Shown: positions 1-58,904 of the stretch, in pieces
Layout of the letters: each line of letters opens with the position of its first letter
Numbering within the stretch: position 1 is the stretch's first letter
From: Candidatus Daviesbacteria bacterium
GTDB taxonomy: Bacteria > Patescibacteriota > Microgenomatia > Daviesbacterales > UBA10151
DNA length: 58,904 bases
NCBI GenBank assembly: GCA_016183225.1
Contig: JACPEZ010000047.1
Span: 1 to 58,904 of the forward strand
Reading direction: 5' to 3'
Program-made: the position numbers and the translations under genes
Notes under the pieces: model-generated
What the model was told of the DNA's origin: nothing
The model's database searches: none
The model's input: the letters and a program-made list of their open reading frames with translations, nothing else

Positions 1-45
1 AGGGAAAGGGAAGCTACTCCTTTGGAGGCAAAAGGTTAGGGATAT

Positions 46-1110
46 ATGATCATTCTGGGGATTGAAACTACCTGTGATGAAACAGGAGCTGCCATTCTTC
101 AAATGAAAAATGGCCGAATAACTATTTTATCCAATGTGGTGGCATCAAGCGCGCCCCTGCAAGCTAAATATGGTGGAGTTATTCCCGAGCAGGCAGCCAG
201 AGAACAGATCCGCAGCATCATACCGGTCATTGATGCTGCAATTTCAAATTTCAAATTTCAAATTTCAAATTTAAACGCAATTGCGGTCAGTCAGGGCCCG
301 GGACTAATTGGATCGCTTTTGGTGGGAGTGGAAACAGCCAAGACTTTAAGTTTAATCTGGAAAAAACCCTTAATTCCCGTAAATCATTTAATCGGCCATT
401 TTTATGCAAACTGGATAGAAAGAGAGTCAAGTGTCAAGAGTCAGGAGTCAAGTGAAAAAAAATCTAGACTCTCGACTCTAGCGACTAGCCACTTACCTCA
501 ATTCCCCTGTCTTGGATTATTGGTTTCCGGAGGCCATACTGATTTGGTGCTTTTTACGAATCATGGAAAATATAAATATCTGGGAGGGACAAGGGATGAT
601 GCGGCTGGTGAGTGCTTTGACAAATGCGCCAGACTTTTGGGGTTGCCCTATCCGGGAGGCCCGGAAATCAGCAAACTAGCAGAAAAAGGCAAAGATATAT
701 ATAAATTACCCAGACCAATGATAAATGACGGCTGGGATTTTTCTTTTTCGGGACTTAAAACTGCCGTCGCATCCACCTTCAAGGAGTCAAAGCCCACCTT
801 GAAGGTGGAATGCAATCTGGCTGCCAGTATCGAAGCGGCGATTGTTGATGTTTTAGTAATAAAGACTATTAGGGCAGCTCAAAAATATAAAGTTGAACAA
901 ATTATTGTTGCCGGCGGCGTAGCGGCGAACGAGAAACTCGTTCGCAAGTTAAAAGTTCAAAGTGAAAAGTTAAAAGTTAAATTACACAATCCACCGCCAA
1001 ATCTTTGCACGGACAATGCTGCCATGATAGCGGCTGCGGCATTCTTTCAAAAACCAATAGCTGATCCGCTCAAACTCCAAGCCGATCCCAATCTGTCCCT
1101 GGCCTCTTGA
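46..1110 (+). CDS. tsaD: tRNA N6-adenosine threonylcarbamoyltransferase TsaD (Kae1/Gcp family)
   Basis: ILGIETTCDET N-terminus, GPGL, LVSGGHT and DDAAGE.FDK motifs at TsaD-like spacing. Carries an extra ~22-aa low-complexity loop (ESSVKSQESSEKKSRLSTLATS) encoded by a repeat element. Confidence 0.9.
   Translation: MIILGIETTCDETGAAILQMKNGRITILSNVVASSAPLQAKYGGVIPEQAAREQIRSIIPVIDAAISNFKFQISNLNAIAVSQGPGLIGSLLVGVETAKTLSLIWKKPLIPVNHLIGHFYANWIERESSVKSQESSEKKSRLSTLATSHLPQFPCLGLLVSGGHTDLVLFTNHGKYKYLGGTRDDAAGECFDKCARLLGLPYPGGPEISKLAEKGKDIYKLPRPMINDGWDFSFSGLKTAVASTFKESKPTLKVECNLAASIEAAIVDVLVIKTIRAAQKYKVEQIIVAGGVAANEKLVRKLKVQSEKLKVKLHNPPPNLCTDNAAMIAAAAFFQKPIADPLKLQADPNLSLAS
241..275. repeat. Heptamer tandem repeat (atttcaa x4 plus atttaaa) inside tsaD
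   Basis: Four perfect 7-nt units and one imperfect unit read directly. Translates as ISNFKFQISNLN in the tsaD frame. Confidence 0.9.
424..490. repeat. Bipartite heptamer element (gagtcaa-type x4, A8 spacer, tctagac-type x4) inside tsaD
   Basis: Units gagtcaa/gtgtcaa/gagtcag/gagtcaa, then gtg + aaaaaaaa, then tctagac/tctcgac/tctagcg/actagcc. A sibling element in opposite orientation lies at 43906-43972. Confidence 0.85.
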
Positions 1111-1143
1111 CTAAAACAATCTTCATTCATACAATAACTCAAA

Positions 1144-1476
1144 ATGACCCCAGAACGCATCCTTACAGCTGAAGACATCCGTGCTTTAATCAGACATCCT
1201 AGCCATAATCCAAGAATCCGTTTTATGCCTCCTTACTATTTTGCTGTTCATAATGGAAGTGGAAGAAGAATTACTCTGGATGCAGTTGTGGTTAGCGGAC
1301 CAAGAGGAGAAATTACTTATCGAAACACTCCGCGGACAAGAATAACAGGGATATTTATAAACGAAGACCGTCGCACCGCAACCATCGTGGAATTGGATCA
1401 AGACCGATACCCTGCTTTTTCAAGCTACCGCTACGATAAAAGCTCGTTGGATTTCAGATTTAAACCTTTACCTTGA
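1144..1476 (+). CDS. Hypothetical protein (110 aa)
   Basis: ATG-initiated ORF filling the tsaD-valS gap. No recognisable motifs. Confidence 0.4.
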   Translation: MTPERILTAEDIRALIRHPSHNPRIRFMPPYYFAVHNGSGRRITLDAVVVSGPRGEITYRNTPRTRITGIFINEDRRTATIVELDQDRYPAFSSYRYDKSSLDFRFKPLP

Positions 1477-1508
1477 TTTTACCCTTTGGCAAACCTATAC
1501 TTAAACCC

Positions 1509-3626
1509 ATGGATGAGAAAAAGTGGTACCAGTTTTGGGAAGAAAGCGGGTTTTTTAAGGCTGATCCGACATCTTCCAAGCCCCCTTATGGACTTTTGGT
1601 TCCCCCGCCCAATTTAACAGGGGATTTGCATCTGGGCCATGCCATGGAACATTCCATCCTGGACGCTTTGGCCCGTTTCAAAAGAATGCAGGGCTTTGAT
1701 GTTTTACTTCTTCCCGGAGTGGATCATGCCGGAATTCAATTTGAAGCTACTTTTGATAAACACTTAGCCAAAGAAGGTTTATCCAAACAAAAACTGGGCC
1801 GAGACGCTTGGCTTAAAAAAGCCTGGCAGTTTAAAGAAGAAATCTATAATTCCGTTTCTTCCGGCTGGAGGTTTATGGGGTTATCGGCCGACTGGTCCAG
1901 AGAAGTTTTTACTTTGGAAGAAAAAGTACAAAAAGCGGTTTTTGAGGAATTTAAATCTTTCTGGGAGCAGGATCTTTTATATAAAGGAGCCTACATTGTC
2001 CAGTGGTGCCCCAAATGCGGAACTGCCATTGAAGACATTGAAATGGAATACGAGGAGAGGAAAGAAAAATTATATTATGTCAAATACAAAATTGATGAAA
2101 GCAACGGGCTTTATCTGACTGTGGCCACGGCCAGACCGGAAACCATTTTTGCCGATACCGGAGTGGCTGTTTATCCCTTTCATCCTAAATATAAAAAATA
2201 CATTGGCGAGCAGGCTGTCAATCCGTTAACCAATGCCTCGATCCCTATTTTTGAAGATGAGCGGGTGGATAAAAACTTTGGCAGCGGAGCCCTGAAAATC
2301 ACCCCGGGCCATGATCCGCTGGATTTTGAAATCGGCCAGGATCACAACTTGCCGATCTTGCATACCATTGACAAAAACAGCCGCATGACTGATCTGGCCG
2401 GAGGGCTTACAGGGCTTAAAGCGCAGGAAGCCAGGGAAAAAGCTGTTAAGATTTTGGGGGATCATATCGAAAAAATTGAAGATTATATTCATTCCGTACC
2501 TGTTTGCGAACGGTGCAAAACTACCATTGAACCTTTAATTTCCAAAGAGTGGTTTGTTAAAATGTCGCCTTTGGCAGATAAAGCCTTAAAACATATTAAG
2601 AAAATAAATTTTGTACCTAAAAATTACTTAAAAATTTTAACTGTCTGGATTAAAGATTTGCATGACTGGTCAATTTCCAGATCTCTTTGGTGGGGCCATC
2701 GCATTCCGGTCTGGTACTGTGGGAAGTGCAACCCCAATCATCTGGTGGGTAAAGATAAGGATATGGTGGTATCTCTGGAAGAACCGGGCAAAACTTGCCA
2801 GACCTGCTCCCAAAAACACTGGGTGCAGGACGGCCAGGTTTTAGATACCTGGTTTTCATCGGGTATATGGCCCATGTCTACTTTAGATTATCCAGAAAAT
2901 ACCAAAGAATTACAAAAATATTATCCCTGGGATTTTGAAACTTCGGCTCCGGAAATAAAATTTTTATGGATTGCCAGAATGATCATGCTGGGGCTGTGGT
3001 TTCAAAATGAAATTCCTTTTAGAAATATGTTTTTCCATGGCATGCTGCGGGACTTGCAGGGACGCAAGTTTTCCAAATCTTTAGGCAATGGCATTGATCC
3101 CAATGGACTGCGGACCCAGTGGGGCACAGATGCCACCCGCATGGCGTTGTACAGCTATGCTGCCGCAGGCAGAGACGGCAGGGCTTCCAGACAGACCATG
3201 GATGAACGGGCTAAAAATTTCCGCAATTTTACCACCAAACTTAAAAACATTGCCCGATTTATTATCGAGCTTAAGCCAGCCTCGCAAGGCCCGGCCTTGC
3301 GAACTCAAGATGCCGACGATAAATGGATTATGGATGAACTTAATAAAACAATTAAAACAGTCACCAAAAATCTGGAGGAGTTTAAATTGCATTTAGCTGC
3401 GGAAAGTTTATACGAATTTATCTGGCACAAATTTGCCGATATTTACATTGAAAAATCAAAAGACCGCCGGGCCGAGGCCCAATCCACTCTGGAATATGTT
3501 TTCAAAACCTCTCTTGAACTCCTTCACCCCTTCATGCCTTTTATAACAGAAGAACTTTGGCAAAAACTGCCTCATAAAGAAAAATCCATCATGGTTACCC
3601 AATGGCCTTCTACCAAACAGACTTGA
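1509..3626 (+). CDS. valS: Valine--tRNA ligase (compact form)
   Basis: Class I HIGH-type motif (PPPNLTGDLHLGHA), KMSKS-type KFSKSLGN, and a ValRS-like editing insertion (TARPETIFADT, GSGALKITPGHDP). Start moved to ATG MDEKKWYQFW; the track start at 1473 is TTG. Confidence 0.9.
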   Translation: MDEKKWYQFWEESGFFKADPTSSKPPYGLLVPPPNLTGDLHLGHAMEHSILDALARFKRMQGFDVLLLPGVDHAGIQFEATFDKHLAKEGLSKQKLGRDAWLKKAWQFKEEIYNSVSSGWRFMGLSADWSREVFTLEEKVQKAVFEEFKSFWEQDLLYKGAYIVQWCPKCGTAIEDIEMEYEERKEKLYYVKYKIDESNGLYLTVATARPETIFADTGVAVYPFHPKYKKYIGEQAVNPLTNASIPIFEDERVDKNFGSGALKITPGHDPLDFEIGQDHNLPILHTIDKNSRMTDLAGGLTGLKAQEAREKAVKILGDHIEKIEDYIHSVPVCERCKTTIEPLISKEWFVKMSPLADKALKHIKKINFVPKNYLKILTVWIKDLHDWSISRSLWWGHRIPVWYCGKCNPNHLVGKDKDMVVSLEEPGKTCQTCSQKHWVQDGQVLDTWFSSGIWPMSTLDYPENTKELQKYYPWDFETSAPEIKFLWIARMIMLGLWFQNEIPFRNMFFHGMLRDLQGRKFSKSLGNGIDPNGLRTQWGTDATRMALYSYAAAGRDGRASRQTMDERAKNFRNFTTKLKNIARFIIELKPASQGPALRTQDADDKWIMDELNKTIKTVTKNLEEFKLHLAAESLYEFIWHKFADIYIEKSKDRRAEAQSTLEYVFKTSLELLHPFMPFITEELWQKLPHKEKSIMVTQWPSTKQT

Positions 3627-3996
3627 CATGGGGATAATCTAAAATTTTTTTATCAGAGGTTATGAGCATTGCCCCATTTATCATTGCTGTTGCAATAATA
3701 ATCCTATCCGCAGGATCAGCCTCATCTAAATCAGGCAGTTTAACAGATTGAGCCGCTATTCTATTATCTACCGGTGCAAATTTGACATAAGATAAACTTT
3801 CCAGGCTTTCTAACCAAATATCAGTATTGGTAAGAAATCGCAGTTTACTTTTTTTAATCAATGCATAAACCTCCCAAATACTAATTGATGAAATCAATAT
3901 CTCTTCTTTTATATGTTTTTCAAGAAAATTACGTGCTTTCTTGGATAGTTTTTCTGGAGCAGTGGTCCACCAAATTAATGCATTGGTGTCTAACAT
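3610..3996 (-). CDS. vapC: PIN-domain toxin (VapC-like)
   Basis: MLDTNALIWW N-terminus and a later acidic segment (DEADPADRIIIATA) typical of PIN. Sits immediately downstream of a small antitoxin-like gene. An alternative GTG start at 4002 overlaps the antitoxin stop. Confidence 0.75.
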   Translation of the reverse strand: MLDTNALIWWTTAPEKLSKKARNFLEKHIKEEILISSISIWEVYALIKKSKLRFLTNTDIWLESLESLSYVKFAPVDNRIAAQSVKLPDLDEADPADRIIIATAMINGAMLITSDKKILDYPHVKSVW

Positions 3997-3998
3997 TA

Positions 3999-4259
3999 TC
4001 ACTTAAGGACCTCCCACTCGTCTGGGCTAATTGCTGGTTCATTTGGATCTTTATAATAAACCAATGTTCCGCGCAAAGACTGTAGTATAGCTTCTGGATC
4101 TTTTTCTTCCTGATAAGAAGTAACTTTAATAACCGGTTTGCCGGCATGGGTAATAATCAAAGGCTGTTTTTGGGTTTGAACCAGCCTTAAATACTCCAAA
4201 GCTTGGGCTTTAAATTGTGATTTGGAAACCTGTTGAATCTGTTGCATGACTATAGTCAT
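3999..4259 (-). CDS. Phd/YefM-type antitoxin
   Basis: Sequence MTIVMQQIQQVSKSQFKAQALEYLRLV..QPLIITHAGKPVIKVTSY matches the Phd/YefM pattern. The longer track ORF (to 4454) overlaps the L25 gene, so an internal ATG was chosen. Confidence 0.65.
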   Translation of the reverse strand: MTIVMQQIQQVSKSQFKAQALEYLRLVQTQKQPLIITHAGKPVIKVTSYQEEKDPEAILQSLRGTLVYYKDPNEPAISPDEWEVLK

Positions 4260-4332
4260 AGTACCATAGTCATATTGGTTTGTCAACCCCTCAAAATTTA
4301 GAATTCCCGCAAAATCACCGCAAATTAAACGC

Positions 4333-5082
4333 TTACTTTGTCTCGCCGGAGGCGGCCTTTTCTTCTTTTGGAGGCTCTTCACTGGCTTCGGCAGATTGTT
4401 CTGGAGGTTGCTCGCCTTCAACTGGGGCGGGAGCTTCGCCTTCGGCAGGAGCAACTGCCTCTGCTTGGGCGGCAGCAGCCTCGGCTGCTTCTTCTTCCAG
4501 CAACTTCTCCATTTCGGCAGTCACTGCCGGGGCCAGCTTAACCACTATTTCTTCCGGATCGGCATGAATGGTCAGTTTTGACCGATCGTAACTTAATTGT
4601 CCTAAAGTTATGGCATCATCAATTTCTTTAAGAGCTCCCCGATCAACTTCTATTTTTTCTATTAAATCCGCCGGTAAAGCTTCCACCTCCACCTCGTTTA
4701 AAGTTTGCAAAACAATCGCCTCGCCCAAATGGACTTTTTCCGGCTCCTCCCCTGTAAGCTCTATGGGAACAGGCACTTTAACTTTCTCCTGCAAATTAAC
4801 CTGATAAAAATCTATGTGGATGGGCAAACCGGAAACAGGATCATGCTGCACGCCCCTTACCAAAACAGGCCTTATTTTTTCCGCTCCAATCTTTAAATCA
4901 ATTAAACCGGTCTCCCCTGCCTCTTTAAAAGTTTTGAGGAAAGTTTTGCCGTCCACTGACACGTGTTCTGTTTCCAGCCCTTTTCCAAAAACATGGCCGG
5001 GAAGTTGTCCGTCTTTTCTTAAAGTTTTAACTTTCTTGCCCAAGATTTTTCGCTCCTGCGCAAGCAAACTTAATCTGTCCAT
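4333..5082 (-). CDS. rplY: 50S ribosomal protein L25/general stress protein Ctc with acidic/Ala-rich C-terminal tail
   Basis: N-terminus LLAQERKILGKKVKTLRKDGQLPGHVFGKG and a two-domain Ctc-length body, followed by a low-complexity tail EEEAAEAAAAQAEA... Confidence 0.85.
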   Translation of the reverse strand: MDRLSLLAQERKILGKKVKTLRKDGQLPGHVFGKGLETEHVSVDGKTFLKTFKEAGETGLIDLKIGAEKIRPVLVRGVQHDPVSGLPIHIDFYQVNLQEKVKVPVPIELTGEEPEKVHLGEAIVLQTLNEVEVEALPADLIEKIEVDRGALKEIDDAITLGQLSYDRSKLTIHADPEEIVVKLAPAVTAEMEKLLEEEAAEAAAAQAEAVAPAEGEAPAPVEGEQPPEQSAEASEEPPKEEKAASGETK

Positions 5083-5141
5083 GACTTGCTAATGTAACAC
5101 AAAAATTACTCCCAATCAAGCCCAAAAATATCCCCCGTGCA

Positions 5142-5984
5142 TCAAGCCAGACCTAAAATCGCTACCCCTGCAAGAAGAACTGCTGCTCCTATCAAAACCT
5201 GAATCATTTTTTTTCTCTGGGCAACTTCTTTAAAATAAAACAATCCCCAAAAAACAGCCACCAGTATGGCTGATTGGCTGATCGGGCCCATCTTGGATAA
5301 ACCAATAATAGAAAGCGATAGCAGCGACAATAAATTACCAATGTTCCAAATTAACCCGCTCAACAAACTTTCTTTAACCGCCTCTTTCTTAAATTTTACT
5401 TTCATAACTTGCGAAATCAGCAATCCTGTGATAAATATTCCAAAACAAACAGGAAAGAAAAAATCACGGGTAGCCACATTGCCAACTTTGATGGGCACAA
5501 GCTGACTACCAAACATTAAACCAGCTATAATCCCTGCCAGCAGTCCTTTTTTAATATTTTGGCTGTGAGTATTGCCAGTAGCGCTGATTAAAATTACTCC
5601 TAGAACTATCAGCCCTATCCCGAAAAACCCCATTATTATTCCTGTAGGTAATTCACCAAACACCAATGCTCCCCATAAAAATGAAGATAGGATGACAAGT
5701 GATGACAAAAGCGGGGCCGCTCTCGAGAGCCCCAGATTTAATACAGCAACTAAGGATATGACATTTGCGCTTGCCCATAAAACTCCGCTTAATAGGCCAT
5801 ACATGTTTAATGTCAAAGAATAACCTAAAATCAAAGAGATCAAGAGCCCTGAAAATCCTATTCCCACTGCCATTAAGGCCTGAAACGAAAGCAGGTTTTT
5901 TGATTGGGATATTTTAAAGGGGACCAGGTATGATCCCCAAGCTAAAGCCGCACCCAATGCTGCTAAAAATCCTAAATTTTCCAT
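5142..5984 (-). CDS. DMT-superfamily (EamA/GRP-like) transporter
   Basis: About 10 predicted TM segments with a two-halves architecture. Start moved to ATG MENLGFLAAL to avoid overlapping the upstream gene. Confidence 0.55.
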   Translation of the reverse strand: MENLGFLAALGAALAWGSYLVPFKISQSKNLLSFQALMAVGIGFSGLLISLILGYSLTLNMYGLLSGVLWASANVISLVAVLNLGLSRAAPLLSSLVILSSFLWGALVFGELPTGIIMGFFGIGLIVLGVILISATGNTHSQNIKKGLLAGIIAGLMFGSQLVPIKVGNVATRDFFFPVCFGIFITGLLISQVMKVKFKKEAVKESLLSGLIWNIGNLLSLLSLSIIGLSKMGPISQSAILVAVFWGLFYFKEVAQRKKMIQVLIGAAVLLAGVAILGLA

Positions 5985-5985
5985 T

Positions 5986-8838
5986 TTACTTGCTAAATTG
6001 TACTTCAAAACTGCGGTCTATGGACAGATCCGAAGAAATTACCTGCTCCTGCGGCCCGATCACCCCCTGCTCCCCTTCCAGCTTAAAATTAATGGGGTAA
6101 GTAAGCTTCCACTCCAGCGGCTCTTTGCCCGTACCCGGCTGTTTAATAATGTTGAGTTGATAGAAAGCCAGATTATCTTTAAAGCTAAGCTTTTCCGGCA
6201 GCTGGTAATCCAAAACCAGATTTTTTTGCTCCCTGGGATTTAATTCCAGTAAAAAAGAATAACCTGACCGGCCATAATCGGCAAAATTGGAAACAGAAGC
6301 TGTGATATCGGACTCCCCCCACAAGACCCGCAGCAGCTTGCTGCCAAACGGCAAATAAATTCTCATCCTGTTTTTATATTTTCCGGCCGGCCAGGCCTCG
6401 CCGGGACTTAAGTTTAAATAATTAATCTTTAACCTGTGTCTTACTTCCCCGTCCCGGCCAATCACCGTTTCCAGCTGATAATTTCTGGAAAGATAATAAT
6501 TGACTTTATTGGCTCCCAGATTGGCCTCGTTCAAACTTAAAAAATCCTGGAACGCGGCTTCGCCCGCTGAAGCTTTAGCGGAGGCGGGACGGGGCAGCGC
6601 CCCTGCCCAGTTTTGCGACACAACATAAGAAAAAAGCTTGGGATCATCAAGATAGATCAGCATGTGTTTTTCTTCAAGAGACTTACCCATGCTTGAAACA
6701 ATCCCCGGCCAATTTTGGCCTGACGAGAAAAAAATCTTATTTAAAGTTTGGTTAACCAGGGCTGTTAAAAAGCTTTTTTTGGCCTGGGACCCGGGGAAAA
6801 AGTCAGCTTCGGCATGAGTGACTGCCCTTTCAAACAAATTTTCATGAGTGATAGTCTCGCCATAGTCGGCCAAATCCAGCGGGCCCAGCACCTCCAGCAG
6901 CTTTTCCATGCCGGATACATCCAAAGCCACCACCCCCCACACCTTCTCCCCTGTTTCCTTGGTGTAAAACCATTCCGCCTGCCTGGCACTGGTAGGAAAA
7001 TCCGGCTCCCAGTTGGAATCCCGTAAATACCAGTTGTTCTGACCCAAATCTTCTTTGATTTCTTTGGGAGGCTCAACATGAATTGACAGCTGCCCGTCTA
7101 TGGCATAAACGTCATTGACTTTAAGGCTTTGCAATTTCCCTCCCTGAAAATTAACCGCGGCATATGAACCGATAAAGCCGCCGGTGGGCCGAAGCTCCAT
7201 GTTATTTTGCAGTAAAATCAGATAGTTTTTGCTTCCCTCCAAAGCCACAATTTCCGGTAAAATGGCTGCGGCAGCCCGGGCCTGCTTAACCAGATCGCTG
7301 TATTGCCCAAGCCGCTCTTTTAAACTGTTTAATCTTGGCAGGAGAACCGCCGGTACTCTCTGCCAAAATTCCTCCTCTTCCAGCTTAGCCTGCGCATAAG
7401 ATAAGCTTTCATAAGCTTTGGTCAGCTCCACTTGAGATAAGTTAAAATACTCCTTGGGCGATGAGTTTATTTCACCGGTCACAGCCCTTAAAGCCTGATA
7501 AAGAAATTTAACCCCTTCAATGCTGGAGTAAGCCGCATCAGCCGATACCTGGGCCAGGTTGGACAGATCATCCCCTGCCCTAAACTGATCCTTTAAAAAA
7601 CCTGTCTGTTTCAAAGGTTCAAACTGGTTAAAAATAGCTTTTGCCTCTAAAACCGCCTGTTTGGCCTGGTTGGCATTTTGCAAACTGGCCTCAAAATCTC
7701 CTTTGGATAAATTTTCCGCTGCCCGGGTAAGCTGCAGCCTGAAAGTTAACACTCCCGCTCCCACCCGCGCAGCCGGCCACACCAGAGCGTAAAAAATTAA
7801 AACCAATGAAAGATAAAAAAATATTTTATTTTTGGGAAAGTGGATCTTTGGTAATTTAAGAGTTGGTCTAACTTTTGGCTGCGGCGTTGGAACTGCAGTC
7901 GCCTTTTTGAAAGCGGCTATTTCTTCCTTTTTATCCCTCCCCCATTCAACTTGCGTCTGTTCTGTAATCTCGTGATCCTTAAAATAACTTAAAGTTTGCC
8001 TTAAAGCCTCCACCAGTTTTGTATTTGGCCGCCAGTTTAAAAACCTAATGGTTTTCTCCAGATTAGGCGTTGGCCATGGCGGCAGTTCCTGGGGAGAAAA
8101 ACCTTTCTGGTCATACCAGACAGGATCCAGCAATACCTGTTTTACGTCAGTCACTTTGATCGGAGCGGGCAGTACTCCGTCAAAGATTTTTAAGGCGGTT
8201 GACCCGGACAGCATACTCTTTATTGCCAGATCCACCGCATCATCAATAAACAAACTTCTATCGGAAAAATCAGATACCAAAGTTTCTTTTTGCAAATTAT
8301 TTTTTAAAGCCGCATAAATCAGCCGGGACATGGGATCTGTTGTAAAATCCATTCTGGGCCCGAATACAGGTCCCAATCTTAAAATTCTGGCATTTAAATG
8401 ATGTTCATGCGCAAAATCCGCCAGTTTTCCTTCCAACCGCTTTAACCACGCCAGATCTTCTTTGTTGTCATAAAGCTCAATGGAGGAAATAAGAAGAAAG
8501 CGACCGGAATGTTTCTTAAAAAGTTCAAAAACTGCCCCTATTTCCCAATTTTTTTGAGGAATAACATAAATGTAATCAAGTCTTGGCAGATCAAGATCCG
8601 GATCGCCGGGGCCCGAAATAATCAGATGAAAATTTTTACTTTTGGCAGCCTCCTCCAGATTTTCTTTTTTATTAACCGCTAAATCATCTATCCCCACCAC
8701 CTGCAGGCCTTTATCCAGCAGGCGGTCCACAATACTGGATCCCAAAAATCCAGCCGCCCCCACAACTAAAGCTATCGGAGAGTTTCGCGAAAGCAGAATG
8801 CCTGTTTTTTGGTTGATAGTATTTGGAGTTTCGTCCAC
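5986..8838 (-). CDS. NAD-binding epimerase/dehydratase-like domain fused to a TM segment and a DUF4012 domain
   Basis: Rossmann motif VVGAAGFLGS at the N-terminus, a single TM (IFFYLSLVLIFYALVW), and the string YLILLQNNMELRPTGGFIGSYA that I recognise as the DUF4012 signature. Confidence 0.7.
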   Translation of the reverse strand: MDETPNTINQKTGILLSRNSPIALVVGAAGFLGSSIVDRLLDKGLQVVGIDDLAVNKKENLEEAAKSKNFHLIISGPGDPDLDLPRLDYIYVIPQKNWEIGAVFELFKKHSGRFLLISSIELYDNKEDLAWLKRLEGKLADFAHEHHLNARILRLGPVFGPRMDFTTDPMSRLIYAALKNNLQKETLVSDFSDRSLFIDDAVDLAIKSMLSGSTALKIFDGVLPAPIKVTDVKQVLLDPVWYDQKGFSPQELPPWPTPNLEKTIRFLNWRPNTKLVEALRQTLSYFKDHEITEQTQVEWGRDKKEEIAAFKKATAVPTPQPKVRPTLKLPKIHFPKNKIFFYLSLVLIFYALVWPAARVGAGVLTFRLQLTRAAENLSKGDFEASLQNANQAKQAVLEAKAIFNQFEPLKQTGFLKDQFRAGDDLSNLAQVSADAAYSSIEGVKFLYQALRAVTGEINSSPKEYFNLSQVELTKAYESLSYAQAKLEEEEFWQRVPAVLLPRLNSLKERLGQYSDLVKQARAAAAILPEIVALEGSKNYLILLQNNMELRPTGGFIGSYAAVNFQGGKLQSLKVNDVYAIDGQLSIHVEPPKEIKEDLGQNNWYLRDSNWEPDFPTSARQAEWFYTKETGEKVWGVVALDVSGMEKLLEVLGPLDLADYGETITHENLFERAVTHAEADFFPGSQAKKSFLTALVNQTLNKIFFSSGQNWPGIVSSMGKSLEEKHMLIYLDDPKLFSYVVSQNWAGALPRPASAKASAGEAAFQDFLSLNEANLGANKVNYYLSRNYQLETVIGRDGEVRHRLKINYLNLSPGEAWPAGKYKNRMRIYLPFGSKLLRVLWGESDITASVSNFADYGRSGYSFLLELNPREQKNLVLDYQLPEKLSFKDNLAFYQLNIIKQPGTGKEPLEWKLTYPINFKLEGEQGVIGPQEQVISSDLSIDRSFEVQFSK

Positions 8839-8889
8839 GCGTAAATCGTAGCACTAAAATCCGGTAATGCAAGAGAGAGAAAGCGTATC

Positions 8890-9297
8890 TTAATAGATCC
8901 TGTCCAGGGCCTCATTGGCCAGCTTATCGGCCTTGAAATTTCGGGAGCGGGGAATGTGCCTGTAAAAAACCTCTCCTGTTTCCATTTCCAGTATTTTAAT
9001 TTGCTCAAAAAGAATTTTGAGATTTGGATTTTTGATTTTAAACCTTCCGGAAAGCTGTTCTACTACGAGTCTTGAGTCTGCAAAAAACTCAATCTCAAGC
9101 CTTTGGGGAAACTTTTTTTTTAGATACTTAAATACTTCCAAAACTGCTGTATATTCGGCCACATTATTAGTAGCCACTCCGATGTATCTGCCTTCTTCAT
9201 AAATCAGGTTTCCCTTTTCATCGGAAACAGTAAAACCGTAGCTTGCAGGACCGGGATTGCCGCGGGAAGCCCCATCTGTATAAATTATTAGTTTCAT
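8890..9297 (-). CDS. rnhA: Ribonuclease HI
   Basis: IYTDGASRGNPGPASYGF, NNVAEY, and a C-terminal ADKLAN with RNase H-like acidic residues. Confidence 0.85.
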   Translation of the reverse strand: MKLIIYTDGASRGNPGPASYGFTVSDEKGNLIYEEGRYIGVATNNVAEYTAVLEVFKYLKKKFPQRLEIEFFADSRLVVEQLSGRFKIKNPNLKILFEQIKILEMETGEVFYRHIPRSRNFKADKLANEALDRIY

Positions 9298-10496
9298 CTC
9301 TTTAAGAGTATGCCCACCTGCATTATTAAAATCAAGTATTCGGAAATTACCGTAATCCAGGAAGCAGCGATATAGCCATATTGAGGAATAAATACCAGGT
9401 TAGCCGCAATGTTTACTGTTAGCCCTAAAGCATAAACGATTAACAATTTTTTGTACATTTTTTTAGCTACCATCACCCACATCAGCAGCGCGGACAAAAA
9501 GTAGGCAGGGAAGCCAAAAGACAAAATGCGGAGCGACTCCACAGATCCGGCAAAACCCGATCCGGTAATTAATTTAATAATTACAGGGGATAAGTAATAA
9601 GTGATAAGTAATATGAATAGAGACAAAAATAACAGGCCCAGAGGGGCCAGTTTGGAAGTTTTGCGCGCTTTAAGCATCATCGGGTAATAAGAGTTCATCA
9701 AAAAAGCAGGCAGCACCAAAACGGCCTGAAAAACCGAATAAGCCACATTGTAAATTCCAACTTCAGCCAAGCCTTTAAAAAAAGAGAGAATAAAAGCATC
9801 GGCCCTAAAATAGATGATATTTAAAAATAGGGTTGCTGCCAGAGGAAGACTGCCTTGAAATAAAGCAACCAGATATTTTTTGCTAAAAATGGGGGAGAGT
9901 TGTTTAATAATTCTTCTGACCAGGAGTAACAGCAGGCCGGTATAAATAAGCCACGATAAAACATAACCAACAGTCAATAAATACACAGGCGCGCGAACGC
10001 TTGACAAATAAAAAATCAATAACACCCCTGCCGGAGCAGACAGAAAAACAGGCCAGCTAGAATATTCGTATTTCAGATTAACTTGAATTAACGCTTGAGC
10101 GGTGAAAAACAGGCTGTTTAAAAAAATAGATAATGCGCCAACCAAAACAGCCAGTTTAAAATCAACCAGCCCGGGTGTAAAAATTAGCGGCAAGGCAGCT
10201 GCCAGAATTGTTAAAAATATTCCCCATAAAATCCTCACCCCCAGCAGTTTTCCCCATTCATTCCGTAACCTGTAACCTGTAACCTGTAACCTTCTTAAAA
10301 TATATCCGTTAAAACCAAAATCCGCTAAAACATAAAAAAAGGCCAGGTAAGTAAGGGCCAGAGTAAAATTTCCCACTCCGCCTTCACCATAAACGCGGGA
10401 AACTATTCCCAAAATAATAAACCCGCTGGAAGTGGTAACCGCTTTAAAAACCAGCTGCCATCCGGTCTGCTGGGTAATTTTAATAATTTTTTGCAC
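9294..10496 (-). CDS. Polysaccharide flippase-like membrane protein (Wzx/MOP-like)
   Basis: About 12 TM segments, envelope-gene neighbourhood, 4-nt overlap with rnhA. Confidence 0.55.
   Translation of the reverse strand: MQKIIKITQQTGWQLVFKAVTTSSGFIILGIVSRVYGEGGVGNFTLALTYLAFFYVLADFGFNGYILRRLQVTGYRLRNEWGKLLGVRILWGIFLTILAAALPLIFTPGLVDFKLAVLVGALSIFLNSLFFTAQALIQVNLKYEYSSWPVFLSAPAGVLLIFYLSSVRAPVYLLTVGYVLSWLIYTGLLLLLVRRIIKQLSPIFSKKYLVALFQGSLPLAATLFLNIIYFRADAFILSFFKGLAEVGIYNVAYSVFQAVLVLPAFLMNSYYPMMLKARKTSKLAPLGLLFLSLFILLITYYLSPVIIKLITGSGFAGSVESLRILSFGFPAYFLSALLMWVMVAKKMYKKLLIVYALGLTVNIAANLVFIPQYGYIAASWITVISEYLILIMQVGILLKR
10265..10292. repeat. Heptamer tandem repeat (gtaacct x4) inside the flippase gene
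   Basis: Four perfect 7-nt units read directly. Encodes RLQVTGYRLR on the minus strand. Confidence 0.9.
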
Positions 10497-10500
10497 CAGA

Positions 10501-11628
10501 TTATTCTAACTTACGAGTAGTAAAACTTAAACCCCAGACTAAAAAGAGTAATCTGTAACCCTGGGGTAGAGTTAAGAAATAGTGATCAAATAAACCCAGG
10601 AATAAAATAGTGAGTAGTGCATAGCGCCTGGCAAAACCAATTGGACTAATTAGTCCAATTAGACCAATTAGTCCAATTAGACCGGTTTCCGAAAGAGCCA
10701 AAAGAAATATATTATGAACAGGTTGCAAAAAACGGCTGGGACCGGCCACTAAATCTTCTTGAGCAGAAATAAAGTTATTCAAACCCACTCCCAAAACAGG
10801 ATTTTTTAAAAACAGCTGCCAGCTGCTTACTGATAGCTCCTCCCGCCGGAGTAAAGTTAACTCATCATAACTAAAAAGGGAGGAAAATCTGGTAAATAAA
10901 ATAGGAGAAAGCAAACCCGCTATTATTAAAAAAATAACTAATTTTTTTCGCAGTAATAAAAACGCTCCTGCCAAAATAGCTACTCTGGACATGGTCAGAA
11001 AAATTGTCAAACCGGAAACTATAAAAACCAGTCTTTGCCTTAGAATCAAAGATAAAACTAATAAGTATCCTGCCAAAACATTGGGATGGGGGAAAGTTCC
11101 ATATGGCCGCAAAAATTCCAGGCCGTAAAAATTAAACTTGGCAATGCCGGGAGTAGTCATGGTAAAAGTTCTCTCCCCCAAAATCCAAAGTCCTATTGTC
11201 CCCCCTTTGATAAATTGGGCTATGGCAAGGACAGACTCTCCCATAATTCCCAAAGAAAGAGGCAAAAAAATATTTTTGGGTTTTGCAGATGCTATATAAA
11301 CACCGAATAAACCAGCTGTGATATATTGTTCCAACCTGACTAAACCGGCACCAATATTATTGGCTCCAATCAGCGACAAAACTTGGGTCAGTAAAAAAAA
11401 CAACAATAAATTAAAAGCCGGTTTATTAATTTTAGGTTTTTGCCAAAGCCAGACCAAAATCAATAAAACAACCAGTAAATCCCAAAAATACAAGGTGGGG
11501 GCAAGATAATCTATTTTTAAAGAATAAATATGGGAAAAATCAGGCCAAAAATGACGACCTAATTGCGTGGGTAAAAAGAGCAGGGTTAAAAAGAGAAAAA
11601 CTCTCTCAATCCTTGCCAGTTTTGACAT
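10501..11628 (-). CDS. O-antigen ligase-like (Wzy_C-type) membrane protein
   Basis: Polytopic membrane protein with a TMSRVAILAG-type loop motif. Contains a 9-nt tandem repeat (10637-10681) encoding GLIGLIGLIGLISPIG. Confidence 0.55.
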   Translation of the reverse strand: MSKLARIERVFLFLTLLFLPTQLGRHFWPDFSHIYSLKIDYLAPTLYFWDLLVVLLILVWLWQKPKINKPAFNLLLFFLLTQVLSLIGANNIGAGLVRLEQYITAGLFGVYIASAKPKNIFLPLSLGIMGESVLAIAQFIKGGTIGLWILGERTFTMTTPGIAKFNFYGLEFLRPYGTFPHPNVLAGYLLVLSLILRQRLVFIVSGLTIFLTMSRVAILAGAFLLLRKKLVIFLIIAGLLSPILFTRFSSLFSYDELTLLRREELSVSSWQLFLKNPVLGVGLNNFISAQEDLVAGPSRFLQPVHNIFLLALSETGLIGLIGLIGLISPIGFARRYALLTILFLGLFDHYFLTLPQGYRLLFLVWGLSFTTRKLE

Positions 11629-12130
11629 TTGATCCCTCGACTTCGCCCGCCTCTGGCGTGGCTTCGCTCGGGACAGGCTTTTGAGTTTTGAGTTTAATTA
11701 TTATGTGCCGGTCTCTGCCTTCTCCAACACTCTCGCTTTCCACCCCTTTAGTTTCCTGAACCACCATATGAACTATTCTTCTCTGCCAGGGGCTCATTGG
11801 TTCCAGTTCCAGCTCTTTCCCGCTGTCCAAAACCTGTTTTACCCAGGCTTTGGCGCTAGCGCTTAACTCTTCTTCTTTCTGCTTTCTCCATCCTCCCACA
11901 TCCAGAATGACTCTTTTATAGTCGCCTTCTGCCATCTTTCTGGAAACCATTTGATTGACAATAAGTTGCAACCCGTCCAAAGACTGGCCTCCCGAGCCGA
12001 TTAAACGGCCGGCATCTTTGGTTTCAATTAAAACATGGAGGCCGTTTTCATCCTCCTCAATTTCATAAGAACCCTCCAGGAGTAACAGCCCCAAAATGTT
12101 ATCTAAAACTTCGCTTAACTTTTCTTCCAT
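11606..12130 (-). CDS. jag: Jag-like KH/R3H RNA-binding protein
   Basis: KH GxxG (LIGSGGQSLD) and an R3H-like segment (PWQRRIVHMVV). Conserved position downstream of yidC. Confidence 0.75.
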   Translation of the reverse strand: MEEKLSEVLDNILGLLLLEGSYEIEEDENGLHVLIETKDAGRLIGSGGQSLDGLQLIVNQMVSRKMAEGDYKRVILDVGGWRKQKEEELSASAKAWVKQVLDSGKELELEPMSPWQRRIVHMVVQETKGVESESVGEGRDRHIIIKLKTQKPVPSEATPEAGEVEGSNVKTGKD

Positions 12131-12945
12131 AACCCCTCCAAACCTCCCCAGCCTGCCAGTTTATATTGCTGGATAATTCCCAGTACTGTATAGGTATTCC
12201 AGTAAATTGCCAGACCAACCGGAAACTGAAAGGCAAAATAGCCAATCATGATGGGCATCAGATAAACCATTTGCGACTGCACCTGACCCATGCTTTCTGC
12301 CATGCCTTCTTTTTCTTTTATTTCTTTGGGGCTTTCTCCGGCGTGGTGCTTGATTAACTTGGGCAAGGTCATTTTAGACTGGATAAAAGTCAGCGCGGCA
12401 GTAGCAACGGGGATTAAAAGCAGGGCCGGCCCGTATTTACCAAATTCCGAGGGCTTAACCCCTAAATTCAAACCGAAGAAATTAGGATCGGGCAAACCGG
12501 TTAAATGCATGGAGGGGAAATACAACAGCGAATTAACCCAGTCCAAATTGGCCTGGCCCGGCTGGCCGGGTAAAATATTAATAATGGCCTGATACAGCCC
12601 GATAAATACGGGAATCTGCAGAAGTGCCGGCAGACAACCCCCGGCCGGATTAACCCCGTGCTCTTTATAAAGAGCCATTTGGGCGCCGGCCAGCGCTTTT
12701 TTGTCGTCCTTGTGTTTTCTTTTCAGCTCATCCAGGTGGGGTTTTAAATCGCCCATCTTTTTGGTCATTTTAATCTGGGATGTCATCAGCGGCCAGACCA
12801 GCAGTCTGATGGCCACGGTTAAAATAATCAGGGCAAAGCCCAAGGCTCCCGGAATATGCAATGATTGCAAAAACTGGAAGGTGAGAAGTAAAAGATTAAT
12901 AATCGGCTGTATAAAGACGGCAATAAAAATATCCCCTATATTCAT
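12115..12945 (-). CDS. yidC: Membrane protein insertase YidC (short form)
   Basis: LLVWPL, QIKMTKKMGDLKP, YKEHGVNPAGGCLPALLQIPVF and GLAIYW motifs. The ATG at 12945 makes an ATGA overlap with the yidD stop. Confidence 0.85.
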   Translation of the reverse strand: MNIGDIFIAVFIQPIINLLLLTFQFLQSLHIPGALGFALIILTVAIRLLVWPLMTSQIKMTKKMGDLKPHLDELKRKHKDDKKALAGAQMALYKEHGVNPAGGCLPALLQIPVFIGLYQAIINILPGQPGQANLDWVNSLLYFPSMHLTGLPDPNFFGLNLGVKPSEFGKYGPALLLIPVATAALTFIQSKMTLPKLIKHHAGESPKEIKEKEGMAESMGQVQSQMVYLMPIMIGYFAFQFPVGLAIYWNTYTVLGIIQQYKLAGWGGLEGLWKKS

Positions 12946-13112
12946 CTGCAACTCCAAATTCTTTTAAGGCCCAAAGTTAACCCCCTGATTGCTCCCTCGT
13001 GCTCAATCATCCTTTTGGTATATTCGGAACAACTCACTTTATACTTGCAAAAGGCAAAATTTGATGAAAACAACTGGTAAAAATTTATTAGACTAATTAA
13101 TAATTTTTTCAT
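12942..13112 (-). CDS. yidD: Membrane protein insertion efficiency factor YidD (56 aa, absent from the ORF track)
   Basis: Hand translation gives MKKLLISLINFYQLFSSNFAFCKYKVSCSEYTKRMIEHEGAIRGLTLGLKRIWSCR, which fits the YidD pattern (YQ...C.F.P.CSEY...G...G..L...RI..C). Lies between rnpA and yidC as expected. Confidence 0.7.
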   Translation of the reverse strand: MKKLLISLINFYQLFSSNFAFCKYKVSCSEYTKRMIEHEGAIRGLTLGLKRIWSCR

Positions 13113-13431
13113 GCTTTAGAGCTTGTTCCAAATCGAAAAGCACATCATTGGATTTTACACCAAGAATGGCCTGTTTGGGAAGAGCCACTATATTAACAGT
13201 AGCTGGTAGTTGGTAGTATATATTATGGAAAGCTTCAGCAGCTAATCTTTTTGCCCTATTTCTCTCTGTGGACTTCTTAAAAACCTTTGAAGAAACTGCT
13301 ATGCCTATTTTGGGCTGAAAATTTTCACCAAGCTTAATAAAAAGTTTTAAGTATTTTGTTTCCAGTTTCGACCCCGCAGCTACCCGTTTAAAATCCTTTT
13401 TTAAATTTAATCTTTTTTCCCGGGAAAGCAT
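13093..13431 (-). CDS. rnpA: Ribonuclease P protein component
   Basis: Small basic protein (SREKRL, KKSTERNRAKR) immediately downstream of rpmH. Confidence 0.8.
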   Translation of the reverse strand: MLSREKRLNLKKDFKRVAAGSKLETKYLKLFIKLGENFQPKIGIAVSSKVFKKSTERNRAKRLAAEAFHNIYYQLPATVNIVALPKQAILGVKSNDVLFDLEQALKHEKIIN

Positions 13432-13568
13432 TAAATCGTCAGTCTCTTTCTGCCGCGCGCTCTTCTTGCCTGCAAAACCCTTTGTCCGTCGTGAGTTCTG
13501 GATCTTTTTAAAAACCCGTGCTTTTTTATCCTTTTTAATTTTTTCGGCTGGTAAGTTCGCTTCGGCAT
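13431..13568 (-). CDS. rpmH: 50S ribosomal protein L34 (45 aa, absent from the ORF track)
   Basis: Hand translation gives [45 protein letters not shown]. The stop shares one nucleotide with the rnpA ATG. Confidence 0.9.
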
Positions 13569-13572
13569 ATAA

Positions 13573-13902
13573 TTACATCCTCAAATCAATCTTTGTTAAT
13601 CCCAACACTTCCAGAGTAAAAGCCCCCAAAAGTAAACTGTCGTCTTTTTCCCCAAATAATACCGGCGCTGCCGATTCTCTTCCTTCGAATTCGTACAATG
13701 CGTTTCCTACCCATCTTTTAATTATCCGCCCGTCAGCCAAAGAAAATTCTTCCTCCCAATTTGGTTTTATCCCTAATTTCTTAAGTATGTCCTCTGGCAC
13801 CACTGTGTAGGTTGCGCCGCTGTCAACTAAAAACCTACCGCTAAATTCACTGGCTGGTTTCTGGGGATTTTTTATTTTTAAAGCAACTTTAGTCATGCCC
13901 AT
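13573..13902 (-). CDS. Retropepsin-like (clan AA) aspartyl protease
   Basis: [12 protein letters not shown] contains the D-S-G-A active-site motif in a ~110-aa single-lobe protein. Confidence 0.6.
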
Positions 13903-13987
13903 TGTTATTTAATTCTACACCCTTGGCTGTATTATGTAAAGACTGATCTACTTATTTATAGTTTCTCCATATTGCCAAGGAATTCTT

Positions 13988-14018
13988 TGTGGATTAGATT
14001 GTGGATAAGTTTTCCACA
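13988..14018. promoter_or_regulatory. DnaA-box cluster overlapping the dnaA start
   Basis: tgtggatta (13988-13996), tgtggataa (14000-14008, perfect complement of TTATCCACA), ttttccaca (14010-14018). Confidence 0.6.
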
Positions 14019-15338
14019 ATGGATAATTTAAGACTTTGGCATAAATTTTTAGAAACTATCAAACCAATGGTTGGGCCGGACAACCTTAAGGCATACTTTA
14101 TTAAAACCATCCTCAAATCCGTCAATGAAAATACTGTCACCCTAAACACCTCTTCCGCGTTTATCAAGGAAAGTATGGAGCAAAAATACCAGACTCTAAT
14201 TGAGGCTACTTTTGAGAAATTGCTGGGGAAAAAAGTGCAAATAGAATTTATTGTTAAGCAGATTAAAGATCAAATCCCGGAGGAGAATGGTTTTTTTAAG
14301 CCGCAAACCCAAGCCAGTATCTTAAATCAAAAGTATACTTTGGAAAATTTTGTGGTAGGGCCCACCAACAATGTGGCGTATGCCGCCGCCCAGGCAGTGG
14401 CAGCCAGTCCGGGCGCCTCGTATAATCCTTTGTTTATTTACGGCGGTACAGGCGTGGGCAAAACCCATCTGATGCTGGCAATTGGCAATGCCATTGCCAA
14501 AAAACATGCCGACTTCAAGGTCAACTACTGCTCTTCGGAAAAGTTCACCAATGATTATGTGGAAGCCTTGCAGACCAAACAGTTTGGCCTTTTCCGCAAC
14601 CGCTACCGGGGGACTAACGTGTTGCTGGTTGACGACATCCAGTTTTTTTCCGGGCGGGAAGGCACCCAGGAAGAATTCTTCCATACTTTTAACGAGCTCT
14701 CTTCCAAAAACTCCCAGATCGTCATCACTTCGGACAGACCGCCTTACGAGATCGCCAAGATGGAAGGTCGTCTTGCGTCCCGCTTTGCCGGAGGATTAAT
14801 GGTGGATATCCAGACCCCGGATTTTGATACCCGGGTGGCCATCTTAAAAAACAAGTGCAAAGAGCACAATTACTTTCTGGAGGAAGCCTGTCTGAATTTA
14901 ATTGCCGCATCTGTAGAAACAAATGCCAGAGACCTGGAAGGAAGGTTTATCCAAATAATCCAGTCCTTAAAAACCAAGGGAGAGGAGCCGACAGTGGAAA
15001 ATATCAGAAAATTGCTTGGTAAAAAGCAAGAGAGCTTAAAAAATCTTTCACCCAAACAGGTTATTAGCCTTTTTTGTGATTATTTCAGCGTTAAACAGGC
15101 AGATTTAATCGGCCCTAAAAGACAAAAAGGGCTGGTTTTGCCAAGACATTTAATCATGCACTTTCTGTCGGAAGAATTAAACTTAACTGTAGAAAAAATT
15201 GGAGAAATTTTAGGCGGCAGAGACCATACCACTGTCATGCACGGCAGAGATAAAATCAAAAAATTAATCTTAAGCAACAGGGAAATACAAAAAAATTATA
15301 TTGAAATAAAAAACAACTTATCCACACTTATCTCTTAG
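14019..15338 (+). CDS. dnaA: Chromosomal replication initiator DnaA
   Basis: Walker A GGTGVGKTHL, LLVDDIQF, box VII/sensor motifs and a C-terminal DNA-binding helix (HTTVMHG). Start set to ATG MDNLRLW. Confidence 0.95.
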   Translation: MDNLRLWHKFLETIKPMVGPDNLKAYFIKTILKSVNENTVTLNTSSAFIKESMEQKYQTLIEATFEKLLGKKVQIEFIVKQIKDQIPEENGFFKPQTQASILNQKYTLENFVVGPTNNVAYAAAQAVAASPGASYNPLFIYGGTGVGKTHLMLAIGNAIAKKHADFKVNYCSSEKFTNDYVEALQTKQFGLFRNRYRGTNVLLVDDIQFFSGREGTQEEFFHTFNELSSKNSQIVITSDRPPYEIAKMEGRLASRFAGGLMVDIQTPDFDTRVAILKNKCKEHNYFLEEACLNLIAASVETNARDLEGRFIQIIQSLKTKGEEPTVENIRKLLGKKQESLKNLSPKQVISLFCDYFSVKQADLIGPKRQKGLVLPRHLIMHFLSEELNLTVEKIGEILGGRDHTTVMHGRDKIKKLILSNREIQKNYIEIKNNLSTLIS

Positions 15339-15496
15339 TTATCCACAAAACTTTCCACTAAAGGCTCCCGGGTTGCTCACACGAAATTCTCCCAAAAATA
15401 AATTCAAAAACTTGCTTTTCCACTTATCCACACCACATATTAATATGACTACTATTATTAAAATAATATAGTATAATCTAATCCACTTGTGGATAA
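15318..15496. promoter_or_regulatory. Probable oriC (DnaA boxes plus AT-rich unwinding region) between dnaA and dnaN
   Basis: Perfect TTATCCACA at 15318-15326, 15339-15347 and 15424-15432, with its complement tgtggataa at 15488-15496. Weaker boxes at 15352-15360 and 15479-15487. AT-rich stretch at 15433-15478. Confidence 0.7.
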
Positions 15497-15911
15497 CATT
15501 AACTGGTGGCTGTTTGGCATTATTACCCTATTTTTAATAATCGCGTATCTTTTGGGGAGACTTCACAGTAAAAGTATTGAAATACCCGATGATCTTCCGG
15601 CTAAAATACTGCAGGCAATTCAGGGATCAATTAATCCCCGGCAGGGTAAAATGGCCGAGTTGTTAACTTATGCCGAACTGCGCTATGATTACGACCGGAT
15701 TATTCCTTTGGGCTGGCCGATTGATTTTATCGGCATTAAAAATAATCAGCAGATTGATTTTATTGAAGTTAAGTCCGGCGCAGCTGCCCTCTTGACAGAA
15801 GAGGAAAAACACATTAAAAACCTAATTACAACAGGAAGGGTTCATTTTAGGTTAATCAAGATTACCGAAGAAGAGATACATAAATTTGTTTCTGCCAGAA
15901 AGGAAGAATGA
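15489..15911 (+). CDS. Membrane-anchored PD-(D/E)xK nuclease-like protein (Holliday-junction-resolvase-related fold)
   Basis: N-terminal TM (WWLFGIITLFLIIAYLL) followed by PIDFIGI...IDFIEVKSG, which resembles a D...E-x-K nuclease core. GTG start lies inside a DnaA box. Confidence 0.45.
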   Translation: MDNINWWLFGIITLFLIIAYLLGRLHSKSIEIPDDLPAKILQAIQGSINPRQGKMAELLTYAELRYDYDRIIPLGWPIDFIGIKNNQQIDFIEVKSGAAALLTEEEKHIKNLITTGRVHFRLIKITEEEIHKFVSARKEE

Positions 15912-17032
15912 AGTTTTCTATTTTACAACAGGATTTGCTGCCTGCTTTGCAGGCTGCCGCCCGCAGCGCCGGGGCAAGAACCAGTTTGCCGGTTTTGGAA
16001 AATATACTTTTATCGCTGGAGGGGGAGAATTTGAAAATTGCCGCCACCAATCTGGAAATCGGCGTAATGAAGTTTATTGCTGTTAAAAAGACCTCACCCG
16101 GCGAGCTGACAATTCCGGCCAAGTTACTGCTGGAGGTGGTGGCCGGTTTGGGGCCGGTTGAAGTGGAACTGGAATCAAACAATGAAATTTTAACTGTAGC
16201 AAGCGGCAGGTTTAAAGCCACCTTAAACGGCATTGCCGCGGCCGAGTTTCCGGCCATACCTTTGGGGGACGGTAAAGGCATCAATCTTCCCAAAGAAGTA
16301 TTGCTGGGCTGCGGGCAAATTCTTTTTGCCGCGGCAGTGGATGAGGGACGGCCGGTTTTAACCGGAGTTTTAACAGAGATTAAAGAGGAAAAAATCGATT
16401 TTGTGGCCACAGACGGTTTCCGCCTGGCCCACAGACAAGTAAAGCTTGCCCTGAGCGATGGTGAGCGAAGTCGAACCAGAGCCGAAGGGTTTAAAAGCCT
16501 GATCCCGAGAAGAACGTTTGAGGAGCTGCTGCGGGTTATTGGCGAGGACGAGGCAGAAACCGTTAGCATTTCCCCTTCGCAAAATCAAAACCAGATTGTT
16601 TTTTCCGTTGGCAAAACAGTGGTTTCCTCAAGATTGATTGAAGGGTCTTTTCCCGCCTGGGAAAAAATAATCCCCGGTCAAATTGTGACCCGGGCCCTGG
16701 TGGATAAAGAAGAGCTGGTCAGAGCTTTAAAGCTGGCAGCGGTGTTTGGCAGAAACGAGGCCAATATTGTGGTTTTAAGCTCCGGGGAAAATAAACTGAC
16801 TCTGGCTTCGTCGGTTAAGGAAATAGGCAGCCAGGAAAATGAGGTAGAGGCTCAAATTGAAGGGGACAGTTTGCAGGTTGCTTTTAACACCAGATTTTTA
16901 CAGGATGCTGTTTCCGCCTCACCCGCCAGCCAGCTGATGATTGAATTTTCAGGGGTGCTGCAGCCGGCTTTAATCAAACCAATGGGGGAAGAAGGCTTGG
17001 AATATATTGTGATGCCGGTTCGCCTGTCCTAA
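15908..17032 (+). CDS. dnaN: DNA polymerase III beta sliding clamp
   Basis: MKFSILQQDLLPALQ...LPVLENILL...ATNLEIG, three-domain length, position after dnaA. Confidence 0.95.
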   Translation: MKFSILQQDLLPALQAAARSAGARTSLPVLENILLSLEGENLKIAATNLEIGVMKFIAVKKTSPGELTIPAKLLLEVVAGLGPVEVELESNNEILTVASGRFKATLNGIAAAEFPAIPLGDGKGINLPKEVLLGCGQILFAAAVDEGRPVLTGVLTEIKEEKIDFVATDGFRLAHRQVKLALSDGERSRTRAEGFKSLIPRRTFEELLRVIGEDEAETVSISPSQNQNQIVFSVGKTVVSSRLIEGSFPAWEKIIPGQIVTRALVDKEELVRALKLAAVFGRNEANIVVLSSGENKLTLASSVKEIGSQENEVEAQIEGDSLQVAFNTRFLQDAVSASPASQLMIEFSGVLQPALIKPMGEEGLEYIVMPVRLS

Positions 17033-17454
17033 AATCCCCGATATTTGATGGTGCGGAAATGAAATACTTCTTCTCCGGTAAGCCTTGCCCCGCCTTCAAA
17101 CTTACTGTCTGCCATGATAAACAGAGTATAGGTGGTGCCCAGTTCGTAAGGGCTGACAGGTATGATTCTGGCGGTTTTTTTATCACCGGACAGTTCCACT
17201 TTATAGTCCAGTTTTGGCTCGATTTTTAATTTCAGTTCGGGGACATTTTCCAAAGGATGATTAAAGCTGATTTCAATGATCTGGTCAGCAGCAATGATAG
17301 TTTCTTCCAGCGGATCAGGCTTGGTGGAGATAATTTTAGGTTTGTCATTGACAGGTGCCGGTTGTGATGGAGCTTGCGGCGGTTTGTTTTTCCATAGAGA
17401 AAAACTAAAAATTATAATAGTTATAAAAATTATAATAGTTATAGATTTTTTCAT
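17029..17454 (-). CDS. Small membrane-anchored/secreted protein, possible Ig-like domain
   Basis: N-terminal hydrophobic segment encoded by a 17-nt duplication (about 17405-17445), followed by a beta-rich ~100-aa region. Last gene of the T4SS-like operon. Confidence 0.35.
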   Translation of the reverse strand: MKKSITIIIFITIIIFSFSLWKNKPPQAPSQPAPVNDKPKIISTKPDPLEETIIAADQIIEISFNHPLENVPELKLKIEPKLDYKVELSGDKKTARIIPVSPYELGTTYTLFIMADSKFEGGARLTGEEVFHFRTIKYRGF

Positions 17455-19571
17455 TTACACAGATTAAAATAAGTATCTGCCGGTTTGAATTCCCCATTTT
17501 CCTGGATAGTAACATGAACATGGGCCCCGTAAGGATTATTCTGGTAATAATTGCCGATAAATTTATTCGATGGAGCCTGTGAGCCCAGTGTTAAATCTGT
17601 CGGGATGCCTTCAAGATGAACAAACCGTATACGGTAATGTTTACCTTCAGTAATAGTTGTAGCCACAAAATCTAGGCCCCCGCCTTCGGCATCGATGATG
17701 GTTTTAGAGGCTTCGGCTACAGTCCAGGTGACCTCTTGCCCGTTAACAGTGGGGAGATAAACTGAAGAAAATGTACTCTTGATATCAACAGCTTTATCCC
17801 TGCCGGTATAGCCGGCGGCTGCCGGGTCGCACCCGGCACTACCGTATTGTTGAACATATGAGGGGCTGCAATGTCCTCCCGTATCTTTTGAACCGTTAGT
17901 GATCTCTGCTGTGCCTGTGACAGGACAGCTGATCACGCCGGTACCTGCTCCCGGCGCGGCCGGAGCTTGGCAGTTTTGCAGATCCTGCCAGACTTCATTA
18001 CAATAACTGTAACTGCCATATGTGCAACTGTTATAATATCTATTAATTGCCGTGGTAACTTGATCCTGGGTAGGCTGGGTAGTTAAACCGTTAGATTTTA
18101 ATTTTTCCGCGGCAATCGTCAGGCTCTCCGTGATACTGCACAAGTTTCGCCCCGGATTAAAAATATCAACAATTTGCATCAAACCGATTGCCTTGGCAGA
18201 TCTAGCGCCTTCGGCTATTTCTTGATCACTACATGCTCCATCGTGAAAGAATTGACCTGATTTTTCGCAAAAGGGTGAACCCTCCTGGCAATAATTATTA
18301 AATTTTATGGCATCATGGTTATCATCGGCATTGGCCACAAAATTCTCGCTTTCGTGCATGGCAATACTGGCCAGAACCGGAGCCGGCACACCGCTGGTGA
18401 CCGCCGCCCCGGAGATCCAGCCTGCCAAATTTGAGCTTTCGATAAGCTTCGGGCTACCGGATCTGGTAAATTTACAATTGCTGATATCGGTGGCTGGTTT
18501 TGTTGCCTCTCCGCCACCCGGCGGCGGGGTGGTTTGGTCGGTGCCCGATGAAAGCATGGCCACACCGGCCATCAGGAGGAGAAATCCCAAAATGGCGAAG
18601 ATGGCAATCAATTTTGCTTTTCCGCCTGCCACCATAGACAGACGGGAAGATGCAGCAGAAACATTAGATAACCTGGCTCCGGCATTAATAGCTCCGTTGC
18701 CTACTTTCCCCAAAAATTTGGTGGCTCCGCCGGATCTGATCCAGGAGGGCAAAAGTGCCCCCAGCCCTCCGCCACCGATTGCTCCCAAAGGTCCAAAACC
18801 CGCTCCGGCAATGCCGCCGATTCCTCCCGAAACCACAGTCCCGATTCTCATGGGGGTTAAGTTTCTTTTAAGAAAAACACCGGTTCTGGAAGCCAGATTT
18901 TTGCCGAATGATTTGATACCGGCAGGGAAATTAAACCGGGAAGCTCGCGGTATGGCATGTTCTCTGACCCCGCCTTTTTCGGCCACATATATTTTTGACG
19001 GCGGTTTTTCTATAATTTTTCCGCTGCCGGTTGCCCTGACTAATTTTGACGCATCCCCGGCTTCTCTGATTGCTCCTGTGCTGGTAGCAGTGACCAGATC
19101 TGATTTGGCGCGTTCTACAACATGAATAACGCGGGGAGGGCGGCGGGAAGAAATGGCAGGGCCTGTTGGCAAACCTATTCCGGGAAACCCACCTGTTTGG
19201 GCAGGTTGTTCTGCCGGGCCGGCCGGCGGCGCTCCCTCTGTGCCTGCTGGTTGTTCGCCAACCGCCTCTGTTATCACCGGTTTTTCCTCTATCACTTTTG
19301 TTAATTCGGTTTGTTGTTCAAGGGTTAAGTTTCCCAGCAGGCGTTTGATTTTATTGGGATCTGACAGATATTTGGCAATGAATTCATCGTCTTTCCCCAA
19401 AAGATCAGGGAACTGACGCAGCAGCTCCAGACAATGGGTTTTATCAACAGGTATTCGCTCGCCGTTCATCACTACAAAAGAAGGAATCAGTTTTAGATTA
19501 AAGCGGTTCTCCTGCAGCGCTTTAAAAAAGGCCTTAAGCTGTATAAAATCAACAGGTTTTAAATAATCCAT
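17451..19571 (-). CDS. T4SS-associated bifunctional cell-wall hydrolase (SLT-type lytic transglycosylase + M23-like peptidase), VirB1/PrgK-like role
   Basis: Central TM (LIAIFAILGFLLLMAGVAML). SLT-like motifs IAMHESENF and AIGLMQI. C-terminal AHVHVTIQENG resembles the M23 HxH motif. Adjacent to VirB4. Confidence 0.65.
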   Translation of the reverse strand: MDYLKPVDFIQLKAFFKALQENRFNLKLIPSFVVMNGERIPVDKTHCLELLRQFPDLLGKDDEFIAKYLSDPNKIKRLLGNLTLEQQTELTKVIEEKPVITEAVGEQPAGTEGAPPAGPAEQPAQTGGFPGIGLPTGPAISSRRPPRVIHVVERAKSDLVTATSTGAIREAGDASKLVRATGSGKIIEKPPSKIYVAEKGGVREHAIPRASRFNFPAGIKSFGKNLASRTGVFLKRNLTPMRIGTVVSGGIGGIAGAGFGPLGAIGGGGLGALLPSWIRSGGATKFLGKVGNGAINAGARLSNVSAASSRLSMVAGGKAKLIAIFAILGFLLLMAGVAMLSSGTDQTTPPPGGGEATKPATDISNCKFTRSGSPKLIESSNLAGWISGAAVTSGVPAPVLASIAMHESENFVANADDNHDAIKFNNYCQEGSPFCEKSGQFFHDGACSDQEIAEGARSAKAIGLMQIVDIFNPGRNLCSITESLTIAAEKLKSNGLTTQPTQDQVTTAINRYYNSCTYGSYSYCNEVWQDLQNCQAPAAPGAGTGVISCPVTGTAEITNGSKDTGGHCSPSYVQQYGSAGCDPAAAGYTGRDKAVDIKSTFSSVYLPTVNGQEVTWTVAEASKTIIDAEGGGLDFVATTITEGKHYRIRFVHLEGIPTDLTLGSQAPSNKFIGNYYQNNPYGAHVHVTIQENGEFKPADTYFNLCK

Positions 19572-19586
19572 AAGATTAAATTACCA

Positions 19587-21350
19587 CTAAATCTTCCCTC
19601 TTGCCAGTATTTCTTGCGGATTGGAGGTAATCAGCTGGTGTTCCTGGGGTGAGGCTACCACCCGCATGGCCACATGGGTTGTTCCGGCAAAAAACAGCCC
19701 CTGGCCAATGCCTTCGGATAAAAGCAGTCTTTGTTCCCCTTCGGACAGGTTAAAGATTTGAGCCAGCAGCTCAATGGACACCGGAGCCTGTTTTAAAAGC
19801 ACCTGAATTGACGAATTGGAAATTATCTCCTTCCCCCTGTCTCCTGTCAGAAAATCTTCCACATCCTGGGTAATGGTGGTTAAACCCAGATAATATTTTC
19901 TGGCTCTCTTCGCCATATCCACCAGAAAATTGGCCGAGTCTTCGTTTCTCATTAAATACCAGGCTTCATCCACAATCATAATTCTTTTTTTAAGCTTGCT
20001 TCTGACTTTGGTCCAGACATAATCCAGGATCATATGCATAGCCAGCGGCCGCAGTTGATCGGCCAGATCCCGCACCGAAAAAACCGTGAAGGAGTTGGCA
20101 ATGTCAATATTGGATTGGGCGGAAAAAATGCCGGCTAAAGAACCTTTGATAAACCTCTCCAGACGGACCGAGAGTTCCATGGCCGCCGGTTCTTCCATGC
20201 CCACCAGCACCTTATACAAATCTTCCATTAAAGGAGGTCCTGCTGCGCCGGGTTGGGTTTTGGGGTCATCGGTAATGCCTTTTAAGGCATAAGTTTGTTT
20301 CAGGGCCCGGTCCAGAATGGCAGCTTCCCCGGCGGAAAGTTGCCCCAGCACCAGCTTTAAAAAAGCTGTCAAAGATAAAATTTTCCTGCCCAGCTGGTTT
20401 TCGCCTGTTGCTTCCTGGGACAGGTCAAAGGGGTTGATCTTAACCGGAGAAGAGGAGGAAAAATTAATAAATTCTCCTCCCACTGCCTCGCACAAAGGCA
20501 AATATTCCTGTTCCGGGTCTATCACAATGATTTCCGTGCCAAACATTAAAGAGCGTAAAGCTTCCAGTTTGACAAAATACGACTTACCAGCGCCGGCCTT
20601 GGCAAAAACCACCGAGTTGGCATTTTCCAGAGTAAACCTGTCAAAAAGAATTAAGGAGTCATTGTGCTCGTTAATGCCGTACATCACTCCCTCGTTGGCA
20701 GTCAGTTCCGATGAGGCAAAGGGAAAAGTGGTGGCAAGCGAGGTAGTATCCATATTGTGGGTAAAATTTAAAAGGTCCGCCCCTTGGGGCAGGGTTGATT
20801 TAAAGCCGTCTTCCATTTGCAAGGTGGTGGGCCGGGCAGTCATGGAAAGCGAAGCCAGGGTGCTCTCTATCAGCTTGGAAGTATTGTGAAGTTCCTCCAG
20901 GGAGTAAGCAGGGATTGTCACATAGAGAGCAAAATCAAAAAACCTCTCCACGCCCCTGACCAGCTGATCCTGCAGGGAGCGGGCATCTTCCAAAGCTACT
21001 TCCACGGCCGGATCAATGGCTTTACCCCGTTCAAAATCGGTTTGAAGAGTGGCTTCCATTTCGGCAATCTTTCTTTTTAACTCACCGAGCACTCCTGATG
21101 AAGCCGAAGGATAAATGAACATGGAAATAAAAAGAGAATGATCAAAAGAAACGAGCGGTTCCAGCCAGTTGGATTCCACAAACCGCGGGTAATTTGACAC
21201 AAAATATGTTCTAAAAAAGCGGTTGTTGATCCTTAAATTATTAAAGTCAACTTCAATTTCAGCCGGAGCCAGAACATCTTCCAGGGTCAGTTGAGGAGTA
21301 GTTCTTTCTTCCTGAACTTTTGATTTTTTAAATTTATTAAAGATATTCAT
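19587..21350 (-). CDS. virB4: VirB4/TrsE-like conjugative (T4SS) ATPase, C-terminal ~587-aa part
   Basis: Walker A FAKAGAGKSYF, Walker B IMIVDEAWYL, TTITQDVEDF. Start moved to ATG MNIFNKFKK because the upstream codons lie in a repeat element. Confidence 0.85.
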   Translation of the reverse strand: MNIFNKFKKSKVQEERTTPQLTLEDVLAPAEIEVDFNNLRINNRFFRTYFVSNYPRFVESNWLEPLVSFDHSLFISMFIYPSASSGVLGELKRKIAEMEATLQTDFERGKAIDPAVEVALEDARSLQDQLVRGVERFFDFALYVTIPAYSLEELHNTSKLIESTLASLSMTARPTTLQMEDGFKSTLPQGADLLNFTHNMDTTSLATTFPFASSELTANEGVMYGINEHNDSLILFDRFTLENANSVVFAKAGAGKSYFVKLEALRSLMFGTEIIVIDPEQEYLPLCEAVGGEFINFSSSSPVKINPFDLSQEATGENQLGRKILSLTAFLKLVLGQLSAGEAAILDRALKQTYALKGITDDPKTQPGAAGPPLMEDLYKVLVGMEEPAAMELSVRLERFIKGSLAGIFSAQSNIDIANSFTVFSVRDLADQLRPLAMHMILDYVWTKVRSKLKKRIMIVDEAWYLMRNEDSANFLVDMAKRARKYYLGLTTITQDVEDFLTGDRGKEIISNSSIQVLLKQAPVSIELLAQIFNLSEGEQRLLLSEGIGQGLFFAGTTHVAMRVVASPQEHQLITSNPQEILARGKI

Positions 21351-21484
21351 AATTAAATTCGAAATTCTAATATCGAAATACGAAACAAATTCTAAATTCA
21401 AATATTAAATGTTTTAAAAATTTGAATTTGTTAAATTTGGTATAGTCTCGAATTTCGGATTTCGTGCTTCGAATTTTTCATATA
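21351..21484. repeat. Palindromic heptamer-periodic 'cgaaat/ttcgaa' element between the two VirB4 parts
   Basis: aaattcaaa (21404-21412) is complementary to tttgaattt (21421-29). Right arm is cgaattt/cggattt/cgtgctt/cgaattt. Shares aattcgaagcacgaaatccgaaat with 41204-41303 in opposite orientation. Confidence 0.8.
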
Positions 21485-22201
21485 CTATTCCTCCAGCTCC
21501 TCTACCATAAAGGGATGAGTTTTGGATACTTGACTGGCTAAGGGTGCAGGCTGGGGCTGGGGTGCCGGCAAAGGAGGCGCAGCAGGAGGCGGAGCAGTAA
21601 CCGGTTTGGGAGCGTTGAGTCTGACCGGCTGCGGCAGCGGAGTAAACTCCTGCCCGCTGCCATTATAGGAGTTGTAAAAAAGTTCCAGCAGTTGCCTGCT
21701 TTCAAGCTGGGTGGCCTTCAAACCCACCCGGTTTAGCTGCCTGATCACCTGGTCCCGTCTTGGCCAAAGCACGGTTTTGACTTTCTGATATAAAGCTTCC
21801 CTGGTGGGGATAATGCCCAGTTCCAGTTTGGAAAGGGGAATAACTACATAGAATTTCTTGTCCAGCACCTCGTTTTCCTTGATGGTGGTTTGGATAAATT
21901 GGCGATACGATGTCATCATACTTTTAAGCAGCGGATTGATCTGGGCTTTTTGGGCCTGATCCAGCAGGTTCAGATAAGAGCCGATGTTTAGTCTTTCCGA
22001 CTGGATCACGATCTGAATGGCAAAGGAGAGAGAATTTAACATCTGGGCAAAGCTGACAATAATTCCGATCTGTTCTCTTTCCGACAGCAGGCCGAAGTTA
22101 ACTGCGGAAACCTGCATCACCAAAGCCCCCCCGCCGTCTTTTAAAAGCAGGATATCGTCCTTAATGTCGCCAATTAATAAATGTTCCTGCGTTGTACTCA
22201 T
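21485..22201 (-). CDS. VirB4 N-terminal-domain-like protein (separate ORF) with Pro-rich tail
   Basis: LLIGDIKDDILLLKDGGGALVMQVSAVNFGLLSEREQ..FAQMLNSL..IQIVIQS resembles, from memory, the N-terminus of Gram-positive VirB4-type ATPases. 238 + 587 aa is about one full VirB4. Confidence 0.45.
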   Translation of the reverse strand: MSTTQEHLLIGDIKDDILLLKDGGGALVMQVSAVNFGLLSEREQIGIIVSFAQMLNSLSFAIQIVIQSERLNIGSYLNLLDQAQKAQINPLLKSMMTSYRQFIQTTIKENEVLDKKFYVVIPLSKLELGIIPTREALYQKVKTVLWPRRDQVIRQLNRVGLKATQLESRQLLELFYNSYNGSGQEFTPLPQPVRLNAPKPVTAPPPAAPPLPAPQPQPAPLASQVSKTHPFMVEELEE

Positions 22202-22202
22202 T

Positions 22203-23210
22203 TTATCCTTTTGCCATAACTATTAAAGGTGGGAGCACCCCTCCCTCCAGTTCAATCTGCAATATGTCAAAATTATACCCTTCTTTTTCCAATTCCAGAG
22301 TGTAAGTGCCGTTGGGTAAAGGGGTGGAACCGCTAAACTGGCCCAGCTTGTTGGTTTTTAGCGCTCTAACAGGCAGGCCTTCTTTGTCGTAGATCACTGT
22401 TACCACTGCCTCCAGATAATTTCCGGCCGGATCTTTGACAATGCCGTTTAAGACATTGGGAAAGGTGGTCAGGGCAACTTGGGTCTGTTTGGGTTTGACC
22501 GGAATAACTACCTTGACTTTTTCCACCGGCGGGGCAGGAGGCGCGGCAGCAGCAGGTTTAACTTCATCAAGCCGGCTTCTTATTTGCGAAGCTTGTGACA
22601 CCAGTTTTTGCAGCTCCGACATGATCTCGCTAACCTGCTGGCTGTAATCAATGGGGACAGGAGACGGTTTGGTAGCTTCGTTGCGGATTTGATGCAAAGC
22701 CCTCTCCGCCTGAATAATTTTGACCTGCAACCCCTGGGCCTGCCTGGCCAGATCAACTGTTTTGCCAAGATCCTCGGTGGTGGGAAGAGGAGCGGCAGCC
22801 GGAGCCGGCGGAGCGGGGGCGGCTATTGGAGCAGTTTCTTTGACAGGCTGGGGCCCCAGACTGGAAATATACATGACATAGCGGCTTTTAAAAAGCGGGT
22901 CCTCCCGGTAATCTTTCCCGGTTTTTCTCCAGGCTCTTCTGGTGGGAGAATAAATTGTTTTTAAAAAAGTGGCCACCCAGTAATCCAGGGGGCGGGAGGC
23001 AAAAGGCAAAAAGGCAAAAGCCAGACCCAGCAAACTGGAGATAATAATTAAAGGCCAGGTCACCAAAGGATAATCCTTGGCCACGGTTACAAACAAAAGA
23101 TAGGCAAACCCGGCCCCTCCGGCCAGATATAAAAACTGTTTTAAAGTCATGTCCCCGACCAGATGAAACTGGAAAGAGGTGACATTTTGCGGAATAGGAT
23201 GCGGTTCCAT
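22203..23210 (-). CDS. PrgI/VirB3-like membrane protein fused to a coiled-coil and a CarboxypepD_reg-like beta-sandwich
   Basis: FQFHLVGDMTLKQFLYLAGGAGFAYLLFV matches the PrgI-family N-terminus. C-terminal GIVKDPAGNYLEAVVTVIYD...GTYTLELEKEGYNF is carboxypeptidase-regulatory-like. Start set to ATG MEPHPIPQ. Confidence 0.6.
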   Translation of the reverse strand: MEPHPIPQNVTSFQFHLVGDMTLKQFLYLAGGAGFAYLLFVTVAKDYPLVTWPLIIISSLLGLAFAFLPFASRPLDYWVATFLKTIYSPTRRAWRKTGKDYREDPLFKSRYVMYISSLGPQPVKETAPIAAPAPPAPAAAPLPTTEDLGKTVDLARQAQGLQVKIIQAERALHQIRNEATKPSPVPIDYSQQVSEIMSELQKLVSQASQIRSRLDEVKPAAAAPPAPPVEKVKVVIPVKPKQTQVALTTFPNVLNGIVKDPAGNYLEAVVTVIYDKEGLPVRALKTNKLGQFSGSTPLPNGTYTLELEKEGYNFDILQIELEGGVLPPLIVMAKG

Positions 23211-23264
23211 TTGATAGGGTAGTGAATAGCGTATAGAGAATAGGGTATAGTTGAATCGCAGCAC

Positions 23265-23282
23265 AACTATACGCTAAACGCT
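23265..23282. repeat. 18-bp direct repeat aactatacgctaaacgct (copy 1, overlaps the stop of the four-helix-bundle gene)
   Basis: Identical to 23667-23684. Embedded in heptamer-periodic tatacgc/taaacgc sequence. Confidence 0.85.
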
Positions 23283-23663
23283 ATTAACTAAACGCTTTAT
23301 AACTCCTCCTTTCTCTCTGTATACCATGACGTATAACATCTTGATGACTTCTACTAGTAATTCCTCCGATTTTCTAAAGCTCCCGGCTGGTGCCAACTTG
23401 AGCTCTTTAGAAATAATAAGTTGAGTATCTAATTCTAAAGCAGATCCATATGCTATTGAATAAAATTGTAAGTACTCTTTATGTGATCTTCTGGCGTATC
23501 CTTCAGCTATATTAGAAGGAATAGAGATAGCTGCTCTATGGATTTGAGAAATTATCACAAACTGTTCGTTTTTAGGGAATAAAACCGTTAATTTATAGAT
23601 CTCTTTTACAAGAGCGATCGATTTCTGCCAAACTATTAATTCTTTGTATGAATGTATCTGCAT
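23274..23663 (-). CDS. Four-helix-bundle protein (23S rRNA intervening-sequence protein / Avd family)
   Basis: YKELIVWQKS...FPKNEQF.IISQIHRAAISIPSNIAEGYARRS.KEYLQFYSIAYGSALELDTQL is the characteristic motif set of this family. Confidence 0.85.
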   Translation of the reverse strand: MQIHSYKELIVWQKSIALVKEIYKLTVLFPKNEQFVIISQIHRAAISIPSNIAEGYARRSHKEYLQFYSIAYGSALELDTQLIISKELKLAPAGSFRKSEELLVEVIKMLYVMVYREKGGVIKRLVNSV

Positions 23664-23666
23664 ATT

Positions 23667-23684
23667 AACTATACGCTAAACGCT
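23667..23684. repeat. 18-bp direct repeat aactatacgctaaacgct (copy 2, 3 nt upstream of the four-helix-bundle ATG)
   Basis: Identical to 23265-23282. A 12-bp inverted pair agcgtatagaga (23228-23239) / tctctatacgct (23687-23698) brackets both copies. Confidence 0.85.
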
Positions 23685-23770
23685 TCTCTCTATACGCTTT
23701 GTTATACATCGTGAAAATACTATAGTCTAGGGGTACAAAATAGGTCAAAAAATATACAATATACAGTATA

Positions 23771-23799
23771 TTGACAGTTAGATAGTCTTACTCTAAAGT
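23771..23799 (+). promoter_or_regulatory. Sigma70-like promoter (TTGACA-17-TAAAGT) driving a ~145-nt leader
   Basis: ttgaca at 23771-23776, taaagt at 23794-23799, 17-nt spacer. The next ATG-initiated gene starts at 23951. Confidence 0.5.
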
Positions 23800-23950
23800 A
23801 GAGATACAATTTAACAGGAACAGATTGGATCAGACCAGTCATTCCAGGGGAAGATAGTGTAACTCTATCGCTATGCCGTAACCGTAACAGCCGGGCTGCC
23901 TGGGTTCCTTTGATCCGCTGGCCAACGGATCATTCCCGAGCAGGAGCAAT

Positions 23951-25387
23951 ATGTCAGTAGAAACGCTACAAAATCACCCCATTCTCAAACAATATGATGT
24001 TTTAATTACACCTGATCCGGGCGGTAGACACGAACCTGATTTTTCTCTGGCTGATACAGAAGTCATTGCCAAGCCAATTGAGCGAATTTTACCCCCTGTA
24101 GAGTCTGGAACTACCTTTTCTTCATCCGGTTCTATAAATTTCCAAAGCGATTTTGAACGGATAGATAATCTGCATATAATTTTAGGCATGAGAGGAAAGC
24201 AAAGATTAGCCCATGACTGTGCATTTGAACGCGCCAGATATGAGCGGGCAATAACTGATGAAGAAAAACAGGCAGTAAAAAAAGGGGTACGCGTTAATAT
24301 GGAAAGAACTTTGTATGAAAGAGCTCACAGTACCCAAAGCACGATTGTGTATTATCAGGATGAAGAGGGTAGGATTTATCATCCGGATTTTCCCGGAGAA
24401 TCTTTTGATAGAATGCTGCAAAGAGGGGTGGAAAATAGTAAAAGGCAGGGATTTGTGGACTGCGAGCGTGAAGTGAAAGAGTTTGAGGGTTGGAAAGAAG
24501 TCATGGGAGTTTTATTTAATCCTCAAACACCAATTGGGACAAAAGAAATAGTTATTTCAGGTCCGGGCTTAAAGCAAGGTACAGCTTTTACGGATAATTT
24601 TGTGGATATTTTTACAAAGGCGGTTGATCCTGCCACAGGCAAGGCAGTGGTGGCCATGACCAGATTTGCATCAGGCGCAAGTTACCACGAATACAGGCAA
24701 ATCGCTGGCCGTCTTAATGCCAATTATTTTGCCGGCGGAAAGACAGAGGATGCGGAAATAGACATTTTTTTTAAAGAGCACCCCATTTTGATTGGCTCGA
24801 ATGATTTACGAGATGCTGCTCAATTGTTTAATGAGGAATTTTGCCAACAAAAAGGAGCACTGGAGGAAGAAAAAACCAGAGGTTATTTGGGGCAGTGTAG
24901 ATTGTTTATTTTGCACTATGCAGAAACTATCTGTGCCGGTTTTTTCGATCCGGAGCAGGTCAAATTGGCTTTTAATGCAACTATCAATAAATTTGATGAA
25001 GTTAGAAAAGGATTGATCGAAAGGGCCAACAGTACAGGCATACAAATTTTGGAGCCGGTCAGAGGGTTAAGGGAGAGGGTGGTAAGTTTTATAGATCAAG
25101 TTAATTATTATGGCAGAAGACAGGTTGAGGAGATGATGGTAGGGTGTGGTTTATCAGCAGGATTTTCCACAGGTAAATTAAAAGGGTTTTGGGGTAAGTT
25201 CACTGGTTTGATTTCAGGGATGATTGGGGGGATTGGCGGGCTGGTAGGACTTGGAGAATCAGACAGCATGGGGTCTTTGTATTTTCCCTGTCCTGCCTGC
25301 GGCGCCATTAATAAAAGACCAAGAGAAGGATATGTGGAAAGATGCCAAAATCCCGATTGCATTTCCCCGGAAGCAGTTTGTTGTTAA
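23951..25387 (+). CDS. Orphan protein (478 aa) with C-terminal Gly-zipper hydrophobic segment and zinc ribbon
   Basis: SD aggag precedes the ATG. C-terminus reads GLISGMIGGIGGLVGLG then CPACG...CQNPDC (CxxC...CxxxxC). No other motif recognised. Confidence 0.5.
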   Translation: MSVETLQNHPILKQYDVLITPDPGGRHEPDFSLADTEVIAKPIERILPPVESGTTFSSSGSINFQSDFERIDNLHIILGMRGKQRLAHDCAFERARYERAITDEEKQAVKKGVRVNMERTLYERAHSTQSTIVYYQDEEGRIYHPDFPGESFDRMLQRGVENSKRQGFVDCEREVKEFEGWKEVMGVLFNPQTPIGTKEIVISGPGLKQGTAFTDNFVDIFTKAVDPATGKAVVAMTRFASGASYHEYRQIAGRLNANYFAGGKTEDAEIDIFFKEHPILIGSNDLRDAAQLFNEEFCQQKGALEEEKTRGYLGQCRLFILHYAETICAGFFDPEQVKLAFNATINKFDEVRKGLIERANSTGIQILEPVRGLRERVVSFIDQVNYYGRRQVEEMMVGCGLSAGFSTGKLKGFWGKFTGLISGMIGGIGGLVGLGESDSMGSLYFPCPACGAINKRPREGYVERCQNPDCISPEAVCC

Positions 25388-25420
25388 TAATGAAACTGCA
25401 ATTTAGTAATAAAATGCATA

Positions 25421-25447
25421 TTGACATCACTAGATTTATGGTATAAT
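25421..25447 (+). promoter_or_regulatory. Promoter-like element (TTGACA, extended -10 TGgTATAAT) upstream of abiEi
   Basis: ttgaca at 25421-25426 and tataat at 25442-25447 preceded by tgg. The spacer is only 15 nt. Confidence 0.4.
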
Positions 25448-25456
25448 ATTTACTGG

Positions 25457-26062
25457 ATGTCGGAAAAATTCCGTCTTCCGATAGAGAATATGAATAAAGA
25501 TTTCATACTACAACTTTACAGCCGGCAAGAAACAGTTTTTACTGTAGATGAAATTTCATTGCTTTTCCCCAATATCCCGTATAAAAACATACGAGATCGC
25601 TTATATTATTTTTCTAAGGTAGGGAAGATAAAAAGACTTCGCCGGGGAGTATATGCCAAGAATAAATATAATCCCTTGGAAGCTGCTAATAAGCTTTACA
25701 CTCCTTCATACATTAGCCTAGAAACAGTTTTACAAAAAGAGGGGATAGTTTTCCAGTCATATGAAAGTATTTTTACAGTATCATATGTCTCAAGAGAAAT
25801 AATTCTAAATGGGCAGCAGATTATTTATAGGAAGATCAAAGAAGAAGTGTTGGTAAATAGAGCAGGGGTAGAGGAACAGGATGGGTACGAGATTGCCACA
25901 AAAGAGCGAGCTTTTCTAGATGCTGTGTTTTTGTATAAAAACTATCACTTTGATAATCTAACCTCTTTAGACTGGGATAAGATAGCATCGCTTAAAAATA
26001 TTTACCCAACTATTGCGTTTAAAAAAAGGATAGAGGAGTATCAAATCAATGCTCAACATTAA
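25457..26062 (+). CDS. abiEi: AbiEi-family antitoxin/transcriptional regulator (type IV TA)
   Basis: Winged-helix-like N-terminus followed by RRGVYAK...YISLETVLQKEGIV, typical of AbiEi. Overlaps the downstream AbiEii gene by 14 nt. Confidence 0.7.
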   Translation: MSEKFRLPIENMNKDFILQLYSRQETVFTVDEISLLFPNIPYKNIRDRLYYFSKVGKIKRLRRGVYAKNKYNPLEAANKLYTPSYISLETVLQKEGIVFQSYESIFTVSYVSREIILNGQQIIYRKIKEEVLVNRAGVEEQDGYEIATKERAFLDAVFLYKNYHFDNLTSLDWDKIASLKNIYPTIAFKKRIEEYQINAQH

Positions 26063-26741
26063 CATACACAAAGTTACGCTAATTAAAATTTTAAAAGAAA
26101 TCTACTCTGATACTGATCTTAGAACTCTTCTTGGATTTAAAGGAGGTACGGCAGCAATGTTATTTTATGGGTTGCCCCGTTTCTCGGTTGACCTGGATTT
26201 TGATTTACTAAATGAGGATAAAAAGAAGCTGGTTTTTGAGAAACTGCAAGATATTTTATCTAAATTCGGCAAATCAGATGAGCCTTTTGAAAAATACCAC
26301 ACATTGTTTTTTCTGCTTAACTACCAAAAAAGAGAAAGAAACTTAAAAGTAGAAGTTTCCAAGCGTGAGTCTACTGCCGCATATGAAATAAAACACTATT
26401 TAGGCATACCAATGATGGTGATGCAAAAGGCAGATATGACAGCAGGGAAGTTAGCGGCGCTTTTGACACGAAAGAGATTTGCTGCCAGAGATATTTTCGA
26501 CCTATGGTTTTTCTTAAAAGAAAACTTTCCAATCAATGAGCAAATTGTCAAAGATAAAACCGGGCTTTCTTTGCAAAAAGCACTTCATAGGGCGGAAGCA
26601 ATAGTAAAAGACCTTAAAGGAACGCAATTGTTATCTGGTTTGGGTGATCTGTTGGATCCAAAGCAAAGAGTTTGGGTAAAACAAAAACTGCAGGAAGAAT
26701 TGTTATTTCTCTTGAGATTTTACATTGCATCAATAAATTAG
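26049..26741 (+). CDS. abiEii: AbiEii/AbiGii-family nucleotidyltransferase toxin
   Basis: LGFKGGTAAMLFYGLPRFSVDLDFD matches the family's GG(T/S)...R.S.D(I/L)DF core. Confidence 0.8.
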   Translation: MLNINIHKVTLIKILKEIYSDTDLRTLLGFKGGTAAMLFYGLPRFSVDLDFDLLNEDKKKLVFEKLQDILSKFGKSDEPFEKYHTLFFLLNYQKRERNLKVEVSKRESTAAYEIKHYLGIPMMVMQKADMTAGKLAALLTRKRFAARDIFDLWFFLKENFPINEQIVKDKTGLSLQKALHRAEAIVKDLKGTQLLSGLGDLLDPKQRVWVKQKLQEELLFLLRFYIASIN

Positions 26742-26832
26742 CCTCTACTCCGTCAGGATTTTGTAAGTTTTTAATCAAGCGCTTACGCCTCGCTTTAATG
26801 TAGACTTTTTTGGCAGGAGGGTCTACACTAAA

Positions 26833-29800
26833 ATGAGTAAAGAAATTCTTATGGCAGAAACAGCAGTGGTTGAAGCAGAAGCGCCGGTTCAGGTTTCCAA
26901 AGGGGAGACATTCGCACCCGCAGACGCGCCGGATACGGCAGCCGGAGTTGAAAGATTTTTGCAAGAGGCGAGAAACCGGGGTCCCCATGATGATCCTGAC
27001 CCCTCGAATACTCCTCCTCCCGGGAGAGCAGAACAGGGTACCCCTGCAGATGCCGGCGGAGCAGCAGCCGGAGGGGTTGGAGGAAGAGGAGGAGACGGTG
27101 GCGGCAACGGCCCCGAAGGCCCGAGAGGACCAGAGCTGCCGAATAACAGCCTAGAATATGAATCGAATCCGGAAAGAGGCAGACAAATTGCAGAAGAGAT
27201 TGTTAAATGGGAAGCATTGCGGGTTGCGGGGAGAATTAATGAAGTAAATTGGCCTAGGTTAAATCAGCTGTATAGAGAACAAAGAATTCATACAGTTGCG
27301 CAACGAAAAGTTGAATTAAGAGTAAAAATCCTTGAAGATCAACCACCTCCGTCAACCACGCCGGATATTCAAACAGTTAACCCAGATCGTTTCATTGGTT
27401 TTAATTCGCTGGAACAATGGACTAATGAGTATACGGCCGGGACTGTCTCTGATATGCCCAGGTTTATAAGGGAAGTTAATGTTTATTTTGAAGAAGCTAA
27501 AAGAGTAGGCTTGCTAAAAGATTTAGACGCTGTTTTAGCTTCTGCTTATAATAGGGATGTTTTAGGGGGAATACGACAAAATATTACTTCTGTTGATGTA
27601 ATTTCAGGTAATCGTAGGGCAGGTATTGAAGGTATAGACCAGAAGATACAGTCGGCATTAAATTCCTTGATGGATATCTATAGGGATAGGCAATGGAGAG
27701 ACCCGGAGATTACCAGATTAGCCAGGATAGACCCCACCGGTAGATTAGCAGGAGGAGTGTGGGATCTATATGTGCAGTTTGCCATGGGGAGATTTGTGGC
27801 AGCAATTAATAACCGGGATATGGATGGAATAACCCAACGCCCTTATGCTATTGATAATGAATTTCATCTTGAGCAAGGAGGAGATGAGGATGCTCCTCAA
27901 GAAACTTTCTGGCGCACTTCATATGGGCCATACGTTGAATTTTCTGCTCAAACAAAAGAACAATTTATAATAGCAGCAGATACTTGGTTGAGCAGACAAG
28001 AAAAAATTCAGGCTGCGCCAGCTGAACTAATTCAGAAAGCAGATCAGTTTATAGAGAATTTGCAGAATTCTGAAGGTGCCAAAAAACTTCCCGAAGAGGT
28101 TATTGAGACCCTAATATTAGGAATACAAGCCAGGTTGGGAGTTTTTGGTGCTGATCAAGCAAATGAACTTTACGACGCTGCGCGGTACAAACAATTTATG
28201 GATTACATCAATAAAGACGGTAAAGGACCGGCACGCTGGCTGGAATTGTCTAAACTACTTGACGGACAGGTAGCTGCAGATTTGTGGGCGCTTGATAAAG
28301 ATCCAAGGTGGGAAATATTATTCTCTTTGTTTGGCTCCAGAGGCCAATTAGCCAATTCTTCTCAAGCCCAAAGAAACGGCAACAGCCCGCAAGGTTTGTT
28401 CTACCAAGCCCGCGACATATTTATAGAAGAGATGCTAGGTGTAGCAATTAAGGATAAAAGACATATAGACAGTAATCTAACCAGATTTATGCCTGATAAG
28501 GAATTTACGAATATGTATGATGGATTATACAGATATGGAAAGGTACCTCAAGGTCGTTCATCAGGTGATGTTCACATAAGAGCTTATCAAGAGCAGTTAC
28601 AAAATCCTAAACCGGATAAAGAGTTAACCCCAGATGAAAGACGGTCTATCAGATTAGGTAAGATTCAGGTGGAACTTCAGGATATCCGCGAGCAAATTAG
28701 AAACGGCAATCGGGTTTTAAAAGTCGGACAAACAGCCAGAGATGTGATAAAAGATGAATCAGATAGAAAATTTTATCAAAAAGCCTGGGCTGAAGCCAGT
28801 AAAGCTTTTGATATTGCTTTCCAAATATACGGAGCTCTAGGGGAGAAATCCAAAAGAGCTGGAGGGGTTTTCAAAGTTAATCGGGCTGACGCCGCAGGTA
28901 ATGAATACCAAGATTTTGTCCCTATCCATTATGCGGAAAAATTTGTCCAGTTTGCTGAAACTATGACCAAGATGCAATATGCGGATTCTCCTGCCAGAGA
29001 AAGGACCGTCAGGGTTAGGGAGGCTCGTGATAGAGCTATAGCTGAACTTAAAAAGAACGGCTTTGAGGCCAAGTTATACAATGCTGATGGAACTGTCATG
29101 AAGTTAAAAAGGCCAAAAGAAGATCTTAGCAAAGAGGACGAGCTGGCCAGAGATGCGAGGGGTAATGTCATTGTAGAAGAGAAAGCAGTGGATTTTTATA
29201 CAGCTACACATCATCCTTATGGTGATTGGACCTCTCATACCTATTGGAGCTATCAGGAAGAGGATAGGCATATGGTGTTGGCTCCTGAAACCTTTGCCCA
29301 GGCTAGAAAAATTAGAGCCGGGGAAATACGACCGGAAGATGCAGACCCATGGGCTATACAGCTTCTGATTTTAGATCCAACTTTAAAACGGGTCAGAAGA
29401 TTTGATAAAAACTTTGAAGATAGAGAAAGAAAATTAACCATGGCAGCGGTAGAGGATTCATACCAAAGCCACTGGAGAATAGGCAGAGAGCTATATAGAT
29501 CATTTTTCCCCAAATATGGCACTCCTGCTAAAGAAATAAGCATCTATTATGGTCTGCAGGATTATGGCGGGTTTAGAAAAATGATAGAACATAGTAGAGC
29601 CAGAGCAGCAGAAGATCCGGAAAGATTTGCCAGGCGTGGCAGACGGCTTATTCCTGACCTACATATACCGGCAGCAGCTTTGTCTGAAATATGGGGACAG
29701 GGTTCGGTTGGTTCATTAGGAGTGATACGGATGTTAGGGGCTCCAATCTATAGGATGGGTGGGACATTTGCTTTAGATAAATTTGCCGCTCAATCAGAAA

Positions 29801-30513
29801 TTGCTGGTCTGTTATATGATGCTTTATTTATTTCAAAGAAAGATAATGAGGGAATTCTTGTAGAACCATTGTTATTAAAGCTGACAAATGAGTCAGACAA
29901 ATTATCAGCTGTTACTGCAGAAATTCCCGATCTTGGTAAAAAGTGGGATAGTCCTTCAACTCAAAATAAAGTTTGCTATGCTTTAATGGATTCTCTTGGT
30001 AGAGAAAAAAGAGTTTTGCAACTTTTGGTAACAATGGAAAGCCTGATCAGAAATGCTACAGGTGCACAATTTTTGGAAGAGGTAGATGTGTTGACAAATA
30101 ACGGACAACTTAATCCTGCGGTTGCCAGAAGATTTGCAGCATTGCCTGATATTAGCAGAGATGATCTTACCAGGGAGGACTTGGACAAATTTATTACTGA
30201 AGCTGAAGCTATAGAAGAAATGAGTGAAGAGGAATTTAATAATAAATTTAATATAAATGAAATTGATGAAGGCACTATAAGTGCTAATACAGGGTCAGGT
30301 AGACATAGTGCCAAGATTTTCCACAATGCTTTTGGTGAATTACTGATTGATCAAGAGAAAAGAGGAGGTGTCCAATTGTATCCTGGTGAAAAATTCCCGT
30401 ATAGCCGAATTAAGGATAAAATTATAATTGTGAATCCACAAGGAAGAGGTCAACCGGTAGAAACTGCTGATACAATATGGGATTTCATATTTGGAAAATT
30501 TGTGCCAACCTAA
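26833..30513 (+). CDS. Giant orphan protein (1226 aa) with Gly/Pro-rich N-terminal region
   Basis: Strong SD (aggagg) 7 nt upstream, long uninterrupted ORF, no signal peptide or TM, and no catalytic or NTP-binding motif that I could recognise. Confidence 0.6.
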   Translation: MSKEILMAETAVVEAEAPVQVSKGETFAPADAPDTAAGVERFLQEARNRGPHDDPDPSNTPPPGRAEQGTPADAGGAAAGGVGGRGGDGGGNGPEGPRGPELPNNSLEYESNPERGRQIAEEIVKWEALRVAGRINEVNWPRLNQLYREQRIHTVAQRKVELRVKILEDQPPPSTTPDIQTVNPDRFIGFNSLEQWTNEYTAGTVSDMPRFIREVNVYFEEAKRVGLLKDLDAVLASAYNRDVLGGIRQNITSVDVISGNRRAGIEGIDQKIQSALNSLMDIYRDRQWRDPEITRLARIDPTGRLAGGVWDLYVQFAMGRFVAAINNRDMDGITQRPYAIDNEFHLEQGGDEDAPQETFWRTSYGPYVEFSAQTKEQFIIAADTWLSRQEKIQAAPAELIQKADQFIENLQNSEGAKKLPEEVIETLILGIQARLGVFGADQANELYDAARYKQFMDYINKDGKGPARWLELSKLLDGQVAADLWALDKDPRWEILFSLFGSRGQLANSSQAQRNGNSPQGLFYQARDIFIEEMLGVAIKDKRHIDSNLTRFMPDKEFTNMYDGLYRYGKVPQGRSSGDVHIRAYQEQLQNPKPDKELTPDERRSIRLGKIQVELQDIREQIRNGNRVLKVGQTARDVIKDESDRKFYQKAWAEASKAFDIAFQIYGALGEKSKRAGGVFKVNRADAAGNEYQDFVPIHYAEKFVQFAETMTKMQYADSPARERTVRVREARDRAIAELKKNGFEAKLYNADGTVMKLKRPKEDLSKEDELARDARGNVIVEEKAVDFYTATHHPYGDWTSHTYWSYQEEDRHMVLAPETFAQARKIRAGEIRPEDADPWAIQLLILDPTLKRVRRFDKNFEDRERKLTMAAVEDSYQSHWRIGRELYRSFFPKYGTPAKEISIYYGLQDYGGFRKMIEHSRARAAEDPERFARRGRRLIPDLHIPAAALSEIWGQGSVGSLGVIRMLGAPIYRMGGTFALDKFAAQSEIAGLLYDALFISKKDNEGILVEPLLLKLTNESDKLSAVTAEIPDLGKKWDSPSTQNKVCYALMDSLGREKRVLQLLVTMESLIRNATGAQFLEEVDVLTNNGQLNPAVARRFAALPDISRDDLTREDLDKFITEAEAIEEMSEEEFNNKFNINEIDEGTISANTGSGRHSAKIFHNAFGELLIDQEKRGGVQLYPGEKFPYSRIKDKIIIVNPQGRGQPVETADTIWDFIFGKFVPT

Positions 30514-30524
30514 AGATTAGCCAA

Positions 30525-32282
30525 TTAAAATCCGAATCGGCCTCTAGTCGTTCTTCTCAATTGTCCACTCTTTGTTCCTGCAGAAAGCATTTCCCCTGGA
30601 GTTCGAGGTTGCCTCCATTGTTTAGTAGTCGGGTCAAAAAATAGACCAGGTTCATCTGTAATACGCCCAACTTGTCCAGCAAGCCCGCTGGTGCCTTGGC
30701 TGATTTGGCCGGCATAGCCGCGGCCGGCTCCGTAACTGCCACCCAGCTCCTGGCCTATCAACTGTCCTGCCACCCCAATCCTCCCTACAGTCCTGGCAAT
30801 AATATCCGGGATGGCCGGTAAGGCCACCAGGGCTCCAAAAGCCAGTAGTAAATTGATAAAACTGAAATCCAAGCCTCCGAATAGAGGGAAAGTTGACTTA
30901 TTTACAATCCTGCCTTCAGCTGCCTGGGCTACCGGAGTCAAATTATTCGGTTCTGCTTGATTTAACTGGGTAATTTGAAAGACTTCTGATTGAGGCGGTT
31001 GGACAAAACCCGGCCCTAGGATATAAGCCACAAAATATAAAACAGCCAAAACTGCCGGAAAGGCCAGAATATTGGCCAGCATGTTTAAAATCCAATTGGT
31101 GGCCAGTCCCTGTCTGCCCGGTAAAGCAGAGGCTAAAAAATGGAAAGGAGCGATAATAGTTAAGAAAATGATGGTCAGGTAATTATTGATCAGACGAAGC
31201 AGTAATCTAAACATGGCATAAATCAAAATGGCCATGGCTGCAAAGGATAGAGCCAAACTGGCTACCTCAATAGGTGCCAGGGCAGTGCCTCCAAATGATA
31301 TAATGCCTGCTACTATCTGACCGGGTCCCCCGAACATACCTCCGAATGGCATGACAATTTGGGAAACCACAAAAGCTGCCAGAGTTGTAAGAACTTTCTG
31401 CGGGTCCAAATCCCATGGACAGAATCTACAGGTATTTGGATCTGCCAAATGATCCCAGATTGAATTCAATGCATCAGCAACACTACTACTACTAATGGCT
31501 TTGGTAAATGGGGTAAAAAGACCTAAAATATTTTGTCCTTGAATTTTATCTACTAAAATTTGGGGTTGAGCATTAGGCCGTTGGGCAATGGAAAAATAAT
31601 AGCCCACAACATTAGTTCCCACAAAGGCCATGTCTGAAATAAGTCCTGCCAAAAAGTAACTAAAGGTAATCATGATTAAACCAATGACCAGGCCGGGCAA
31701 GGCTGCCTGGGCAGTGATGACTGTTTGGGGGTTGATCCTGTTTCTAAACATTACCATCAGGCCAATTACTACAAAAATAATAATCATAAACACATAGGCT
31801 ATATTTCTTGACACCTGCCATAGGGTTAAAATAGGACTTAAGACTTGGGCTCCCGAACCGATTACCTGGGCTTTGGCTTCTTTGACAATCCCCAAACCCT
31901 GCCCTACAGACGCCAGATAATCGCCGGTTCTAACCGGCGGGTTAAGATAAAGAGCTCCGATTATGGAAGTGGTGGCTCCCAAAGCTCCCCCTTGTAAATT
32001 AACCTGGGATAAAACAGGTATACCTTTTTGATAAGTTAAACAGGGCTGGCCGATTACGGATGAACCAACAGACAAGCAGGAGAAAGTATGAAATAAATTA
32101 TGGACCAGCAGGTCAGTATAGACAGGTGAAGTAGGCGGGACATAGGAGGGGACAGGGGTTTGGGCAAAGGCAGGAGTGGGGAATAATGACAAAATTAAAA
32201 TGACAAATAACAAATGAATGACAAAATTAAAATGACAAATAACAATTTTTTTGAAATTTAGACTTGGTTTGATATTTGACAT
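30525..32282 (-). CDS. VirB6-like polytopic membrane protein of the T4SS-like locus
   Basis: Signal-like N-terminus, multiple TM segments through the central region, Gly-rich C-terminal tail. Located immediately downstream of the pilin array. Start set to ATG MSNIKPS. Confidence 0.5.
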   Translation of the reverse strand: MSNIKPSLNFKKIVICHFNFVIHLLFVILILSLFPTPAFAQTPVPSYVPPTSPVYTDLLVHNLFHTFSCLSVGSSVIGQPCLTYQKGIPVLSQVNLQGGALGATTSIIGALYLNPPVRTGDYLASVGQGLGIVKEAKAQVIGSGAQVLSPILTLWQVSRNIAYVFMIIIFVVIGLMVMFRNRINPQTVITAQAALPGLVIGLIMITFSYFLAGLISDMAFVGTNVVGYYFSIAQRPNAQPQILVDKIQGQNILGLFTPFTKAISSSSVADALNSIWDHLADPNTCRFCPWDLDPQKVLTTLAAFVVSQIVMPFGGMFGGPGQIVAGIISFGGTALAPIEVASLALSFAAMAILIYAMFRLLLRLINNYLTIIFLTIIAPFHFLASALPGRQGLATNWILNMLANILAFPAVLAVLYFVAYILGPGFVQPPQSEVFQITQLNQAEPNNLTPVAQAAEGRIVNKSTFPLFGGLDFSFINLLLAFGALVALPAIPDIIARTVGRIGVAGQLIGQELGGSYGAGRGYAGQISQGTSGLAGQVGRITDEPGLFFDPTTKQWRQPRTPGEMLSAGTKSGQLRRTTRGRFGF

Positions 32283-32368
32283 TTGAGCTTTGAGTTTACT
32301 CACCATATTTTAACATTAACCCAAACTTTTCAGTTTTGCAACCCTTCGACTTCGCTCAGGGCAAATCC

Positions 32369-32686
32369 TTACGGATTTGGTTGGCACCAGGGTAAACTTG
32401 GCCCTCCGCACAAAGCCCGGATATCAAACAAAGTTACTTTTACTCCGGTCACTGCTTCAATCAGTTGCAAAATCAGCCAGGCAATGGCCAAAAAAAGTAT
32501 ACCCAGTAAAGCCCAGGTGACTGTTAAATGGGCAGCCTGGATAGCTTTGGGTTCTCCCCCGGAAGTTAAATACTTAATCCCGGCCCAGGTAAGCACCACC
32601 AAAGAAGCAATAAACCCCAAGCCTACCACAACGGAAATCACCCTGGAGAAAACCTGGTCTATTTCATTTAAGCCGGCCGGAAGCAT
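32369..32686 (-). CDS. VirB2/TrbC-like T4SS pilin paralog 1
   Basis: TM1, then WAGIKYLTSGGEPKAIQAA, then TM2 (LLGILFLAIAWLIL). The same two-TM plus (S/A)GGD/E loop pattern is shared by five neighbours. Confidence 0.7.
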   Translation of the reverse strand: MLPAGLNEIDQVFSRVISVVVGLGFIASLVVLTWAGIKYLTSGGEPKAIQAAHLTVTWALLGILFLAIAWLILQLIEAVTGVKVTLFDIRALCGGPSLPWCQPNP

Positions 32687-32690
32687 ATTT

Positions 32691-33092
32691 TTAAGTAGGT
32701 GATGGAGGTCTGGGTACCGCAATCTCCATAATATTTAATCCCGTGAATTGCCCGGCCAGCCGAGCCAGGGCAAAAGCCACTGCCAAAACAGCCAGGCCAA
32801 TCAAAGCATTGATGATTCTGTTCCGCGCCTTTCCCACAGCCTCTTTATCTCCGCCCGAGGTAATCCATTCAAAGGCTCCCCAAATCAGCATGATCAAAAC
32901 TACCAGCAGGGCCACTGCAAAAGCCAGGGTCAGGAAATTGTTGACAAAATCGCCCAAATTGGCAAATCCTACTTCAGGGGTTTTTATGATGATATCCGGG
33001 CTGGGACTTGCAGCTAATGCTTTAACAGGCAAAAGAAGATAGGATATAGCGGATGCTGCCGCAACCAACTTTTTCATAAGTGATTTAATCAT
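32691..33092 (-). CDS. VirB2/TrbC-like T4SS pilin paralog 2
   Basis: Signal peptide ending ...VKALA|ASP, then GAFEWITSGGDKEAVGKARNRIINALIGLAVLAVAF. Confidence 0.7.
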   Translation of the reverse strand: MIKSLMKKLVAAASAISYLLLPVKALAASPSPDIIIKTPEVGFANLGDFVNNFLTLAFAVALLVVLIMLIWGAFEWITSGGDKEAVGKARNRIINALIGLAVLAVAFALARLAGQFTGLNIMEIAVPRPPSPT

Positions 33093-33120
33093 ATTCACAA
33101 AATTATTCTCTTGTCAAGCA

Positions 33121-33642
33121 TCATTTTTGGCCTTCAAAAAACTTAAAGCCGGTAAATTGTCCCAGCACCTGGATAATGGCAAAAGCCACGGCAAAAAGAA
33201 TAATGCCCACAATGGCATTGATGATTTTTTTGCGGGCCGCCTCCAGCTTTTCTTTTTCTCCTTCCGAGGTGATCCAGTCCCAGGCCCCCCATAAAATCAT
33301 GAATATGAGTACTATCGCAGCCAGGATGTAAAACAAAGCCACCAAGTTGCTTAAAAATCTGCTGATGCCGGTTGCGCCGGTTTCATCCTGACCGATAAAG
33401 TTTTTTAAAGCATCAGGAGGTTTAATAGTGCCGAAAACATCTTTCTGACAGGTGAACTGGTCGGAATTTATTGGGGGATTGAAATCGGGATTTTTTCTGC
33501 AAGTAAATCCGGTCTCGCAAGGGAAATGTACATCCGGAGGAGGCAGGCAGAACGCGTTTTCTTTCCCGGCAGCCATTACTGGGATAGTGGCGGTTAAAAA
33601 GATTGTTGCCAGTATTGCAGCGATCAAAATCTTTGTAGTCAT
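33121..33642 (-). CDS. VirB2/TrbC-like T4SS pilin paralog 3 (with Cys-rich N-terminal extension)
   Basis: Signal peptide, Cys-containing ~60-aa insert, then GAWDWITSEGEKEKLEAARKKIINAIVGIILFAVAF. Confidence 0.7.
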   Translation of the reverse strand: MTTKILIAAILATIFLTATIPVMAAGKENAFCLPPPDVHFPCETGFTCRKNPDFNPPINSDQFTCQKDVFGTIKPPDALKNFIGQDETGATGISRFLSNLVALFYILAAIVLIFMILWGAWDWITSEGEKEKLEAARKKIINAIVGIILFAVAFAIIQVLGQFTGFKFFEGQK

Positions 33643-34034
33643 GGTGTTTGAATGATGACCGGCCCTGTTGTGCCAAACAGTCTTGAGAGCAGAAATTGAA
33701 AAACCAGGAAGGCAAACATTAAAATTAAAAATCCGATAATGGCATGAGAGATCATTTGTCTGGCTCCTGCCATTTCCTCTTTATCCCCTCCTGCTTTCAA
33801 ATATCTGAATGCTCCAAACAGAAAATATAATATCACTAATGCGGCGGTAATGGCAAAGGCCGGAGGGACCAGTTTGGATGTGGCCTCGCCCAAAGTTTTG
33901 ATATCCCCAAAGCCAAATTTTTCTCCAATGGGAATGGGGGATTGGGCATGAACGGGAAAAGTAAAAAGTAAAAAGTAAAAAGTAAAAAGTATTAAAACTG
34001 TACCCTGTACCCTGTACCCTGTACCCTTTTTCAA
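33639..34034 (-). CDS. VirB2/TrbC-like T4SS pilin paralog 4
   Basis: GAFRYLKAGGDKEEMAGARQMISHAIIGFLILMFAF. Proposed TTG start at 34034 makes a TTGA overlap with the paralog 5 stop. The track ATG at 34130 would overlap the neighbour by ~100 nt. Confidence 0.6.
   Translation of the reverse strand: MKKGTGYRVQGTVLILFTFYFLLFTFPVHAQSPIPIGEKFGFGDIKTLGEATSKLVPPAFAITAALVILYFLFGAFRYLKAGGDKEEMAGARQMISHAIIGFLILMFAFLVFQFLLSRLFGTTGPVIIQTP
33961..34025. repeat. Two adjacent 4 x 7-nt heptamer arrays (gtaaaaa x4; ctgtacc x4)
   Basis: gtaaaaa at 33961-33988, a 9-nt spacer, ctgtacc at 33998-34025. On the minus strand they encode GTGYRVQGTVLILFTFYFLLFTF, the signal-peptide region of pilin 4. Confidence 0.9.
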
Positions 34035-34354
34035 AATGGTATCCCTCCTCTTCCCGGAGTAAATATCTCTCCGGCATACTTGGCAATAAAATAAGCCATC
34101 AGGGTAACCAGCAGGCCAATGATGGCCCATTTGATTCTGTTTCTGGCTTTGGCCAAGCTTTCTTTGTCTCCGCCGGCAAATATATAGGCCCAGGCTCCCC
34201 AGACAAACCAGAAAAAAGCCAGGAAAACCACCAGATAAAAGATAATGTTTAAAAGCGGGGAAATAATGCTGCCCAGATCCTTGAATTCGGTTTTTAATCC
34301 TGAAGGATTGGGAATGGGTGAAAAACCGGGAATTGTTAGAGCTAATTTATTCAT
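34031..34354 (-). CDS. VirB2/TrbC-like T4SS pilin paralog 5
   Basis: WGAWAYIFAGGDKESLAKARNRIKWAIIGLLVTLMAYF. Start set to ATG MNKLALT. Confidence 0.7.
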   Translation of the reverse strand: MNKLALTIPGFSPIPNPSGLKTEFKDLGSIISPLLNIIFYLVVFLAFFWFVWGAWAYIFAGGDKESLAKARNRIKWAIIGLLVTLMAYFIAKYAGEIFTPGRGGIPF

Positions 34355-34379
34355 AGTGACTAGTCGCAAGAATCGAGAG

Positions 34380-34736
34380 TCAAGTGGATTTTAACAAACC
34401 GCTTAAAACTCGAGCTGTTTCCATGTGTATTTCTAATATTTTCGCATAATCATCTTTACCAGTAAACTGTCTCTCATAAGCAAAATCAATAAAGAATTCT
34501 AATTCTGTTAAAGACCCCATTGCCATTTGGTAGAAATGCTTTCTATCCTTTAAGCCTCTTCTGCTATATCCTTCTGCAATATTAGCACAAACCGATAAAG
34601 CAGCCCGGCGCATTTGTGAAATCATTCCAAAAAGCTCATCTTTAGGGAATTTTGCTGTGATATCGTAAATTAAATGTGCCAACAAATTAGCTTTCTGCCA
34701 AGCAATGAGTTTTCTGTAGCCGCTATTGTTTCTCAT
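34380..34736 (-). CDS. Four-helix-bundle protein (23S rRNA intervening-sequence protein / Avd family), second copy
   Basis: YRKLIAWQKA...FPKDELFGMISQMRRAALSVCANIAEGYSRRG.KDRKHFYQMAMGSLTELEFF. The ATG at 34736 makes an ATGA overlap with the upstream gene stop. Confidence 0.85.
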   Translation of the reverse strand: MRNNSGYRKLIAWQKANLLAHLIYDITAKFPKDELFGMISQMRRAALSVCANIAEGYSRRGLKDRKHFYQMAMGSLTELEFFIDFAYERQFTGKDDYAKILEIHMETARVLSGLLKST

Positions 34737-35812
34737 ACTTGGGCCGAAGTTAATCTTTCTCTGCCTGCCTGCAAAGTTTCCGGATTGCCTGCAGAAGTTA
34801 ACATCTGAAATGCCCCCAAAAGCATCATCAAAAATGCCAAACCCCCTCCAATGCCCAGGCCAAATTTTAATACATCCTGCACCAAATCCGCAGGATTGGT
34901 ATGTATACACCCAATGGCTGTTTTTATGGCCGGTTTTGCCGGGTCACATTCTAAACCTTTTCCAGAGGTACAAATTCCCAATGCGGCATCCTGCGTAGTG
35001 CAACCCTTTTTAAGGGTACCTGTATCGAGTACTCTGCCAGGTTTATCCGGTGTGCCTACAGTAAACTCCAAGGGGCAAAGGGGTTGTCCAAAACCTCCAA
35101 AGGGTCCAATATTGAGCCGGCGAATATCAATTTTGTGACGCCCCACTGTTTTCCAGGAAGTAGGTATTGCTATGGGACTAAAGTCTGGAGTATCCAAGTA
35201 AAGCAAAAGCTTTGGATCAAAGGAATCGTATGGTGTTGTTATGACACCGTCAAAAAACAATCTAAATTGCGACGTGATGGTGCTGGTTAAATTTTTCCCG
35301 GAAATCGTTAGGTTGGTGGCAGATGTAATTCCTTCTGTAGGTTTAAGCTCCAACTTACAAAGATTGTCGTTATCAACCACATCATAATAAGCCAGGCATT
35401 GGGGTACAGCCTGATTGTTGATAAGTGCGTGTAACACAATCTGTTTATTTTTTCCTTCGGAAAACTGACAGGGAGTAGTGCCGGGAATAAAGATTGACCG
35501 GTCAAGATCGTAAAAGATTTCATCTTCATTGAGCTTGGAGGCTGTGAATGTATAATCATTGACTCGCTGACCGGGGGCGAATGGCAGATCCCGGCAGTTA
35601 AATTCCATCCTGTAGATAGTACTGGCATTGCCTTGGCCCACATTGATAATAAACCTGGCTTTGCGCGTTTCATCTGTTAGAGGTTTACCGTCTGCCGGCT
35701 CTATCTTTACTGGACAGCTTGCTTGGGGGGCGGCTGATATTGAAGAAACACTGATAAGAAAAAATACAAAGAAGAATAATAACAGAAGCAGGATTTTAAT
35801 TATTTTCCCCAT
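34733..35812 (-). CDS. Secreted large-ectodomain protein ending in a half T4SS-pilin module (adhesin-pilin fusion)
   Basis: Signal peptide MGKIIKILLLLLFFFVFFLISVSSISA|AP, a ~290-aa Cys-containing ectodomain, then GGGLAFLMMLLGAFQMLTSAGNPETLQAGRERLTSA. That is pilin TM1 plus loop, but the ORF stops before a second TM. Confidence 0.6.
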   Translation of the reverse strand: MGKIIKILLLLLFFFVFFLISVSSISAAPQASCPVKIEPADGKPLTDETRKARFIINVGQGNASTIYRMEFNCRDLPFAPGQRVNDYTFTASKLNEDEIFYDLDRSIFIPGTTPCQFSEGKNKQIVLHALINNQAVPQCLAYYDVVDNDNLCKLELKPTEGITSATNLTISGKNLTSTITSQFRLFFDGVITTPYDSFDPKLLLYLDTPDFSPIAIPTSWKTVGRHKIDIRRLNIGPFGGFGQPLCPLEFTVGTPDKPGRVLDTGTLKKGCTTQDAALGICTSGKGLECDPAKPAIKTAIGCIHTNPADLVQDVLKFGLGIGGGLAFLMMLLGAFQMLTSAGNPETLQAGRERLTSAQV

Positions 35813-35828
35813 ATTTTTACCTTAGCAC
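35803..35828. repeat. Direct repeat copy A (ttttccccatatttttaccttagcac), the native leader and start of the adhesin gene
   Basis: The reverse complement contains gtgctaaggtaaaaatATGGGGAAAA. The ATG is the start of the 34733-35812 CDS. Confidence 0.9.
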
Positions 35829-35880
35829 GGTTTTTGAAAAGAGTCCAGTTTCTTTGAGGAAAATGTGTTAAAATATTGAT

Positions 35881-36081
35881 ATGTGGGTATGGGATTACAA
35901 AATCAATAAAGCTTGGAAGCCAATAACAGATGACGGCTGGCAATGGTTTCTGGTGCGGAAAATTAATTATGGAGATTTTGCAGGCATTACAAAGGATATG
36001 TTAAAAAAATATTTTCCCAAAATTAAAAAATGGCTTGATTCGGGTAAGAAAACAATGATTGAAAATTTTCTACAGAGATGA
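35881..36081 (+). CDS. Small Trp-rich hypothetical protein (66 aa), possible partner of the downstream nucleotidyltransferase
   Basis: ATG ORF overlapping the downstream gene by 4 nt (ATGA). No motif recognised. Confidence 0.35.
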   Translation: MWVWDYKINKAWKPITDDGWQWFLVRKINYGDFAGITKDMLKKYFPKIKKWLDSGKKTMIENFLQR

Positions 36082-36752
36082 AGTTGACAACCGGTCAGAA
36101 AATAGCTTTGGATCTTATTGCCAAATCACCTATCACGAATAAGTTTTATTGGACAGGCGGCACCTTGCTGGCTTATTATTACTTCCAACATAGAAAATCG
36201 GAAGATTTGGATTTTTTTACCAAAGAAGAATTCTCGTTTGATGAAGTCAATCAATTTGTCCAAAATCTTAAAGGTAAAGCAGGGTTCAAAAGCGTGGAGT
36301 ACCAGAAAATTTTTGATAGGCATAAATTTCTGTTAAAAAATAAGGAAATTTTGAAAGTGGAATTTGTTTACTATAATCATCATAGAAATACATTGGGCAG
36401 AAGAAAGAAGGTTTTAGGGGTGTGGGCAGACTCTTTAAAAGACATTGCTGCCAATAAAACTTTGGCATATTTTGACAGAAATGAACCTAAAGACTTATTT
36501 GATATTTATTTTTTGTTAACAAAAGGCAGATTTACTTCAAAGCAGTTACTCGGATTGGTTTTTAAAAAATTCGGGGTGAAGCTTCCTGAAAGTTTGTTTT
36601 GGTCGGAGAGCTTTAAAAATATTAAACTGCTTTTTACAATAAAACCCCTGCTTCTGGAAAAAAATAACAAGGAACAGATGAGGCTACTAAATACTATTGA
36701 CAATTATTTTAAAGATCAATCAGCGCAATTCTTAAGAGATACTTTATCTTAA
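36078..36752 (+). CDS. AbiEii/DUF1814-like nucleotidyltransferase (second, divergent copy)
   Basis: FYWTGGTLLAYYYFQHRKSEDLDFF reproduces the GGT...R.S.DLDF core seen in 26049-26741. Confidence 0.65.
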   Translation: MKLTTGQKIALDLIAKSPITNKFYWTGGTLLAYYYFQHRKSEDLDFFTKEEFSFDEVNQFVQNLKGKAGFKSVEYQKIFDRHKFLLKNKEILKVEFVYYNHHRNTLGRRKKVLGVWADSLKDIAANKTLAYFDRNEPKDLFDIYFLLTKGRFTSKQLLGLVFKKFGVKLPESLFWSESFKNIKLLFTIKPLLLEKNNKEQMRLLNTIDNYFKDQSAQFLRDTLS

Positions 36753-36763
36753 GATAATAAGAT

Positions 36764-36808
36764 TTTTCCCCATATTTTTACCTTAGCACAAATTTAATTT
36801 AGGGTCTA
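36764..36808. repeat. Direct repeat copy B (45 bp)
   Basis: ttttccccatatttttaccttagcacaaatttaatttagggtcta is identical to copy C. Contains the stop codon (cta) of ATPase 1. Confidence 0.9.
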
Positions 36809-37945
36809 GTTGTTTAAGAATTGTTCAAAATTATTCGGATAGATAATCTTATAAGTACTGTTTTTATAAACAGAGGTAAATTCTTTCCCCGCTGAAGTCA
36901 GTGTGGTTTTTTTGGGTGTGAACTTAAACTCAAAGGCTGTAAGCCTGCCTTCTTTTTCCTCGATTAAATCAATCTCCTTTTGGTCATAAGTGCGCCAAAA
37001 GTATAGATTAGCAACCTTTCTGCTGTTTTCAAGGGTTTTTAATCTTTCTATTACGCACAGGTTTTCAAACATTACTCCTTTATCTGTGCGCAAATTTAAT
37101 GGGTTAAAATTACGTATTAGAGCATTACGGAGACCCAAATCTACAAAGTAATATTTGGAGGTTTTAGAAATTTCTTTGCGTAAATTACGGCTGAACCCCC
37201 GAATATTAATAATTACAAACATTTTTCCCAAAAGGTCTAAATACTTCTCAACTATAATTTTCGAAAGCGATAAATTTTGCGCCAGTTCCTGAATGGATAC
37301 CTCGCTGCCGATTTGTAAAGCAAGAAGAGATAGCAAATCAATAATTTTTTTAGGTTTACGTATTGTTTCAAAGCTTAAGACATCTTTATACAAGTAATTA
37401 TTGATCAGTTCGTTAAGGTAAAGCTCTTTTTCCGCTTCAGAGGAAAGAGTGATAACCTTTGGGTATAGGCCAAACCGCAAAAATTCCCCGATTTTGGCAG
37501 GTACTGTTTCAAGTATATTTTTTGGCACTTCCGGTACTCCGAGAGGGTAGAGTGTAAAAGTGACAGACCTGCCTGTTAAAGGCTCGTTGATTTTATTTGC
37601 CAAATCAAAGGATGAAGAGCCTGAAGCTATAATGTGTATTTTTAGCGAGTCGAAAAGCAATTTTAGAACCAGACCAATGTTTTGAATTCTTTGAGCTTCG
37701 TCTATGACTAGCAGTTTATTTGCGCCAACGATCTTTTTTAACCGGTCCAAATCAGCTATACCAAACAATTCTTGCGTACGAAGATCGTCACCGGTAAAAA
37801 TTAAACACGTTGATTTAATTCCGTTTAATAATTGATTAATTAGGGTTGTTTTACCGGATTGTCTGGGTCCGTAAATTATAATTATTTTAGGCTCACCCAT
37901 GAGCTGTTTTTGAATTCTGGTAAGTATACTTCTATCAATTAGCAT
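36806..37945 (-). CDS. AAA-type ATPase with C-terminal DUF4143 (PD-(D/E)xK-like) domain, copy 1
   Basis: Walker A GPRQSGKTTL, Walker B LLVIDEAQ, C-terminal FWRTYDQKEIDLIEEK...FEFKF. Start set to ATG MLIDRS, preceded by TTGACA-17-TATACT. Confidence 0.8.
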   Translation of the reverse strand: MLIDRSILTRIQKQLMGEPKIIIIYGPRQSGKTTLINQLLNGIKSTCLIFTGDDLRTQELFGIADLDRLKKIVGANKLLVIDEAQRIQNIGLVLKLLFDSLKIHIIASGSSSFDLANKINEPLTGRSVTFTLYPLGVPEVPKNILETVPAKIGEFLRFGLYPKVITLSSEAEKELYLNELINNYLYKDVLSFETIRKPKKIIDLLSLLALQIGSEVSIQELAQNLSLSKIIVEKYLDLLGKMFVIINIRGFSRNLRKEISKTSKYYFVDLGLRNALIRNFNPLNLRTDKGVMFENLCVIERLKTLENSRKVANLYFWRTYDQKEIDLIEEKEGRLTAFEFKFTPKKTTLTSAGKEFTSVYKNSTYKIIYPNNFEQFLNN

Positions 37946-38052
37946 AAATTGAGTATAGTATAGTTTACTTAATTTGTCAAGAGGGAGAATATGGTAGCCC
38001 CGAACATTATTTTGGGAAAGTTTTAACAATATCCGTTTCTAATAATACCATA

Positions 38053-38097
38053 TTTTCCCCATATTTTTACCTTAGCACAAATTTAATTTAGGGTCTA
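38053..38097. repeat. Direct repeat copy C (45 bp)
   Basis: Identical to copy B. Lies just 3' of ATPase 2 (stop at 38102-38104). Confidence 0.9.
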
Positions 38098-38101
38098 CTT
38101 C

Positions 38102-39355
38102 TTAAAATTTTTTATCAATCAATTCAAAGAATGGAAGAATATAGATTTTGGTTTTATCTATCAAGGTCTTGAAATTTCTGCCAAGATGTACGACATATCC
38201 TTTTCCAGGTTTATACTTTGCCGCAAAATTTCTGAAAGAACGCGTAAGTTCAATTTTTTTCATCTTTGAATATTTTATCTCAATTGGCGTAATCTCCAGT
38301 CCTTTTTCCAAGACAAAGTCAACTTCTGCCTGATCGCGCGTCCTCCAAAAGTGGATTTGGGTGAGTGCTGACTCAAGCTGCATCCGCAGCATATTAAAAA
38401 CAAAGTTCTCAAATAGATGCCCGCTTAATGGAGACGGGATTCGGGGCAATCCGAAAAGCCCCAGGAGCCAATTACGAAGTCCGATGTCGTAAAAATAATA
38501 TATTGGCGCTTTGGTAATTTCTTTTCTGGTGTTTCTGTAATATGGTGTGACCTTTTTAAGGATAAAAGTTTGCTCCAAATACCACAAATAATGCTTGACA
38601 GTTTTTTCGTCAAGATCAACGGTTGACGAAAGCTCTGTTAAATTAATAAGACTGCCAATCTGTGAGGCAATGATTTTCAAAAGATTACCTAAAGCCTCTG
38701 TTTTTTCCAGGCGCAGCAGGTCTCTTAAATCTCTATCTATATAACTTTGGTAAATCTCCTGCATTTCGCTTTGTTTCAAAGAGACGGAGTCTGATAAGAC
38801 TACCCGCGGGTATCCTCCAAAAACCATGTATTCAGAAAGTAAATGTTCGGTTTTGGCTTTTTCCACAATAAAAAAATCATTTAACTTGTCTTCATAGTGA
38901 TAATTGGTTTTATAATTGACAAATTCCTCAAAACTTATCGGTTCAATAATAAAGAGTTGTTTCCTTCCTGCCATCGACTCCGGTATTTTTGCTTTAAGCT
39001 CAAGGCTTCCTGAACCTGAAATAATAAATTTATGCGGTAGGCGCATATCAAAGATGCCTTTTAAGAAAAGCCCGGCATTTTCTTTGCGCTGAATTTCATC
39101 AATAAAAACAAATGCTTTTTCCCTGCCTGCCACAAGATTGATATACGAAAGCAAGGCGGCTTGCGAGGCGACCTTCAATGCATCCTCCTCATTATCCAGG
39201 TTTAACCAGATTGTTTTTTTACTCTCGTTTGCCAACATCTCTTGCAAAATCTGCATTAAATAGGTTTTTCCCACCTGTCTGGGACCAGTAATAATAGTCA
39301 TCTGGTCTGAGAAAAGATGGCGCACGAGCAGGGCAAGTATTTTTCTTTTAATCAT
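38102..39355 (-). CDS. AAA-type ATPase with C-terminal DUF4143 (PD-(D/E)xK-like) domain, copy 2
   Basis: Walker A GPRQVGKTYL, Walker B FVFIDEIQ, C-terminal FWRTRDQAEVDFVLEK...IEIKYS. Confidence 0.8.
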   Translation of the reverse strand: MIKRKILALLVRHLFSDQMTIITGPRQVGKTYLMQILQEMLANESKKTIWLNLDNEEDALKVASQAALLSYINLVAGREKAFVFIDEIQRKENAGLFLKGIFDMRLPHKFIISGSGSLELKAKIPESMAGRKQLFIIEPISFEEFVNYKTNYHYEDKLNDFFIVEKAKTEHLLSEYMVFGGYPRVVLSDSVSLKQSEMQEIYQSYIDRDLRDLLRLEKTEALGNLLKIIASQIGSLINLTELSSTVDLDEKTVKHYLWYLEQTFILKKVTPYYRNTRKEITKAPIYYFYDIGLRNWLLGLFGLPRIPSPLSGHLFENFVFNMLRMQLESALTQIHFWRTRDQAEVDFVLEKGLEITPIEIKYSKMKKIELTRSFRNFAAKYKPGKGYVVHLGRNFKTLIDKTKIYILPFFELIDKKF

Positions 39356-39433
39356 ATATTCCTATTTTAGTACCTTTTTTCCAGGAGTCAAGTAACGAAA
39401 TAGTCGGGTAAAATATCAAAACCGAATTGTCCA

Positions 39434-39458
39434 TTATTTTTACCTTAGCACAAATTAG
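39434..39458. repeat. Direct repeat copy D (partial core atttttaccttagcacaaatt)
   Basis: Shares the ~21-nt core with copies A-C. Lies between ATPase 2 and the divergent SpoIID-like gene. Confidence 0.75.
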
Positions 39459-39472
39459 ACGGCAATGATAAA

Positions 39473-41203
39473 ATGAAGAATATGTTTAAAAGTAAGTTTA
39501 TCCTGGCATTTGCGATCTTTTTTTTCTTGCTACTTGCTACTTACTACTTACTACCAACAGTCCGGGCCGATGAAATTGAGGATTTGCAAAGGCAGATTGA
39601 TGAGCTGAATAAGGCCCGGGAGCTGTCTGTTAAAGCTACCACCCCCCTGGAAGGGCAACTGTCCTCTTTACAAAGGCAGCTTGCCCAGATTCAATCAAGC
39701 ATTAACGCTCTTTCCGCAAATATAAAAACAAAACAGCAGGAGCTGGATTTAAGGGAGGAAAAACTGGCTTTGCAGCAGGCTCTTTTAGATAAACGGGTCC
39801 GCTCCTATTACATCCGCTCGTACCTCGCAGACCCTTTACTGGTTATCCTGTCCTCTTTTCAGTCGGGCGATCTTTTCCGGGAGCTGTCTTTCCGCCAGTC
39901 TGTGGCCCGGGAAGACCGCCGGATCATTGCCAGCGTTACCGGGGAAATGCTGGATTTACTGACTCAAAAAGACAAGCTGGAAAAAGATAAAGTCAAGTTG
40001 GCTTCTTTTCAGGTAGAGGTTGACAAAAATGCCAAGTTTTTAGGGGGAGAAATAACAACAGCCAAAAAATATCAGGCCGAACTGTCCACCAAAATTGCCC
40101 GGTTATCTGCCCGCCAGCAGGCCATTATTGCTCAAAGACAAGCCTCTTTAAATTTACCCACTTCTTTGGGAGCCGGGCCGCTTTTTTGTACGGATGACCG
40201 AAAGCTTGATCCGGGTTTTTCCCCGGCTTTTGCCTTTTTTACCTATGGCATTCCCCACCGGGTGGGCATGAACCAGTATGGCGCCTACGGCCGGGCCAAC
40301 GCCGGAGCAAACCATGAGGATATTTTAAGAGCCTATTTTCAAGACTTTTCTTTCGAACAAAAAGGCAATATCAATATTTCGGTTCAGGGATACGGCTCAA
40401 TGCCTTTGGAAACTTATCTGTTGGGCATTTATGAAATGCCTGATTCCTTCCCCATGGAGGCTTTAAAAGCGCAGGTCATTGCCGCCCGCTCCTATGCCCT
40501 TTCGTACACCGGCAGCGGATCAAAAGAAATCTGCACCAGCCAGCAGTGCCAGGTTTACAAAGGCGGCAATAAAGGCGGCAACTGGGAGCAGGCAGTCAAA
40601 TCTACCGATGGCAAAACCATGATTTCCGGCGGCTCGCCGGTGACGGCCTGGTATTCTTCCACTGACGGAGGATATACTTTTTCTTCATCCGATGTGGGCT
40701 GGTCTGCCCGCTCTTTTACCAAAAGAGTGCGAGATACCAACGGAGATATCTCCAGCTTTGCCGATTTACAGGCCAAAGCCTATGACCGGGATTCCCCCTG
40801 TTTTTATGCTGCCCAGGGAGTAAGATCTCAATATGCCAAGAGCGCCTGGCTCAAATCAGAAGAGGTGGCTGATATTGCCAATGTCATTATGCTAATCAAA
40901 GCAGATTCCGGAGTGTCATCCCATCTTTATCAAACCGATAAACCCAACCCGGAAGGAGGAGAAACCTGGAATGAAGATCGAGTCAGACAGGAGCTTCGCT
41001 CAAGAGGCAGCAGTCCTTTTAACAGTGTTTCATCAGTTTCAGTGTCGGCGGATTTTTCCTCCGGGCAGATTACTTCAGTGACAGTGTCGGGTGACCGGGG
41101 TGCGGAAACTTTTAACGGCAGCGAGTTTAAAAATTTCTTTAATCTGCGTGCCCCGGCCAATATCCAGATTGTGGGACCATTATTTTCTGTAGAACAGAAA
41201 TAA
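39473..41203 (+). CDS. SpoIID/LytB-domain cell-wall protein with N-terminal coiled coil
   Basis: Signal peptide, long Q/L-rich coiled coil, then MNQYGAYGRA, AQVIAARSYAL, CTSQQCQVYKG and AWYSSTDGGYT, the SpoIID motif set. Confidence 0.8.
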   Translation: MKNMFKSKFILAFAIFFFLLLATYYLLPTVRADEIEDLQRQIDELNKARELSVKATTPLEGQLSSLQRQLAQIQSSINALSANIKTKQQELDLREEKLALQQALLDKRVRSYYIRSYLADPLLVILSSFQSGDLFRELSFRQSVAREDRRIIASVTGEMLDLLTQKDKLEKDKVKLASFQVEVDKNAKFLGGEITTAKKYQAELSTKIARLSARQQAIIAQRQASLNLPTSLGAGPLFCTDDRKLDPGFSPAFAFFTYGIPHRVGMNQYGAYGRANAGANHEDILRAYFQDFSFEQKGNINISVQGYGSMPLETYLLGIYEMPDSFPMEALKAQVIAARSYALSYTGSGSKEICTSQQCQVYKGGNKGGNWEQAVKSTDGKTMISGGSPVTAWYSSTDGGYTFSSSDVGWSARSFTKRVRDTNGDISSFADLQAKAYDRDSPCFYAAQGVRSQYAKSAWLKSEEVADIANVIMLIKADSGVSSHLYQTDKPNPEGGETWNEDRVRQELRSRGSSPFNSVSSVSVSADFSSGQITSVTVSGDRGAETFNGSEFKNFFNLRAPANIQIVGPLFSVEQK

Positions 41204-41303
41204 ATTCGAAGCACGAAATCCGAAATACTAAACAAATTCTAAATTTTGAAAATTCGAATTTCAAAAATTGTTTCGAATTTCGAAATTGGAATTTCGAATT
41301 TAG
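41204..41303. repeat. Heptamer-periodic 'cgaaat/ttcgaa' element (sibling of 21351-21484)
   Basis: ttcgaag/cacgaaa/tccgaaa/tactaaa/caaattc ... gaatttc/gaaattg/gaatttc. The 24-nt string aattcgaagcacgaaatccgaaat matches the reverse complement of 21443-21476. Confidence 0.8.
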
Positions 41304-41324
41304 AAAGAGTATACTCTTTTTGCT

Positions 41325-41900
41325 ATGTTTTCTGCTTATGTTGAAAATCCGCAAAATTGCCGTTTTGAGGGCCAGGATCCGGATGAAAAAATCCTGCTTT
41401 TGCTGCGCGCCCATCCCATTGTCAATTTAGCCTGGATCATCCCGGCCCTGCTGCTTTTTTTCCTGCCCTTTTTCCTGCCCAAAATTTTTTCGCTTTTAAA
41501 TTTAAATCTTTTGGCCCTTCCCCAAACCTTTAAAATAGTGTTTTTAATCATCAACTATTTGCTGATTTTAACCATTGCTTTTGAGGGTTTTTTGCACTGG
41601 TATTTTAATGTTTACATTGTCACCGATAAAAATGTGGTTGATGTTGATTTTCACTCCATTCTTTTTAAAAATATTGATGTGGCGCCTCTTCGCAACATTG
41701 AAGATACCTCCTCATCCATGGGCGGGATTTTAAGATCTATTTTTCACTACGGCGATGTATTGATCCAGACAGCCGGCACCTCCAGGAATATTGATCTGGA
41801 ATCTGTGCCCAGGCCCCATCATGTGGCTGATTTTATCTTGGATGAAGCGCACAAACTCTACGGGAGGGGAGATCGCCATGCCGACGGCCACCCCAGCTGA
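41325..41900 (+). CDS. Membrane protein with bacterial PH (YdbS/YdbT-like) domain
   Basis: Two N-terminal TM segments followed by YIVTDKNVVDVDF...GDVLIQTAG...LESVPRPHHV, a pattern seen in bPH_2 proteins. Confidence 0.45.
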   Translation: MFSAYVENPQNCRFEGQDPDEKILLLLRAHPIVNLAWIIPALLLFFLPFFLPKIFSLLNLNLLALPQTFKIVFLIINYLLILTIAFEGFLHWYFNVYIVTDKNVVDVDFHSILFKNIDVAPLRNIEDTSSSMGGILRSIFHYGDVLIQTAGTSRNIDLESVPRPHHVADFILDEAHKLYGRGDRHADGHPS

Positions 41901-42114
41901 TTTATTGGTCACAAAGGAATTTTTGCTGGTTGTGAAAATTGCCATTTTGATAATTTTGGCATTTTACGCTATATTTGCTCTGATGGTGATAAGACAGGTG
42001 GATTTGATGAGTAAAACTTTAATTACTCAAGTTTCCCCGATCCTCTCGGCCTTTTCTATTTTGCATGCCGGAGTGGCCATTGGTTTGATCGTCTTGGCCT
42101 GGGGAATTTTATGA
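41878..42114 (+). CDS. Small two-TM membrane protein (78 aa)
   Basis: Internal ATG preceded by gggagggga. Two hydrophobic helices. Confidence 0.4.
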   Translation: MPTATPADLLVTKEFLLVVKIAILIILAFYAIFALMVIRQVDLMSKTLITQVSPILSAFSILHAGVAIGLIVLAWGIL

Positions 42115-43904
42115 GATTAAAAATAGCACAGGTAATCGGCTTAAATACGGACCAGCAGGCGGCCCAAGTAGTTTCACAGATACAGGATGCCGAGAATGCT
42201 TTTTTAGCTTTACTCCGGCTTAGTTGCGATGACGCTTTTACCAAAGGCAGACAGGCTCTGTCAGACCTGTCGGATTTTTACTTTGATTTTGAAGGCAGTC
42301 CGGCCCAGAAACTGACTGCCGCTTTTGCCGAAGGAGTCAAAAAATTTTCCGGCGAAGGTGAATACGACTTGTGTTTGGCTGCAGTATCGGGAAAAGTGCT
42401 GTATCTTACGGGACAGGGCCGGGTGGAAGTTTATTTAAAAAGAGAGGATAAGTTATCGCCGCTTTTGTCCACCGGTTCCGCCGGCGCTTTGATCTCGGGA
42501 TTTTTGGAAGAAGGGGACAAGTTAATGCTGGCAAGCAAAAGTTTGTCCGATTTGCTGGGTGAGGATTTGTCCAAATCAATGGATTTGCCTAAAGACGCAT
42601 GGGAAGAGGAAATGAGTTCCAAAGTGGCCCGGGCGGAGAGCGGGGAGGGAGGGCTGGCCGGGCTTTTTGCGCGGATAGATCAGCAGGATCAGGAAGATCA
42701 AAAGGAAGAAGAGTCTGTTATCAGCCTTCCCGGTCTACAGGAAAAAGAAATTATTCCTCCCCGGGCCAGGGCAATTCTGGCAAAACTTCTCGGATTTTTT
42801 CCCAAAAGCGGCCGGGGCAGATTGATTTTGGCTGTAGTTTTAATTATTATTATTGCTTTGGGAACAGGGTATCAGTATAAATTAGGTCGCGACAGGGAAA
42901 GGAATCTTCAATTCGATCAAGCCTTACAAGCTGCCAAAGATGATTTTAATGCTGCCAAAGGTTTAAGCAGCTTAAATCCGGCCGAGGCCAAGATTAAACT
43001 GGATACTGCCAAAGATAAAATTGGCCAAGCGCTGGTTCTAAAACCCAAAGACAGCGGCGCCCGGGATTTAAAAAACCAGATTGAACAGGAATCATCCTCT
43101 ATTTTGCAACAGGCGCAGGTAGCTGATTTTCCTTTGTTTTTGGATCTGGATCTGGTCAAAAAAGACTTTAAAGCTTATGCGTTAAGTTTTTCGGCCGGCA
43201 AAATACTGGTTTTGGATAGAACGCAATATTCCCTGGCTGCTATTGACGCTGCTAAAAAGAGCAATCAAATTCTGGCCGGGAAAAGTCAGCTGGGGGAAGC
43301 GCAACTATCTTCATTGAATGGCAATCTGGCTTTTAGCTACTCTGCTGACAAAGGATTGGTGCGTACCGATTTAACCAATCAAAAACAAACCCAGGTGGCT
43401 AAAGTTGACGAGGAATGGGGGAATATTGCAGACATGAGCGGCTTTGCCGGCAATGTTTATCTTTTGGATTCAACCAAGAATCAAGTCTGGAAGTATTTGC
43501 CAACTTCCGAGGGCTATTCCGGTAAAAGAGATTATCTTACTCAAAACACCAAGGCGGATTTTACCGGCAGTTTGCGGATGCAGATTGAATCTTCAATTTA
43601 TGTGTTGAAACAGGGAGGGGAGATACTGCGATTTACCAGGGGGGAGAAGGATAATTTTTCCTATTCAGGTTTACCCTCACCGGTCAAAGACCCCAAAAGT
43701 TTCTTTGTTTCCTCCGATACTGATGATTTGTATTTGCTGGATTCTGGCAACGCCAGACTTTTGGTCTTGACTAAAACCGGAGCCTATAAAGCCCAGTATC
43801 AAAGCGAGCGCTTTAGAGAGTTTTCCGACCTGGTAGTGGATGAAAAAGCTAAAAAGGTCTATTTGCTGGAAGGCAGTAAAATCTATACAATGGATCTCAA
43901 ATAA
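42111..43904 (+). CDS. Hypothetical single-pass membrane protein (597 aa)
   Basis: Cytoplasmic N-domain, TM (LILAVVLIIIIALG), beta-rich C-terminal ectodomain. ATGA overlap with the upstream gene. Confidence 0.5.
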   Translation: MRLKIAQVIGLNTDQQAAQVVSQIQDAENAFLALLRLSCDDAFTKGRQALSDLSDFYFDFEGSPAQKLTAAFAEGVKKFSGEGEYDLCLAAVSGKVLYLTGQGRVEVYLKREDKLSPLLSTGSAGALISGFLEEGDKLMLASKSLSDLLGEDLSKSMDLPKDAWEEEMSSKVARAESGEGGLAGLFARIDQQDQEDQKEEESVISLPGLQEKEIIPPRARAILAKLLGFFPKSGRGRLILAVVLIIIIALGTGYQYKLGRDRERNLQFDQALQAAKDDFNAAKGLSSLNPAEAKIKLDTAKDKIGQALVLKPKDSGARDLKNQIEQESSSILQQAQVADFPLFLDLDLVKKDFKAYALSFSAGKILVLDRTQYSLAAIDAAKKSNQILAGKSQLGEAQLSSLNGNLAFSYSADKGLVRTDLTNQKQTQVAKVDEEWGNIADMSGFAGNVYLLDSTKNQVWKYLPTSEGYSGKRDYLTQNTKADFTGSLRMQIESSIYVLKQGGEILRFTRGEKDNFSYSGLPSPVKDPKSFFVSSDTDDLYLLDSGNARLLVLTKTGAYKAQYQSERFREFSDLVVDEKAKKVYLLEGSKIYTMDLK

Positions 43905-43905
43905 G

Positions 43906-43972
43906 AGTCTAGTCGCTAGAGTCTAGAATCTAGTAAAATTAACCTTGACTCTTGACTCTTGACTCTAGTCAC
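43906..43972. repeat. Bipartite heptamer element (ctag-type x4, AT spacer, ttgactc x3-4), sibling of 424-490 in reverse orientation
   Basis: agtctag/tcgctag/agtctag/aatctag, then taaaattaacc, then ttgactc x3 + tagtcac. Exactly fills the gap between the upstream stop (43904) and the smpB ATG (43974). Confidence 0.85.
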
Positions 43973-43973
43973 T

Positions 43974-44414
43974 ATGAGAATTATAAACCGCAAAGCTCTT
44001 CATAATTATCATATTCTGGAACATTTGGAAGCAGGCATACAACTGACCGGAGCGGAAGTTAAATCCGTCAGAGCCGGCAGGCTGAATCTGGGGGAAGCTC
44101 ATGTCAGGATTTTAAACGGCGAGGCATATCTGATCAATGCCAATATTCCCCGCTACGCCCAGGAATCATCCAAAACTTATGCTGCCCAAAGGTCAAGAAA
44201 GCTCTTGCTTCACAAAGCTCAAATCATGAGTTTAACAGGTAAGACTTCCGGCAAAGGAGTAACTATAGTGCCGGTAGCTATTTACGAAAAAAATAATAAA
44301 TTTAAGCTGGATTTGGGTTTGGGAAAGAGCAAAAAGGAATTCGATAAGCGCAAAATAATCAAAGAACGCGATCATATCAGGCGTGTTGAACAGGAACTAA
44401 GAGGAAAAGAGTAA
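43974..44414 (+). CDS. smpB: SsrA-binding protein SmpB
   Basis: IINRKALHNYHILEHLEAGIQLTGAEVKSVRAG, basic C-terminal tail, adjacent to tmRNA. Confidence 0.9.
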   Translation: MRIINRKALHNYHILEHLEAGIQLTGAEVKSVRAGRLNLGEAHVRILNGEAYLINANIPRYAQESSKTYAAQRSRKLLLHKAQIMSLTGKTSGKGVTIVPVAIYEKNNKFKLDLGLGKSKKEFDKRKIIKERDHIRRVEQELRGKE

Positions 44415-44415
44415 T

Positions 44416-44443
44416 TTGCATTTAGCTTTAAATGTGGTATAAT
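44416..44443 (+). promoter_or_regulatory. tmRNA promoter (TTGCAT-16-TGgTATAAT)
   Basis: ttgcat at 44416-44421 and tataat at 44438-44443 with an upstream tg. The mature 5' GGGG begins at 44453. Confidence 0.6.
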
Positions 44444-44452
44444 ACAAGATAC

Positions 44453-44818
44453 GGGGATGTATAGTCTCGACAGAATTGCTCTTTGAAAACTGCAAGCTGT
44501 TAAGGAAACATTAAACATAAAATATTGTTTCGAAACACAAACGACAGATCTTCTGATCGTTTCGTCTACGCTGTAGCATAAAGCTTCAGTGCGCGATATT
44601 TTGGTAAATCTTCTCCTGGCTAGATTTCCAAGGTATGTACCCAGTCAGGATGCAGTTTAGATATCTAATCCATATTCTAAACGAAGAAACTTGGATTAAG
44701 TGTTAATCTTCCTGCTAACGGGTTACAAATTAACACTCAAAATATACATTAGCTAAGCTTGTAGAAGTTTTGAAAGTTACAATTTTGGACGGGGGTGCAA
44801 AACCCCCCATCTCCACCA
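44453..44818 (+). ncRNA. ssrA: tmRNA (SsrA)
   Basis: 5' ggggatgtatagtctcgac and 3' ggacgggggtgcaaaaccccccatctccacca form an acceptor stem with the G3:U pair and an encoded CCA. Candidate tag frame ...NDRSSDRFVYAVA ends at TAA 44579-44581. Confidence 0.85.
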
Positions 44819-44833
44819 TGTTAAAATAGGTTT

Positions 44834-45535
44834 GTGAACCTCATTTTAGATCTGCTTTTTCCCAAAAAATGCATTGGTTGCGGACAGCCAAATTCCTATT
44901 TTTGCCAAAGATGCATGGCCGATATCTTACAAACCGACCTGATTTGTCCGCAGTGCGGTAATTTATCAATTGGCGGATTAACCCATCCCGGCTGCGAAAG
45001 AACTTTTAGCCTGGACGGGTTGTGGAGTTTGGGCATTTATGCCGGCCCTTTAAAAAAAGCCATTCAAAGATTAAAATATGAGCCTGCTTTGGTGCGGGAT
45101 TTTGCTCCGGTTTTGGCAGATATCATTGTTTACTACTGGAAAAAATACTCGCCTCATCTTTTTGATCTGGTTAGAAAAAATAAAAATCAGTGGGTGGTTG
45201 TACCGGTGCCGCTGCATTGGTTTAGGGAAAATAAAAGGGGTTTTAATCAGGCAAAACTACTAGGACAAATTTTATCCAAAAAATTAGGTTTGGTTTACTG
45301 TGAGGCCTTAAAACGCACTCGCTATACCCGCTCCCAAGTAAAATTAAAAGGGGAGCAGAGAAGAAAAAATATTTATGGCGCTTTTGCAATTTCTTCTAAC
45401 TATACGCTAGACGCTAAACCCTATGTACTACTTATAGATGATGTCTGGACTACCGGCTCTACCATGAGAGAATGCTGTTACGAATTAAAACGCGCCGGCG
45501 CCCAAAAGGTTTGGGCTATGACACTGGCCAGGTAA
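44834..45535 (+). CDS. comFC: ComF-family phosphoribosyltransferase-like competence protein
   Basis: N-terminal zinc-finger cysteines (FPKKCIGCG...CQRC...CPQCG) and a C-terminal PRTase motif VLLIDDVWTTGST. GTG start. Confidence 0.8.
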   Translation: MNLILDLLFPKKCIGCGQPNSYFCQRCMADILQTDLICPQCGNLSIGGLTHPGCERTFSLDGLWSLGIYAGPLKKAIQRLKYEPALVRDFAPVLADIIVYYWKKYSPHLFDLVRKNKNQWVVVPVPLHWFRENKRGFNQAKLLGQILSKKLGLVYCEALKRTRYTRSQVKLKGEQRRKNIYGAFAISSNYTLDAKPYVLLIDDVWTTGSTMRECCYELKRAGAQKVWAMTLAR

Positions 45536-45578
45536 AATTCTTGTTGTATTAATAATGGAAGTATGCTACTGTTAATTT

Positions 45579-46568
45579 ATGGATAGATTAGCATTCAATC
45601 ACGATGGGTTAAGAGTTTTTATTAAGCAAGTGCAAGGAAAATTAGGATTAGATTCTGACGGGCTAGCCAAATTAATCGGTCTTTCTGGGAGGACTATCAG
45701 AGATTGGAAAAGAGAAAAGTTTAATCCTTCTAAGGATGCTATCTTAAAATTAAGCAAATTGTCTCAAATACCGTTACCTCCTCATAAAATTTTACCTCAG
45801 TTTTGGCATAATGGAATTGCAGGTAAGTTGGGAGGCAAAAAGACCTTTAAATTATACGGTTTGTTAGGCAATAAGGAGTCTAGAAGTAAAGGAGGCAAGA
45901 TATCTTGGTTTAAGAGACGGGAAAACCCAGAACTTTGGACAAAGTATGTTAAAACTTTTAAGATTCCTGAAGAATCAGAGGATTTAGCAGAATTATTTGG
46001 AATTATCCTTGGAGATGGAGGATTAACTCGCTATCAGTGTGTAATTTATTTAAATAGTGATACAGACCAGGATTTTGCTGTATATGTTCAGAATTTAATC
46101 GAGAAATTATTTGATTCTAAACCTAGTATTTATAAATCAAGGAATGATCATGTATGGAAAGTTAGTATTGGTGGAGTTGATTTGGTAGAATATCTAAACT
46201 CTAAAGGTTTATCTTTAGGGAATAAAGTACTTTTACAAGTAGGTGTTCCAGAATGGGTTTGGACCAAAGAAGGATATATTAAGGCTTGTATCCGAGGATT
46301 GGTAGATACTGACGGATGTTTTAGTGTACATACATATAGTGTAAATGGGAAAAGATATTCCTATCCAAAACTGGCCTTTTCTAATAGATCTGAACCTATT
46401 TTGCAATTTGTATATCAGGGGTTAAAACAACTAGGCTTTAATCCTAAAAGGACTTATGAATATGGTGTATGGTTGCATAATCAGCAAGAAGTTAGAAAAT
46501 ATTTGCAAGAGATAGGAACTAGGAACTATAAACCGTCGGTTAAGAAAATATTGGGAGGAGTCGCATAG
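45579..46568 (+). CDS. Free-standing LAGLIDADG homing-endonuclease-like protein with N-terminal HTH
   Basis: Two LAGLIDADG-type motifs (LAELFGIILGDGGL and IRGLVDTDGCF) and an N-terminal HTH-like GLSGRTIRDWKREK. The 3' end overlaps tRNA-Ser by 15 nt. Confidence 0.7.
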   Translation: MDRLAFNHDGLRVFIKQVQGKLGLDSDGLAKLIGLSGRTIRDWKREKFNPSKDAILKLSKLSQIPLPPHKILPQFWHNGIAGKLGGKKTFKLYGLLGNKESRSKGGKISWFKRRENPELWTKYVKTFKIPEESEDLAELFGIILGDGGLTRYQCVIYLNSDTDQDFAVYVQNLIEKLFDSKPSIYKSRNDHVWKVSIGGVDLVEYLNSKGLSLGNKVLLQVGVPEWVWTKEGYIKACIRGLVDTDGCFSVHTYSVNGKRYSYPKLAFSNRSEPILQFVYQGLKQLGFNPKRTYEYGVWLHNQQEVRKYLQEIGTRNYKPSVKKILGGVA

Positions 46569-46640
46569 AGGCCGAGTGCCGCGCAGTGCTAATGCGCTAT
46601 ACCCGTAAGGGTATCGTGGGTTCGAATCCCACCTCCTCCG
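46554..46640 (+). tRNA. tRNA-Ser (anticodon GCU)
   Basis: Hand-folded. Acceptor ggaggag/ctcctcc, anticodon stem gcgca/tgcgc with loop gtGCTaa, long variable arm, T arm gtggg-ttcgaat-cccac. Confidence 0.85.
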
Positions 46641-46657
46641 CAGGGTAGAGTTATTAC

Positions 46658-46742
46658 GGAGAGGTCGCATAGTGGCCTAGTGCGGCGGTCTTGAAAACCG
46701 CTGTCTCGCAAGGGACCGTGAGTTCGAATCTCACCCTCTCCG
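46658..46742 (+). tRNA. tRNA-Ser (anticodon UGA)
   Basis: Hand-folded. Acceptor ggagagg/cctctcc, anticodon stem gcggt/accgc with loop ctTGAaa, long variable arm, T arm gtgag-ttcgaat-ctcac. Confidence 0.85.
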
Positions 46743-46999
46743 CATTTCGGGATAAGCATACAAAAAGTCTTCTGTTTGGGTTGGTAAATCAATCCTATCA
46801 GGCAGTTCGAATTTTTGTTGCTTTTTAACCTCATCAGAAGTAGCTTTCGAATTATTAGTAAGCTCAACTAGCTCTGATAATATCTGGAATGGTTTGGTAT
46901 AAGTGTAGGTTAATTGTTTGCCTACTTGCGTCTGTATTCATAGTCATTTTAATAGGTTTACCCGAAATGTCAGCTGGTTGTATTTTAACAGTTTTATAC

Positions 47000-48664
47000 C
47001 TACTTAGGAGTTACGATTACTAAAGCTAAGGCTCCATTACTTAGATAGATTTTCTTAAGGACCTTGACATGTTCTGAATCTTTATCAGGTAAACTCCAAG
47101 GACTACCAATGAATAAAGTCCCCTTTTTAGATCTATCTGTTATCCAATCTATTGATCGGATTGTAAATTTATCAAAATGAGCTCCTTTGGTAGGGAAATC
47201 CTTAACTTCTTGTTGGAATTTAGTAGGATCATATTGTGAGTAAAAAAGGATGTACATATGGGGAATATTGACTATATAAGGTGCTTCTATCCCTCTGTAA
47301 GCATCATAAACAATCTCTTGGTATTCATCCTTATGTTCAATTGCGTAAAGCACTGACTCCTTTGTTCCCTCCATAAAGGCTTCTCCTCTTTGCAGCGGGA
47401 AATGAACTGTAAAAATCAGAAAAGCACGTATCAAAAAAATGGCTATAAAGATCGGATAGAGAGTCAGTATGAATGATTTAATGTATCGACTACCCAAATT
47501 AATCACCTTTTCATATAAGTTCAAAGCACCTAAAGAGGTAATCATCAGTAACATTGGAAGTAGAATAATACTTCTGCCTGCGCTAGTTTCATTGTTGGTA
47601 AGAGATGCCGGTATTAAGGCAAGAAAAATCCATATAAAAATCAGTGCTCTGTTTTTATAAATAGAACCTAGCTGGCTAGATCGACTTTTATTTAAGAGGC
47701 TATAAATTCCAAAGATTAAAAATGGAATTTCAAAAAGGTGCATTACTCCTAAACCGATAGTTCCGACATTAGTCATATTTAGACCGTTAGTAAACAGGAA
47801 ACCAGGGTCAAAATAATTAAGAAATCTTTTGAGCCAAAAAAACAGCAGTAAAAAATTTTCTGAACTAAAAGCCACCCCCCTATTTAGATGATCCAGAATT
47901 ACATAACGAGTGAATTCTATATCCTGAGTAATGAAAACCATACTGGCTCGGGCTTTATCCGGCCCAAAAAAAGTCCCGTAAGCCAGAGGTAAGACCAGTA
48001 AGCAGGCCATCAGAGCCAAAACTATAAACTCTTTTCTCCGTTGCCACAATATCTTGCGATTAATAATCAACAGGGCAGTTCCGAGCAAAGGCACAAACAG
48101 ACGTTCTGGGTAATAGGTGTACATTGAGATTACAAAAGAGCTGGCAGCGCCTAGGGCATATAGATACCCACCGTTTTTTAGCATCTTTTGAAAAAGAGTT
48201 ATACCTAATACCAGTAGAGTCATCGCAATTAGGTGATCCGAGACATACCTTGAGTAAAAAAGGTGCCAGGGAGAAATAATCAAAAGCAAAGTTGCTATCA
48301 AAGAAACTTTGACGTTTCCGCTCAGAGTTTTAAAGAAGATATAAAATAGCGGTATTGAGATGATGGCTATTAAGACCGTAGGTAATCTGACACTGAATTC
48401 ATTTAATCCGAATAGAGCTATAAAAGGTACAAGTATATATACAGGAATCGGGTTTTTATAATCTCCTACGGATGGAAAGGTAATCGGCATAAACAACCCA
48501 TTCTCATCTCTGCCTGTTTGTAAAATTGAGTAAGCGCTATATCCAAAAGCTACCTCATCATTATTTAAACTTGGAGGGTTGGTAGTAAAATGATAGAATC
48601 TCAAAAATCCACCAACTAAAGTGATTAGGAACAGTAACAAAAATATAGTCAATCGCTTTTTCAT
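47000..48664 (-). CDS. GT39/ArnT-like (PMT_2) membrane glycosyltransferase
   Basis: N-terminal LRFYHFTTNPPSLNNDEVAFGYSAYSIL (DE-containing first loop) and ~12 TM segments, followed by a soluble C-terminal domain. Confidence 0.7.
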   Translation of the reverse strand: MKKRLTIFLLLFLITLVGGFLRFYHFTTNPPSLNNDEVAFGYSAYSILQTGRDENGLFMPITFPSVGDYKNPIPVYILVPFIALFGLNEFSVRLPTVLIAIISIPLFYIFFKTLSGNVKVSLIATLLLIISPWHLFYSRYVSDHLIAMTLLVLGITLFQKMLKNGGYLYALGAASSFVISMYTYYPERLFVPLLGTALLIINRKILWQRRKEFIVLALMACLLVLPLAYGTFFGPDKARASMVFITQDIEFTRYVILDHLNRGVAFSSENFLLLFFWLKRFLNYFDPGFLFTNGLNMTNVGTIGLGVMHLFEIPFLIFGIYSLLNKSRSSQLGSIYKNRALIFIWIFLALIPASLTNNETSAGRSIILLPMLLMITSLGALNLYEKVINLGSRYIKSFILTLYPIFIAIFLIRAFLIFTVHFPLQRGEAFMEGTKESVLYAIEHKDEYQEIVYDAYRGIEAPYIVNIPHMYILFYSQYDPTKFQQEVKDFPTKGAHFDKFTIRSIDWITDRSKKGTLFIGSPWSLPDKDSEHVKVLKKIYLSNGALALVIVTPK

Positions 48665-49851
48665 TGTTTACCTACCTCGGTATGAATCTCTCCAAAGTAG
48701 CGTCTAAATCTAGGGTATTCTCTAAATGAGATGTCCGCCAAACTAACTATAATCTGAGTTATTACTAAACAAATTACACCCCAAAGTAATAATTTAGTAA
48801 ACATATGATGCCTATTATGATACAAAGACATTAGGCCATAGCTAATAATAAAAACTAAAGCTGGCATAATAAGTATTAGCCTGTGGAGATCAACCAGAGG
48901 TTGGGCGAGTATAGAAGGTAGGGTTAGAGATAAACCGGCTAATATCATCATCCTGCTTGACTTGTGATTTTTAAAACTCCTGTATAAACCATAAAGGAAT
49001 GGAGCTATAAATCCTAAATAGAGGGGAGGACTAAAGGAAAAGTTTAGAAGTTTCTCTTGAGATGTAAAATAAGTTGAGGGACTAAGGTGTTTTAAACCTT
49101 TTAGTAGTAGGTATTCTGATAAATAGAGATATTTATTTTCAGTCAACTTAGATAAAGCACCAAACCCTGCTTGTTGGCTCTCACCTTTAAAGCTATTCAC
49201 ACCATTTAATAATCCAGGTTCAGAGAAAACTTTAATCTGTTGTTTAGTTAAGTTATAAATTCCTTCTGGATTATAGAAAGATCCCAAAACCACTGGCAGA
49301 TACATTAGTAAGACTACTAAAAATAGTTTGCGCTTTTGTTGTTTGCTCAAGTAACCAGTCACCACAATAAATAAGAAGAGAATCCAAATTACTGGAGCTG
49401 CAAGAAGAGAGAAATAATATAGCCCCCCAATGAACAGAACTAACCACCATATTGATCCTTGATTATCCTTCCACTTTAGAAAACTTAAAAACAAGCTTAG
49501 CGAAAATAATAAAGCTATGATTGAATTAGCTTGAGCTGCTACTAAATAAGCAGGCCACAAGGATATACCAAATACCAGTGGAGGAAGCAAAAACCATTCA
49601 GCTGGGAAAAACCGCCGAGCTATTAACCAAATTAAGAAAGTACTTCCTCCTCCGCAAAGATAATAAGCCCAAACTGGTAGAAAAATTGGTTTACCAATTA
49701 AGTCAACTAAAAAGATACTCTGATGATCCAGTCTAATATTATGTAAGGAATAAGCGATGAACCAACTAAGCAGCAATTGAAAAAGGATAGTTATCAATAC
49801 CGAGAAAATAATCCGAGTTAATTTTGTATGACTTACATTGTTATTTACCAT
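48661..49851 (-). CDS. Polytopic membrane protein, possible GT-C-type glycosyltransferase
   Basis: About 10 TM segments and a 4-nt overlap with the downstream GT39-like gene. No catalytic motif recognised. Confidence 0.4.
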   Translation of the reverse strand: MVNNNVSHTKLTRIIFSVLITILFQLLLSWFIAYSLHNIRLDHQSIFLVDLIGKPIFLPVWAYYLCGGGSTFLIWLIARRFFPAEWFLLPPLVFGISLWPAYLVAAQANSIIALLFSLSLFLSFLKWKDNQGSIWWLVLFIGGLYYFSLLAAPVIWILFLFIVVTGYLSKQQKRKLFLVVLLMYLPVVLGSFYNPEGIYNLTKQQIKVFSEPGLLNGVNSFKGESQQAGFGALSKLTENKYLYLSEYLLLKGLKHLSPSTYFTSQEKLLNFSFSPPLYLGFIAPFLYGLYRSFKNHKSSRMMILAGLSLTLPSILAQPLVDLHRLILIMPALVFIISYGLMSLYHNRHHMFTKLLLWGVICLVITQIIVSLADISFREYPRFRRYFGEIHTEVGKQ

Positions 49852-49987
49852 TTCATAAGGTATCTTTCATTTGAAAAGACTACTTAAATAGTAACAATCA
49901 GTGGGGGTAGAAATCAACAAGAAAATAAGGCTAAAAGGTAACATACAGTGGGTTCTGTAGGATAGATGAACTTGGTAGCTTGTCCGT

Positions 49988-50200
49988 GTGGTTACTAAAC
50001 GAGATAAAAAGCTCGGTAAACAACTGCACCGACTGCGAAAGCAGCGAAAGCTCACACAAGAGCAAATCGCTGAAAAAGTAAGGGTGAGTGCAAAATATAT
50101 CCAATACCTTGAGTCTGCCAAGAGGGTACCCAGCCTGAAACTGCTCTATAGAGTTGCTGATACTCTCCAAGTTAAGGTAAAAGATTTATTTACTTTCTAG
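49988..50200 (+). CDS. XRE-family helix-turn-helix regulator (70 aa)
   Basis: LGKQLHRLRKQRKLTQEQIAEKVRVSAKYIQYLESAKRVPSLKLL is a canonical Cro/C1-type HTH. GTG start. Confidence 0.7.
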   Translation: MVTKRDKKLGKQLHRLRKQRKLTQEQIAEKVRVSAKYIQYLESAKRVPSLKLLYRVADTLQVKVKDLFTF

Positions 50201-50332
50201 GGCAAATATTGGCCAGAACATAAGACAGATACTTTTTCTGGCCTAAGAAAGCCCGCTGAGGTTTTTCTTGCTTTAAGCCTCTCTCTGCTGTAATATCTGG
50301 TGCAACTGCCCTCTAAATTACTATTAACGAGA

Positions 50333-52456
50333 ATGGATATTCAACTTTTTATGTCTATTTTTAAGGGGCGTCATGACGTTTATGCTAAACGGTGGGAAAA
50401 AGATGGTAAAAACGGCTACAGTCCTGCATATAGGGTGGATTGGAGTAAGTTTGCAGCTTTTAAAGCCAGGGGCGGTAAGTTTTCAGATTATCCCCACAAA
50501 ACCCCATTACCTCTAACATTAGAAATTATTCAAAGTCATTTAGAAGGTAAGGAGATAGTAGGGATTTATCCTTTATTATCAGACAATACCTCCTACTTTA
50601 TAGCAGCTGACTTTGATGGTGAGAATTGGCCGGAGGAAATAAGGGCATTTTCTAAAGTCTGTGCCAGATACAGTATTCCAACCTATTTAGAAAGATCCAG
50701 ATCTGGTAATGGTGGTCATGTCTGGATTTTCTTTGAAGACAAATACCCTGCATATAAATCAAGAAAAATTATTTTAGAAATAATCAGAGAAGCACTTGAG
50801 CTTTCAGTTTTTGACCGAGAAGTTAGTTTTGATAGATTATTTCCAAACCAAGATTATCACACAAATAAGGGATTTGGGAATCTAATTGCCTTACCACTAC
50901 AGGGAGACTCATTAAAAAATAGTAATTCTGGTTTTCTTGATCCTGAAACGCTGGAAATTTTACCTGATCAGTGGAACTTTATTAAAAATATTGAACCTGT
51001 TTCTCTGGATATACTTGATAAACTTTATCTCGAGTTAGTAGAGGAACTGGCAAAAATAAGCAACACTCAGAAAGCAACTAAAGGCACATTAAATGTCATT
51101 ATCCAAAACCAGATTTACCTAAATAAAAGTCAGCTAACTCTTGTAATGGTAAAATTCCTGAGAGAAAATTTAAACTTTTCAAATCAGGAGTACTTTGTTA
51201 AACAAAAAATTGGCATTAGTACCTATAAAACCGAAAAGTATTTCAGGCTGATTGAGGAAACTAATGATTCTGTAACTATTCCCAGAGGCTTTTTAAATCA
51301 ACTTATTGAATTTTGTGAAGAGAATAAGATCCCCTTTGAAATTATTGATAAGCGGGAAAAATTAGCTGATGTTAAGTTTAAATCAAAGATTTCACTTAGA
51401 GATTATCAGAATATAGCTGTTACTGAGGCTATGAATAAGGATTACGGAGTAATTGTTGCTCCATCAGGATCGGGAAAGACTGTTATTGGACTGGAATTGA
51501 TAGCCAGAAGATTACAACCAGCACTGATTCTGGTTCACCGAAAGCAGCTATTAGATCAGTGGGTGGAGAGAATAGAGTCTTTTTTAGGAATCCCTAAAAA
51601 GGATATTGGTCAAATTTCAGGAAATAAAAAGAAACCCGGAGATCAAATTACTGTGGCTATGGTTCAAAGTCTACTAAAAATGAATAACCTTGATGATATA
51701 AGTAAGAGTTTTGGCACTATTCTCCTCGATGAATGCCATCATGTACCGGCCAGAACTTTTAGAGAACTAATTTCAAACCTGAACTCTTATTACCTTTATG
51801 GTTTAACAGCAGCTCCCCAAAGAAAATATAACGATGAGAAGCTAATTTATTACTATCTCGGTGATGAAATTGTAACCATAGATCCAGATCAACAAAAAGG
51901 TTCTTTAACTGATAAAATTACAGTCCATATTCGTAGCACTGTTTTATCTGTACCATTTGATTATAAAACTGATGTATTTGAAGTCATTTCAAAAATACTT
52001 ATTTTTGATAGTGCCAGAAATTTATTGATCTGCCAGGATGTTTTACAGGAAGTTCTAAAGGGAAGGAAAATTCTTATCCTGACAGAGCGTAAAGAGCACG
52101 TTGAAGTATTAAATCTTTATTTAAAATCCCACGCTGAAATTATTACTTTAACTGGTGAGGATTCACAAAGAAAGCGTAGGCTTAAAATTGAACAAATTAA
52201 ATCAGGTAATTTTCAGATTCTTATAACAACTGGCCAACTGTTTGGTGAAGGCATGGATTTTTCTGCCTTCAACTGTTTATTTTTAACCTATCCATTTTCG
52301 TTTGAGGGAAAACTGATTCAGTATATTGGAAGAATCCAGAGGTCTAAGAGCAAACAGATAATTTATGATTACAGGGATCAGAATGTGGCTTTTCTGGAAC
52401 GTTTGTTCCAAAAAAGGTTAAAATATTATCAGAAGCGTGGCTGGGTAGAAAAATAG
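50333..52456 (+). CDS. Archaeo-eukaryotic primase (PrimPol)-like domain fused to an SF2 (ResIII/DEAD-like) helicase
   Basis: N-terminus: FKGRHDVYAKRWE, IAADFDGENW, SRSGNGGHVWIFF, FGNLIALPLQG (AEP motifs I-III-like). C-terminus: Walker A APSGSGKT, LLDECHH, and motif VI-like GRIQR. Confidence 0.75.
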   Translation: MDIQLFMSIFKGRHDVYAKRWEKDGKNGYSPAYRVDWSKFAAFKARGGKFSDYPHKTPLPLTLEIIQSHLEGKEIVGIYPLLSDNTSYFIAADFDGENWPEEIRAFSKVCARYSIPTYLERSRSGNGGHVWIFFEDKYPAYKSRKIILEIIREALELSVFDREVSFDRLFPNQDYHTNKGFGNLIALPLQGDSLKNSNSGFLDPETLEILPDQWNFIKNIEPVSLDILDKLYLELVEELAKISNTQKATKGTLNVIIQNQIYLNKSQLTLVMVKFLRENLNFSNQEYFVKQKIGISTYKTEKYFRLIEETNDSVTIPRGFLNQLIEFCEENKIPFEIIDKREKLADVKFKSKISLRDYQNIAVTEAMNKDYGVIVAPSGSGKTVIGLELIARRLQPALILVHRKQLLDQWVERIESFLGIPKKDIGQISGNKKKPGDQITVAMVQSLLKMNNLDDISKSFGTILLDECHHVPARTFRELISNLNSYYLYGLTAAPQRKYNDEKLIYYYLGDEIVTIDPDQQKGSLTDKITVHIRSTVLSVPFDYKTDVFEVISKILIFDSARNLLICQDVLQEVLKGRKILILTERKEHVEVLNLYLKSHAEIITLTGEDSQRKRRLKIEQIKSGNFQILITTGQLFGEGMDFSAFNCLFLTYPFSFEGKLIQYIGRIQRSKSKQIIYDYRDQNVAFLERLFQKRLKYYQKRGWVEK

Positions 52457-52457
52457 T

Positions 52458-52901
52458 ATGATTAAGAAACTGAAACCTATACCAGATGTAATAGTCTATA
52501 AAGATAATGCCGGCAATGGCATTTTCTCAGATGAAACTTATATTACAACTGAATTAGGTGGCGAGGCACATAGATTACGCAATTACGTTGTTATAAGTGC
52601 TCTAAATAATAAACCCTTTACAAATAAGCAAAGGGGGATTATTAAAAAACAATTTAACTTAGTCAGTAAAAAGCATGACTCAAAAATAGAAGAGATAGAA
52701 TTTTCTAAAAATTATGCACTTATTAAAATTCTTATCTCAGTTGAGGTAGCACCCCAGGAGTTAATAGATGCTGGGATGAATACCTGTGATGATATTGAAA
52801 AGTTCTTGCGTTTCCATTTTTATTGTACAAATGTTAAAAAACCATCCAAGAAAGTAATAAAGGATTACTTAAATGAAATCACCGAGAAAAAAGCAAATTA
52901 G
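52458..52901 (+). CDS. Hypothetical protein (147 aa), possibly a degenerate IS200/TnpA (Y1 HUH)-like fold
   Basis: Starts 1 nt after the helicase stop. Pattern-level resemblance to TnpA_IS200 (IEEIEF..NYALIKILISV..; FLRFHFYCTNV...VIKDYL), but the HUH histidines are absent. Confidence 0.4.
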   Translation: MIKKLKPIPDVIVYKDNAGNGIFSDETYITTELGGEAHRLRNYVVISALNNKPFTNKQRGIIKKQFNLVSKKHDSKIEEIEFSKNYALIKILISVEVAPQELIDAGMNTCDDIEKFLRFHFYCTNVKKPSKKVIKDYLNEITEKKAN

Positions 52902-52979
52902 TATAAAAGAATACTATCCTTTCAGCTTTTTTATTCTTTTGTTATCTTGTTATTGCTTCTTTTTGATATTATGATTTAA

Positions 52980-53231
52980 ATGGTGTTAAAATACTCCCCT
53001 ATGGACGAAAATAAGCACAAAAAGGTTCTGTTTAATAAAATTTACGCCAACATCCCGCTGGGTCTAAGAGATGAAATTGTGGTTGTACTGGAAAACAACG
53101 AACCATTATCCTGGAATGCTGCCAAAATAGAGATTGATAATGATACAGATAAGGTAGATGAAATCTTAGACAAACTTAATCGGCTAGGTTTGTTAAAAGA
53201 GCATTCGGAAGACCAACATGGACACGAATAA
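52980..53231 (+). CDS. Hypothetical small acidic protein (83 aa)
   Basis: ATG ORF on the same strand, overlapping the next ORF by 14 nt. Confidence 0.35.
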   Translation: MVLKYSPMDENKHKKVLFNKIYANIPLGLRDEIVVVLENNEPLSWNAAKIEIDNDTDKVDEILDKLNRLGLLKEHSEDQHGHE

Positions 53232-53451
53232 GGAAGACAAAAAGCTTCAGGAATACATTAAAGAGCTGGTGATAGCCAGAATTAACGCTCTCTCTAAAGA
53301 TTTGGAGATTTCAGTCGGTGGTGAAAATATTACCAGAGAGCAGATTGTAGAAAGCGTTAAAGAGGGTAATGAGCTTGGGCAAGAGATTATTGAAATGCAA
53401 CTTAAATTCCTAAGAGATATTGCCGAAGGTAAAATCTATCAGAGTGAATAA
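53218..53451 (+). CDS. Hypothetical small helical protein (77 aa)
   Basis: ATG ORF on the same strand with overlapping neighbours. Confidence 0.35.
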   Translation: MDTNKEDKKLQEYIKELVIARINALSKDLEISVGGENITREQIVESVKEGNELGQEIIEMQLKFLRDIAEGKIYQSE

Positions 53452-54091
53452 TACCATCCTTATCACCAGACCCAACCATGATTTTCCTACAACTTACCTT
53501 TATTATTGGAGTGAGTTGGTAATTGATGAAGCAAAAAGTAAAGGTATCACCGTATTAGATTTAGATGGCAAAAAGGCCAGTAAGCAGAAGTTTAGTAGTT
53601 ATATTAGTAGAAATAACCCCCGCCTAATTTTTTTAAATGGTCACGGAGCAAAAGATCGTGTAGCTGGCTATAATGATGAGATATTGCTTGATGAAGCTAA
53701 CTGTGAAGCGTTACTTCGAGAAAAAATAATTTATGCCAGGAGCTGTGAGGCAGGAGCAAAGTTAGGCCCATTTAGCATAGAAAAAGGTGCAACTGTTTTT
53801 ATTGGTTACAATAAAGATTTCTGGTTAATACGCTCAAAAGAACGAGGCACTAAACCACTAACTGATCCAATCGCTAAGTTCTTTCTAGAACCTTCAAATT
53901 TAGTACCTATATCCTTAATCAAGGGAAATAGTGCCCAGGAGGCATATCAAAAATCCCAAGATGATATGAGGAGAAATTTTAGTTACATGATTTCCAGTAA
54001 AGCTTCCCAGGAGGAAAGAGATGCTGCCTTTTTTCTTTTTTCCAATTATACTTGCCAAATTATATTGGGAGATAAGCAAGCTAAAATTTAA
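53420..54091 (+). CDS. Caspase-fold (CHAT/gingipain-like) putative cysteine protease
   Basis: His-Cys dyad in canonical contexts: PRLIFLNGHGAKD (hydrophobic strand-GHG) and EKIIYARSCEAGA (hydrophobic strand-x-C-x-x-G), followed by GATVFIGY. The start is uncertain: TTG at 53420 or GTG at 53444. Confidence 0.45.
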   Translation: MPKVKSIRVNNTILITRPNHDFPTTYLYYWSELVIDEAKSKGITVLDLDGKKASKQKFSSYISRNNPRLIFLNGHGAKDRVAGYNDEILLDEANCEALLREKIIYARSCEAGAKLGPFSIEKGATVFIGYNKDFWLIRSKERGTKPLTDPIAKFFLEPSNLVPISLIKGNSAQEAYQKSQDDMRRNFSYMISSKASQEERDAAFFLFSNYTCQIILGDKQAKI

Positions 54092-54140
54092 ACGGATAAA
54101 CTTAAAATTTCTTGAGTTTGTTGCAGGGTGAGTTCGGGAA

Positions 54141-55055
54141 ATGATAAAATTTCTATCCAGTTGGTTAATCGAAAGTTATCCCAGGCTGCCCGCACAACAA
54201 ATCTTTCTATCATCATGCTATCATGGTTTAGTGGATTACCAAAAGATTGAGGACTGGCAAAAATTAAAGGAATTAAAAAACCTGCTGGATTTAGCTAATC
54301 CTCCTAAACAGCTTTATTTTCAAGGTAACTGGAACAGGGAAATTTTTAAAAATTGCGTGGCTGTGGTAGGTTCCCGCAAAATGACCGATTACGGAGAGCG
54401 GGTGGTGGAAAAAATTATTCCCCGGCTGATTAACCAAAATCAAACCGTTGTGTCCGGTTTTATGTACGGAGTTGATCAGTATGCCCATCGGGTGTGTGTT
54501 GACTCCGGAGGCAAAACCATTGCCGTGTTGGGCTGGGGCATTGATAAAAAATTAACCAGTCTTGATGCCAAACTGGCCAAAGATATTGTTGATAGCGGAG
54601 GGTTACTGCTGTCTGAATGGGAGAGCCAGGAGGGCACTTTGTGGACTTTTCCCCTGCGAAATAGAATAGTGGCTGCTTTATGCGATGAAGTCATTGTGGT
54701 GGAGGCGGCGGAAAACAGCGGTTCTTTGATCACGGCCAGAGCGGCTGCCAGACTTAAAAAAACAGTCTGGGCTGTGCCCGGCCCCATCACCAGCAAGACC
54801 TCTCGGGGTACCAACCGCTTAATTGCCGAAGCTAAAGCCAAAATGTGGCTGGGTGAAGATAGCATGCAGTTATCTCTTTCTCCAAACATTGACCCTCTTT
54901 TGCAGATTCTGGAAAATGAGGCTTTAACAGCCGATGAGCTGGCCAGAAAACTTAAAACCGCAGTTTCCGAAATTGGAGCTAAACTTTCTTTGCTACTGAT
55001 ATCTGGTCAAATCATGGAAAAAGGAGGAAAATATTACCTGACCGATGCTAGTTAA
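54141..55055 (+). CDS. dprA: DNA-processing protein DprA (Smf)
   Basis: VAVVGSRKMTDYG, VSGFMYGVDQYAH, GGKTIAVLGWGID, and a C-terminal winged-helix-like tail. Confidence 0.85.
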   Translation: MIKFLSSWLIESYPRLPAQQIFLSSCYHGLVDYQKIEDWQKLKELKNLLDLANPPKQLYFQGNWNREIFKNCVAVVGSRKMTDYGERVVEKIIPRLINQNQTVVSGFMYGVDQYAHRVCVDSGGKTIAVLGWGIDKKLTSLDAKLAKDIVDSGGLLLSEWESQEGTLWTFPLRNRIVAALCDEVIVVEAAENSGSLITARAAARLKKTVWAVPGPITSKTSRGTNRLIAEAKAKMWLGEDSMQLSLSPNIDPLLQILENEALTADELARKLKTAVSEIGAKLSLLLISGQIMEKGGKYYLTDAS

Positions 55056-56592
55056 ACTTCGCTCAATTGCCAATTTAGGCTTGGAAACCGTAGCGGTAGA
55101 TGTGGAGGTGGATGTGGCCGCCTTGGGTTTTCCCGGCTTTACCATTGTGGGTTTGCCCTCAAAGGCAGTGGAAGAGGCCAGAGAACGGGTGAAAACTGCC
55201 ATTGTCAACTCCAAAATGGATTTTCCGGCCAAGAAAATCACTGTCAATCTGGCTCCGGCAGATCTGCCCAAAGACGGGGCGGCCTATGATCTGCCCATTG
55301 CCCTGGGGGTGCTTTTGGGAAGCGGCCAGCTGGAACTTCCTGACGACATGGACCTTAATAAATCATTTTTCTACGGAGAATTATCTTTGGACGGCAGTTT
55401 GCGGCCCACCAAGGGGATTTTACTGCTGGGTCTGTTTGCCCAAAAAGTGGGGGGTGCCAACATTTTCGTGCCCCAGGCGAGCGCTCCGGAAGCCGGTGTG
55501 GTGGCGGGGATAAAGGTTATACCTGTTGAAACTTTACATCAGCTGGTTAAATATTTAACCGGACAGGAGAAGCTTAATCCCTTGCTTCATGCGCCTGTCA
55601 AAAATGCATATGATGAGCAGCTGGTGGAATTTGATCTGCTGGAAATTGCCGGTCAGGAACAGGCCAAAAGAGCTTTGATCATTGCAGCCAGTGGCGGACA
55701 TAATTTACTGATGTGGGGCCCGCCGGGAACCGGAAAAACCATGCTGTCGCGGGCTTTGCCCGGGATTTTACCGCCTCTTTCACCGGCCGAAGCTTTGGAA
55801 GTGACCAGAATTTATTCCGTGGCAGGGCTTCTTTCCCCGGGTCAGGCTTTGGTGGCCGCCCGTCCCTTTAGGTCGCCGCATCACGGGATTTCTGCTGCCG
55901 GCATGATCGGCGGCGGCTCAAACCCCTTGCCGGGTGAAGTCAGTTTAGCCCATCTGGGGGTACTCTTTCTGGATGAGATGCCGGAGTTTCCCCGCAGTTT
56001 GATTGAAAGTTTAAGACAGCCCATGGAAGATGGAGTAGTGGAGATTGTCCGGGTGGCCGGCCATGTCCGCTATCCTGCCTCTTTTACCCTGATTGCCGCC
56101 ATCAACCCCTGCCCCTGCGGTTATCTGGGTCATCCCAGAAGGGAATGTAAATGTTCTGATAAACAGATTGCCAAATACAGACACCGGCTGTCCGGTCCAA
56201 TTTTAGACAGGATTGACCTTTTTGTTAATGTGTCAGTGGTGGAAACCGATAAATTATCCATTACCGGCAGCTACCAGGGTCAGAAAATTTCTTCCCGTGA
56301 GGCAAAGAATCAAGTCATAGGAGCGCGCCAAATTCAAAAGATGCGTTTTAAAAAAGAAAACCGCAGTCTTTACACCAATTCCCAGATGAAAAACAGCGAT
56401 GTCAAAAAGTACGGATACTTAACTTCGGAAGCGGAAAATCTGCTGAAACTGGCAGCTGACAGATTTGATTTTTCCGCCCGTTCCTACTTTCGTTTGGTCA
56501 AGGTAGCCAGAACTATTGCTGATTTAAGTTCCAGCGAGCCGATTTTACCCGCGCACATGGCCGAAGCTTTGCAATACAGACAGATCATATGA
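55045..56592 (+). CDS. comM: YifB/ComM Mg-chelatase-like ATPase
   Basis: GLETVAVDVEVDV...GFTIVGLP, NLAPADLPKDG, Walker A GPPGTGKTM, VLFLDEMPEF, and a Zn-finger-like CPCG...C.C. Confidence 0.9.
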   Translation: MLVKLRSIANLGLETVAVDVEVDVAALGFPGFTIVGLPSKAVEEARERVKTAIVNSKMDFPAKKITVNLAPADLPKDGAAYDLPIALGVLLGSGQLELPDDMDLNKSFFYGELSLDGSLRPTKGILLLGLFAQKVGGANIFVPQASAPEAGVVAGIKVIPVETLHQLVKYLTGQEKLNPLLHAPVKNAYDEQLVEFDLLEIAGQEQAKRALIIAASGGHNLLMWGPPGTGKTMLSRALPGILPPLSPAEALEVTRIYSVAGLLSPGQALVAARPFRSPHHGISAAGMIGGGSNPLPGEVSLAHLGVLFLDEMPEFPRSLIESLRQPMEDGVVEIVRVAGHVRYPASFTLIAAINPCPCGYLGHPRRECKCSDKQIAKYRHRLSGPILDRIDLFVNVSVVETDKLSITGSYQGQKISSREAKNQVIGARQIQKMRFKKENRSLYTNSQMKNSDVKKYGYLTSEAENLLKLAADRFDFSARSYFRLVKVARTIADLSSSEPILPAHMAEALQYRQII

Positions 56593-56942
56593 AAACTTTT
56601 AATCGAGCCACCGGCCGTTTAGCAGAGGATCTGGCCACAGAGGCCTTGGTAAAAAAAGGCTATCTGATTTTACAGAAAAATTTCAGCAACCGTTTTGGGG
56701 AAATTGACATTATTGCTCAAGATAAAAATATTTATGTTTTTGTGGAAGTTAAAGCCAAAAAAGGGGAGGAGTTTGGTTTGCCCGAGGAAATGATCACTCC
56801 TTCGAAATTAAGTAAAATCCGGCACATGGCCACCGTATATCTTAATGGGGAAAATGTTCCCTGCCGGATTGACGTGGTGGCTATTGTTCTTACTCCTGAT
56901 AATGACTTGATTCGCTTAACACATTATGAAAATGTTGTATAA
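56589..56942 (+). CDS. yraN: YraN-family (UPF0102) endonuclease
   Basis: GRLAEDLA...GEIDIIAQDKN..VFVEVKAK shows a PD-(D/E)xK core typical of YraN. Confidence 0.8.
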   Translation: MKTFNRATGRLAEDLATEALVKKGYLILQKNFSNRFGEIDIIAQDKNIYVFVEVKAKKGEEFGLPEEMITPSKLSKIRHMATVYLNGENVPCRIDVVAIVLTPDNDLIRLTHYENVV

Positions 56943-56952
56943 TCAAATTAAT

Positions 56953-57525
56953 ATGCCCAAGAAAAAACCATCCGATAAAAAACCGCCGGAACCAAAAGAA
57001 TTTTTTACTCCCAAAATGACGGAGGCGGAGGAAATTAAAACTCTGTTTAGTTGGGAAGCTCCCTCCCGTCCTTTTCGGAAAAAAGACCGCTCCTTTTATA
57101 CCACCCTGGCCATTATTGTGGTGCTTTTAGTCTTAATTTTATTTTTGGCCAGGGAATTTCTGCTGATTGGTGCCTTGCTGGCCCTGACTTTTGTAGCTTA
57201 TGTTTTGGCTTTTGTGCCTCCGCACCATGTAACTTATCGAATTTCCACTCAAGGGATTACTATCGGTGAGGATTTTTATTTCTGGCATTTTCTGGATGCT
57301 TTCTGGTTTAAGGAAAAAGATGGATCAAAAGTTTTGCATATTCAAACCAGACTTCGTTTCCCGGCCCAGCTGATGCTGGTGTTAGCCTCATCTCAAGATG
57401 AGGAAAAAACCAAAAAATTAGTTGCCAGATTTTTGCCTTTTGTGGAAGTGCCTTTTAAAACCTGGATGGAAAAATGGTCAGAAGGATTGCAAAAACATTT
57501 CCCCCTGGAAAATCCACATAGATAA
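56953..57525 (+). CDS. Hypothetical two-TM membrane protein
   Basis: Lys/Pro-rich N-terminus, two adjacent TM helices. Start set to ATG MPKKKPS. Confidence 0.4.
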   Translation: MPKKKPSDKKPPEPKEFFTPKMTEAEEIKTLFSWEAPSRPFRKKDRSFYTTLAIIVVLLVLILFLAREFLLIGALLALTFVAYVLAFVPPHHVTYRISTQGITIGEDFYFWHFLDAFWFKEKDGSKVLHIQTRLRFPAQLMLVLASSQDEEKTKKLVARFLPFVEVPFKTWMEKWSEGLQKHFPLENPHR

Positions 57526-57549
57526 ATTCTGTGCTAAAATACCCATGTT

Positions 57550-57622
57550 GCGCCCGTAGTTCAATGGACAGAACGCATGGTTGCGGTCCATGTGGTTGGG
57601 GGTTCGATTCCCTCCGGGCGCG
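57550..57622 (+). tRNA. tRNA-Arg (anticodon GCG)
   Basis: Hand-folded. Acceptor gcgcccg/cgggcgc, D arm gttc-aatggaca-gaac, anticodon stem catgg/ccatg with loop ttGCGgt, T arm ggggg-ttcgatt-ccctc. Confidence 0.8.
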
Positions 57623-57627
57623 CTCAA

Positions 57628-57713
57628 GGAGGCGTGTCCGAGCGGTTTATGGAAATGGTTTCGAAAACCATCGGCTCGAAAGGGCCTCGCAGGTTCGAAT
57701 CCTGCCGCCTCCG
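57628..57713 (+). tRNA. tRNA-Ser (anticodon CGA)
   Basis: Hand-folded. Acceptor ggaggcg/cgcctcc, anticodon stem atggt/accat with loop ttCGAaa, long variable arm, T arm gcagg-ttcgaat-cctgc. Confidence 0.85.
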
Positions 57714-57714
57714 C

Positions 57715-58563
57715 TTAAGAAATACCTGCCAGGAGAAAAACTCCTAGAAAGGTTACAATTGCCCCGATGATCTTTTTGGCAATATCTTCCCGCTCTCTTA
57801 GAAAGATAATGCCGGCAATAACTGCAAAGATAGTCATTCCGTGATAGATTGCAGTCACAATGCTGACAGAACCATGTTTAATAGCCAGCGTATATCCATA
57901 AAATGCAAAAAAATTGAAGATATTGAATAAAACTTTAAGACCCCATTTATTTGAAACAAATCCTTTGATTCTTGATTGTGGTGTCTTCATAAAAAGAGGG
58001 ATGATAAACACCGAAGGTAGCGACATCCAGGTGATTATGACCGGTAAAGACACATCACTGGAAACAGCTTTAATTAAAACTACCACCACTGCAGCAATTA
58101 AAGACATCAGCAGCGATATTTTAATGCCCTTGTCAATAAAAATTCTGTGAGGAGCAATAGCCATGCTTAAACCCAAAAATAAAATAACTATTCCAATATA
58201 GTCGATCAATTTTAAAGATTCTCCCAAAAACAAAAATGCTATTACAGCGACCCAAATCATTCTGGATCTTGAGACAATGGAAGATATTGATAGATGAGTG
58301 TGTTCGTGCATTTTCATGAATGTATAAACAGCCAGCGGTTCGATAAAACCCAAAAGCAGCAGCAGCGTGATAGTTTTCAAAGACCAATTAATATAAAAAT
58401 CAAAGAAAGCTAAAATCCCAAAAGCTAACACTCTGGATACCTCTAGACTTAGGGAAAAAGAAGCGGAATCTTTATCGTCTTTAATCAGATAGCGGGTGGT
58501 AAAGTTGGCTAAATTCGATGCCAGACCGGCACCAACAGCCAGCAAAAACCAGTATGGTCCCAT
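57715..58563 (-). CDS. EamA/DMT-family transporter
   Basis: Ten hydrophobic segments in two similar halves, ~280 aa. Confidence 0.6.
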   Translation of the reverse strand: MGPYWFLLAVGAGLASNLANFTTRYLIKDDKDSASFSLSLEVSRVLAFGILAFFDFYINWSLKTITLLLLLGFIEPLAVYTFMKMHEHTHLSISSIVSRSRMIWVAVIAFLFLGESLKLIDYIGIVILFLGLSMAIAPHRIFIDKGIKISLLMSLIAAVVVVLIKAVSSDVSLPVIITWMSLPSVFIIPLFMKTPQSRIKGFVSNKWGLKVLFNIFNFFAFYGYTLAIKHGSVSIVTAIYHGMTIFAVIAGIIFLREREDIAKKIIGAIVTFLGVFLLAGIS

Positions 58564-58633
58564 ATGGTTATTATACAGATAATAAGTGAAGTCGGGAAAC
58601 TTGATATAATGTACTGCGGTGAGGCTAGGATGA

Positions 58634-58706
58634 GCCCTCGTAGTTCAATGGACAGAACTTCTGGTTCCGGTCCAGACGGTTGGAGGTTCGACTCCTCTCG
58701 AGGGCG
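58634..58706 (+). tRNA. tRNA-Arg (anticodon CCG)
   Basis: Hand-folded. Acceptor gccctcg/cgagggc, same D arm as 57550, anticodon stem tctgg/ccaga with loop ttCCGgt, T arm ggagg-ttcgact-cctct. Confidence 0.85.
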
Positions 58707-58712
58707 CTTAAG

Positions 58713-58904
58713 ATGAAAAGAGAATTTTCTGCAGGGGGGATAGTATTTAATAAAAAGGGCCAAGTGCTTTTGACCAAGCACTCCCAAAATCATCACTGGT
58801 CCTTTCCCAAGGGCTTAATTGACCCCGGCCAAACTCCCCAGGAAGCAGCAGTCAGGGAAGTCAAAGAAGAAGGTGGAGTGGAAGCTAAAATTGTAGAGAA
58901 GATA
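58713..58904 (+). CDS. NUDIX hydrolase (5' part; runs off the window)
   Basis: Hand translation gives MKREFSAGGIVFNKKGQVLLTKH...FPKGLIDPGQTPQEAAVREVKEEGGVEA, which contains the Nudix box G-x5-E-x7-REVxEExGV. Confidence 0.75.
   Translation, partial: MKREFSAGGIVFNKKGQVLLTKHSQNHHWSFPKGLIDPGQTPQEAAVREVKEEGGVEAKIVEKI

What the first reader, a model, noticed from the sequence alone, without database searches (positions are those of the whole stretch)
424..490. A dispersed bipartite heptamer element sits in-frame inside the essential gene tsaD
The stretch 424-490 is gagtcaa/gtgtcaa/gagtcag/gagtcaa, then gtg+A8, then tctagac/tctcgac/tctagcg/actagcc. The same architecture in reverse orientation exactly fills the intergenic gap before smpB (43906-43972: ctag-type x4, AT spacer, ttgactc x3). 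A partial copy (gtgactagtcgcaagaatcgagagtcaag) lies at 34355-34383. In tsaD it encodes ESSVKSQESSEKKSRLSTLATS, inserted where other TsaD proteins go almost directly from the second His-containing motif to LVSGGHT. An intergenic repeat family therefore appears to have colonised a conserved ORF without breaking the frame. The gagtc/gactc units of the two halves are complementary, so the element can form an imperfect hairpin.
Basis: partly seen in the sequence, partly recalled or inferred. Interest (0 to 1): 0.65.

Follow-up and report, generated by a model that had tools for sequence, protein, structure and literature searches.

The report
Selfish heptamer hairpin translated within tsaD
A 70-base hairpin repeat made of seven-base units sits in frame inside the essential gene tsaD of a Microgenomates (CPR) bacterium and is translated as a floppy loop; it is a stripped-down copy of the 'intervening sequence' elements that carry a small four-helix-bundle gene, so these elements spread well beyond ribosomal RNA genes.

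Summary
Window 424-490 is four GAGTCAA-type heptamers, GTG+A8, then four inverted CTNGACT-type heptamers. A reversed copy fills the gap before smpB (43905-43973), and a right-arm-only copy lies at 34354-34386.

It is a real dispersed family of about 70 nt (four heptamers, A-rich loop, four heptamers). It occurs at about 40 sites in Microgenomates metagenomes, and in frame in tsaD, gyrA, dnaX, a radA-like gene and a glycosyltransferase. ORF copies always use the only stop-free frame, and the would-be in-frame TAG is absent (0/8 versus 28/37 intergenic, p=1e-4). So the insert is translated. In TsaD it forms a ~23-residue disordered loop that solved TsaD structures and the closest relatives lack.

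New finding: the long form of the family carries a PF05635 gene ('23S rRNA intervening-sequence protein') between the same two arms. Short copies keep both ends of that interior. Other PF05635 paralogs are bracketed by inverted arrays of about four heptamers with paralog-specific units. This holds in CPR, cyanobacteria, Riemerella and a true Azospirillum 23S IVS.

The tsaD insert is therefore a miniature, ORF-less IVS-like element. How it moves, and what the protein does, are inferred, not shown.

The parts
46..1110 (+). tsaD, the host gene (354 aa). The metal-binding motif H114/H118 lies just upstream of the insert.
   Evidence: ORF. 120 homologues, PF00814. Invariant catalytic residues retained. 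Solved TsaD homologues at E=2e-78.
424..451 (+). Left arm of the in-frame element: four heptamers, GAGTCAA GTGTCAA GAGTCAG GAGTCAA.
   Evidence: TRF finds period 7. Other tsaD lineages have differently homogenised units at this place.
452..462 (+). A-rich loop, GTGAAAAAAAA.
   Evidence: The loop is 9-13 nt and A-rich in the alignment of 24 copies.
463..493 (+). Right arm: TCTAGAC TCTCGAC TCTAGCG ACTAGCC ACT. It contains the family core CTNGACTCTAGCGACTAG.
   Evidence: 82-94% identical between tsaD orthologues whose third codon positions are only 38-47% identical.
43905..43973 (-). Full intergenic copy in the opposite orientation. It fills the gap from the TAA of ORF 42111..43904 to the ATG of smpB at 43974.
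   Evidence: Orthologous copies in L100 and L105, where SmpB is 77-78% identical.
34354..34386 (-). Right-arm-only copy, CTTGACTCTCGATTCTTGCGACTAGTCACT. It runs from the stop codon of IVP gene 2 to the ATG of a T4SS-pilin gene.
   Evidence: Orthologous to the right arms in L086, L092, L098, L147, L148, L149 and L162.
34380..34735 (-). PF05635 '23S rRNA intervening-sequence protein' gene (IVP 2). This is the cargo gene of the long form of the GAGTC element. In the window its left arm is missing and its ATG overlaps the upstream stop codon.
   Evidence: Pfam E=8e-31. Sequence. 75-88% identical homologues are bracketed by both arms in L092, L098, L147, L148, L149 and L162.
23204..23700 (-). Same class, different family. 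PF05635 gene IVP 1 (23274..23663) is flanked by GCGTATA/GCGTTTA heptamer arrays and their inverse. A further array of this family lies at 45398-45431.
   Evidence: Pfam E=9e-37. Family D10. Sequence. Flanks.

Best explanation
Window 424-493 is a miniature, ORF-less copy of an 'intervening-sequence-like' selfish element.

The full element is about 420 nt. It consists of four AGAGTCW heptamers, a short leader, a ~118-codon gene for a PF05635 four-helix-bundle protein (S23p/IVP, related to the Avd protein of diversity-generating retroelements), and four inverted heptamers (CTTGACT CTAGACT CTAGCGA CTAGTCA CT). The stop codon of the gene lies in the first of these inverted heptamers.

Internal deletion gives the ~70-nt hairpin: four heptamers, an A-rich loop, four heptamers. 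This short form is scattered through Microgenomates genomes. In these compact genomes it survives in two kinds of place. One is flush between a stop codon and the next start codon. The other is inside a gene, at a tolerant surface loop, in the sense orientation, in the one reading frame without stop codons, and only when the CTAG that would fall in frame reads CTCG, CTTG or CTCA instead.

In tsaD the element is translated passively into a hydrophilic, disordered ~23-residue loop directly after the HxxxH metal site. The arms then evolve by 7- and 14-nt slippage or conversion within the array.

Shown: family membership, the long-form/short-form relation, translation of ORF copies, the loop position, and the general pairing of PF05635 genes with inverted heptamer arrays.

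Inferred: that the PF05635 protein recognises its cognate arms and promotes spread or maintenance; that the RNA stem is an RNase III substrate, as in rRNA intervening sequences; and the route of transposition or conversion.
For: 1. Dispersed family. An exact-pattern scan for the 18-mer core found 84 metagenome stretches, about 40 of them non-redundant true copies with heptamer arms. The alignment of 24 copies shows a fixed 4+loop+4 architecture.

2. In-frame copies in unrelated genes. Beyond tsaD the hosts are GyrA, DnaX, a RadA-like protein and a GT1 glycosyltransferase. All are in sense orientation and all give ..ES.VK..ESS.KKSRLSTLATS... Only 1 of 6 frames of the consensus is open. The in-frame CTAG is absent in 0/8 ORF copies against 28/37 intergenic copies, Fisher p=1.1e-4.

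3. TsaD loop. Residues 126-148 have pLDDT below 50 and no secondary structure. They do not align to solved TsaD structures. About half of 120 homologues have a 5-7-residue loop here.

4. Long form. In L092 (4094-4514) the two arms bracket a PF05635 gene, E=3e-32. The same holds in L098, L147, L148, L149 and L162. L086 has both arms around an apparently disrupted copy of the gene. Short copies L103 and L124 keep AAAACA.. plus ..AATCCACTTGACT, which are the two ends of the long form's interior.

5. Cognate pairs. Other PF05635 paralogs carry other units. Examples are GATTTAA/TTAAATC in L097, at the same orthologous site as L092's GAGTC cassette although the two proteins are only 40% identical; GGGTATA/TATACCC in L092b; GCGTATA in window IVP 1; and TATCG/CGATA in L194, whose tsaD carries that same family at three sites. 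Six of 11 CPR IVP genes exceed the 99th percentile of 3000 random intervals for flank complementarity.

6. Beyond CPR. The same bracket is seen in 7 of 11 cyanobacterial plasmid genes, with arrays on one side only or in direct orientation in 3 more. It is also seen in Riemerella and in a true Azospirillum 23S rRNA IVS.

7. Literature. The Coxiella 23S IVS is a 428-nt selfish element with a 28-bp terminal stem, an S23p ORF and tandem heptamers before the ORF, and it is cut by RNase III (PMC4990558).
Against: - No transposase, recombinase or target-site duplication was identified. Pfam scans of about 50 window proteins found none.
- No near-identical genome pair with a filled and an empty site was available for this family.
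- Copies at orthologous sites (tsaD in 5 lineages, gyrA in 3, smpB upstream in 3) point to long vertical residence rather than frequent movement.
- The PF05635 protein has never been shown to bind nucleic acid sequence-specifically. The Coxiella authors think it is not even expressed.
- Conservation of the right arm among metagenome hits is partly by construction, because they were found with that 18-mer.
- The five tsaD copies show no compensatory changes.
- ORF copies are not significantly weaker hairpins than intergenic ones (p=0.11).
Confidence: 0.75

Rival explanations
1. The hairpin is primarily a host cis-regulatory RNA or DNA element: an intercistronic stem that serves as an RNase III processing site or mRNA stabiliser, like REP stem-loops. 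On this view it is kept by selection at particular junctions, and the tsaD copy is an accidental by-product. This rival is compatible with a selfish origin.
For: All five orthologous junctions available between the upstream gene and smpB carry a hairpin of inverted heptamer arrays running from stop to start. They use three different unit sequences: GAGTC in the window, L100 and L105; GTCTACA in L092; GAAGTGA in L097. L092 and L097 were not selected for this site. Copies also sit inside operons, between atpE and atpF (L108, L158) and before dnaK (L099, L145) and ndk (L123, L137). The GTCTACA subfamily differs from GAGTCTA by a G-to-C change in one arm that is matched by C-to-G in the other arm, in all units. 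rRNA intervening-sequence stems are RNase III substrates (PMC4990558).
Against: Both orientations occur relative to the downstream gene, roughly 3:1, so no single RNA sequence is conserved. No U-tract terminator follows the stem. Most intergenic gaps in the window lack such hairpins. ORF-internal copies show no compensatory change. Different families at one site can equally be explained by replacement at the only permissive gap in a compact genome.
Confidence: 0.3
2. There is no dispersal. On this view each array arose locally by polymerase slippage, as simple heptameric repeats do, and the similarity between loci reflects a mutational or compositional preference for GAGTC/CTAG units.
For: Period-7 arrays are about tenfold enriched genome-wide and have many unrelated units. 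At some sites, orthologues carry different units at the same position. Examples are tsaD codons 66-76 (AATTTCA in the window, CGCTTAA in L084) and the Jag C-terminus (AAACTCA in the window, AGAGTCA in L171). A slippage explanation for heptamer excess exists in the literature (Mrazek 2007, cited in PMC4692102).
Against: An exact non-periodic 18-mer (CTNGACTCTAGCGACTAG), the same loop and the same 4+loop+4 layout recur at about 40 unrelated loci and in five different genes. CTAG is otherwise avoided in the window (observed/expected 0.51), yet 9 of its 52 occurrences lie in the three copies. Short copies retain fragments of the IVP gene ends.
Confidence: 0.05
3. The insert is an adaptive, lineage-specific TsaD loop selected at the protein level, for example for partner binding, and its nucleotide similarity to intergenic repeats is secondary.
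For: The peptide ..SRLSTLATS.. is conserved in five tsaD lineages, and the length is fixed at 28 residues between WI and FP.
Against: The same peptide appears in GyrA, DnaX, a RadA-like protein and a glycosyltransferase. Close relatives do without it, and other lineages carry unrelated inserts of 24-28 residues at the same point. The model gives pLDDT below 50. Third codon positions in the insert are more conserved than in the gene (62-75% versus 38-47%), which points to constraint or recency at the DNA level rather than the protein level.
Confidence: 0.05
4. The insert is an assembly or chimera artefact that places a repeat inside tsaD.
For: Short repeats can mislead metagenome assemblers.
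Against: The same in-frame insert, at the same codon, is present in independent assemblies from ENA, NCBI and JGI: L081, L082/L083, L170 and L171. The reading frame stays open and synteny is intact.
Confidence: 0.01

Closest known systems
23S rRNA intervening sequences (IVS) that carry an S23p/PF05635 ORF (Coxiella, Leptospira, Brucella, Xanthomonas; also seen in CPR rRNA insertions)
   Same: The long form matches in size (about 421 nt in L092 against 428 nt in Coxiella). Both have terminal inverted repeats giving a stem of about 28 bp, which equals four heptamers. Both have tandem heptamers directly before the ORF and a PF05635 ORF in the loop. A true Azospirillum 23S IVS examined here has the same four-heptamer inverted arms.
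   Different: The copies here are not in rRNA helices. They lie between protein genes and inside ORFs. An abundant ORF-less short form of about 70 nt exists, and several heptamer families coexist in one genome. RNase III excision is untested here.
Rickettsia palindromic elements (RPE; Ogata et al. 2000, via PMC10969869)
   Same: A dispersed palindromic repeat inserted in frame in unrelated housekeeping genes, translated, and placed where the protein fold tolerates it.
   Different: RPEs are 100-150 bp, are not built from heptamer arrays, have no known associated gene, and are unrelated in sequence and in host phylum.
REP/REPIN elements with their RAYT transposase (PMC3116915, PMC3733652)
   Same: Short hairpin-forming extragenic repeats, subfamilies with changes matched across the two arms, and a cognate single-copy gene flanked by the repeats it is thought to act on.
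   Different: The candidate partner here is a four-helix-bundle PF05635 protein, not a Y1 transposase. There is no GTAG or CGTC tag. The arms are tandem heptamers. ORF-internal copies occur.
Heptameric tandem repeats of cyanobacteria (STRR), Xanthomonas (GGGAATC) and Beggiatoaceae (TAACTGA) (PMC4692102, PMC4679880)
   Same: A strong excess of 7-nt tandem arrays, mostly next to start codons or between genes, sometimes as inverted pairs, with no known origin.
   Different: Those studies did not link the arrays to a gene. Here arrays bracket PF05635 genes, including in Nostoc, Stanieria, Geminocystis and Anabaena plasmids. Arrays also occur inside essential ORFs.
Bacterial MITEs in general (ERIC, BOX, Correia, CIR)
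   Same: A non-autonomous short derivative of a longer gene-bearing element, with terminal inverted repeats and occasional in-frame fusions.
   Different: No transposase-bearing parent and no target-site duplication were found. The 'parent' here carries only a ~118-aa four-helix-bundle gene.

Membership tests
S23p/PF05635-type intervening-sequence (IVS) element | PF05635 (S23p/IVP) ORF in the loop | tested here: met
   Met for the family's long form: L092 E=3e-32, window IVP 2 E=8e-31. The tsaD copy itself is the ORF-less short form.
S23p/PF05635-type intervening-sequence (IVS) element | Terminal inverted repeats forming a stem of about 28 bp | tested here: met
   Four-heptamer arms on both sides. 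Folds of -21 to -39 kcal/mol. Six of 11 CPR IVP genes lie above the 99th percentile of random controls.
S23p/PF05635-type intervening-sequence (IVS) element | Tandem heptamers immediately upstream of the ORF (as GACAGAT in Coxiella) | tested here: met
   for CPR, for other phyla, and PMC4990558.
S23p/PF05635-type intervening-sequence (IVS) element | Location in helix 25 or 45 of 23S rRNA | tested here: not met
   All window copies lie in or between protein-coding genes. Rfam finds no rRNA in the window.
S23p/PF05635-type intervening-sequence (IVS) element | Excision from the transcript by RNase III | not testable with these tools
   Needs RNA end mapping or an in-vitro RNase III assay.
Rickettsia palindromic elements (RPE-like in-frame selfish DNA) | Dispersed repeat inserted in frame in several unrelated genes and translated | tested here: met
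   Hosts are tsaD, gyrA, dnaX, a radA-like gene and a GT1 gene. There is a single open frame, and in-frame TAG is depleted with p=1e-4.
Rickettsia palindromic elements (RPE-like in-frame selfish DNA) | Sequence homology to RPE-1..10, 100-150 bp in length | not tested
   No RPE sequences were available. The length (about 70 nt), the heptamer build and the host phylum all differ, so this is an analogue, not a member.
REP/REPIN-RAYT | GTAG or CGTC tag at one end of the palindrome | tested here: not met
   The ends read AGTGACTAG...CTAGTCACT.
REP/REPIN-RAYT | Associated Y1 (IS200/IS605-like) RAYT gene flanked by the repeats | tested here: not met
   No Y1 transposase among about 50 window proteins. 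The flanked gene is PF05635 instead. Only 59 kb was examined, so absence from the whole genome is not shown.
MITE | Terminal inverted repeats | tested here: met
MITE | Target-site duplication, and a parent IS that encodes a transposase | tested here: inconclusive
   No duplication is evident at 11 ORF junctions read from the flanks. No empty/filled pair of near-identical genomes was available. A gene-bearing parent exists, but it encodes no known transposase.
Heptameric simple sequence repeats (STRR-like) | Tandem 7-nt units in excess over other periods | tested here: met
   15 period-7 arrays against 0-1 for periods 5, 6 and 8-12. Density is 25.5 per 100 kb in the window and 21.9 in relatives, against 2.5 in 1.2 Mb of other phyla.
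DNA uptake sequences | A single short motif at a density of about one per kb | tested here: not met
   Three copies in 59 kb.

The most novel reading that the evidence does not exclude
PF05635 (S23p, '23S rRNA intervening-sequence protein', or 'four helix bundle protein') may be the sequence-specific partner of its own flanking inverted heptamer arrays. If so, IVS elements are one widespread class of mobile or self-maintaining cassette, with gene-bearing long forms and gene-less miniature hairpins, able to reside in rRNA, between genes and in frame inside essential genes. The unexplained heptamer repeats of cyanobacteria (STRR), of CPR and possibly of other lineages would then be their footprints.
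Probability: 0.4. Interest if true: 0.85.

Novelty: new variant of a known kind. Interest (0 to 1): 0.72.

Why it matters
The origin of rRNA intervening sequences and the function of their S23p/PF05635 ORF have been open for over 30 years. The idea that the ORF serves mobility (Ralph and McClelland 1993, cited in PMC4990558) has had no genomic support. The excess of heptameric repeats in cyanobacteria, Xanthomonas and Beggiatoaceae has no known cause either.

This locus links the two questions. The same arms bracket a PF05635 gene in the long form and nothing in the short form. Different paralogs have different cognate heptamers. The pairing holds from CPR to cyanobacteria, Bacteroidota and a true rRNA IVS. 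That yields a directly testable hypothesis, protein-to-heptamer recognition, for a protein family of unknown function that is also related to the Avd protein of diversity-generating retroelements.

It also gives CPR bacteria their own case of translated selfish DNA inside essential genes (tsaD, gyrA, dnaX). This matters for annotation and for phylogenetics based on these marker proteins.

Tried and rejected
- The single genome-contig scan with TsaD was wasted. The pattern CTDNAAMI pulled in other phyla. Those 80 loci were reused only as negative controls for 7-nt periodicity.
- Hairpin bridging a distant Shine-Dalgarno sequence to the AUG (dnaK copies L099, L145). Dropped because only 12 of 47 window genes have any SD-like motif and most copies have none.
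- Promoter reading (TTGACT as a -35 box). The spacing to any -10-like hexamer and to the ATG does not fit; this was judged by reading the sequence.
- Restriction or methylation link (GANTC/GAGTC). GAGTC and GACTC are not avoided outside the copies (observed/expected 0.86-0.89), and no methyltransferase is present in the window.
- Selection for the hairpin in ORF copies. No compensatory pairs among the five tsaD copies. ORF copies are not significantly less stable than intergenic ones (p=0.11).
- Phage vector. The 15-mer core gives only chance hits in IMG/VR. GAGTCWAG x3 arrays occur in 16 viral contigs of unknown host, without the element architecture, except possibly L179.
- Literature searches for CPR heptamer or MITE-like repeats found nothing. 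The Elhai 2008 paper on small dispersed repeats in Nostoc is not held.
- Rfam reports nothing at any copy.
- The NJ tree of 120 TsaD proteins is too star-like to decide between gain and loss.
Full report
**1.

The window is a 41.8% G+C contig of a Microgenomates (CPR/Patescibacteria) bacterium. tsaD is the 354-codon ORF 46..1110.

- Positions 424-451 are four heptamers: GAGTCAA GTGTCAA GAGTCAG GAGTCAA.
- Positions 452-462 are GTG+A8.
- Positions 463-490 are TCTAGAC TCTCGAC TCTAGCG ACTAGCC, followed by ACT.
- The reverse-oriented copy 43905-43973 runs from the TAA of ORF 42111..43904 to the ATG of smpB at 43974.
- A right-arm copy lies at 34354-34386.

The 13-mer CTCTAGCGACTAG is present exactly twice in the window. 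The two full copies align with score 57, against a contig-wide median of 12 and at most 25 for unrelated windows. A profile of 24 copies finds only these three places. The RNA folds are -21 to -28 kcal/mol, with z from -1.9 to -3.0.

**2. It is an insertion, and it is translated**

Solved TsaD structures align on both sides of query residues about 128-146 without a gap of their own. Of 120 Microgenomates homologues, about half have only 5-7 residues between HFYANWI and FPC. These include the window's closest relatives: P0002, P0004, P0005, P0006, P0008 and P0010. The empty site in L084 reads ..AACTGGATT TCTCAT CCACCAAATTTTCCC. An AlphaFold2 model gives pLDDT below 50 and no secondary structure for residues 126-148 only, while the catalytic His-His motif and other invariant residues are intact.

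The same element occurs in frame in four other genes in other genomes: GyrA (L093, L095, L121), DnaX (L109), a RadA-like protein (L150) and a GT1 glycosyltransferase (L168). It is always in sense orientation and always reads ..ES.VK..ESS.KKSRLSTLATS... Only one of the six frames of the CAAG-type consensus is open, and none of the six for the CTAG-type consensus. At the unit where CTAG would put TAG in frame, ORF copies have C or T in 8 of 8 cases, whereas 28 of 37 intergenic copies have A (Fisher p=1.1e-4). Independent assemblies carry the tsaD insert, so it is not an artefact.

**3. History in tsaD**

Five lineages have the insert at the same codon and with the same length: the window, L081, L082, L170 and L171. 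L172 has a decayed stump.

- Gene-wide nucleotide identity is 66-70%, and third codon positions are 38-47% identical.
- The insert is 78-82% identical, with third positions at 62-75% and the right arm at 82-94%.
- The left arm is homogenised differently in each lineage: GGGTCAA x4, or alternating GAATCTA/GAGTCTA, or GAGTCAA/GAATCAA. This indicates conversion or slippage within the array without change of length.
- There are no compensatory pair changes, and several pairs are broken.
- The NJ tree scatters carriers of the insert, but it is poorly resolved.

A single old gain followed by losses, and repeated gain of a standard-length element, both remain possible.

**4. The family**

A metagenome scan for CTNGACTCTAGCGACTAG returned 84 stretches. 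About 25 belong to an unrelated soil gene and a few are G+C-rich chance hits. About 40 non-redundant hits are true copies with AGAGTCW arrays. The architecture is fixed: four heptamers, a 9-13-nt A-rich loop, four heptamers, with ends AGTGACTAG...CTAGTCACT.

Intergenic copies lie flush with coding sequence. The end ..CACTA is followed within 0-9 nt by an ATG in most copies. Sites include:
- upstream of dnaK (L099, L145);
- between atpE and atpF (L108, L158);
- upstream of ndk (L123, L137);
- upstream of smpB (window, L100, L105; SmpB 77-78% identical).

Shine-Dalgarno use is low in this genome (12 of 47 genes), so such placement is tolerable.

**5. The long form**

In L092 the two arms are 421 nt apart and enclose a 118-codon gene. 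The layout is: stop codon of the upstream gene, AGAATCTAGAATCGAGAGTCTAGAATCTAGG, AAAACAAA, a GTG start, the gene ending ...AAATCCACT, then TGA lying inside CTTGACT CTAGACT CTAGCGA CTAGTCA CT, then AACT and the ATG of a pilin gene. The gene is PF05635, '23S rRNA-intervening sequence protein', at E=3e-32, with a weaker bAvd-like hit.

The same bracket is seen in L098, L147, L148, L149 and L162, and in L086 around an apparently disrupted copy of the gene. The window's right-arm copy 34354-34386 directly follows the orthologous gene 34380..34735 (Pfam E=8e-31). Its left arm is gone. Short copies L103 and L124 retain AAAACA.. joined to ..AATCCA(C/T)TTGACT, which are the two ends of the long form's interior. 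The 70-nt hairpin is therefore an internal-deletion derivative, as a MITE is of its parent element.

**6. Cognate pairs**

Other PF05635 paralogs are bracketed by inverted four-heptamer arrays with other units.

- L097 has GATTTAA / TTAAATC. It sits at the same orthologous site as L092's cassette, between a gene ending ..LPGFGR* and the pilin gene, although the two proteins are only 40% identical.
- L092b has GGGTATA / TATACCC.
- Window IVP 1 (23274..23663) has GCGTATA/GCGTTTA and their inverse, with a further array of this family inside the ComF-like gene at 45398-45431.
- L194 has TATCG / CGATA. Its tsaD carries that same family at three sites, including the loop after the His motif.

Six of 11 non-redundant CPR IVP genes exceed the 99th percentile of 3000 random 350-nt intervals for upstream/downstream complementarity. 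By eye the figure is 9-10 of 11.

At the smpB junction, two loci not chosen for that site carry hairpins of the same build but different units: GTCTACA / TGTAGAC in L092 and GAAGTGA in L097. The GTCTACA family is itself dispersed. It differs from GAGTCTA by one change per unit, matched in the opposite arm.

**7. Beyond CPR**

A tblastn search with window IVP 1 against 72,556 plasmids hits 33 records, nearly all cyanobacterial. All ten flanked genes checked are PF05635, E at most 3e-32. Inverted heptamer arrays bracket the gene in the following cases:

| Organism / record | Upstream unit / downstream unit |
|---|---|
| N. punctiforme pNPUN01 | GGGTGTA / TACACCC |
| N. punctiforme pNPUN02 | GGAGTCA / TGACTTC |
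| Stanieria | GGCAGAA / TTCTGCC |
| Geminocystis | GGGAAAA / TTTTCCC |
| Nostoc C052 | GGGAACA / TGTTCCC |
| Anabaena 90 | GGTGACA / TGTCACC |
| Picosynechococcus | GGAGATA / TATCTCC |
| Riemerella | AAGGTTT / AAACCTT |
| Azospirillum, a true 23S rRNA IVS | GAGGACG / CCGTCCT |

Exceptions:
- Nostoc PCC 7120 alpha and gamma plasmids have a downstream array only; in the gamma plasmid record (L196) an ISL3 transposase gene ends just upstream, and the alpha record (L197) has no annotated gene there but a closely similar upstream sequence.
- Pseudanabaena has long direct arrays.
- Gemmatirosa has direct octamers.
- Calothrix 7716 has none.

In 40 kb of the Nostoc C052 plasmid only seven array loci exist. 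One pair brackets the PF05635 gene. Another is a gene-less GGCAGAA...TTCTGCC hairpin.

The literature agrees. The Coxiella IVS is a 428-nt selfish element with a 28-bp terminal stem, an S23p ORF and two to four GACAGAT heptamers before the ORF, and it is excised by RNase III. The function of S23p is unknown, and a mobility role was only conjectured (PMC4990558). PF05635 ORFs occur in CPR rRNA insertions (PMC11270868). The family resembles the Avd protein of diversity-generating retroelements (PMC10053308). I found no paper that links PF05635 to heptamer repeats in general, or that describes such elements in CPR protein-coding genes.

**8. Mechanism: shown and inferred**

Shown:
- membership of the tsaD insert in a dispersed family;
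- derivation of the short form from a PF05635-bearing long form;
- translation of ORF copies in the only open frame;
- disordered-loop placement in TsaD;
- array evolution by within-array homogenisation;
- the cross-phylum pairing of PF05635 genes with inverted heptamer arrays.

Inferred:
- that the PF05635 protein recognises its arms and promotes copying or maintenance (by analogy with RAYT/REPIN and with Avd);
- that the transcript stem is an RNase III site;
- that new sites arise through a hairpin or single-strand intermediate.

Not found: any transposase, target-site duplication or recent insertion polymorphism for this family.

**9. Comparison and verdict**

The element works like an RPE (translated selfish DNA in essential genes) and like a MITE or REPIN (the gene-less derivative of a gene-bearing hairpin element). 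By its parts it belongs with S23p-type intervening sequences, except for their defining rRNA location. I file it as a new variant of a known kind. The link between PF05635 and heptamer arrays is the part that deserves follow-up.

Noticed in passing
whole window, e.g. 240-272, 946-981, 9590-9613, 10265-10292, 21355-21476, 33957-34027, 39526-39554, 41201-41306: Tandem arrays of period 7 are about tenfold enriched: 15 arrays against 0-1 for periods 5, 6 and 8-12. Density is 25.5 per 100 kb in the window and 21.9 in tsaD-selected relatives, against 2.5 in 1.2 Mb from other phyla and 9.1 in Saccharibacteria loci. The units are many and unrelated.
   Followed up: yes
window 240-272 (tsaD codons 66-76): A perfect AATTTCA x4.7 array encodes ISNFKFQISNL with no length change relative to E. 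coli TsaD. Orthologues have other heptamer units at the same codons: CGCTTAA in L084, CCATCTT-type in L081, and CTTTACG plus a GC-rich palindrome in L082.
   Followed up: partly
window 946-981 (tsaD codons 301-313): The AAGTTAA-type array (KLKVQSEKLKVKL) is almost identical at the nucleotide level in four orthologues whose third codon positions are otherwise 38-55% identical. L082 has a 21-nt GC-rich palindrome (CCTGCCTGCCGGCGAGGCAGG, peptide LPAGEAG) inserted in it. L194 has a CGATAAA-type array of the same length there.
   Followed up: partly
window 773-808 (tsaD): A perfect 12-bp inverted repeat, CCACCTTCAAGG...CCTTGAAGGTGG, lies inside the ORF. Orthologues have different but equally self-complementary sequences at the same place: CACCTCCGAGG/CCTCGGAGGTG in L081 and L082, and CACCCCCGAGGTG/CACCTCGGGGGTG in L084.
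   Followed up: partly
TsaD loop after HFYANWI in 120 homologues (P0001-P0120): This one loop carries many unrelated inserts, often 24-28 residues long. Some are clearly 4+loop+4 heptamer hairpins of other families: CAGCTAT x4 in L193 and TATCG/CGATA in L194. Others are GC-rich palindromes (HLPGVKAHLEGV type). Near-identical proteins differ in insert state (P0032 versus P0084, P0014 versus P0016).
   Followed up: partly
window 21350-21478 and 41195-41306: Two copies, in opposite orientation, of another hairpin family of 110-130 nt built from AAATTCG/CGAATTT heptamers. Both are intergenic.
   Followed up: no
window 11675-11696 versus L171 17856-17890: The C-terminal tail of the Jag (KH/R3H) protein is encoded by an AAACTCA array in the window and by an AGAGTCA array, which supplies the stop codon, in L171 at the same position.
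   Followed up: partly
window 33951-34032, 39520-39559, 9587-9617, 10260-10295, 22991-23020, 13197-13219: Heptamer arrays encode parts of transmembrane or signal segments and loops in a T4SS pilin, a SpoIID-domain protein, a polysaccharide-synthesis protein, a PrgI-like protein and RnpA.
   Followed up: partly
window, gene starts (e.g. 57715..58563, 25421, 36806..38029, 41325): Only 12 of 47 genes have any SD-like motif. Several have a TATAAT-like box 6-16 nt before the ATG, which suggests leaderless or very short-leader mRNAs.
   Followed up: no
window-wide; copies at 415-500, 34345-34395, 43895-43985: CTAG is avoided (observed/expected 0.51, the lowest of the 16 palindromic tetramers), yet 9 of its 52 occurrences lie in the three element copies, which make up 0.4% of the sequence.
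   Followed up: yes
window 35803-35856, 36764-36817, 38053-38106, 39435-39456: A repeat of 22-54 nt, TTTTCCCCATATTTTTACCTTAGCAC.., lies at the 5' ends of neighbouring minus-strand genes, including two DUF4143/AAA_14 ATPase genes. It probably marks a shared start region of duplicated genes.
   Followed up: no
window 23831-23909: An AdoCbl-II riboswitch (40.7 bits) lies upstream of a 478-aa protein with no Pfam match (23951..25387).
   Followed up: no
window 12118-17032, 50300-52456, 19590-23264 and 32372-34369: Gene content of the window. Replication-origin neighbourhood: rnpA, yidC, jag, dnaA, dnaN. An AEP-TOTE primase-helicase. A T4SS-like cluster: TraG-like ATPase, PrgI-like protein, five pilin genes. 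Two AbiEii genes, one of them preceded by an AbiEi-like gene, and one PIN/Phd toxin-antitoxin pair. Competence genes: comF-like, dprA, comM-like. tmRNA lies right after smpB (44453-44818).
   Followed up: partly
cyanobacterial plasmids L202 (Anabaena 90), L210 (Pseudanabaena), L205 (Picosynechococcus): PF05635 cassettes with their heptamer arrays sit inside CRISPR-Cas operons: between cas6 and cas4, and between cas10 and cmr3.
   Followed up: no
viral contigs L177-L192: GAGTCWAG x3 arrays occur in 16 IMG/VR contigs of unknown host. L179 has an inverted pair, GAGTCAAG x3 ... CTTTTGACT x3.
   Followed up: partly

What the first reader, a model, noticed from the sequence alone, without database searches (positions are those of the whole stretch)
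241..275. STRR-like heptanucleotide tandem repeats of many different sequences, usually exactly four units, also inside ORF bodies
Heptamer arrays occur inside several ORFs. They include atttcaa x4(+1) in tsaD (241-275), gtaacct x4 in the flippase (10265-10292), and agtagct/ggtagtt/ggtagta in rnpA (13198-13218). Others are tatacgc/taaacgc-type units around the four-helix-bundle gene (23221-23302, 23667-23710) and tttgagt x2 (11680-11693). Together with the cgaaat, gagtcaa/ctagac, gtaaaaa, ctgtacc and cttgcta arrays, the window holds at least ten distinct heptamer families with a preferred block size of 28 nt. The only comparable thing I know of is the heptameric STRR repeats of heterocystous cyanobacteria. 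Seven is not a multiple of three, so tolerating these arrays in coding regions is notable. A common generating or binding mechanism (a sequence-independent 7-nt ruler) is implied.
Basis: partly seen in the sequence, partly recalled or inferred. Interest (0 to 1): 0.6.

Follow-up and report, generated by a model that had tools for sequence, protein, structure and literature searches.

The report
Translated seven-base repeat tracts in CPR genes
This tiny-genome (CPR, Daviesbacteria-type) bacterium holds about a hundred short tracts of 22-39 bases built from a repeating 7-base unit, mostly read through as protein inside ordinary and essential genes; the repeat class is long known, but here the tracts overwrite coding sequence without changing its length, which whole-unit copying slips do not explain.

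Summary
The 785-kb genome has 36 perfect period-7 arrays of at least 3 copies; a shuffled genome has none, and periods 5, 6 and 8-15 give 0-2. About three quarters lie in frame inside ORFs, including tsaD and rnpA. "Exactly four units / 28 nt" is only roughly right. Tracts are 21-39 nt, end abruptly, and their lengths are uniform modulo 7.

Against an array-poor relative (G007), 18 of 50 tracts change no protein length. At the same tsaD sites, different genera carry different units, changed in concert. Variants that break would-be stop codons are retained. Whole-unit slippage predicts none of this; a length-conserving copy process at a 7-nt offset, filtered by translation, fits better.

A minority are inverted pairs. 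These are in-frame hairpin insertions and the stems that flank PF05635 (Avd-like four-helix-bundle) genes. PF05635 copy number tracks array density in relatives (rho about 0.5). The three relatives with full-length MutS show no arrays.

The kind is known: prokaryotic heptamer SSRs (the Mrazek 2007 survey) and cyanobacterial STRR. This scan has already noted translated heptamer arrays and the PF05635 link on other DNA. New here are length neutrality, non-integer tracts and stop-breaking variants.

The parts
240..274 (+). ATTTCAA x4.7 perfect tract inside tsaD (site 1, residues about 66-76). It is length-neutral against array-free orthologues.
   Evidence: The model places it in a confident region, at the end of helix 48-68 and the following turn.
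421..490 (+). Inverted pair AGAGTCA x4.3 (423-452) and GACTCTA x2.7 (463-481): an in-frame hairpin insertion in tsaD (site 2).
   Evidence: Absent from same-genus G001 and G002 and from G007. Residues 128-148 have pLDDT <50.
946..981 (+). AAGTTAA x5.1 imperfect tract in tsaD (site 4). The third unit, AAGTGAA, breaks an in-frame TAA.
   Evidence: This site is the hot spot for 7-residue periodic peptides in 120 public TsaD homologues.
9590..9613 (-). ATAAGTA x3.4 tract in the polysaccharide-flippase-type ORF 9294-10496.
   Evidence: Net length 0 against G007.
10265..10292 (-). GTAACCT x4.0 perfect tract in the same flippase-type ORF.
   Evidence: Net +1 aa against G007.
13199..13217 (-). Weak 2.7-copy period-7 stretch in rnpA, near chance level.
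   Evidence: score 31; PF00825; background.
21355..21476 (.). Degenerate inverted pair AAATTCG x7.6 and TCGAATT x4.1 at a gene junction.
23219..23300 (.). Left stem region of the PF05635 cassette: an ATAGCGT-type tract, a loop, and a CTATACG/CTAAACG-type tract.
23274..23663 (-). PF05635 (23S_rRNA_IVP, bAvd-like four-helix-bundle) gene bracketed by heptamer tracts.
   Evidence: E 9e-37. Its PDB relatives 2GSC and 2RLD are each listed with 5 chains in one entry.
23667..23710 (.). Right stem region of the PF05635 cassette (CTATACG/CTAAACG units). It includes a direct copy of AACTATACGCTAAACGCT, also seen at about 23265.
33957..34027 (-). Two adjacent perfect tracts, AAAAGTA x5.0 and CTGTACC x4.3, encoding the N-terminal hydrophobic segment of a T4SS-pilin-like ORF.
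34380..34910 (-). Second PF05635 gene of the window. No clear inverted arms were found.
39526..39554 (+). CTTGCTA/CTTACTA x4.1 tract in the N-terminal membrane segment of a SpoIID-domain ORF.
   Evidence: Net +1 aa against G007.
41271..41305 (.). TTTCGAA x5.0 tract (82%) with a self-complementary unit. It lies outside my greedy ORF set, although it overlaps a short listed ORF, 41139-41414 (-).
43904..43966 (.). Inverted pair AGAGTCT x4.3 and CTTGACT x3.3 at the junction upstream of smpB.

Best explanation
The arrays are short tracts (21-39 nt) in which the DNA is made and kept 7-periodic. The process copies sequence from a position 7 nt away without adding or removing bases: a conversion or realignment in a 7-nt register within the tract. 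It acts on any sequence, in genes and between them. Selection then removes tracts that put a stop codon or a harmful peptide into a protein. The survivors in this 92%-coding genome are therefore mostly in-frame tracts in surface helices, loops and N-terminal membrane segments.

The process is active in some lineages (G000, G008, G013, G019, G021). It is weak or lost in others (G007, where orthologous tracts are decaying). It occurs in genomes in which MutS was not found.

A minority of tracts are inverted pairs. These form hairpins that behave as small insertions inside genes and as the stems bracketing PF05635 genes.

Shown: the period-7 excess, translation, shared sites with concerted unit change, length neutrality, non-integer tract ends, stop-breaking variants and the PF05635 arms. 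Inferred: that the cause is a mutational copy process rather than a selected function. Unknown: the enzyme, and why the register is 7.
For: (1) There is a sharp excess at lag 7 only: 36 perfect arrays versus 0-2 at neighbouring lags and 0 when shuffled. The same holds in 2.7 Mb from 30 relatives.

(2) Perfect tracts end abruptly. The match to the periodic continuation beyond the first mismatch is 0.33 (left) and 0.27 (right), against about 0.29 at random. Lengths are uniform modulo 7 (chi-square versus uniform p = 0.98), which is incompatible with 7n plus a chance extension. Relatives show the same.

(3) Length neutrality. Of 50 G000 arrays spanned by an alignment to the G007 orthologue, 18 have net length 0 and 17 more are within 4 aa. 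tsaD sites 1 and 4 have the same length in array-free G012, G024 and G025. Only 7 of 35 have a lag-7 signal in G007 (1.3% in control segments), so many neutral tracts face a non-periodic orthologue.

(4) Concerted change at one site. At tsaD site 1 the units are ATTTCAA (G000), ATTGAAA (G002), CTTAACG (G001), ATTAAAG (G016), ATTAACG (G003) and ATTAATN (G007), with the same tract borders.

(5) Translation and selection. 66 of 86 arrays are in ORFs. 14 of these would carry an in-frame stop if perfectly homogenised. 23 of 72 deviations from the unit consensus fall in those would-be stop codons, against 12% expected (p = 5e-6).

(6) In 120 public TsaD homologues there are 32 runs of >=4 identical residues at lag 7 aa and none at lags 3-6 or 8. 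They cluster at the same four sites.

(7) Full-length MutS was found only in G012, G023 and G024, all with 0 arrays in the samples.
Against: No enzyme or pathway is identified, and no known repair or replication step is documented to copy at a 7-nt offset while conserving length.

Length neutrality could instead arise from a unit gain followed by a compensating deletion, with selection for protein length. In essential genes the frameshifted intermediate should be lethal, but a gain of 3 units followed by a 21-nt loss is possible.

Some neutral cases reflect arrays inherited from a common ancestor.

37% of dispersed arrays use exactly the units of this genome's own PF05635 cassette arms. A purely local process does not predict this. 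However, relatives' dispersed arrays share units with G000 arrays at a similar rate (25 of 69 against 8.6 expected).

Many genomes in which MutS was not found have no arrays.

ORFs were called by a greedy longest-ORF rule, not by a gene finder.

No population data could be obtained.
Confidence: 0.5

Rival explanations
1. The tracts depend on PF05635. They are the arms, remnants or target sites of the Avd-like four-helix-bundle cassettes. The protein, probably a pentamer, binds about five 7-nt units and in some way writes or maintains them.
For: In G000, 8-9 of the 11 PF05635 hits are bracketed by inverted heptamer tracts, each locus with its own unit. In 29 loci from relatives, 18 have significant inverted arms, and in 17 of those lag 7 beats lags 5, 6, 8 and 9. 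Arms are mostly 16-37 nt, overlapping the 21-39 nt of dispersed tracts. No perfect tract exceeds 5.6 units. PDB relatives 2GSC and 2RLD are each listed with 5 chains. PF05635 count correlates with array density (Spearman 0.49-0.62 over 27 genomes). The three genomes without PF05635 show no arrays. 31 of 84 dispersed arrays use exactly an arm unit of the same genome, against 4.7 expected. Per arm unit, the match rate is 1.28 for own arms and 0.13 for relatives' arms.
Against: Most arrays are solitary. Only 17 of 86 have an inverted partner within 600 nt, against about 8 in controls. Many are length-neutral, not insertions. G003, G023 and G029 have 4-5 PF05635 hits but no arrays in 80 kb each. 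The correlation is partly built in, because each cassette carries two arrays. Relatives are not independent. No binding or activity is known for PF05635, which PMC11270868 calls functionally uncharacterised. No reverse transcriptase is present for a DGR-like route.
Confidence: 0.22
2. This is classical replication slippage. Whole 7-nt units are gained and lost because about 7 nt contact the polymerase (the Mrazek 2007 proposal), and selection keeps only frame-preserving outcomes.
For: A heptamer excess among long SSRs is reported for many prokaryotes, together with this proposal (PMC4679880 and PMC4692102). MutS was not found in G000 or in most relatives. The hairpin-family tracts are true insertions.
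Against: Tract lengths are uniform modulo 7 with abrupt ends, whereas whole-unit gains predict 7n plus 0-2 nt. A third of tracts are exactly length-neutral. Single-unit steps would frameshift essential genes. There is no tail of long arrays (maximum 39 nt), whereas the published Xanthomonas and Nostoc arrays reach 14 and 26 units.
Confidence: 0.15
3. Periodicity is itself selected. It could act at protein level (7-residue heptads from three units) or at RNA or DNA level (regulatory or structural sites, or phase-variable switches).
For: Tracts persist at the same gene sites across genera. Many encode amphipathic-looking heptads in helices. Some lie at gene junctions as hairpins.
Against: Protein-level selection would give 21-nt periodicity, not 7-nt identity at synonymous positions. 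Units differ freely between lineages at one site. Tracts are spread evenly along proteins, including tsaD and rnpA, which is not the pattern of contingency loci. Orthologous tracts decay in G007 without gene loss. A near-identical second tsaD fragment lacks the site-1 tract altogether.
Confidence: 0.08
4. The arrays are an assembly or sequencing artefact.
For: Arrays are mildly enriched within 1 kb of contig ends (21 of 86 against 14% expected).
Against: Tracts are no longer than 39 nt, which is likely shorter than a sequencing read. They keep long ORFs open. They recur at orthologous sites in independent assemblies and in public proteins.
Confidence: 0.01

Closest known systems
Heptanucleotide 'long simple sequence repeats' of prokaryotes (the Mrazek 2007 survey, as summarised in PMC4679880 and PMC4692102)
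   Same: Tandem 7-nt units are over-represented relative to neighbouring periods. A sequence-independent 7-nt register was proposed.
   Different: As relayed in those papers, repeat units that are multiples of three are the ones most often found in coding regions, and the Xanthomonas and Nostoc heptamer excess is in intergenic regions. Here three quarters are translated, tracts are capped at 39 nt, are not integer multiples of the unit, and are often length-neutral.
Cyanobacterial STRR sequences; Xanthomonas GGGAATC and Nostoc GGGGA(C/T)T arrays (Rehm et al. 2015, PMC4692102)
   Same: 7-nt tandem units, frequent convergent inverted pairs (70-75 pairs in Xanthomonas), and conserved positions with variable length and sequence between relatives.
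   Different: One or a few G-rich units per genome, up to 14-26 copies. Here there are 47 AT-rich units, at most 5.6 copies, and most are inside ORFs.
TAACTGA direct repeats of Beggiatoaceae, cyanobacteria and Bacteroidetes (MacGregor 2015, PMC4679880)
   Same: Heptamer tandem sets of two to six copies (longer in some genomes). Some lie within ORFs and are read as a 7-residue repeat.
   Different: A single unit, mostly just upstream of start codons, proposed as a regulator-binding site.
ORF-bearing intervening sequences of 23S rRNA that encode PF05635
   Same: A PF05635 gene enclosed by inverted arms that can form a long stem.
   Different: Here the cassettes lie between protein genes, not in rRNA. 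The arms are 7-periodic with a different unit at each locus. Gene-less versions sit in frame in proteins.
Rickettsia palindromic elements (in-frame selfish palindromes in protein genes; from my own knowledge)
   Same: Palindromic insertions tolerated in frame in housekeeping proteins, at surface sites.
   Different: RPEs are one homologous family of about 100-150 nt without 7-nt periodicity. Here the hairpins are 50-70 nt and are only a minority of the tracts.

Membership tests
Prokaryotic heptanucleotide long SSRs (class described by the Mrazek 2007 survey) | Tandem direct repeats with a 7-nt unit, significantly over-represented against chance and against other periods | tested here: met
   36 perfect arrays of >=3 copies, against 0 when shuffled and 0-2 at periods 5, 6 and 8-15.
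Prokaryotic heptanucleotide long SSRs (class described by the Mrazek 2007 survey) | Dispersed through the genome | tested here: met
   128 TRF arrays spread over most of the 56 contigs.
Prokaryotic heptanucleotide long SSRs (class described by the Mrazek 2007 survey) | Arise and vary by gain or loss of whole units (slippage) | tested here: not met
   Lengths are uniform modulo 7 with abrupt ends. 18 of 50 are length-neutral.
Cyanobacterial STRR | A few fixed heptamer units shared among heterocystous cyanobacteria | tested here: not met
   47 canonical units among 86 arrays. Earlier scan notes place the organism in the CPR Daviesbacteria/Microgenomates.
Cyanobacterial STRR | Predominantly non-coding location | tested here: not met
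   66 of 86 arrays are inside ORFs; 53 of 70 by the TRF set.
PF05635 IVS-type cassette | ORF of family PF05635 | tested here: met
   Window 23274-23663 (E 9e-37) and 34380-34910 (E 8e-31). 11 hits in the genome.
PF05635 IVS-type cassette | ORF enclosed by inverted repeats able to form a stem | tested here: met
   8-9 of 11 loci in G000. 18 of 29 loci in relatives at z >= 4.
PF05635 IVS-type cassette | Inserted in a 23S rRNA helix and excised from the rRNA by RNase III | tested here: not met
   The window copies lie between or beside protein-coding ORFs. Cleavage cannot be tested with these tools.
Diversity-generating retroelement | Reverse transcriptase next to an Avd-like gene, with a template/variable repeat pair | tested here: not met
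   No RVT_1 match in G000, which is 85% complete, nor in G001, G002 or G013.
Phase-variable contingency SSR | Repeat placed so that unit changes switch a surface or restriction gene on and off; copy number varies between strains | tested here: inconclusive
   Tracts are spread evenly along proteins and occur in tsaD and rnpA, which argues against this. Strain variation could not be measured.
In-frame selfish palindromic elements (RPE-like) | Palindromic insertion, in frame, absent from orthologues | tested here: met
   Met only for the hairpin subset. The AGAGTCA/GACTCTA and ACCGACT+CGGAAGA pairs add 10-16 aa relative to G007. The tsaD copy is absent in G001 and G002.

The most novel reading that the evidence does not exclude
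The Avd-like PF05635 pentamer is the '7-nt ruler'. Each subunit holds one 7-nt unit of single-stranded nucleic acid. The complex promotes copying between neighbouring units, without a reverse transcriptase. It thereby writes and refreshes tracts of at most about 5 units, both in its own cassette arms and at other sites in the genome. This would explain bacterial heptamer repeats in general, including those of Xanthomonas, Nostoc and Bacteroidales.
Probability: 0.15. Interest if true: 0.85.

Novelty: new variant of a known kind. Interest (0 to 1): 0.6.

Why it matters
Heptamer repeats have been an unexplained oddity of bacterial genomes since 1990 (STRR), and a 2007 survey reported them as over-represented. 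This genome offers a clean, compact case in which the process can be read from coding sequence. The tracts overwrite about 30 nt without changing length, their units change in concert at fixed sites over genus-level divergence, and selection visibly holds stop-breaking variants against homogenisation. These constraints rule out the textbook whole-unit slippage picture for most tracts. They turn 'why seven?' into testable questions about a length-conserving 7-nt-offset copy step, absence of mismatch repair and the uncharacterised PF05635 family. Practically, such tracts create lineage-specific peptide segments in otherwise conserved CPR proteins. They probably break metagenome assemblies and blur alignments.

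Tried and rejected
(1) AEP-TOTE primase-polymerase (window 50300-52456) as the agent. The family occurs only in G000 among 31 genomes, while other array-rich relatives lack it. Rejected.

(2) A DGR-like retro-homing route through the Avd-like genes. No reverse transcriptase was found in G000 or in several array-bearing relatives. Rejected.

(3) All arrays as halves of hairpins. Only 17 of 86 have an inverted partner within 600 nt, against about 8 in controls. Rejected as a general rule.

(4) Protein-level heptad selection. It cannot give 7-nt identity, and intergenic arrays exist. Rejected.

(5) An integer 'four-unit' block. Rejected by the modulo-7 analysis.

The protein search found no TsaD closer than 74% identity, so no strain series could be built.

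(7) The genome-contig scan with TsaD returned only distant, non-CPR relatives and gave no taxonomy. The organism name rests on earlier scan notes.

(8) Whole-genome array densities for all relatives. Densities rest on 50-100 kb for most of the genomes used in the correlation; G006, G012, G022 and G025 had under 40 kb and were left out.

(9) Mismatch-repair loss as a sufficient cause. Many genomes without a MutS match have no arrays.
Full report
**1. The observation**

The cited arrays are present. ATTTCAA x4.7 lies at 240-272 in tsaD and GTAACCT x4.0 at 10265-10292. The pair AGAGTCA / GACTCTA lies at 423-481. Further arrays are at 946-981, 21355-21476, 33957-34027, 39526-39554, 41271-41305 and 43904-43966. 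Of the 53 TRF rows in the window, 22 have period 7. Two cited items are near chance level: 11680-11693 with 2.4 copies and 13198-13218 with 2.7 copies.

The window is contig 1 of a 785-kb, 56-contig, 41% GC genome. Earlier notes of this scan place it in the CPR Daviesbacteria/Microgenomates.

Genome-wide, perfect tandems of at least 3 copies number 36 at period 7. A dinucleotide-based shuffle gives 0, and periods 5, 6 and 8-15 give 0-2. Perfect lag-7 runs of >=14 nt number 36, against 0-2 at every other lag from 4 to 13. TRF lists 128 non-redundant period-7 arrays spread over most contigs.

**2. Distribution in relatives**

In 2.7 Mb sampled from 30 relatives there are 22 perfect period-7 arrays of at least 3 copies, and none at periods 8-11. 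Density is patchy. G008, G013, G019 and G021 match G000 at about 9-10 arrays per 100 kb. The complete 820-kb genome G007 has 1.1 per 100 kb. Several genomes have none in 80 kb.

**3. The tracts are translated and under selection**

By a greedy ORF call that covers 92% of the genome, 66 of 86 arrays lie wholly inside ORFs; by the TRF set it is 53 of 70. They are spread evenly along the proteins. Each unit is read in all three frames, giving 7-residue periodic peptides. These peptides are rich in S, K, N, Y and Q.

Units carrying stops on both strands make up half of the arrays outside ORFs. That compares with 9% of in-ORF arrays and about 16-19% of random heptamers.

Fourteen in-ORF arrays would contain an in-frame stop if perfectly homogenised. 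In these, 23 of 72 deviations from the unit consensus fall in the would-be stop codons, against 12% expected (p = 5e-6). An example is AAGTGAA at 946-981, which replaces a TAA.

An AlphaFold model of TsaD has a mean pLDDT of 86.6. It places sites 1 and 4 in confident helix and turn regions, and the site-2 insertion in a disordered loop, residues 128-148.

**4. Same sites, different units**

Codon-level comparison of tsaD shows about 4-copy tracts at the same four sites in many genera, with the same borders but different units. At site 1 the units are:

- G000: ATTTCAA
- G002: ATTGAAA
- G001: CTTAACG
- G016: ATTAAAG
- G003: ATTAACG
- G007: ATTAATN

In G001, G003, G016 and G007 the second unit carries a C at its fourth position, giving TCA. 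The consensus unit at that position would read TAA in frame.

In 120 public TsaD homologues there are 32 runs of >=4 identical residues at lag 7 aa, and none at lags 3-6 or 8. They cluster at the same four sites. This is concerted evolution within a tract, with selection holding individual variants.

**5. Length neutrality and non-integer tracts**

Fifty G000 arrays are spanned by an alignment to the G007 orthologue. Of these, 18 have net length 0 and 17 more are within 4 aa. Only 7 of 35 show a lag-7 signal in G007, against 1.3% of control segments. So some tracts are ancient and decaying in G007, while many neutral tracts face a non-periodic orthologue. tsaD sites 1 and 4 have the same length in G012, G024 and G025, which show no periodicity there.

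Perfect tracts are 21-39 nt long. Beyond the first mismatch, the flanks match the periodic continuation at 0.33 and 0.27, against about 0.29 at random. Lengths are uniform modulo 7 (p = 0.98). Whole-unit duplication predicts 7n plus 0-2 nt. Relatives show the same pattern, with a maximum of 36 nt.

Taken together, most tracts look like about 30 nt overwritten in a 7-nt register, not like inserted units.

**6. A second class: hairpins and PF05635 cassettes**

The arrays that are large insertions relative to G007 (+10 to +16 aa) all belong to two families of inverted or quasi-inverted pairs: AGAGTCA/GACTCT and ACCGACT+CGGAAGA. One solitary AAAGTTC tract adds 7 aa. In the second family, regular A-A mismatches remove the TAG that a perfect complement would create (reading).

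Only 17 of 86 arrays have an inverted partner within 600 nt, against about 8 in controls.

The genome has 11 PF05635 hits. Of these, 8-9 are bracketed by inverted heptamer tracts, with a different unit at each locus. This includes the window copy at 23274-23663. In 29 loci from relatives, 18 have significant inverted arms, and in 17 of those lag 7 exceeds lags 5, 6, 8 and 9.

31 of 84 dispersed arrays use exactly a unit of this genome's cassette arms, against 4.7 expected. The rate per arm unit is ten times higher for own arms than for relatives' arms. Against this, relatives' dispersed arrays also share units with G000 arrays (25 of 69 against 8.6 expected), so some of the sharing is general.

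**7. Co-occurring families**

- PF05635 copy number correlates with sampled array density (Spearman 0.49-0.62 over 27 genomes). The relatives are not independent, and each cassette carries arrays itself.
- The three genomes without PF05635 show no arrays.
- Full-length MutS was found only in G012, G023 and G024, all without arrays. Many genomes in which MutS was not found also lack arrays.
- No reverse transcriptase was found in G000.
- The AEP-TOTE primase-polymerase is unique to G000.
- The PDB relatives of the window's PF05635 protein, 2GSC (Xanthomonas) and 2RLD, are each listed with five chains in one entry.
- PF05635 is described as functionally uncharacterised and Avd-like (PMC11270868 and PMC10053308).

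**8. Comparison with what is known**

A heptamer excess among prokaryotic long SSRs, and the idea that 7 nt is the stretch contacting the polymerase, go back to the Mrazek 2007 survey as relayed in PMC4679880 and PMC4692102. STRR, the Xanthomonas GGGAATC and Nostoc GGGGAYT arrays (with 70-75 convergent pairs in Xanthomonas), and the TAACTGA repeats are the nearest described cases.

I found no paper in the held library on such tracts in CPR bacteria, or on a link to PF05635.

This scan has already reported translated heptamer arrays in CPR genes, and the PF05635 bracket, on other DNA. I re-tested both here. What this analysis adds is length neutrality, tract lengths uniform modulo 7, stop-breaking variants, the contrast between G000 and G007, and the MutS lead.

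**9. Verdict and limits**

The best explanation is a length-conserving, 7-nt-register copy process filtered by translation, with a hairpin and PF05635-cassette subclass (confidence 0.5). The PF05635-driven reading is the main rival (0.22). Classical whole-unit slippage is disfavoured (0.15).

Limits:

- ORFs were called heuristically.
- The one close comparison available is a second tsaD fragment on contig 12, at about 88% nucleotide identity. It lacks the site-1 tract and is 18 nt shorter there.

Noticed in passing
G000 contig C12:2539-2875 versus window 1-337: Contig 12 ends in a second copy of the tsaD 5' region. Over the overlap with window 1-337, the first 60 nt (45 nt upstream plus 15 nt of tsaD) are 59/60 identical, and the coding part is about 88% identical. 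This copy lacks the site-1 heptamer tract and is 18 nt shorter there. It is probably a co-assembled close strain, and it may explain why both contigs end here.
   Followed up: partly
whole genome (contig ends): Heptamer arrays are mildly enriched within 1 kb of contig ends (21 of 86 against 14% expected, p about 0.009). This suggests that they, or variation in them, break the assembly.
   Followed up: partly
tsaD site 3: window about 760-800; L002, L010, L011: At tsaD site 3, G016, G001 and G010 carry an in-frame hairpin (CACC[T/C]NCGAGGTG ... CACCTCGNNGGTG) with compensatory changes between genomes. G000 has a related inverted repeat. G002, G017 and G004 have heptamer tracts at the same place.
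   Followed up: no
L266 (G003 tsaD site 2): G003 carries three perfect copies of a 24-nt (8-residue, YNKVSSSA) repeat in the tsaD loop where other genomes have heptamer hairpins.
   Followed up: no
L006 (G014 tsaD site 2); L254 (G026 PF05635 arms): Occasional period-8 tracts occupy the same roles as the heptamer tracts: tatcggaa x4 in the tsaD loop, and gttaacgg in the cassette arms.
   Followed up: no
window 34380-34910 (-): The second PF05635 gene has an N-terminal extension of about 60 residues (175 aa against 128) and no clear inverted arms. Two perfect tracts (33957-34027) lie in the neighbouring pilin-like ORF.
   Followed up: no
G007:C1 about 495589-495640 and G017 sample: The TAGCGTA/CTAAACG (CTATACG) unit family that flanks the window's PF05635 gene also occurs as a gene-less pair in G007 and as arrays in G017. 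This unit family is therefore shared across genera.
   Followed up: no
relatives G012, G023, G024: Full-length MutS (about 870-900 aa) was found in only 3 of the 31 genomes of this class sample. The rest, including G000, gave no MutS_V match, apart from a weak 589-aa hit in G008.
   Followed up: partly

Follow-up and report, generated by a model that had tools for sequence, protein, structure and literature searches.

Two tandem heptamer arrays at the 5' end of the gene for pilin paralogue 4 (pilin-4) are probably the arms of a gene-less hairpin cassette of the PF05635 type, read through as a Sec-type leader; the probability of this reading was put at about 70%. A complete cassette carries a PF05635 four-helix-bundle gene, built as in the intervening sequences (IVS) of 23S rRNA, between arms of 4-5 heptamers (28-35 nt) each. 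A gene-less copy would have landed right behind the TTG start codon of pilin-4, where this gene adjoins the pilin gene before it. Because heptamers cycle through the three frames and the units hold no sense-strand stops, the ribosome would read both arms through: KKGTGYRVQGT, a polar and basic n-region, would come from the purine-rich 5' arm, the hydrophobic h-region (VLILFTFYFLLFTF) would come from the U-rich 3' arm, and the gene's own cleavage region (P-V-H-A/Q; a slash marks the predicted cleavage point) would come after the arm-derived part. With n- and h-regions thus placed before P-V-H-A/Q, the element would supply the Sec-type leader of the pilin.

The features are collected in Table 1, with positions in the window (i.e. 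the whole stretch of Candidatus Daviesbacteria DNA that was analysed, 58,904 nt).

Table 1. Positions of the features discussed in the text
Feature	Positions	Strand	Evidence
Pilin-4, T4SS_pilin PF18895, 131 aa (including stop codon)	33639..34034	-	Pfam E 1.7e-9, ORF, alignment A1
Pilin-4 leader, residues 1-30; Q31 is the predicted first mature residue			orthologue alignment A1
Pilin-4 TTG start codon	34032..34034	-	read from sequence
Shine-Dalgarno sequence GAGGAGGG	34043..34050	-	8 nt upstream of pilin-4 TTG
Left (5') arm, (GGGTACA)x4.3, 30 nt	33998..34027	-	TRF 100% matches, translation
Spacer/short loop between pilin-4 arms, 6 nt	33992..33997	-	sequence
Right (3') arm, (CTTTTTA)x5.0, 35 nt	33957..33991	-	TRF 100% matches
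c-region codons P-V-H-A, not from repeats	33945..33956	-	sequence
Upstream pilin paralogue, T4SS_pilin, 107 aa, without signal peptide	34031..34354	-	ORF, Pfam
PF05635 (23S_rRNA_IVP) four-helix-bundle gene	34380..34736	-	Pfam E 2.4e-31
T-rich arm, leader of 593-aa membrane protein (30525-32306)	32185..32245	-	TRF
A-rich arm, (NTCAAAN) units, leader of the 593-aa protein	32268..32286	-	TRF
Array (CTTGCTA)x2 + (CTTACTA)x2 in SpoIID-domain protein (39473-41203)	39526..39554	+
18-nt x2.1 duplication (ITIIIF x2)	17406..17443	-	TRF

Both pilin-4 arrays reported in the first-pass annotation were recovered by TRF as perfect repeats, (AAAAGTA)x5.0 and (CTGTACC)x4.3, and their translation had been given correctly in the frame of the minus-strand ORF: in the sense (minus) strand, positions 33957-34027 encode MKKGTGYRVQGTVLILFTFYFLLFTFPVHA, followed by QSP after the cleavage point. 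The left arm reads GTGYRVQGT, the polar, basic n-region of the leader, and the right arm reads LFTFYFLLFTF, a hydrophobic h-region with a Kyte-Doolittle mean of 2.06. The idea that T-rich units are hydrophobic in all three frames also held (CTT TTT ACT TTT TAC TTT TTA gives LFTFYFL). By inspection, the leader has the make-up of a Sec-type signal peptide, for which a positively charged n-region, 7-15 hydrophobic residues as h-region and small side chains at -3 and -1 were required. It divides into MKKGTGYRVQGT, VLILFTFYFLLFTF and PVHA/Q: K2, K3 and R8 lie in the n-region, the h-region has 14 residues, and V and A occupy -3 and -1, respectively. The predicted cleavage point follows A30 (between 33945 and 33944), a residue without variation in alignment A1; array-less orthologues, too, keep the P-x-[HY]-A motif. 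Genes for signal peptidase I (C49:12125-12607) and RNase III (C29:10898-11287) are present in the genome. Judged from its sequence, the pilin-4 leader would be functional and cleaved by signal peptidase I.

The start codon of pilin-4 lies upstream of the arrays, both here and in relatives, in agreement with the earlier assumption that the arrays are coding. The TTG at 34034 is the sole usable start: the stretch from the arrays to SPIPIGEKFGF, a conserved motif of the mature protein, holds no in-frame ATG, GTG or TTG. This TTG overlaps the TGA stop codon (34031-34033) of the upstream pilin gene; the same layout, with TTG or ATG at the junction, was found in the pilin loci of relatives, among which the GGAGG-n-TACCATTTTGA junction is conserved.

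The leaders of the SpoIID-like protein and of the 593-aa membrane protein, named alongside pilin-4 in the first-pass annotation, are built like that of pilin-4. In the SpoIID-domain protein the composite array was confirmed, and encodes LLLATYYLL just ahead of PTVRA/DEIEDLQ; an array stands clearly at the same position in 10 of 13 orthologues (G014 being doubtful), with differing units. The duplicated block in the 593-aa protein is real and is 32 nt long (x1.9, 100% matches), not 28 nt as first reported: it consists of four heptamer-like units plus 4 nt and encodes ICHFNFVIHLLFVILILSLF. The A-rich arm of this leader encodes the n-region, KAQMSNIK; in the RNA fold predicted for the leader (-20.9 kcal/mol) this arm is base-paired to the T-rich arm, and three relatives repeat the two-arm layout. 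The label 'VirB6-like' given to this protein finds no support in Pfam, which offers only a sub-threshold TcpE match. The fourth case, in the N-terminal hydrophobic segment of a 141-aa Big_5-domain protein, is a duplication as stated, but an in-frame one of 18 nt (9-nt based) and not 17 nt, and is not a heptamer array.

The link to four-helix-bundle cassettes was found within the genome. Five of its ten four-helix-bundle genes are directly flanked by arrays, the other half being without a detectable flanking array. The arm units differ from one cassette copy to the next, in contrast to a classical transposon, whose ends are fixed. Two copies match the leaders: the gene at C14:15217-15573 is flanked by AAGTAAA/TTTTTAC, the unit of the pilin-4 h-region arm, and the right-arm unit of the cassette at C33:3188-3565 is the array unit of the SpoIID-like leader. 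At the next junction upstream in the pilin operon, the gene at 34380..34736 is a gene-bearing form of the same element class, and most related pilin loci carry a syntenic counterpart. The pilin-4 copy itself shares with IVS the arms of tandem heptamers (x4.3 and x5.0). Its arms are separated by 6 nt, without the PF05635 ORF, and the copy is therefore classed only as a gene-less derivative; it is located in the coding sequence of a pilin operon, not in helix 25 or 45 of 23S rRNA. No transposase or integrase was found in association with the cassettes, and neither a target-site duplication nor an exact insertion boundary could be defined for the pilin-4 element. A retroelement of the DGR/Avd type was rejected as the source of the four-helix-bundle genes, since no RVT_1 match was obtained in this 85%-complete genome.

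Sequence comparison of relatives shows three states of one site, the pilin-4 junction: full cassette, gene-less arms with other units, and nothing. In G002, a PF05635 gene (E 1e-18) with arrays on its flanks lies exactly between the upstream pilin stop codon and pilin-4, and one flanking array supplies the ATG and n-region of pilin-4. At the L051 junction a (GGGTTTA)x4 arm and a (CTATACC)x4 arm enclose an ORF that jackhmmer, started from PF05635-positive seeds, assigns to the four-helix-bundle family; the same two arms are present without the gene in G009 and L013. Neither arrays nor an h-region occur in G008, G013, G020, G007, G014, G017 and G021; the arm-less leader of the G008 kind reads MKTAYA. 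In one set of 21 readable loci, arrays were found in 11 of 12 hydrophobic leaders, and nine orthologues had neither. The array-less orthologues retain the c-region motif (T/P)AYA/A, so their arms could have been deleted from an older leader. Wherever arrays are present, the frame is open through them and the start codon (ATG or TTG) lies upstream; no frameshifted allele was seen among about 25 array-bearing orthologues, in what is a between-species comparison (the nearest relative in metagenome contigs is 71% identical at the protein level). The right arm has 5.0 copies in the window, 6.0 in L014 and 5.3 in L018, and the units within an array differ in concert between relatives. The arms probably arrived together, as a single element, and did not grow in place; conversion or slippage would keep the arrays uniform.

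Similar leader modules occur in different genes. A (CATACTA)x4 module was found in both a pilin and a SpoIID-like protein of G003, and an 81-nt leader is about 90% identical (by eye) between pilin-4 of L051 and the SpoIID-like genes of G009 and G010. In the tree of the SpoIID proteins, leader states are intermixed within an unresolved shallow clade, so the tree polarises neither gain nor loss.

Pairing of the pilin-4 arms was assessed on the RNA: four of seven positions per unit are Watson-Crick matches, and counting G.U pairs in the sense RNA raises this to six of seven. This RNA folds at -31.1 kcal/mol (z -2.76; arms alone z -1.1) and the antisense strand is unfolded (z +1.57). Orthologue leaders gave z values of -4.05 (G009), -0.45, +1.61 and +0.60, and on these values the idea that every leader forms a hairpin was rejected. 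In L014 and L018 the two arrays are related directly and not inverted; given this, the 4/7 match and the several leaders without a significant fold, the hairpin is not constant.

The host is an ultra-small groundwater bacterium with a genome of 785 kb. Heptamer arrays form a class of their own in it: among perfect arrays of at least three copies, 36 have period 7, versus 8, 1, 2 and 0 for periods 4, 5, 6 and 8-15, respectively; with a low-complexity filter, 36 perfect period-7 arrays stand against 0-1 for periods 5, 6, 8 and 9. In total, 158 TRF rows were merged into 95 dispersed arrays (i.e. about 100 in the genome), with a median of 4.4 units (interquartile range 4.0-4.9), whether the copy is coding or non-coding. 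A crude gene call places 66 of the 95 inside ORFs and leaves 29 as intergenic; intergenic DNA makes up 9% of the genome, yet is about 3.5-fold enriched in arrays. Dozens of different units are represented, and the arrays within ORFs are read in all three frames. Most intragenic arrays encode hydrophilic peptides (loops) in soluble proteins, and identical composite arrays recur in several unrelated soluble proteins. Adjacent arrays are complementary at 5.06 of 7 positions, versus 3.77 of 7 for random pairs (p = 6e-7); many arrays are single and not paired (e.g. the SpoIID leader and C48).

The enrichment of arrays at the 5' ends of secretome genes that the first-pass annotation had led us to expect was not seen: the first 150 nt hold 20% of arrays versus 19% expected. 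A strong lag-7 signal was detected in 4 of 201 hydrophobic N-termini (2.0%, a count that left out pilin-4 itself, the gene call having begun too far upstream) versus 0.9-1.5% of other windows. That signal peptides of this genome are generally decayed heptamer arrays was rejected, as mean lag-7 identity in 178 hydrophobic N-termini was only about 0.011 above that at control lags. Also rejected was a match of array hydropathy to that of the surrounding protein context (Spearman 0.006, from an array list that is a lower bound, the pilin arrays having been removed by a low-complexity filter on the first 7 nt). The heptamer arrays are not supported as a dedicated signal-peptide device. The original proposal of slippage-made export signals is thus kept in one part and replaced in the other: the arrays are translated and supply n- and h-regions, but they would be dispersed arms of PF05635 cassettes and not export-specialised slippage products.

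Three other explanations were weighed. It is highly improbable that the arrays are untranslated (as 5'-UTR or intergenic spacer), or that the gene is an insertion-disrupted pseudogene. The operon paralogues and many orthologues work without a signal peptide, so the mature part could suffice here too, but the stretch between the arrays and the conserved SPIP...GEKFGF N-terminus offers no start, the open frame is common to every orthologue, the start codon and Shine-Dalgarno sequence are conserved upstream, and the Ala at -1 of the c-region is invariant. A phase-variation switch, in which ordinary in-place slippage repeats gain or lose 7-nt units, shift the frame and turn the pilin off or on, is quite unlikely. 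The layout would suit it, with perfect tracts inside the 5' coding region whose unit length is not divisible by three; so would the concerted unit changes and varying right-arm copy number between close relatives, and 7-nt indels between strains are on record in the Coxiella IVS (PMC4990558) and in the TAACTGA repeats of Cyanothece (PMC4679880). Against a switch, all of the roughly 25 array-bearing orthologous leaders are in frame, copy number keeps narrowly to 4-5 in coding and non-coding arrays alike, the same arms bracket four-helix-bundle genes, and identical composite arrays sit in several unrelated soluble proteins, secreted or surface proteins not being enriched.

It is also unlikely, although a small chance should be allowed for it, that the heptamer arrays are an independent, older repeat class of the STRR or LSSR kind, produced by polymerase or repair bias, with four-helix-bundle genes inserting preferentially into, or persisting between, pre-existing arrays; the pilin arrays would then never have belonged to a cassette. 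The different arm units of every four-helix-bundle copy, the half of these genes without a flanking array and the many single arrays fit this account, as do the heptamer SSR excess in many bacteria and the preferred length of four units that such repeats have in Xanthomonas and Nostoc (PMC4692102, PMC4679880). Three observations speak for cassette arms instead: the same two arms occur with the gene (L051) and without it (G009, L013) at one junction, adjacent arrays are significantly complementary, and the arm units of the pilin and SpoIID leaders are those of four-helix-bundle cassettes elsewhere in the genome.

Beyond pilin-4, CPR bacteria could more generally draw their secretion signals from heptamer-armed cassettes as portable units, with leader modules copied between genes; this extension is put forward tentatively. 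A purine-rich and a U-rich arm would read 'polar then hydrophobic' in either insertion orientation, so that any in-frame landing behind a start codon could make an n- and h-region. Such modules would stay uniform in nucleotide sequence, and this uniformity may in addition permit surface proteins to be controlled through their RNA (by RNase III) or switched by unit count.

Searches of the literature on heptamer repeats in Patescibacteria, or as signal peptides, returned no prior description, and no published account of translated hairpin arms serving as signal peptides was found. If the reading is true, it provides a concrete and repeatable route from a selfish or structural RNA-type element to a new protein export signal, extends the IVS/four-helix-bundle elements of 23S rRNA into protein-coding genes of CPR bacteria, and ties IVS-type elements to the long-noted excess of heptanucleotide repeats in bacterial genomes. 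Orthologues of this one pilin have an apparently element-derived leader, a fusion to the preceding pilin, or no leader, and therefore this single gene family lends itself to following how a signal peptide is born and lost. In CPR genomes such leaders can be expected to receive inconsistent treatment from gene callers and signal-peptide predictors.

Several known systems share parts of this pattern. Tandem repeats create new protein regions in Borg elements, and leucine (CTG) runs occur in eukaryotic signal peptides: as here, repeat DNA becomes coding, and hydrophobic repeats make or lengthen an h-region. Unlike the arrays described here, those repeats have units divisible by three, and their products are disordered regions or runs of a single residue, whereas in pilin-4 a 7-nt unit passes through all three frames and the n- and h-regions come from two partly complementary arms. 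Phase-variable hepta- or tetranucleotide repeats in host-adapted pathogens, such as those of the Haemophilus influenzae hmw promoters, are long and highly polymorphic and alter promoter spacing or frame. Like such pathogen repeats, the arrays consist of short tandem units, of a length not divisible by three, where surface-protein genes begin; unlike them, they have 4-5 units, are in frame in the relatives examined and belong to a dispersed element family.

Heptanucleotide SSR classes include the LSSRs (Mrazek et al. 2007, as summarised in PMC4679880 and PMC4692102), the cyanobacterial STRRs, GGGNATC (Xanthomonas, Nostoc) and TAACTGA (Beggiatoaceae); about four units are preferred (PMC4692102), and the repeats often lie just upstream of start codons (PMC4679880). 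The arrays of this genome likewise have period 7, many loci and about four units. These classes, however, have one or a few units, are mostly intergenic and are under-represented in ORFs, in contrast to the dozens of units seen here, with about two thirds of the arrays in ORFs. There is a resemblance in build to the Coxiella burnetii IVS, which has an S23p/PF05635 ORF, a 28-bp terminal stem and, at the 5' end, tandem heptameric repeats that differ in number from strain to strain (PMC4990558): the cassettes here and in relatives likewise consist of a PF05635 ORF between heptamer arms. Unlike the 23S IVS, the pilin-4 copy lies in a protein-coding operon, has lost the ORF and belongs to a set whose arm sequences vary per copy; and whereas the former is cut out by RNase III, the latter would be translated within the downstream protein.

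On the coding (minus) strand of the fourth pilin paralogue (pilin-4; 33639..34034, 131 aa), the two arrays listed first in the table are read in the order (GGGTACA)x4.3, a 6-nt spacer and (CTTTTTA)x5. The array-bearing ORF was assigned to T4SS_pilin (Pfam PF18895, E 1.7e-9); it belongs to a run of five small paralogues, beside a larger protein whose pilin domain is truncated. Its only canonical start, TTG 34034-34032, lies 5' of the arrays; it overlaps the TGA with which the pilin gene before it ends, and GAGGAGGG stands 8 nt upstream. From the arrays as far as the conserved mature N-terminus (SPIPIGEKFGF), no in-frame ATG, GTG or TTG was found. By inspection, the N-terminus MKKGTGYRVQGT-VLILFTFYFLLFTF-PVHA|QSP divides into a basic n-region, an h-region of 14 residues and a cleavage motif at -3/-1, in agreement with the signal-peptide translation of the first-pass annotation, and the genome encodes signal peptidase I. 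The (GGGTACA)x4 run (33998-34027, minus-strand sense) is also formally G-quadruplex-forming (G3N4 x4); G-rich units are absent from most other arrays of the genome.

Heptamer arrays and related features (G, related genomes; L, fetched relative loci)
Feature	Position or locus	Gene or state	Remark
(AAAAGTA)x5.0, perfect	33957-33991	pilin-4 leader	plus-strand reading; TRF
(CTGTACC)x4.3, perfect	33998-34027	pilin-4 leader	plus-strand reading; TRF
(CTTGCTA)x2 + (CTTACTA)x2	39526-39554	SpoIID-domain protein (PF08486)	TRF, Pfam
32-nt block of four heptamer-like units, duplicated	32185-32245	593-aa membrane protein leader	
Three arrays	240-272, 423-481, 946-981	tsaD-like ORF (46-1110)	all in frame
CTTACTA or degenerate relative	G000, G002, G001	SpoIID leader	
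CTATACC	G008, G009, G010, G013	SpoIID leader	
CTATTCC	G005, G011	SpoIID leader	
CATACTA	G003	SpoIID leader	
(AATTTAC)4.6 + (TTTTTAC)6	L014	gene-less arms, pilin-4	
(AATTTAC)4.6 + (TTTTACA)5.3	L018	gene-less arms, pilin-4	
(GGGTTTA)4 + (CTATTCC)4.4	G009	gene-less arms, pilin-4	degenerate
Second arm (CTATACC)4.4	L013	gene-less arms, pilin-4	like G009
(AAACTTAAAAGTAA)2 + (CACTTTA)4	G019	gene-less arms, pilin-4	
(AAAGTCA)4 + T-rich arm	L055	gene-less arms, pilin-4	
Four-helix-bundle gene	L005 2279-2659; L008 2135-2524; L011 2117-2527; L014 736-1101	pilin loci	jackhmmer

The same construction had been claimed for three other genes. It was present in the leader of the SpoIID-like protein, whose array codes for LLLATYYLL directly ahead of PTVRA|DEIEDLQ. 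The duplicated block in the leader of the 593-aa membrane protein (first labelled VirB6-like) was confirmed as heptamer-like, but measures 32 nt, not 28 nt; this T-rich duplication is preceded by an A-rich (NTCAAAN) array coding for KAQMSNIK. The repeat of the 141-aa Big_5 protein is an in-frame 18-nt duplication, not a heptamer array. On a different contig (C48:864-1586), a perfect (TTTCTAC)x5.1 array codes for the h-region of MKKLFVFLLSTFYFLLSTPVVLA|A.

The 784,855-bp assembly containing the window (56 contigs, 40.9% GC) was scanned for perfect arrays of at least three copies: 36 had period 7 (18 with at least four copies), and the counts at periods 4, 5 and 6 were 8, 1 and 2, with none at periods 8-15. 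After low-complexity filtering, the 36 compared with 0-1 at periods 5, 6, 8 and 9, and the excess is far from chance. TRF gave 158 period-7 rows; for the 85 scoring at least 40, the median length was 4.4 units (interquartile range 4.0-4.9). With a crude, codon-usage-based gene call (913 genes, 91% coding), 66 of the 95 merged arrays were placed within ORFs and 29 were intergenic. A stricter scan, which left out the hydrophobic arm of pilin-4, gave 40 ORF-internal arrays of at least four units (0-2 for periods 5, 8, 10 and 11). Most ORF-internal arrays yield hydrophilic peptides that recur among unrelated proteins, such as ESRVKSQ (AGAGTCA units) or TTDYRLPTT with EDGRRKTED (GACTACC and CGGAAGA units, in several different genes). 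Arrays in the first 150 nt of an ORF numbered 8/40 against 19% expected, and strong lag-7 periodicity was seen in 2.0% of hydrophobic N-termini versus 0.9-1.5% of other coding windows. By these two measures no enrichment of heptamer arrays at secretome genes was found in the whole assembly, so the general claim that signal peptides and N-terminal membrane segments are encoded by such arrays falls. The hydrophobic arrays are few and all N-terminal (SpoIID, C48 and the pilin-4 arm).

Pilin-4 orthologues were taken from 40 related genomes, metagenome contigs and species-representative genomes named Candidatus Daviesbacteria or Microgenomates. Four states were found at the pilin-4 junction: gene-less arms, a complete cassette (a PF05635 four-helix-bundle gene between two array arms), nothing, or fusion with the preceding pilin. 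Gene-less arms occur in the relatives tabulated and in further ones. G002, a member of the same genus, has a PF05635 gene (E 1e-18) placed exactly where the upstream pilin stop and pilin-4 meet; arrays flank it, the right-hand one contributing the pilin-4 ATG and n-region MKIKNLKLKI. At locus L051 the upstream stop is followed by a (GGGTTTA)-type arm, then by a four-helix-bundle ORF, (CTATACC)4 and pilin-4, and these arms are the ones found gene-less in G009 and L013. Arrays and hydrophobic leader are both absent from G008 (MKTAYA|AVNIG), G020, G013, G007, G014, G017, G021 and others. In G010, G006, G012 and L060, a difference of 1 nt where stop and start overlap creates the fusion (CCAATTTTG in L009 of G010, L060, L069 of G012 and L070 of G006, versus unfused CCATTTTGA in L011 of G008). 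The motif (S/P)xAYA|A there follows the upstream transmembrane helix and is a possible internal signal-peptidase site. In these relatives two overlapping genes become one pilin-pilin polyprotein ORF. Among 21 readable genome-contig loci, strong lag-7 signal was seen in 11 of the 12 hydrophobic leaders, and nine orthologues lack their own leader. A tree built from the adjacent SpoIID-like protein mixes these states inside one shallow clade, so changes are frequent; their direction is not readable from it.

A clear array, perfect or degenerate, occupies one shared position directly ahead of the cleavage site in 10 of the 13 SpoIID-like orthologues from the family; G014 is doubtful (period 14?) and G007 has none, in a comparison that leaves out G006 and G012. 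The 593-aa protein has an A-rich then a T-rich arm in 4/4 genomes looked at. In relatives the protein also has extra in-frame arrays past the cleavage site, in the mature N-terminus (L005 29-65; L013 3271-3295), for example (CTACCAA)x5 coding for PLPTTNYHLPTTNY. For one pilin paralogue, leaderless in the window, G008 and G020 have a leader built from an array.

Adjacent arrays are complementary at 5.06/7 positions, compared with 3.77/7 for random unit pairs (Mann-Whitney p = 6e-7). Five of the ten PF05635 (23S_rRNA_IVP) four-helix-bundle genes in the genome are directly flanked by period-7 arrays: one copy (C14:15217-15573) has flanks AAGTAAA and TTTTTAC, the latter the unit of the pilin-4 h-region arm, and another (C33:3188-3565) has TAAGTAT and CTTACTA, the latter that of the SpoIID leader. 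The PF05635 gene at 34380-34736 (minus strand) begins on the stop codon of a 359-aa adhesin-like ORF, whose C-terminal T4SS_pilin domain stops at profile position 54/71 (...RERLTSAQV-stop; region 34380-34860). In the G002 orthologue (L002 2659-3087) the second transmembrane helix is complete (...RERLTSAIIGLLFVIFAVLLLQIIGF...). In the window's genome the final ~30 codons of this adhesin gene appear to have been replaced by the cassette. Searches with PF05635-positive seeds (jackhmmer) found a four-helix-bundle gene in 22 fetched pilin loci, usually bracketed by period-7 arrays. It is a near-constant resident of the Daviesbacteria pilin operon, where it mostly separates the adhesin-like gene from the first small pilin; it may represent an old insertion or belong functionally to the operon.

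Most likely, a gene-less hairpin cassette sits behind the pilin-4 start codon. Since the unit length, 7, is not divisible by 3, all three frames of each arm would be read, and persistence within ORFs would be limited to stop-codon-free orientations. Codons with a middle A (K, N, Q, E, Y) complement those with a middle U (F, L, I, V), so a 5' arm rich in purines, followed by its U-rich counterpart, would be translated as polar/basic then hydrophobic, and a hairpin of this kind would keep that polarity when reverse-complemented; the signal-peptide shape would stem from arm complementarity. The cleavage site would come from the c-region of the gene itself (P-x-[HY]-A), in which the -1 Ala is invariant across the orthologue alignment. 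Leader function, leader cleavage and the mobility mechanism are inferred; no associated transposase was found, nor any reverse transcriptase in the window's 85%-complete genome.

In sense RNA, 6/7 positions per unit of the window arms pair, through G.U pairs. The predicted sense fold reaches -31.1 kcal/mol (z -2.76 with flanks, z -1.1 for the arms alone), and the antisense strand gives no fold (z +1.57). The G009 orthologue leader also folds (z -4.05); three other orthologue leaders gave no fold signal, and in L014 and L018 the two arrays are direct relatives of one another, so the modelled hairpin appears common, not obligatory, in array leaders. An RNase III gene is present in the genome.

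Array units change in concert among relatives' leaders: L014 and L018 have equal-length leaders with the same single-base difference in four consecutive units (TACTTTT versus TACATTT). In the SpoIID leaders of two genera (G008, L026; G009, L029), (CTATACC)4 and the next 10 nt are identical at 38/38 positions, and the following 480 nt are 74% identical (52% at third codon positions), which indicates maintenance at the nucleotide level or recent conversion. Modules are also shared: (CATACTA)4 is common to a pilin and a SpoIID leader of G003 (L035, L071), and the L051 pilin-4 leader (635-715, 81 nt, MKKMIIFLFLLFVFLYPIPYTLYPVYA) has, by eye, ~90% DNA identity to the SpoIID leaders of G009 and G010 (L029, L030). 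Leader modules thus appear to move or convert between unrelated genes. Taken together, the concerted units, the 38/38 identity and the shared modules argue for active homogenisation or copying and against the simple decay of one old insertion.

A phase switch is formally possible, since gain or loss of one unit shifts the frame, and strain-level unit variation is known for related repeats (PMC4990558; PMC4679880). Between species, all array-bearing orthologues keep the frame, with 4-6 units. The excess of heptamer repeats in bacteria, the preference for four units and the placement near start codons are already published (PMC4692102; PMC4679880), as are 23S-rRNA intervening sequences (IVS) with heptamer repeats and a PF05635 ORF (PMC4990558). 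Our literature search found no account of arms of this kind lying in protein-coding genes or being translated into signal peptides. The pilin-4 (GGGTACA)x4 resembles the GGGNATC x4 repeats of Xanthomonas and Nostoc, likewise a G-quadruplex-forming motif (PMC4692102). As to what the arrays are, a published parallel is the IVS of Coxiella burnetii, which combines an S23p/PF05635 ORF, a terminal stem of 28 bp and tandem heptameric repeats in strain-dependent number (PMC4990558).
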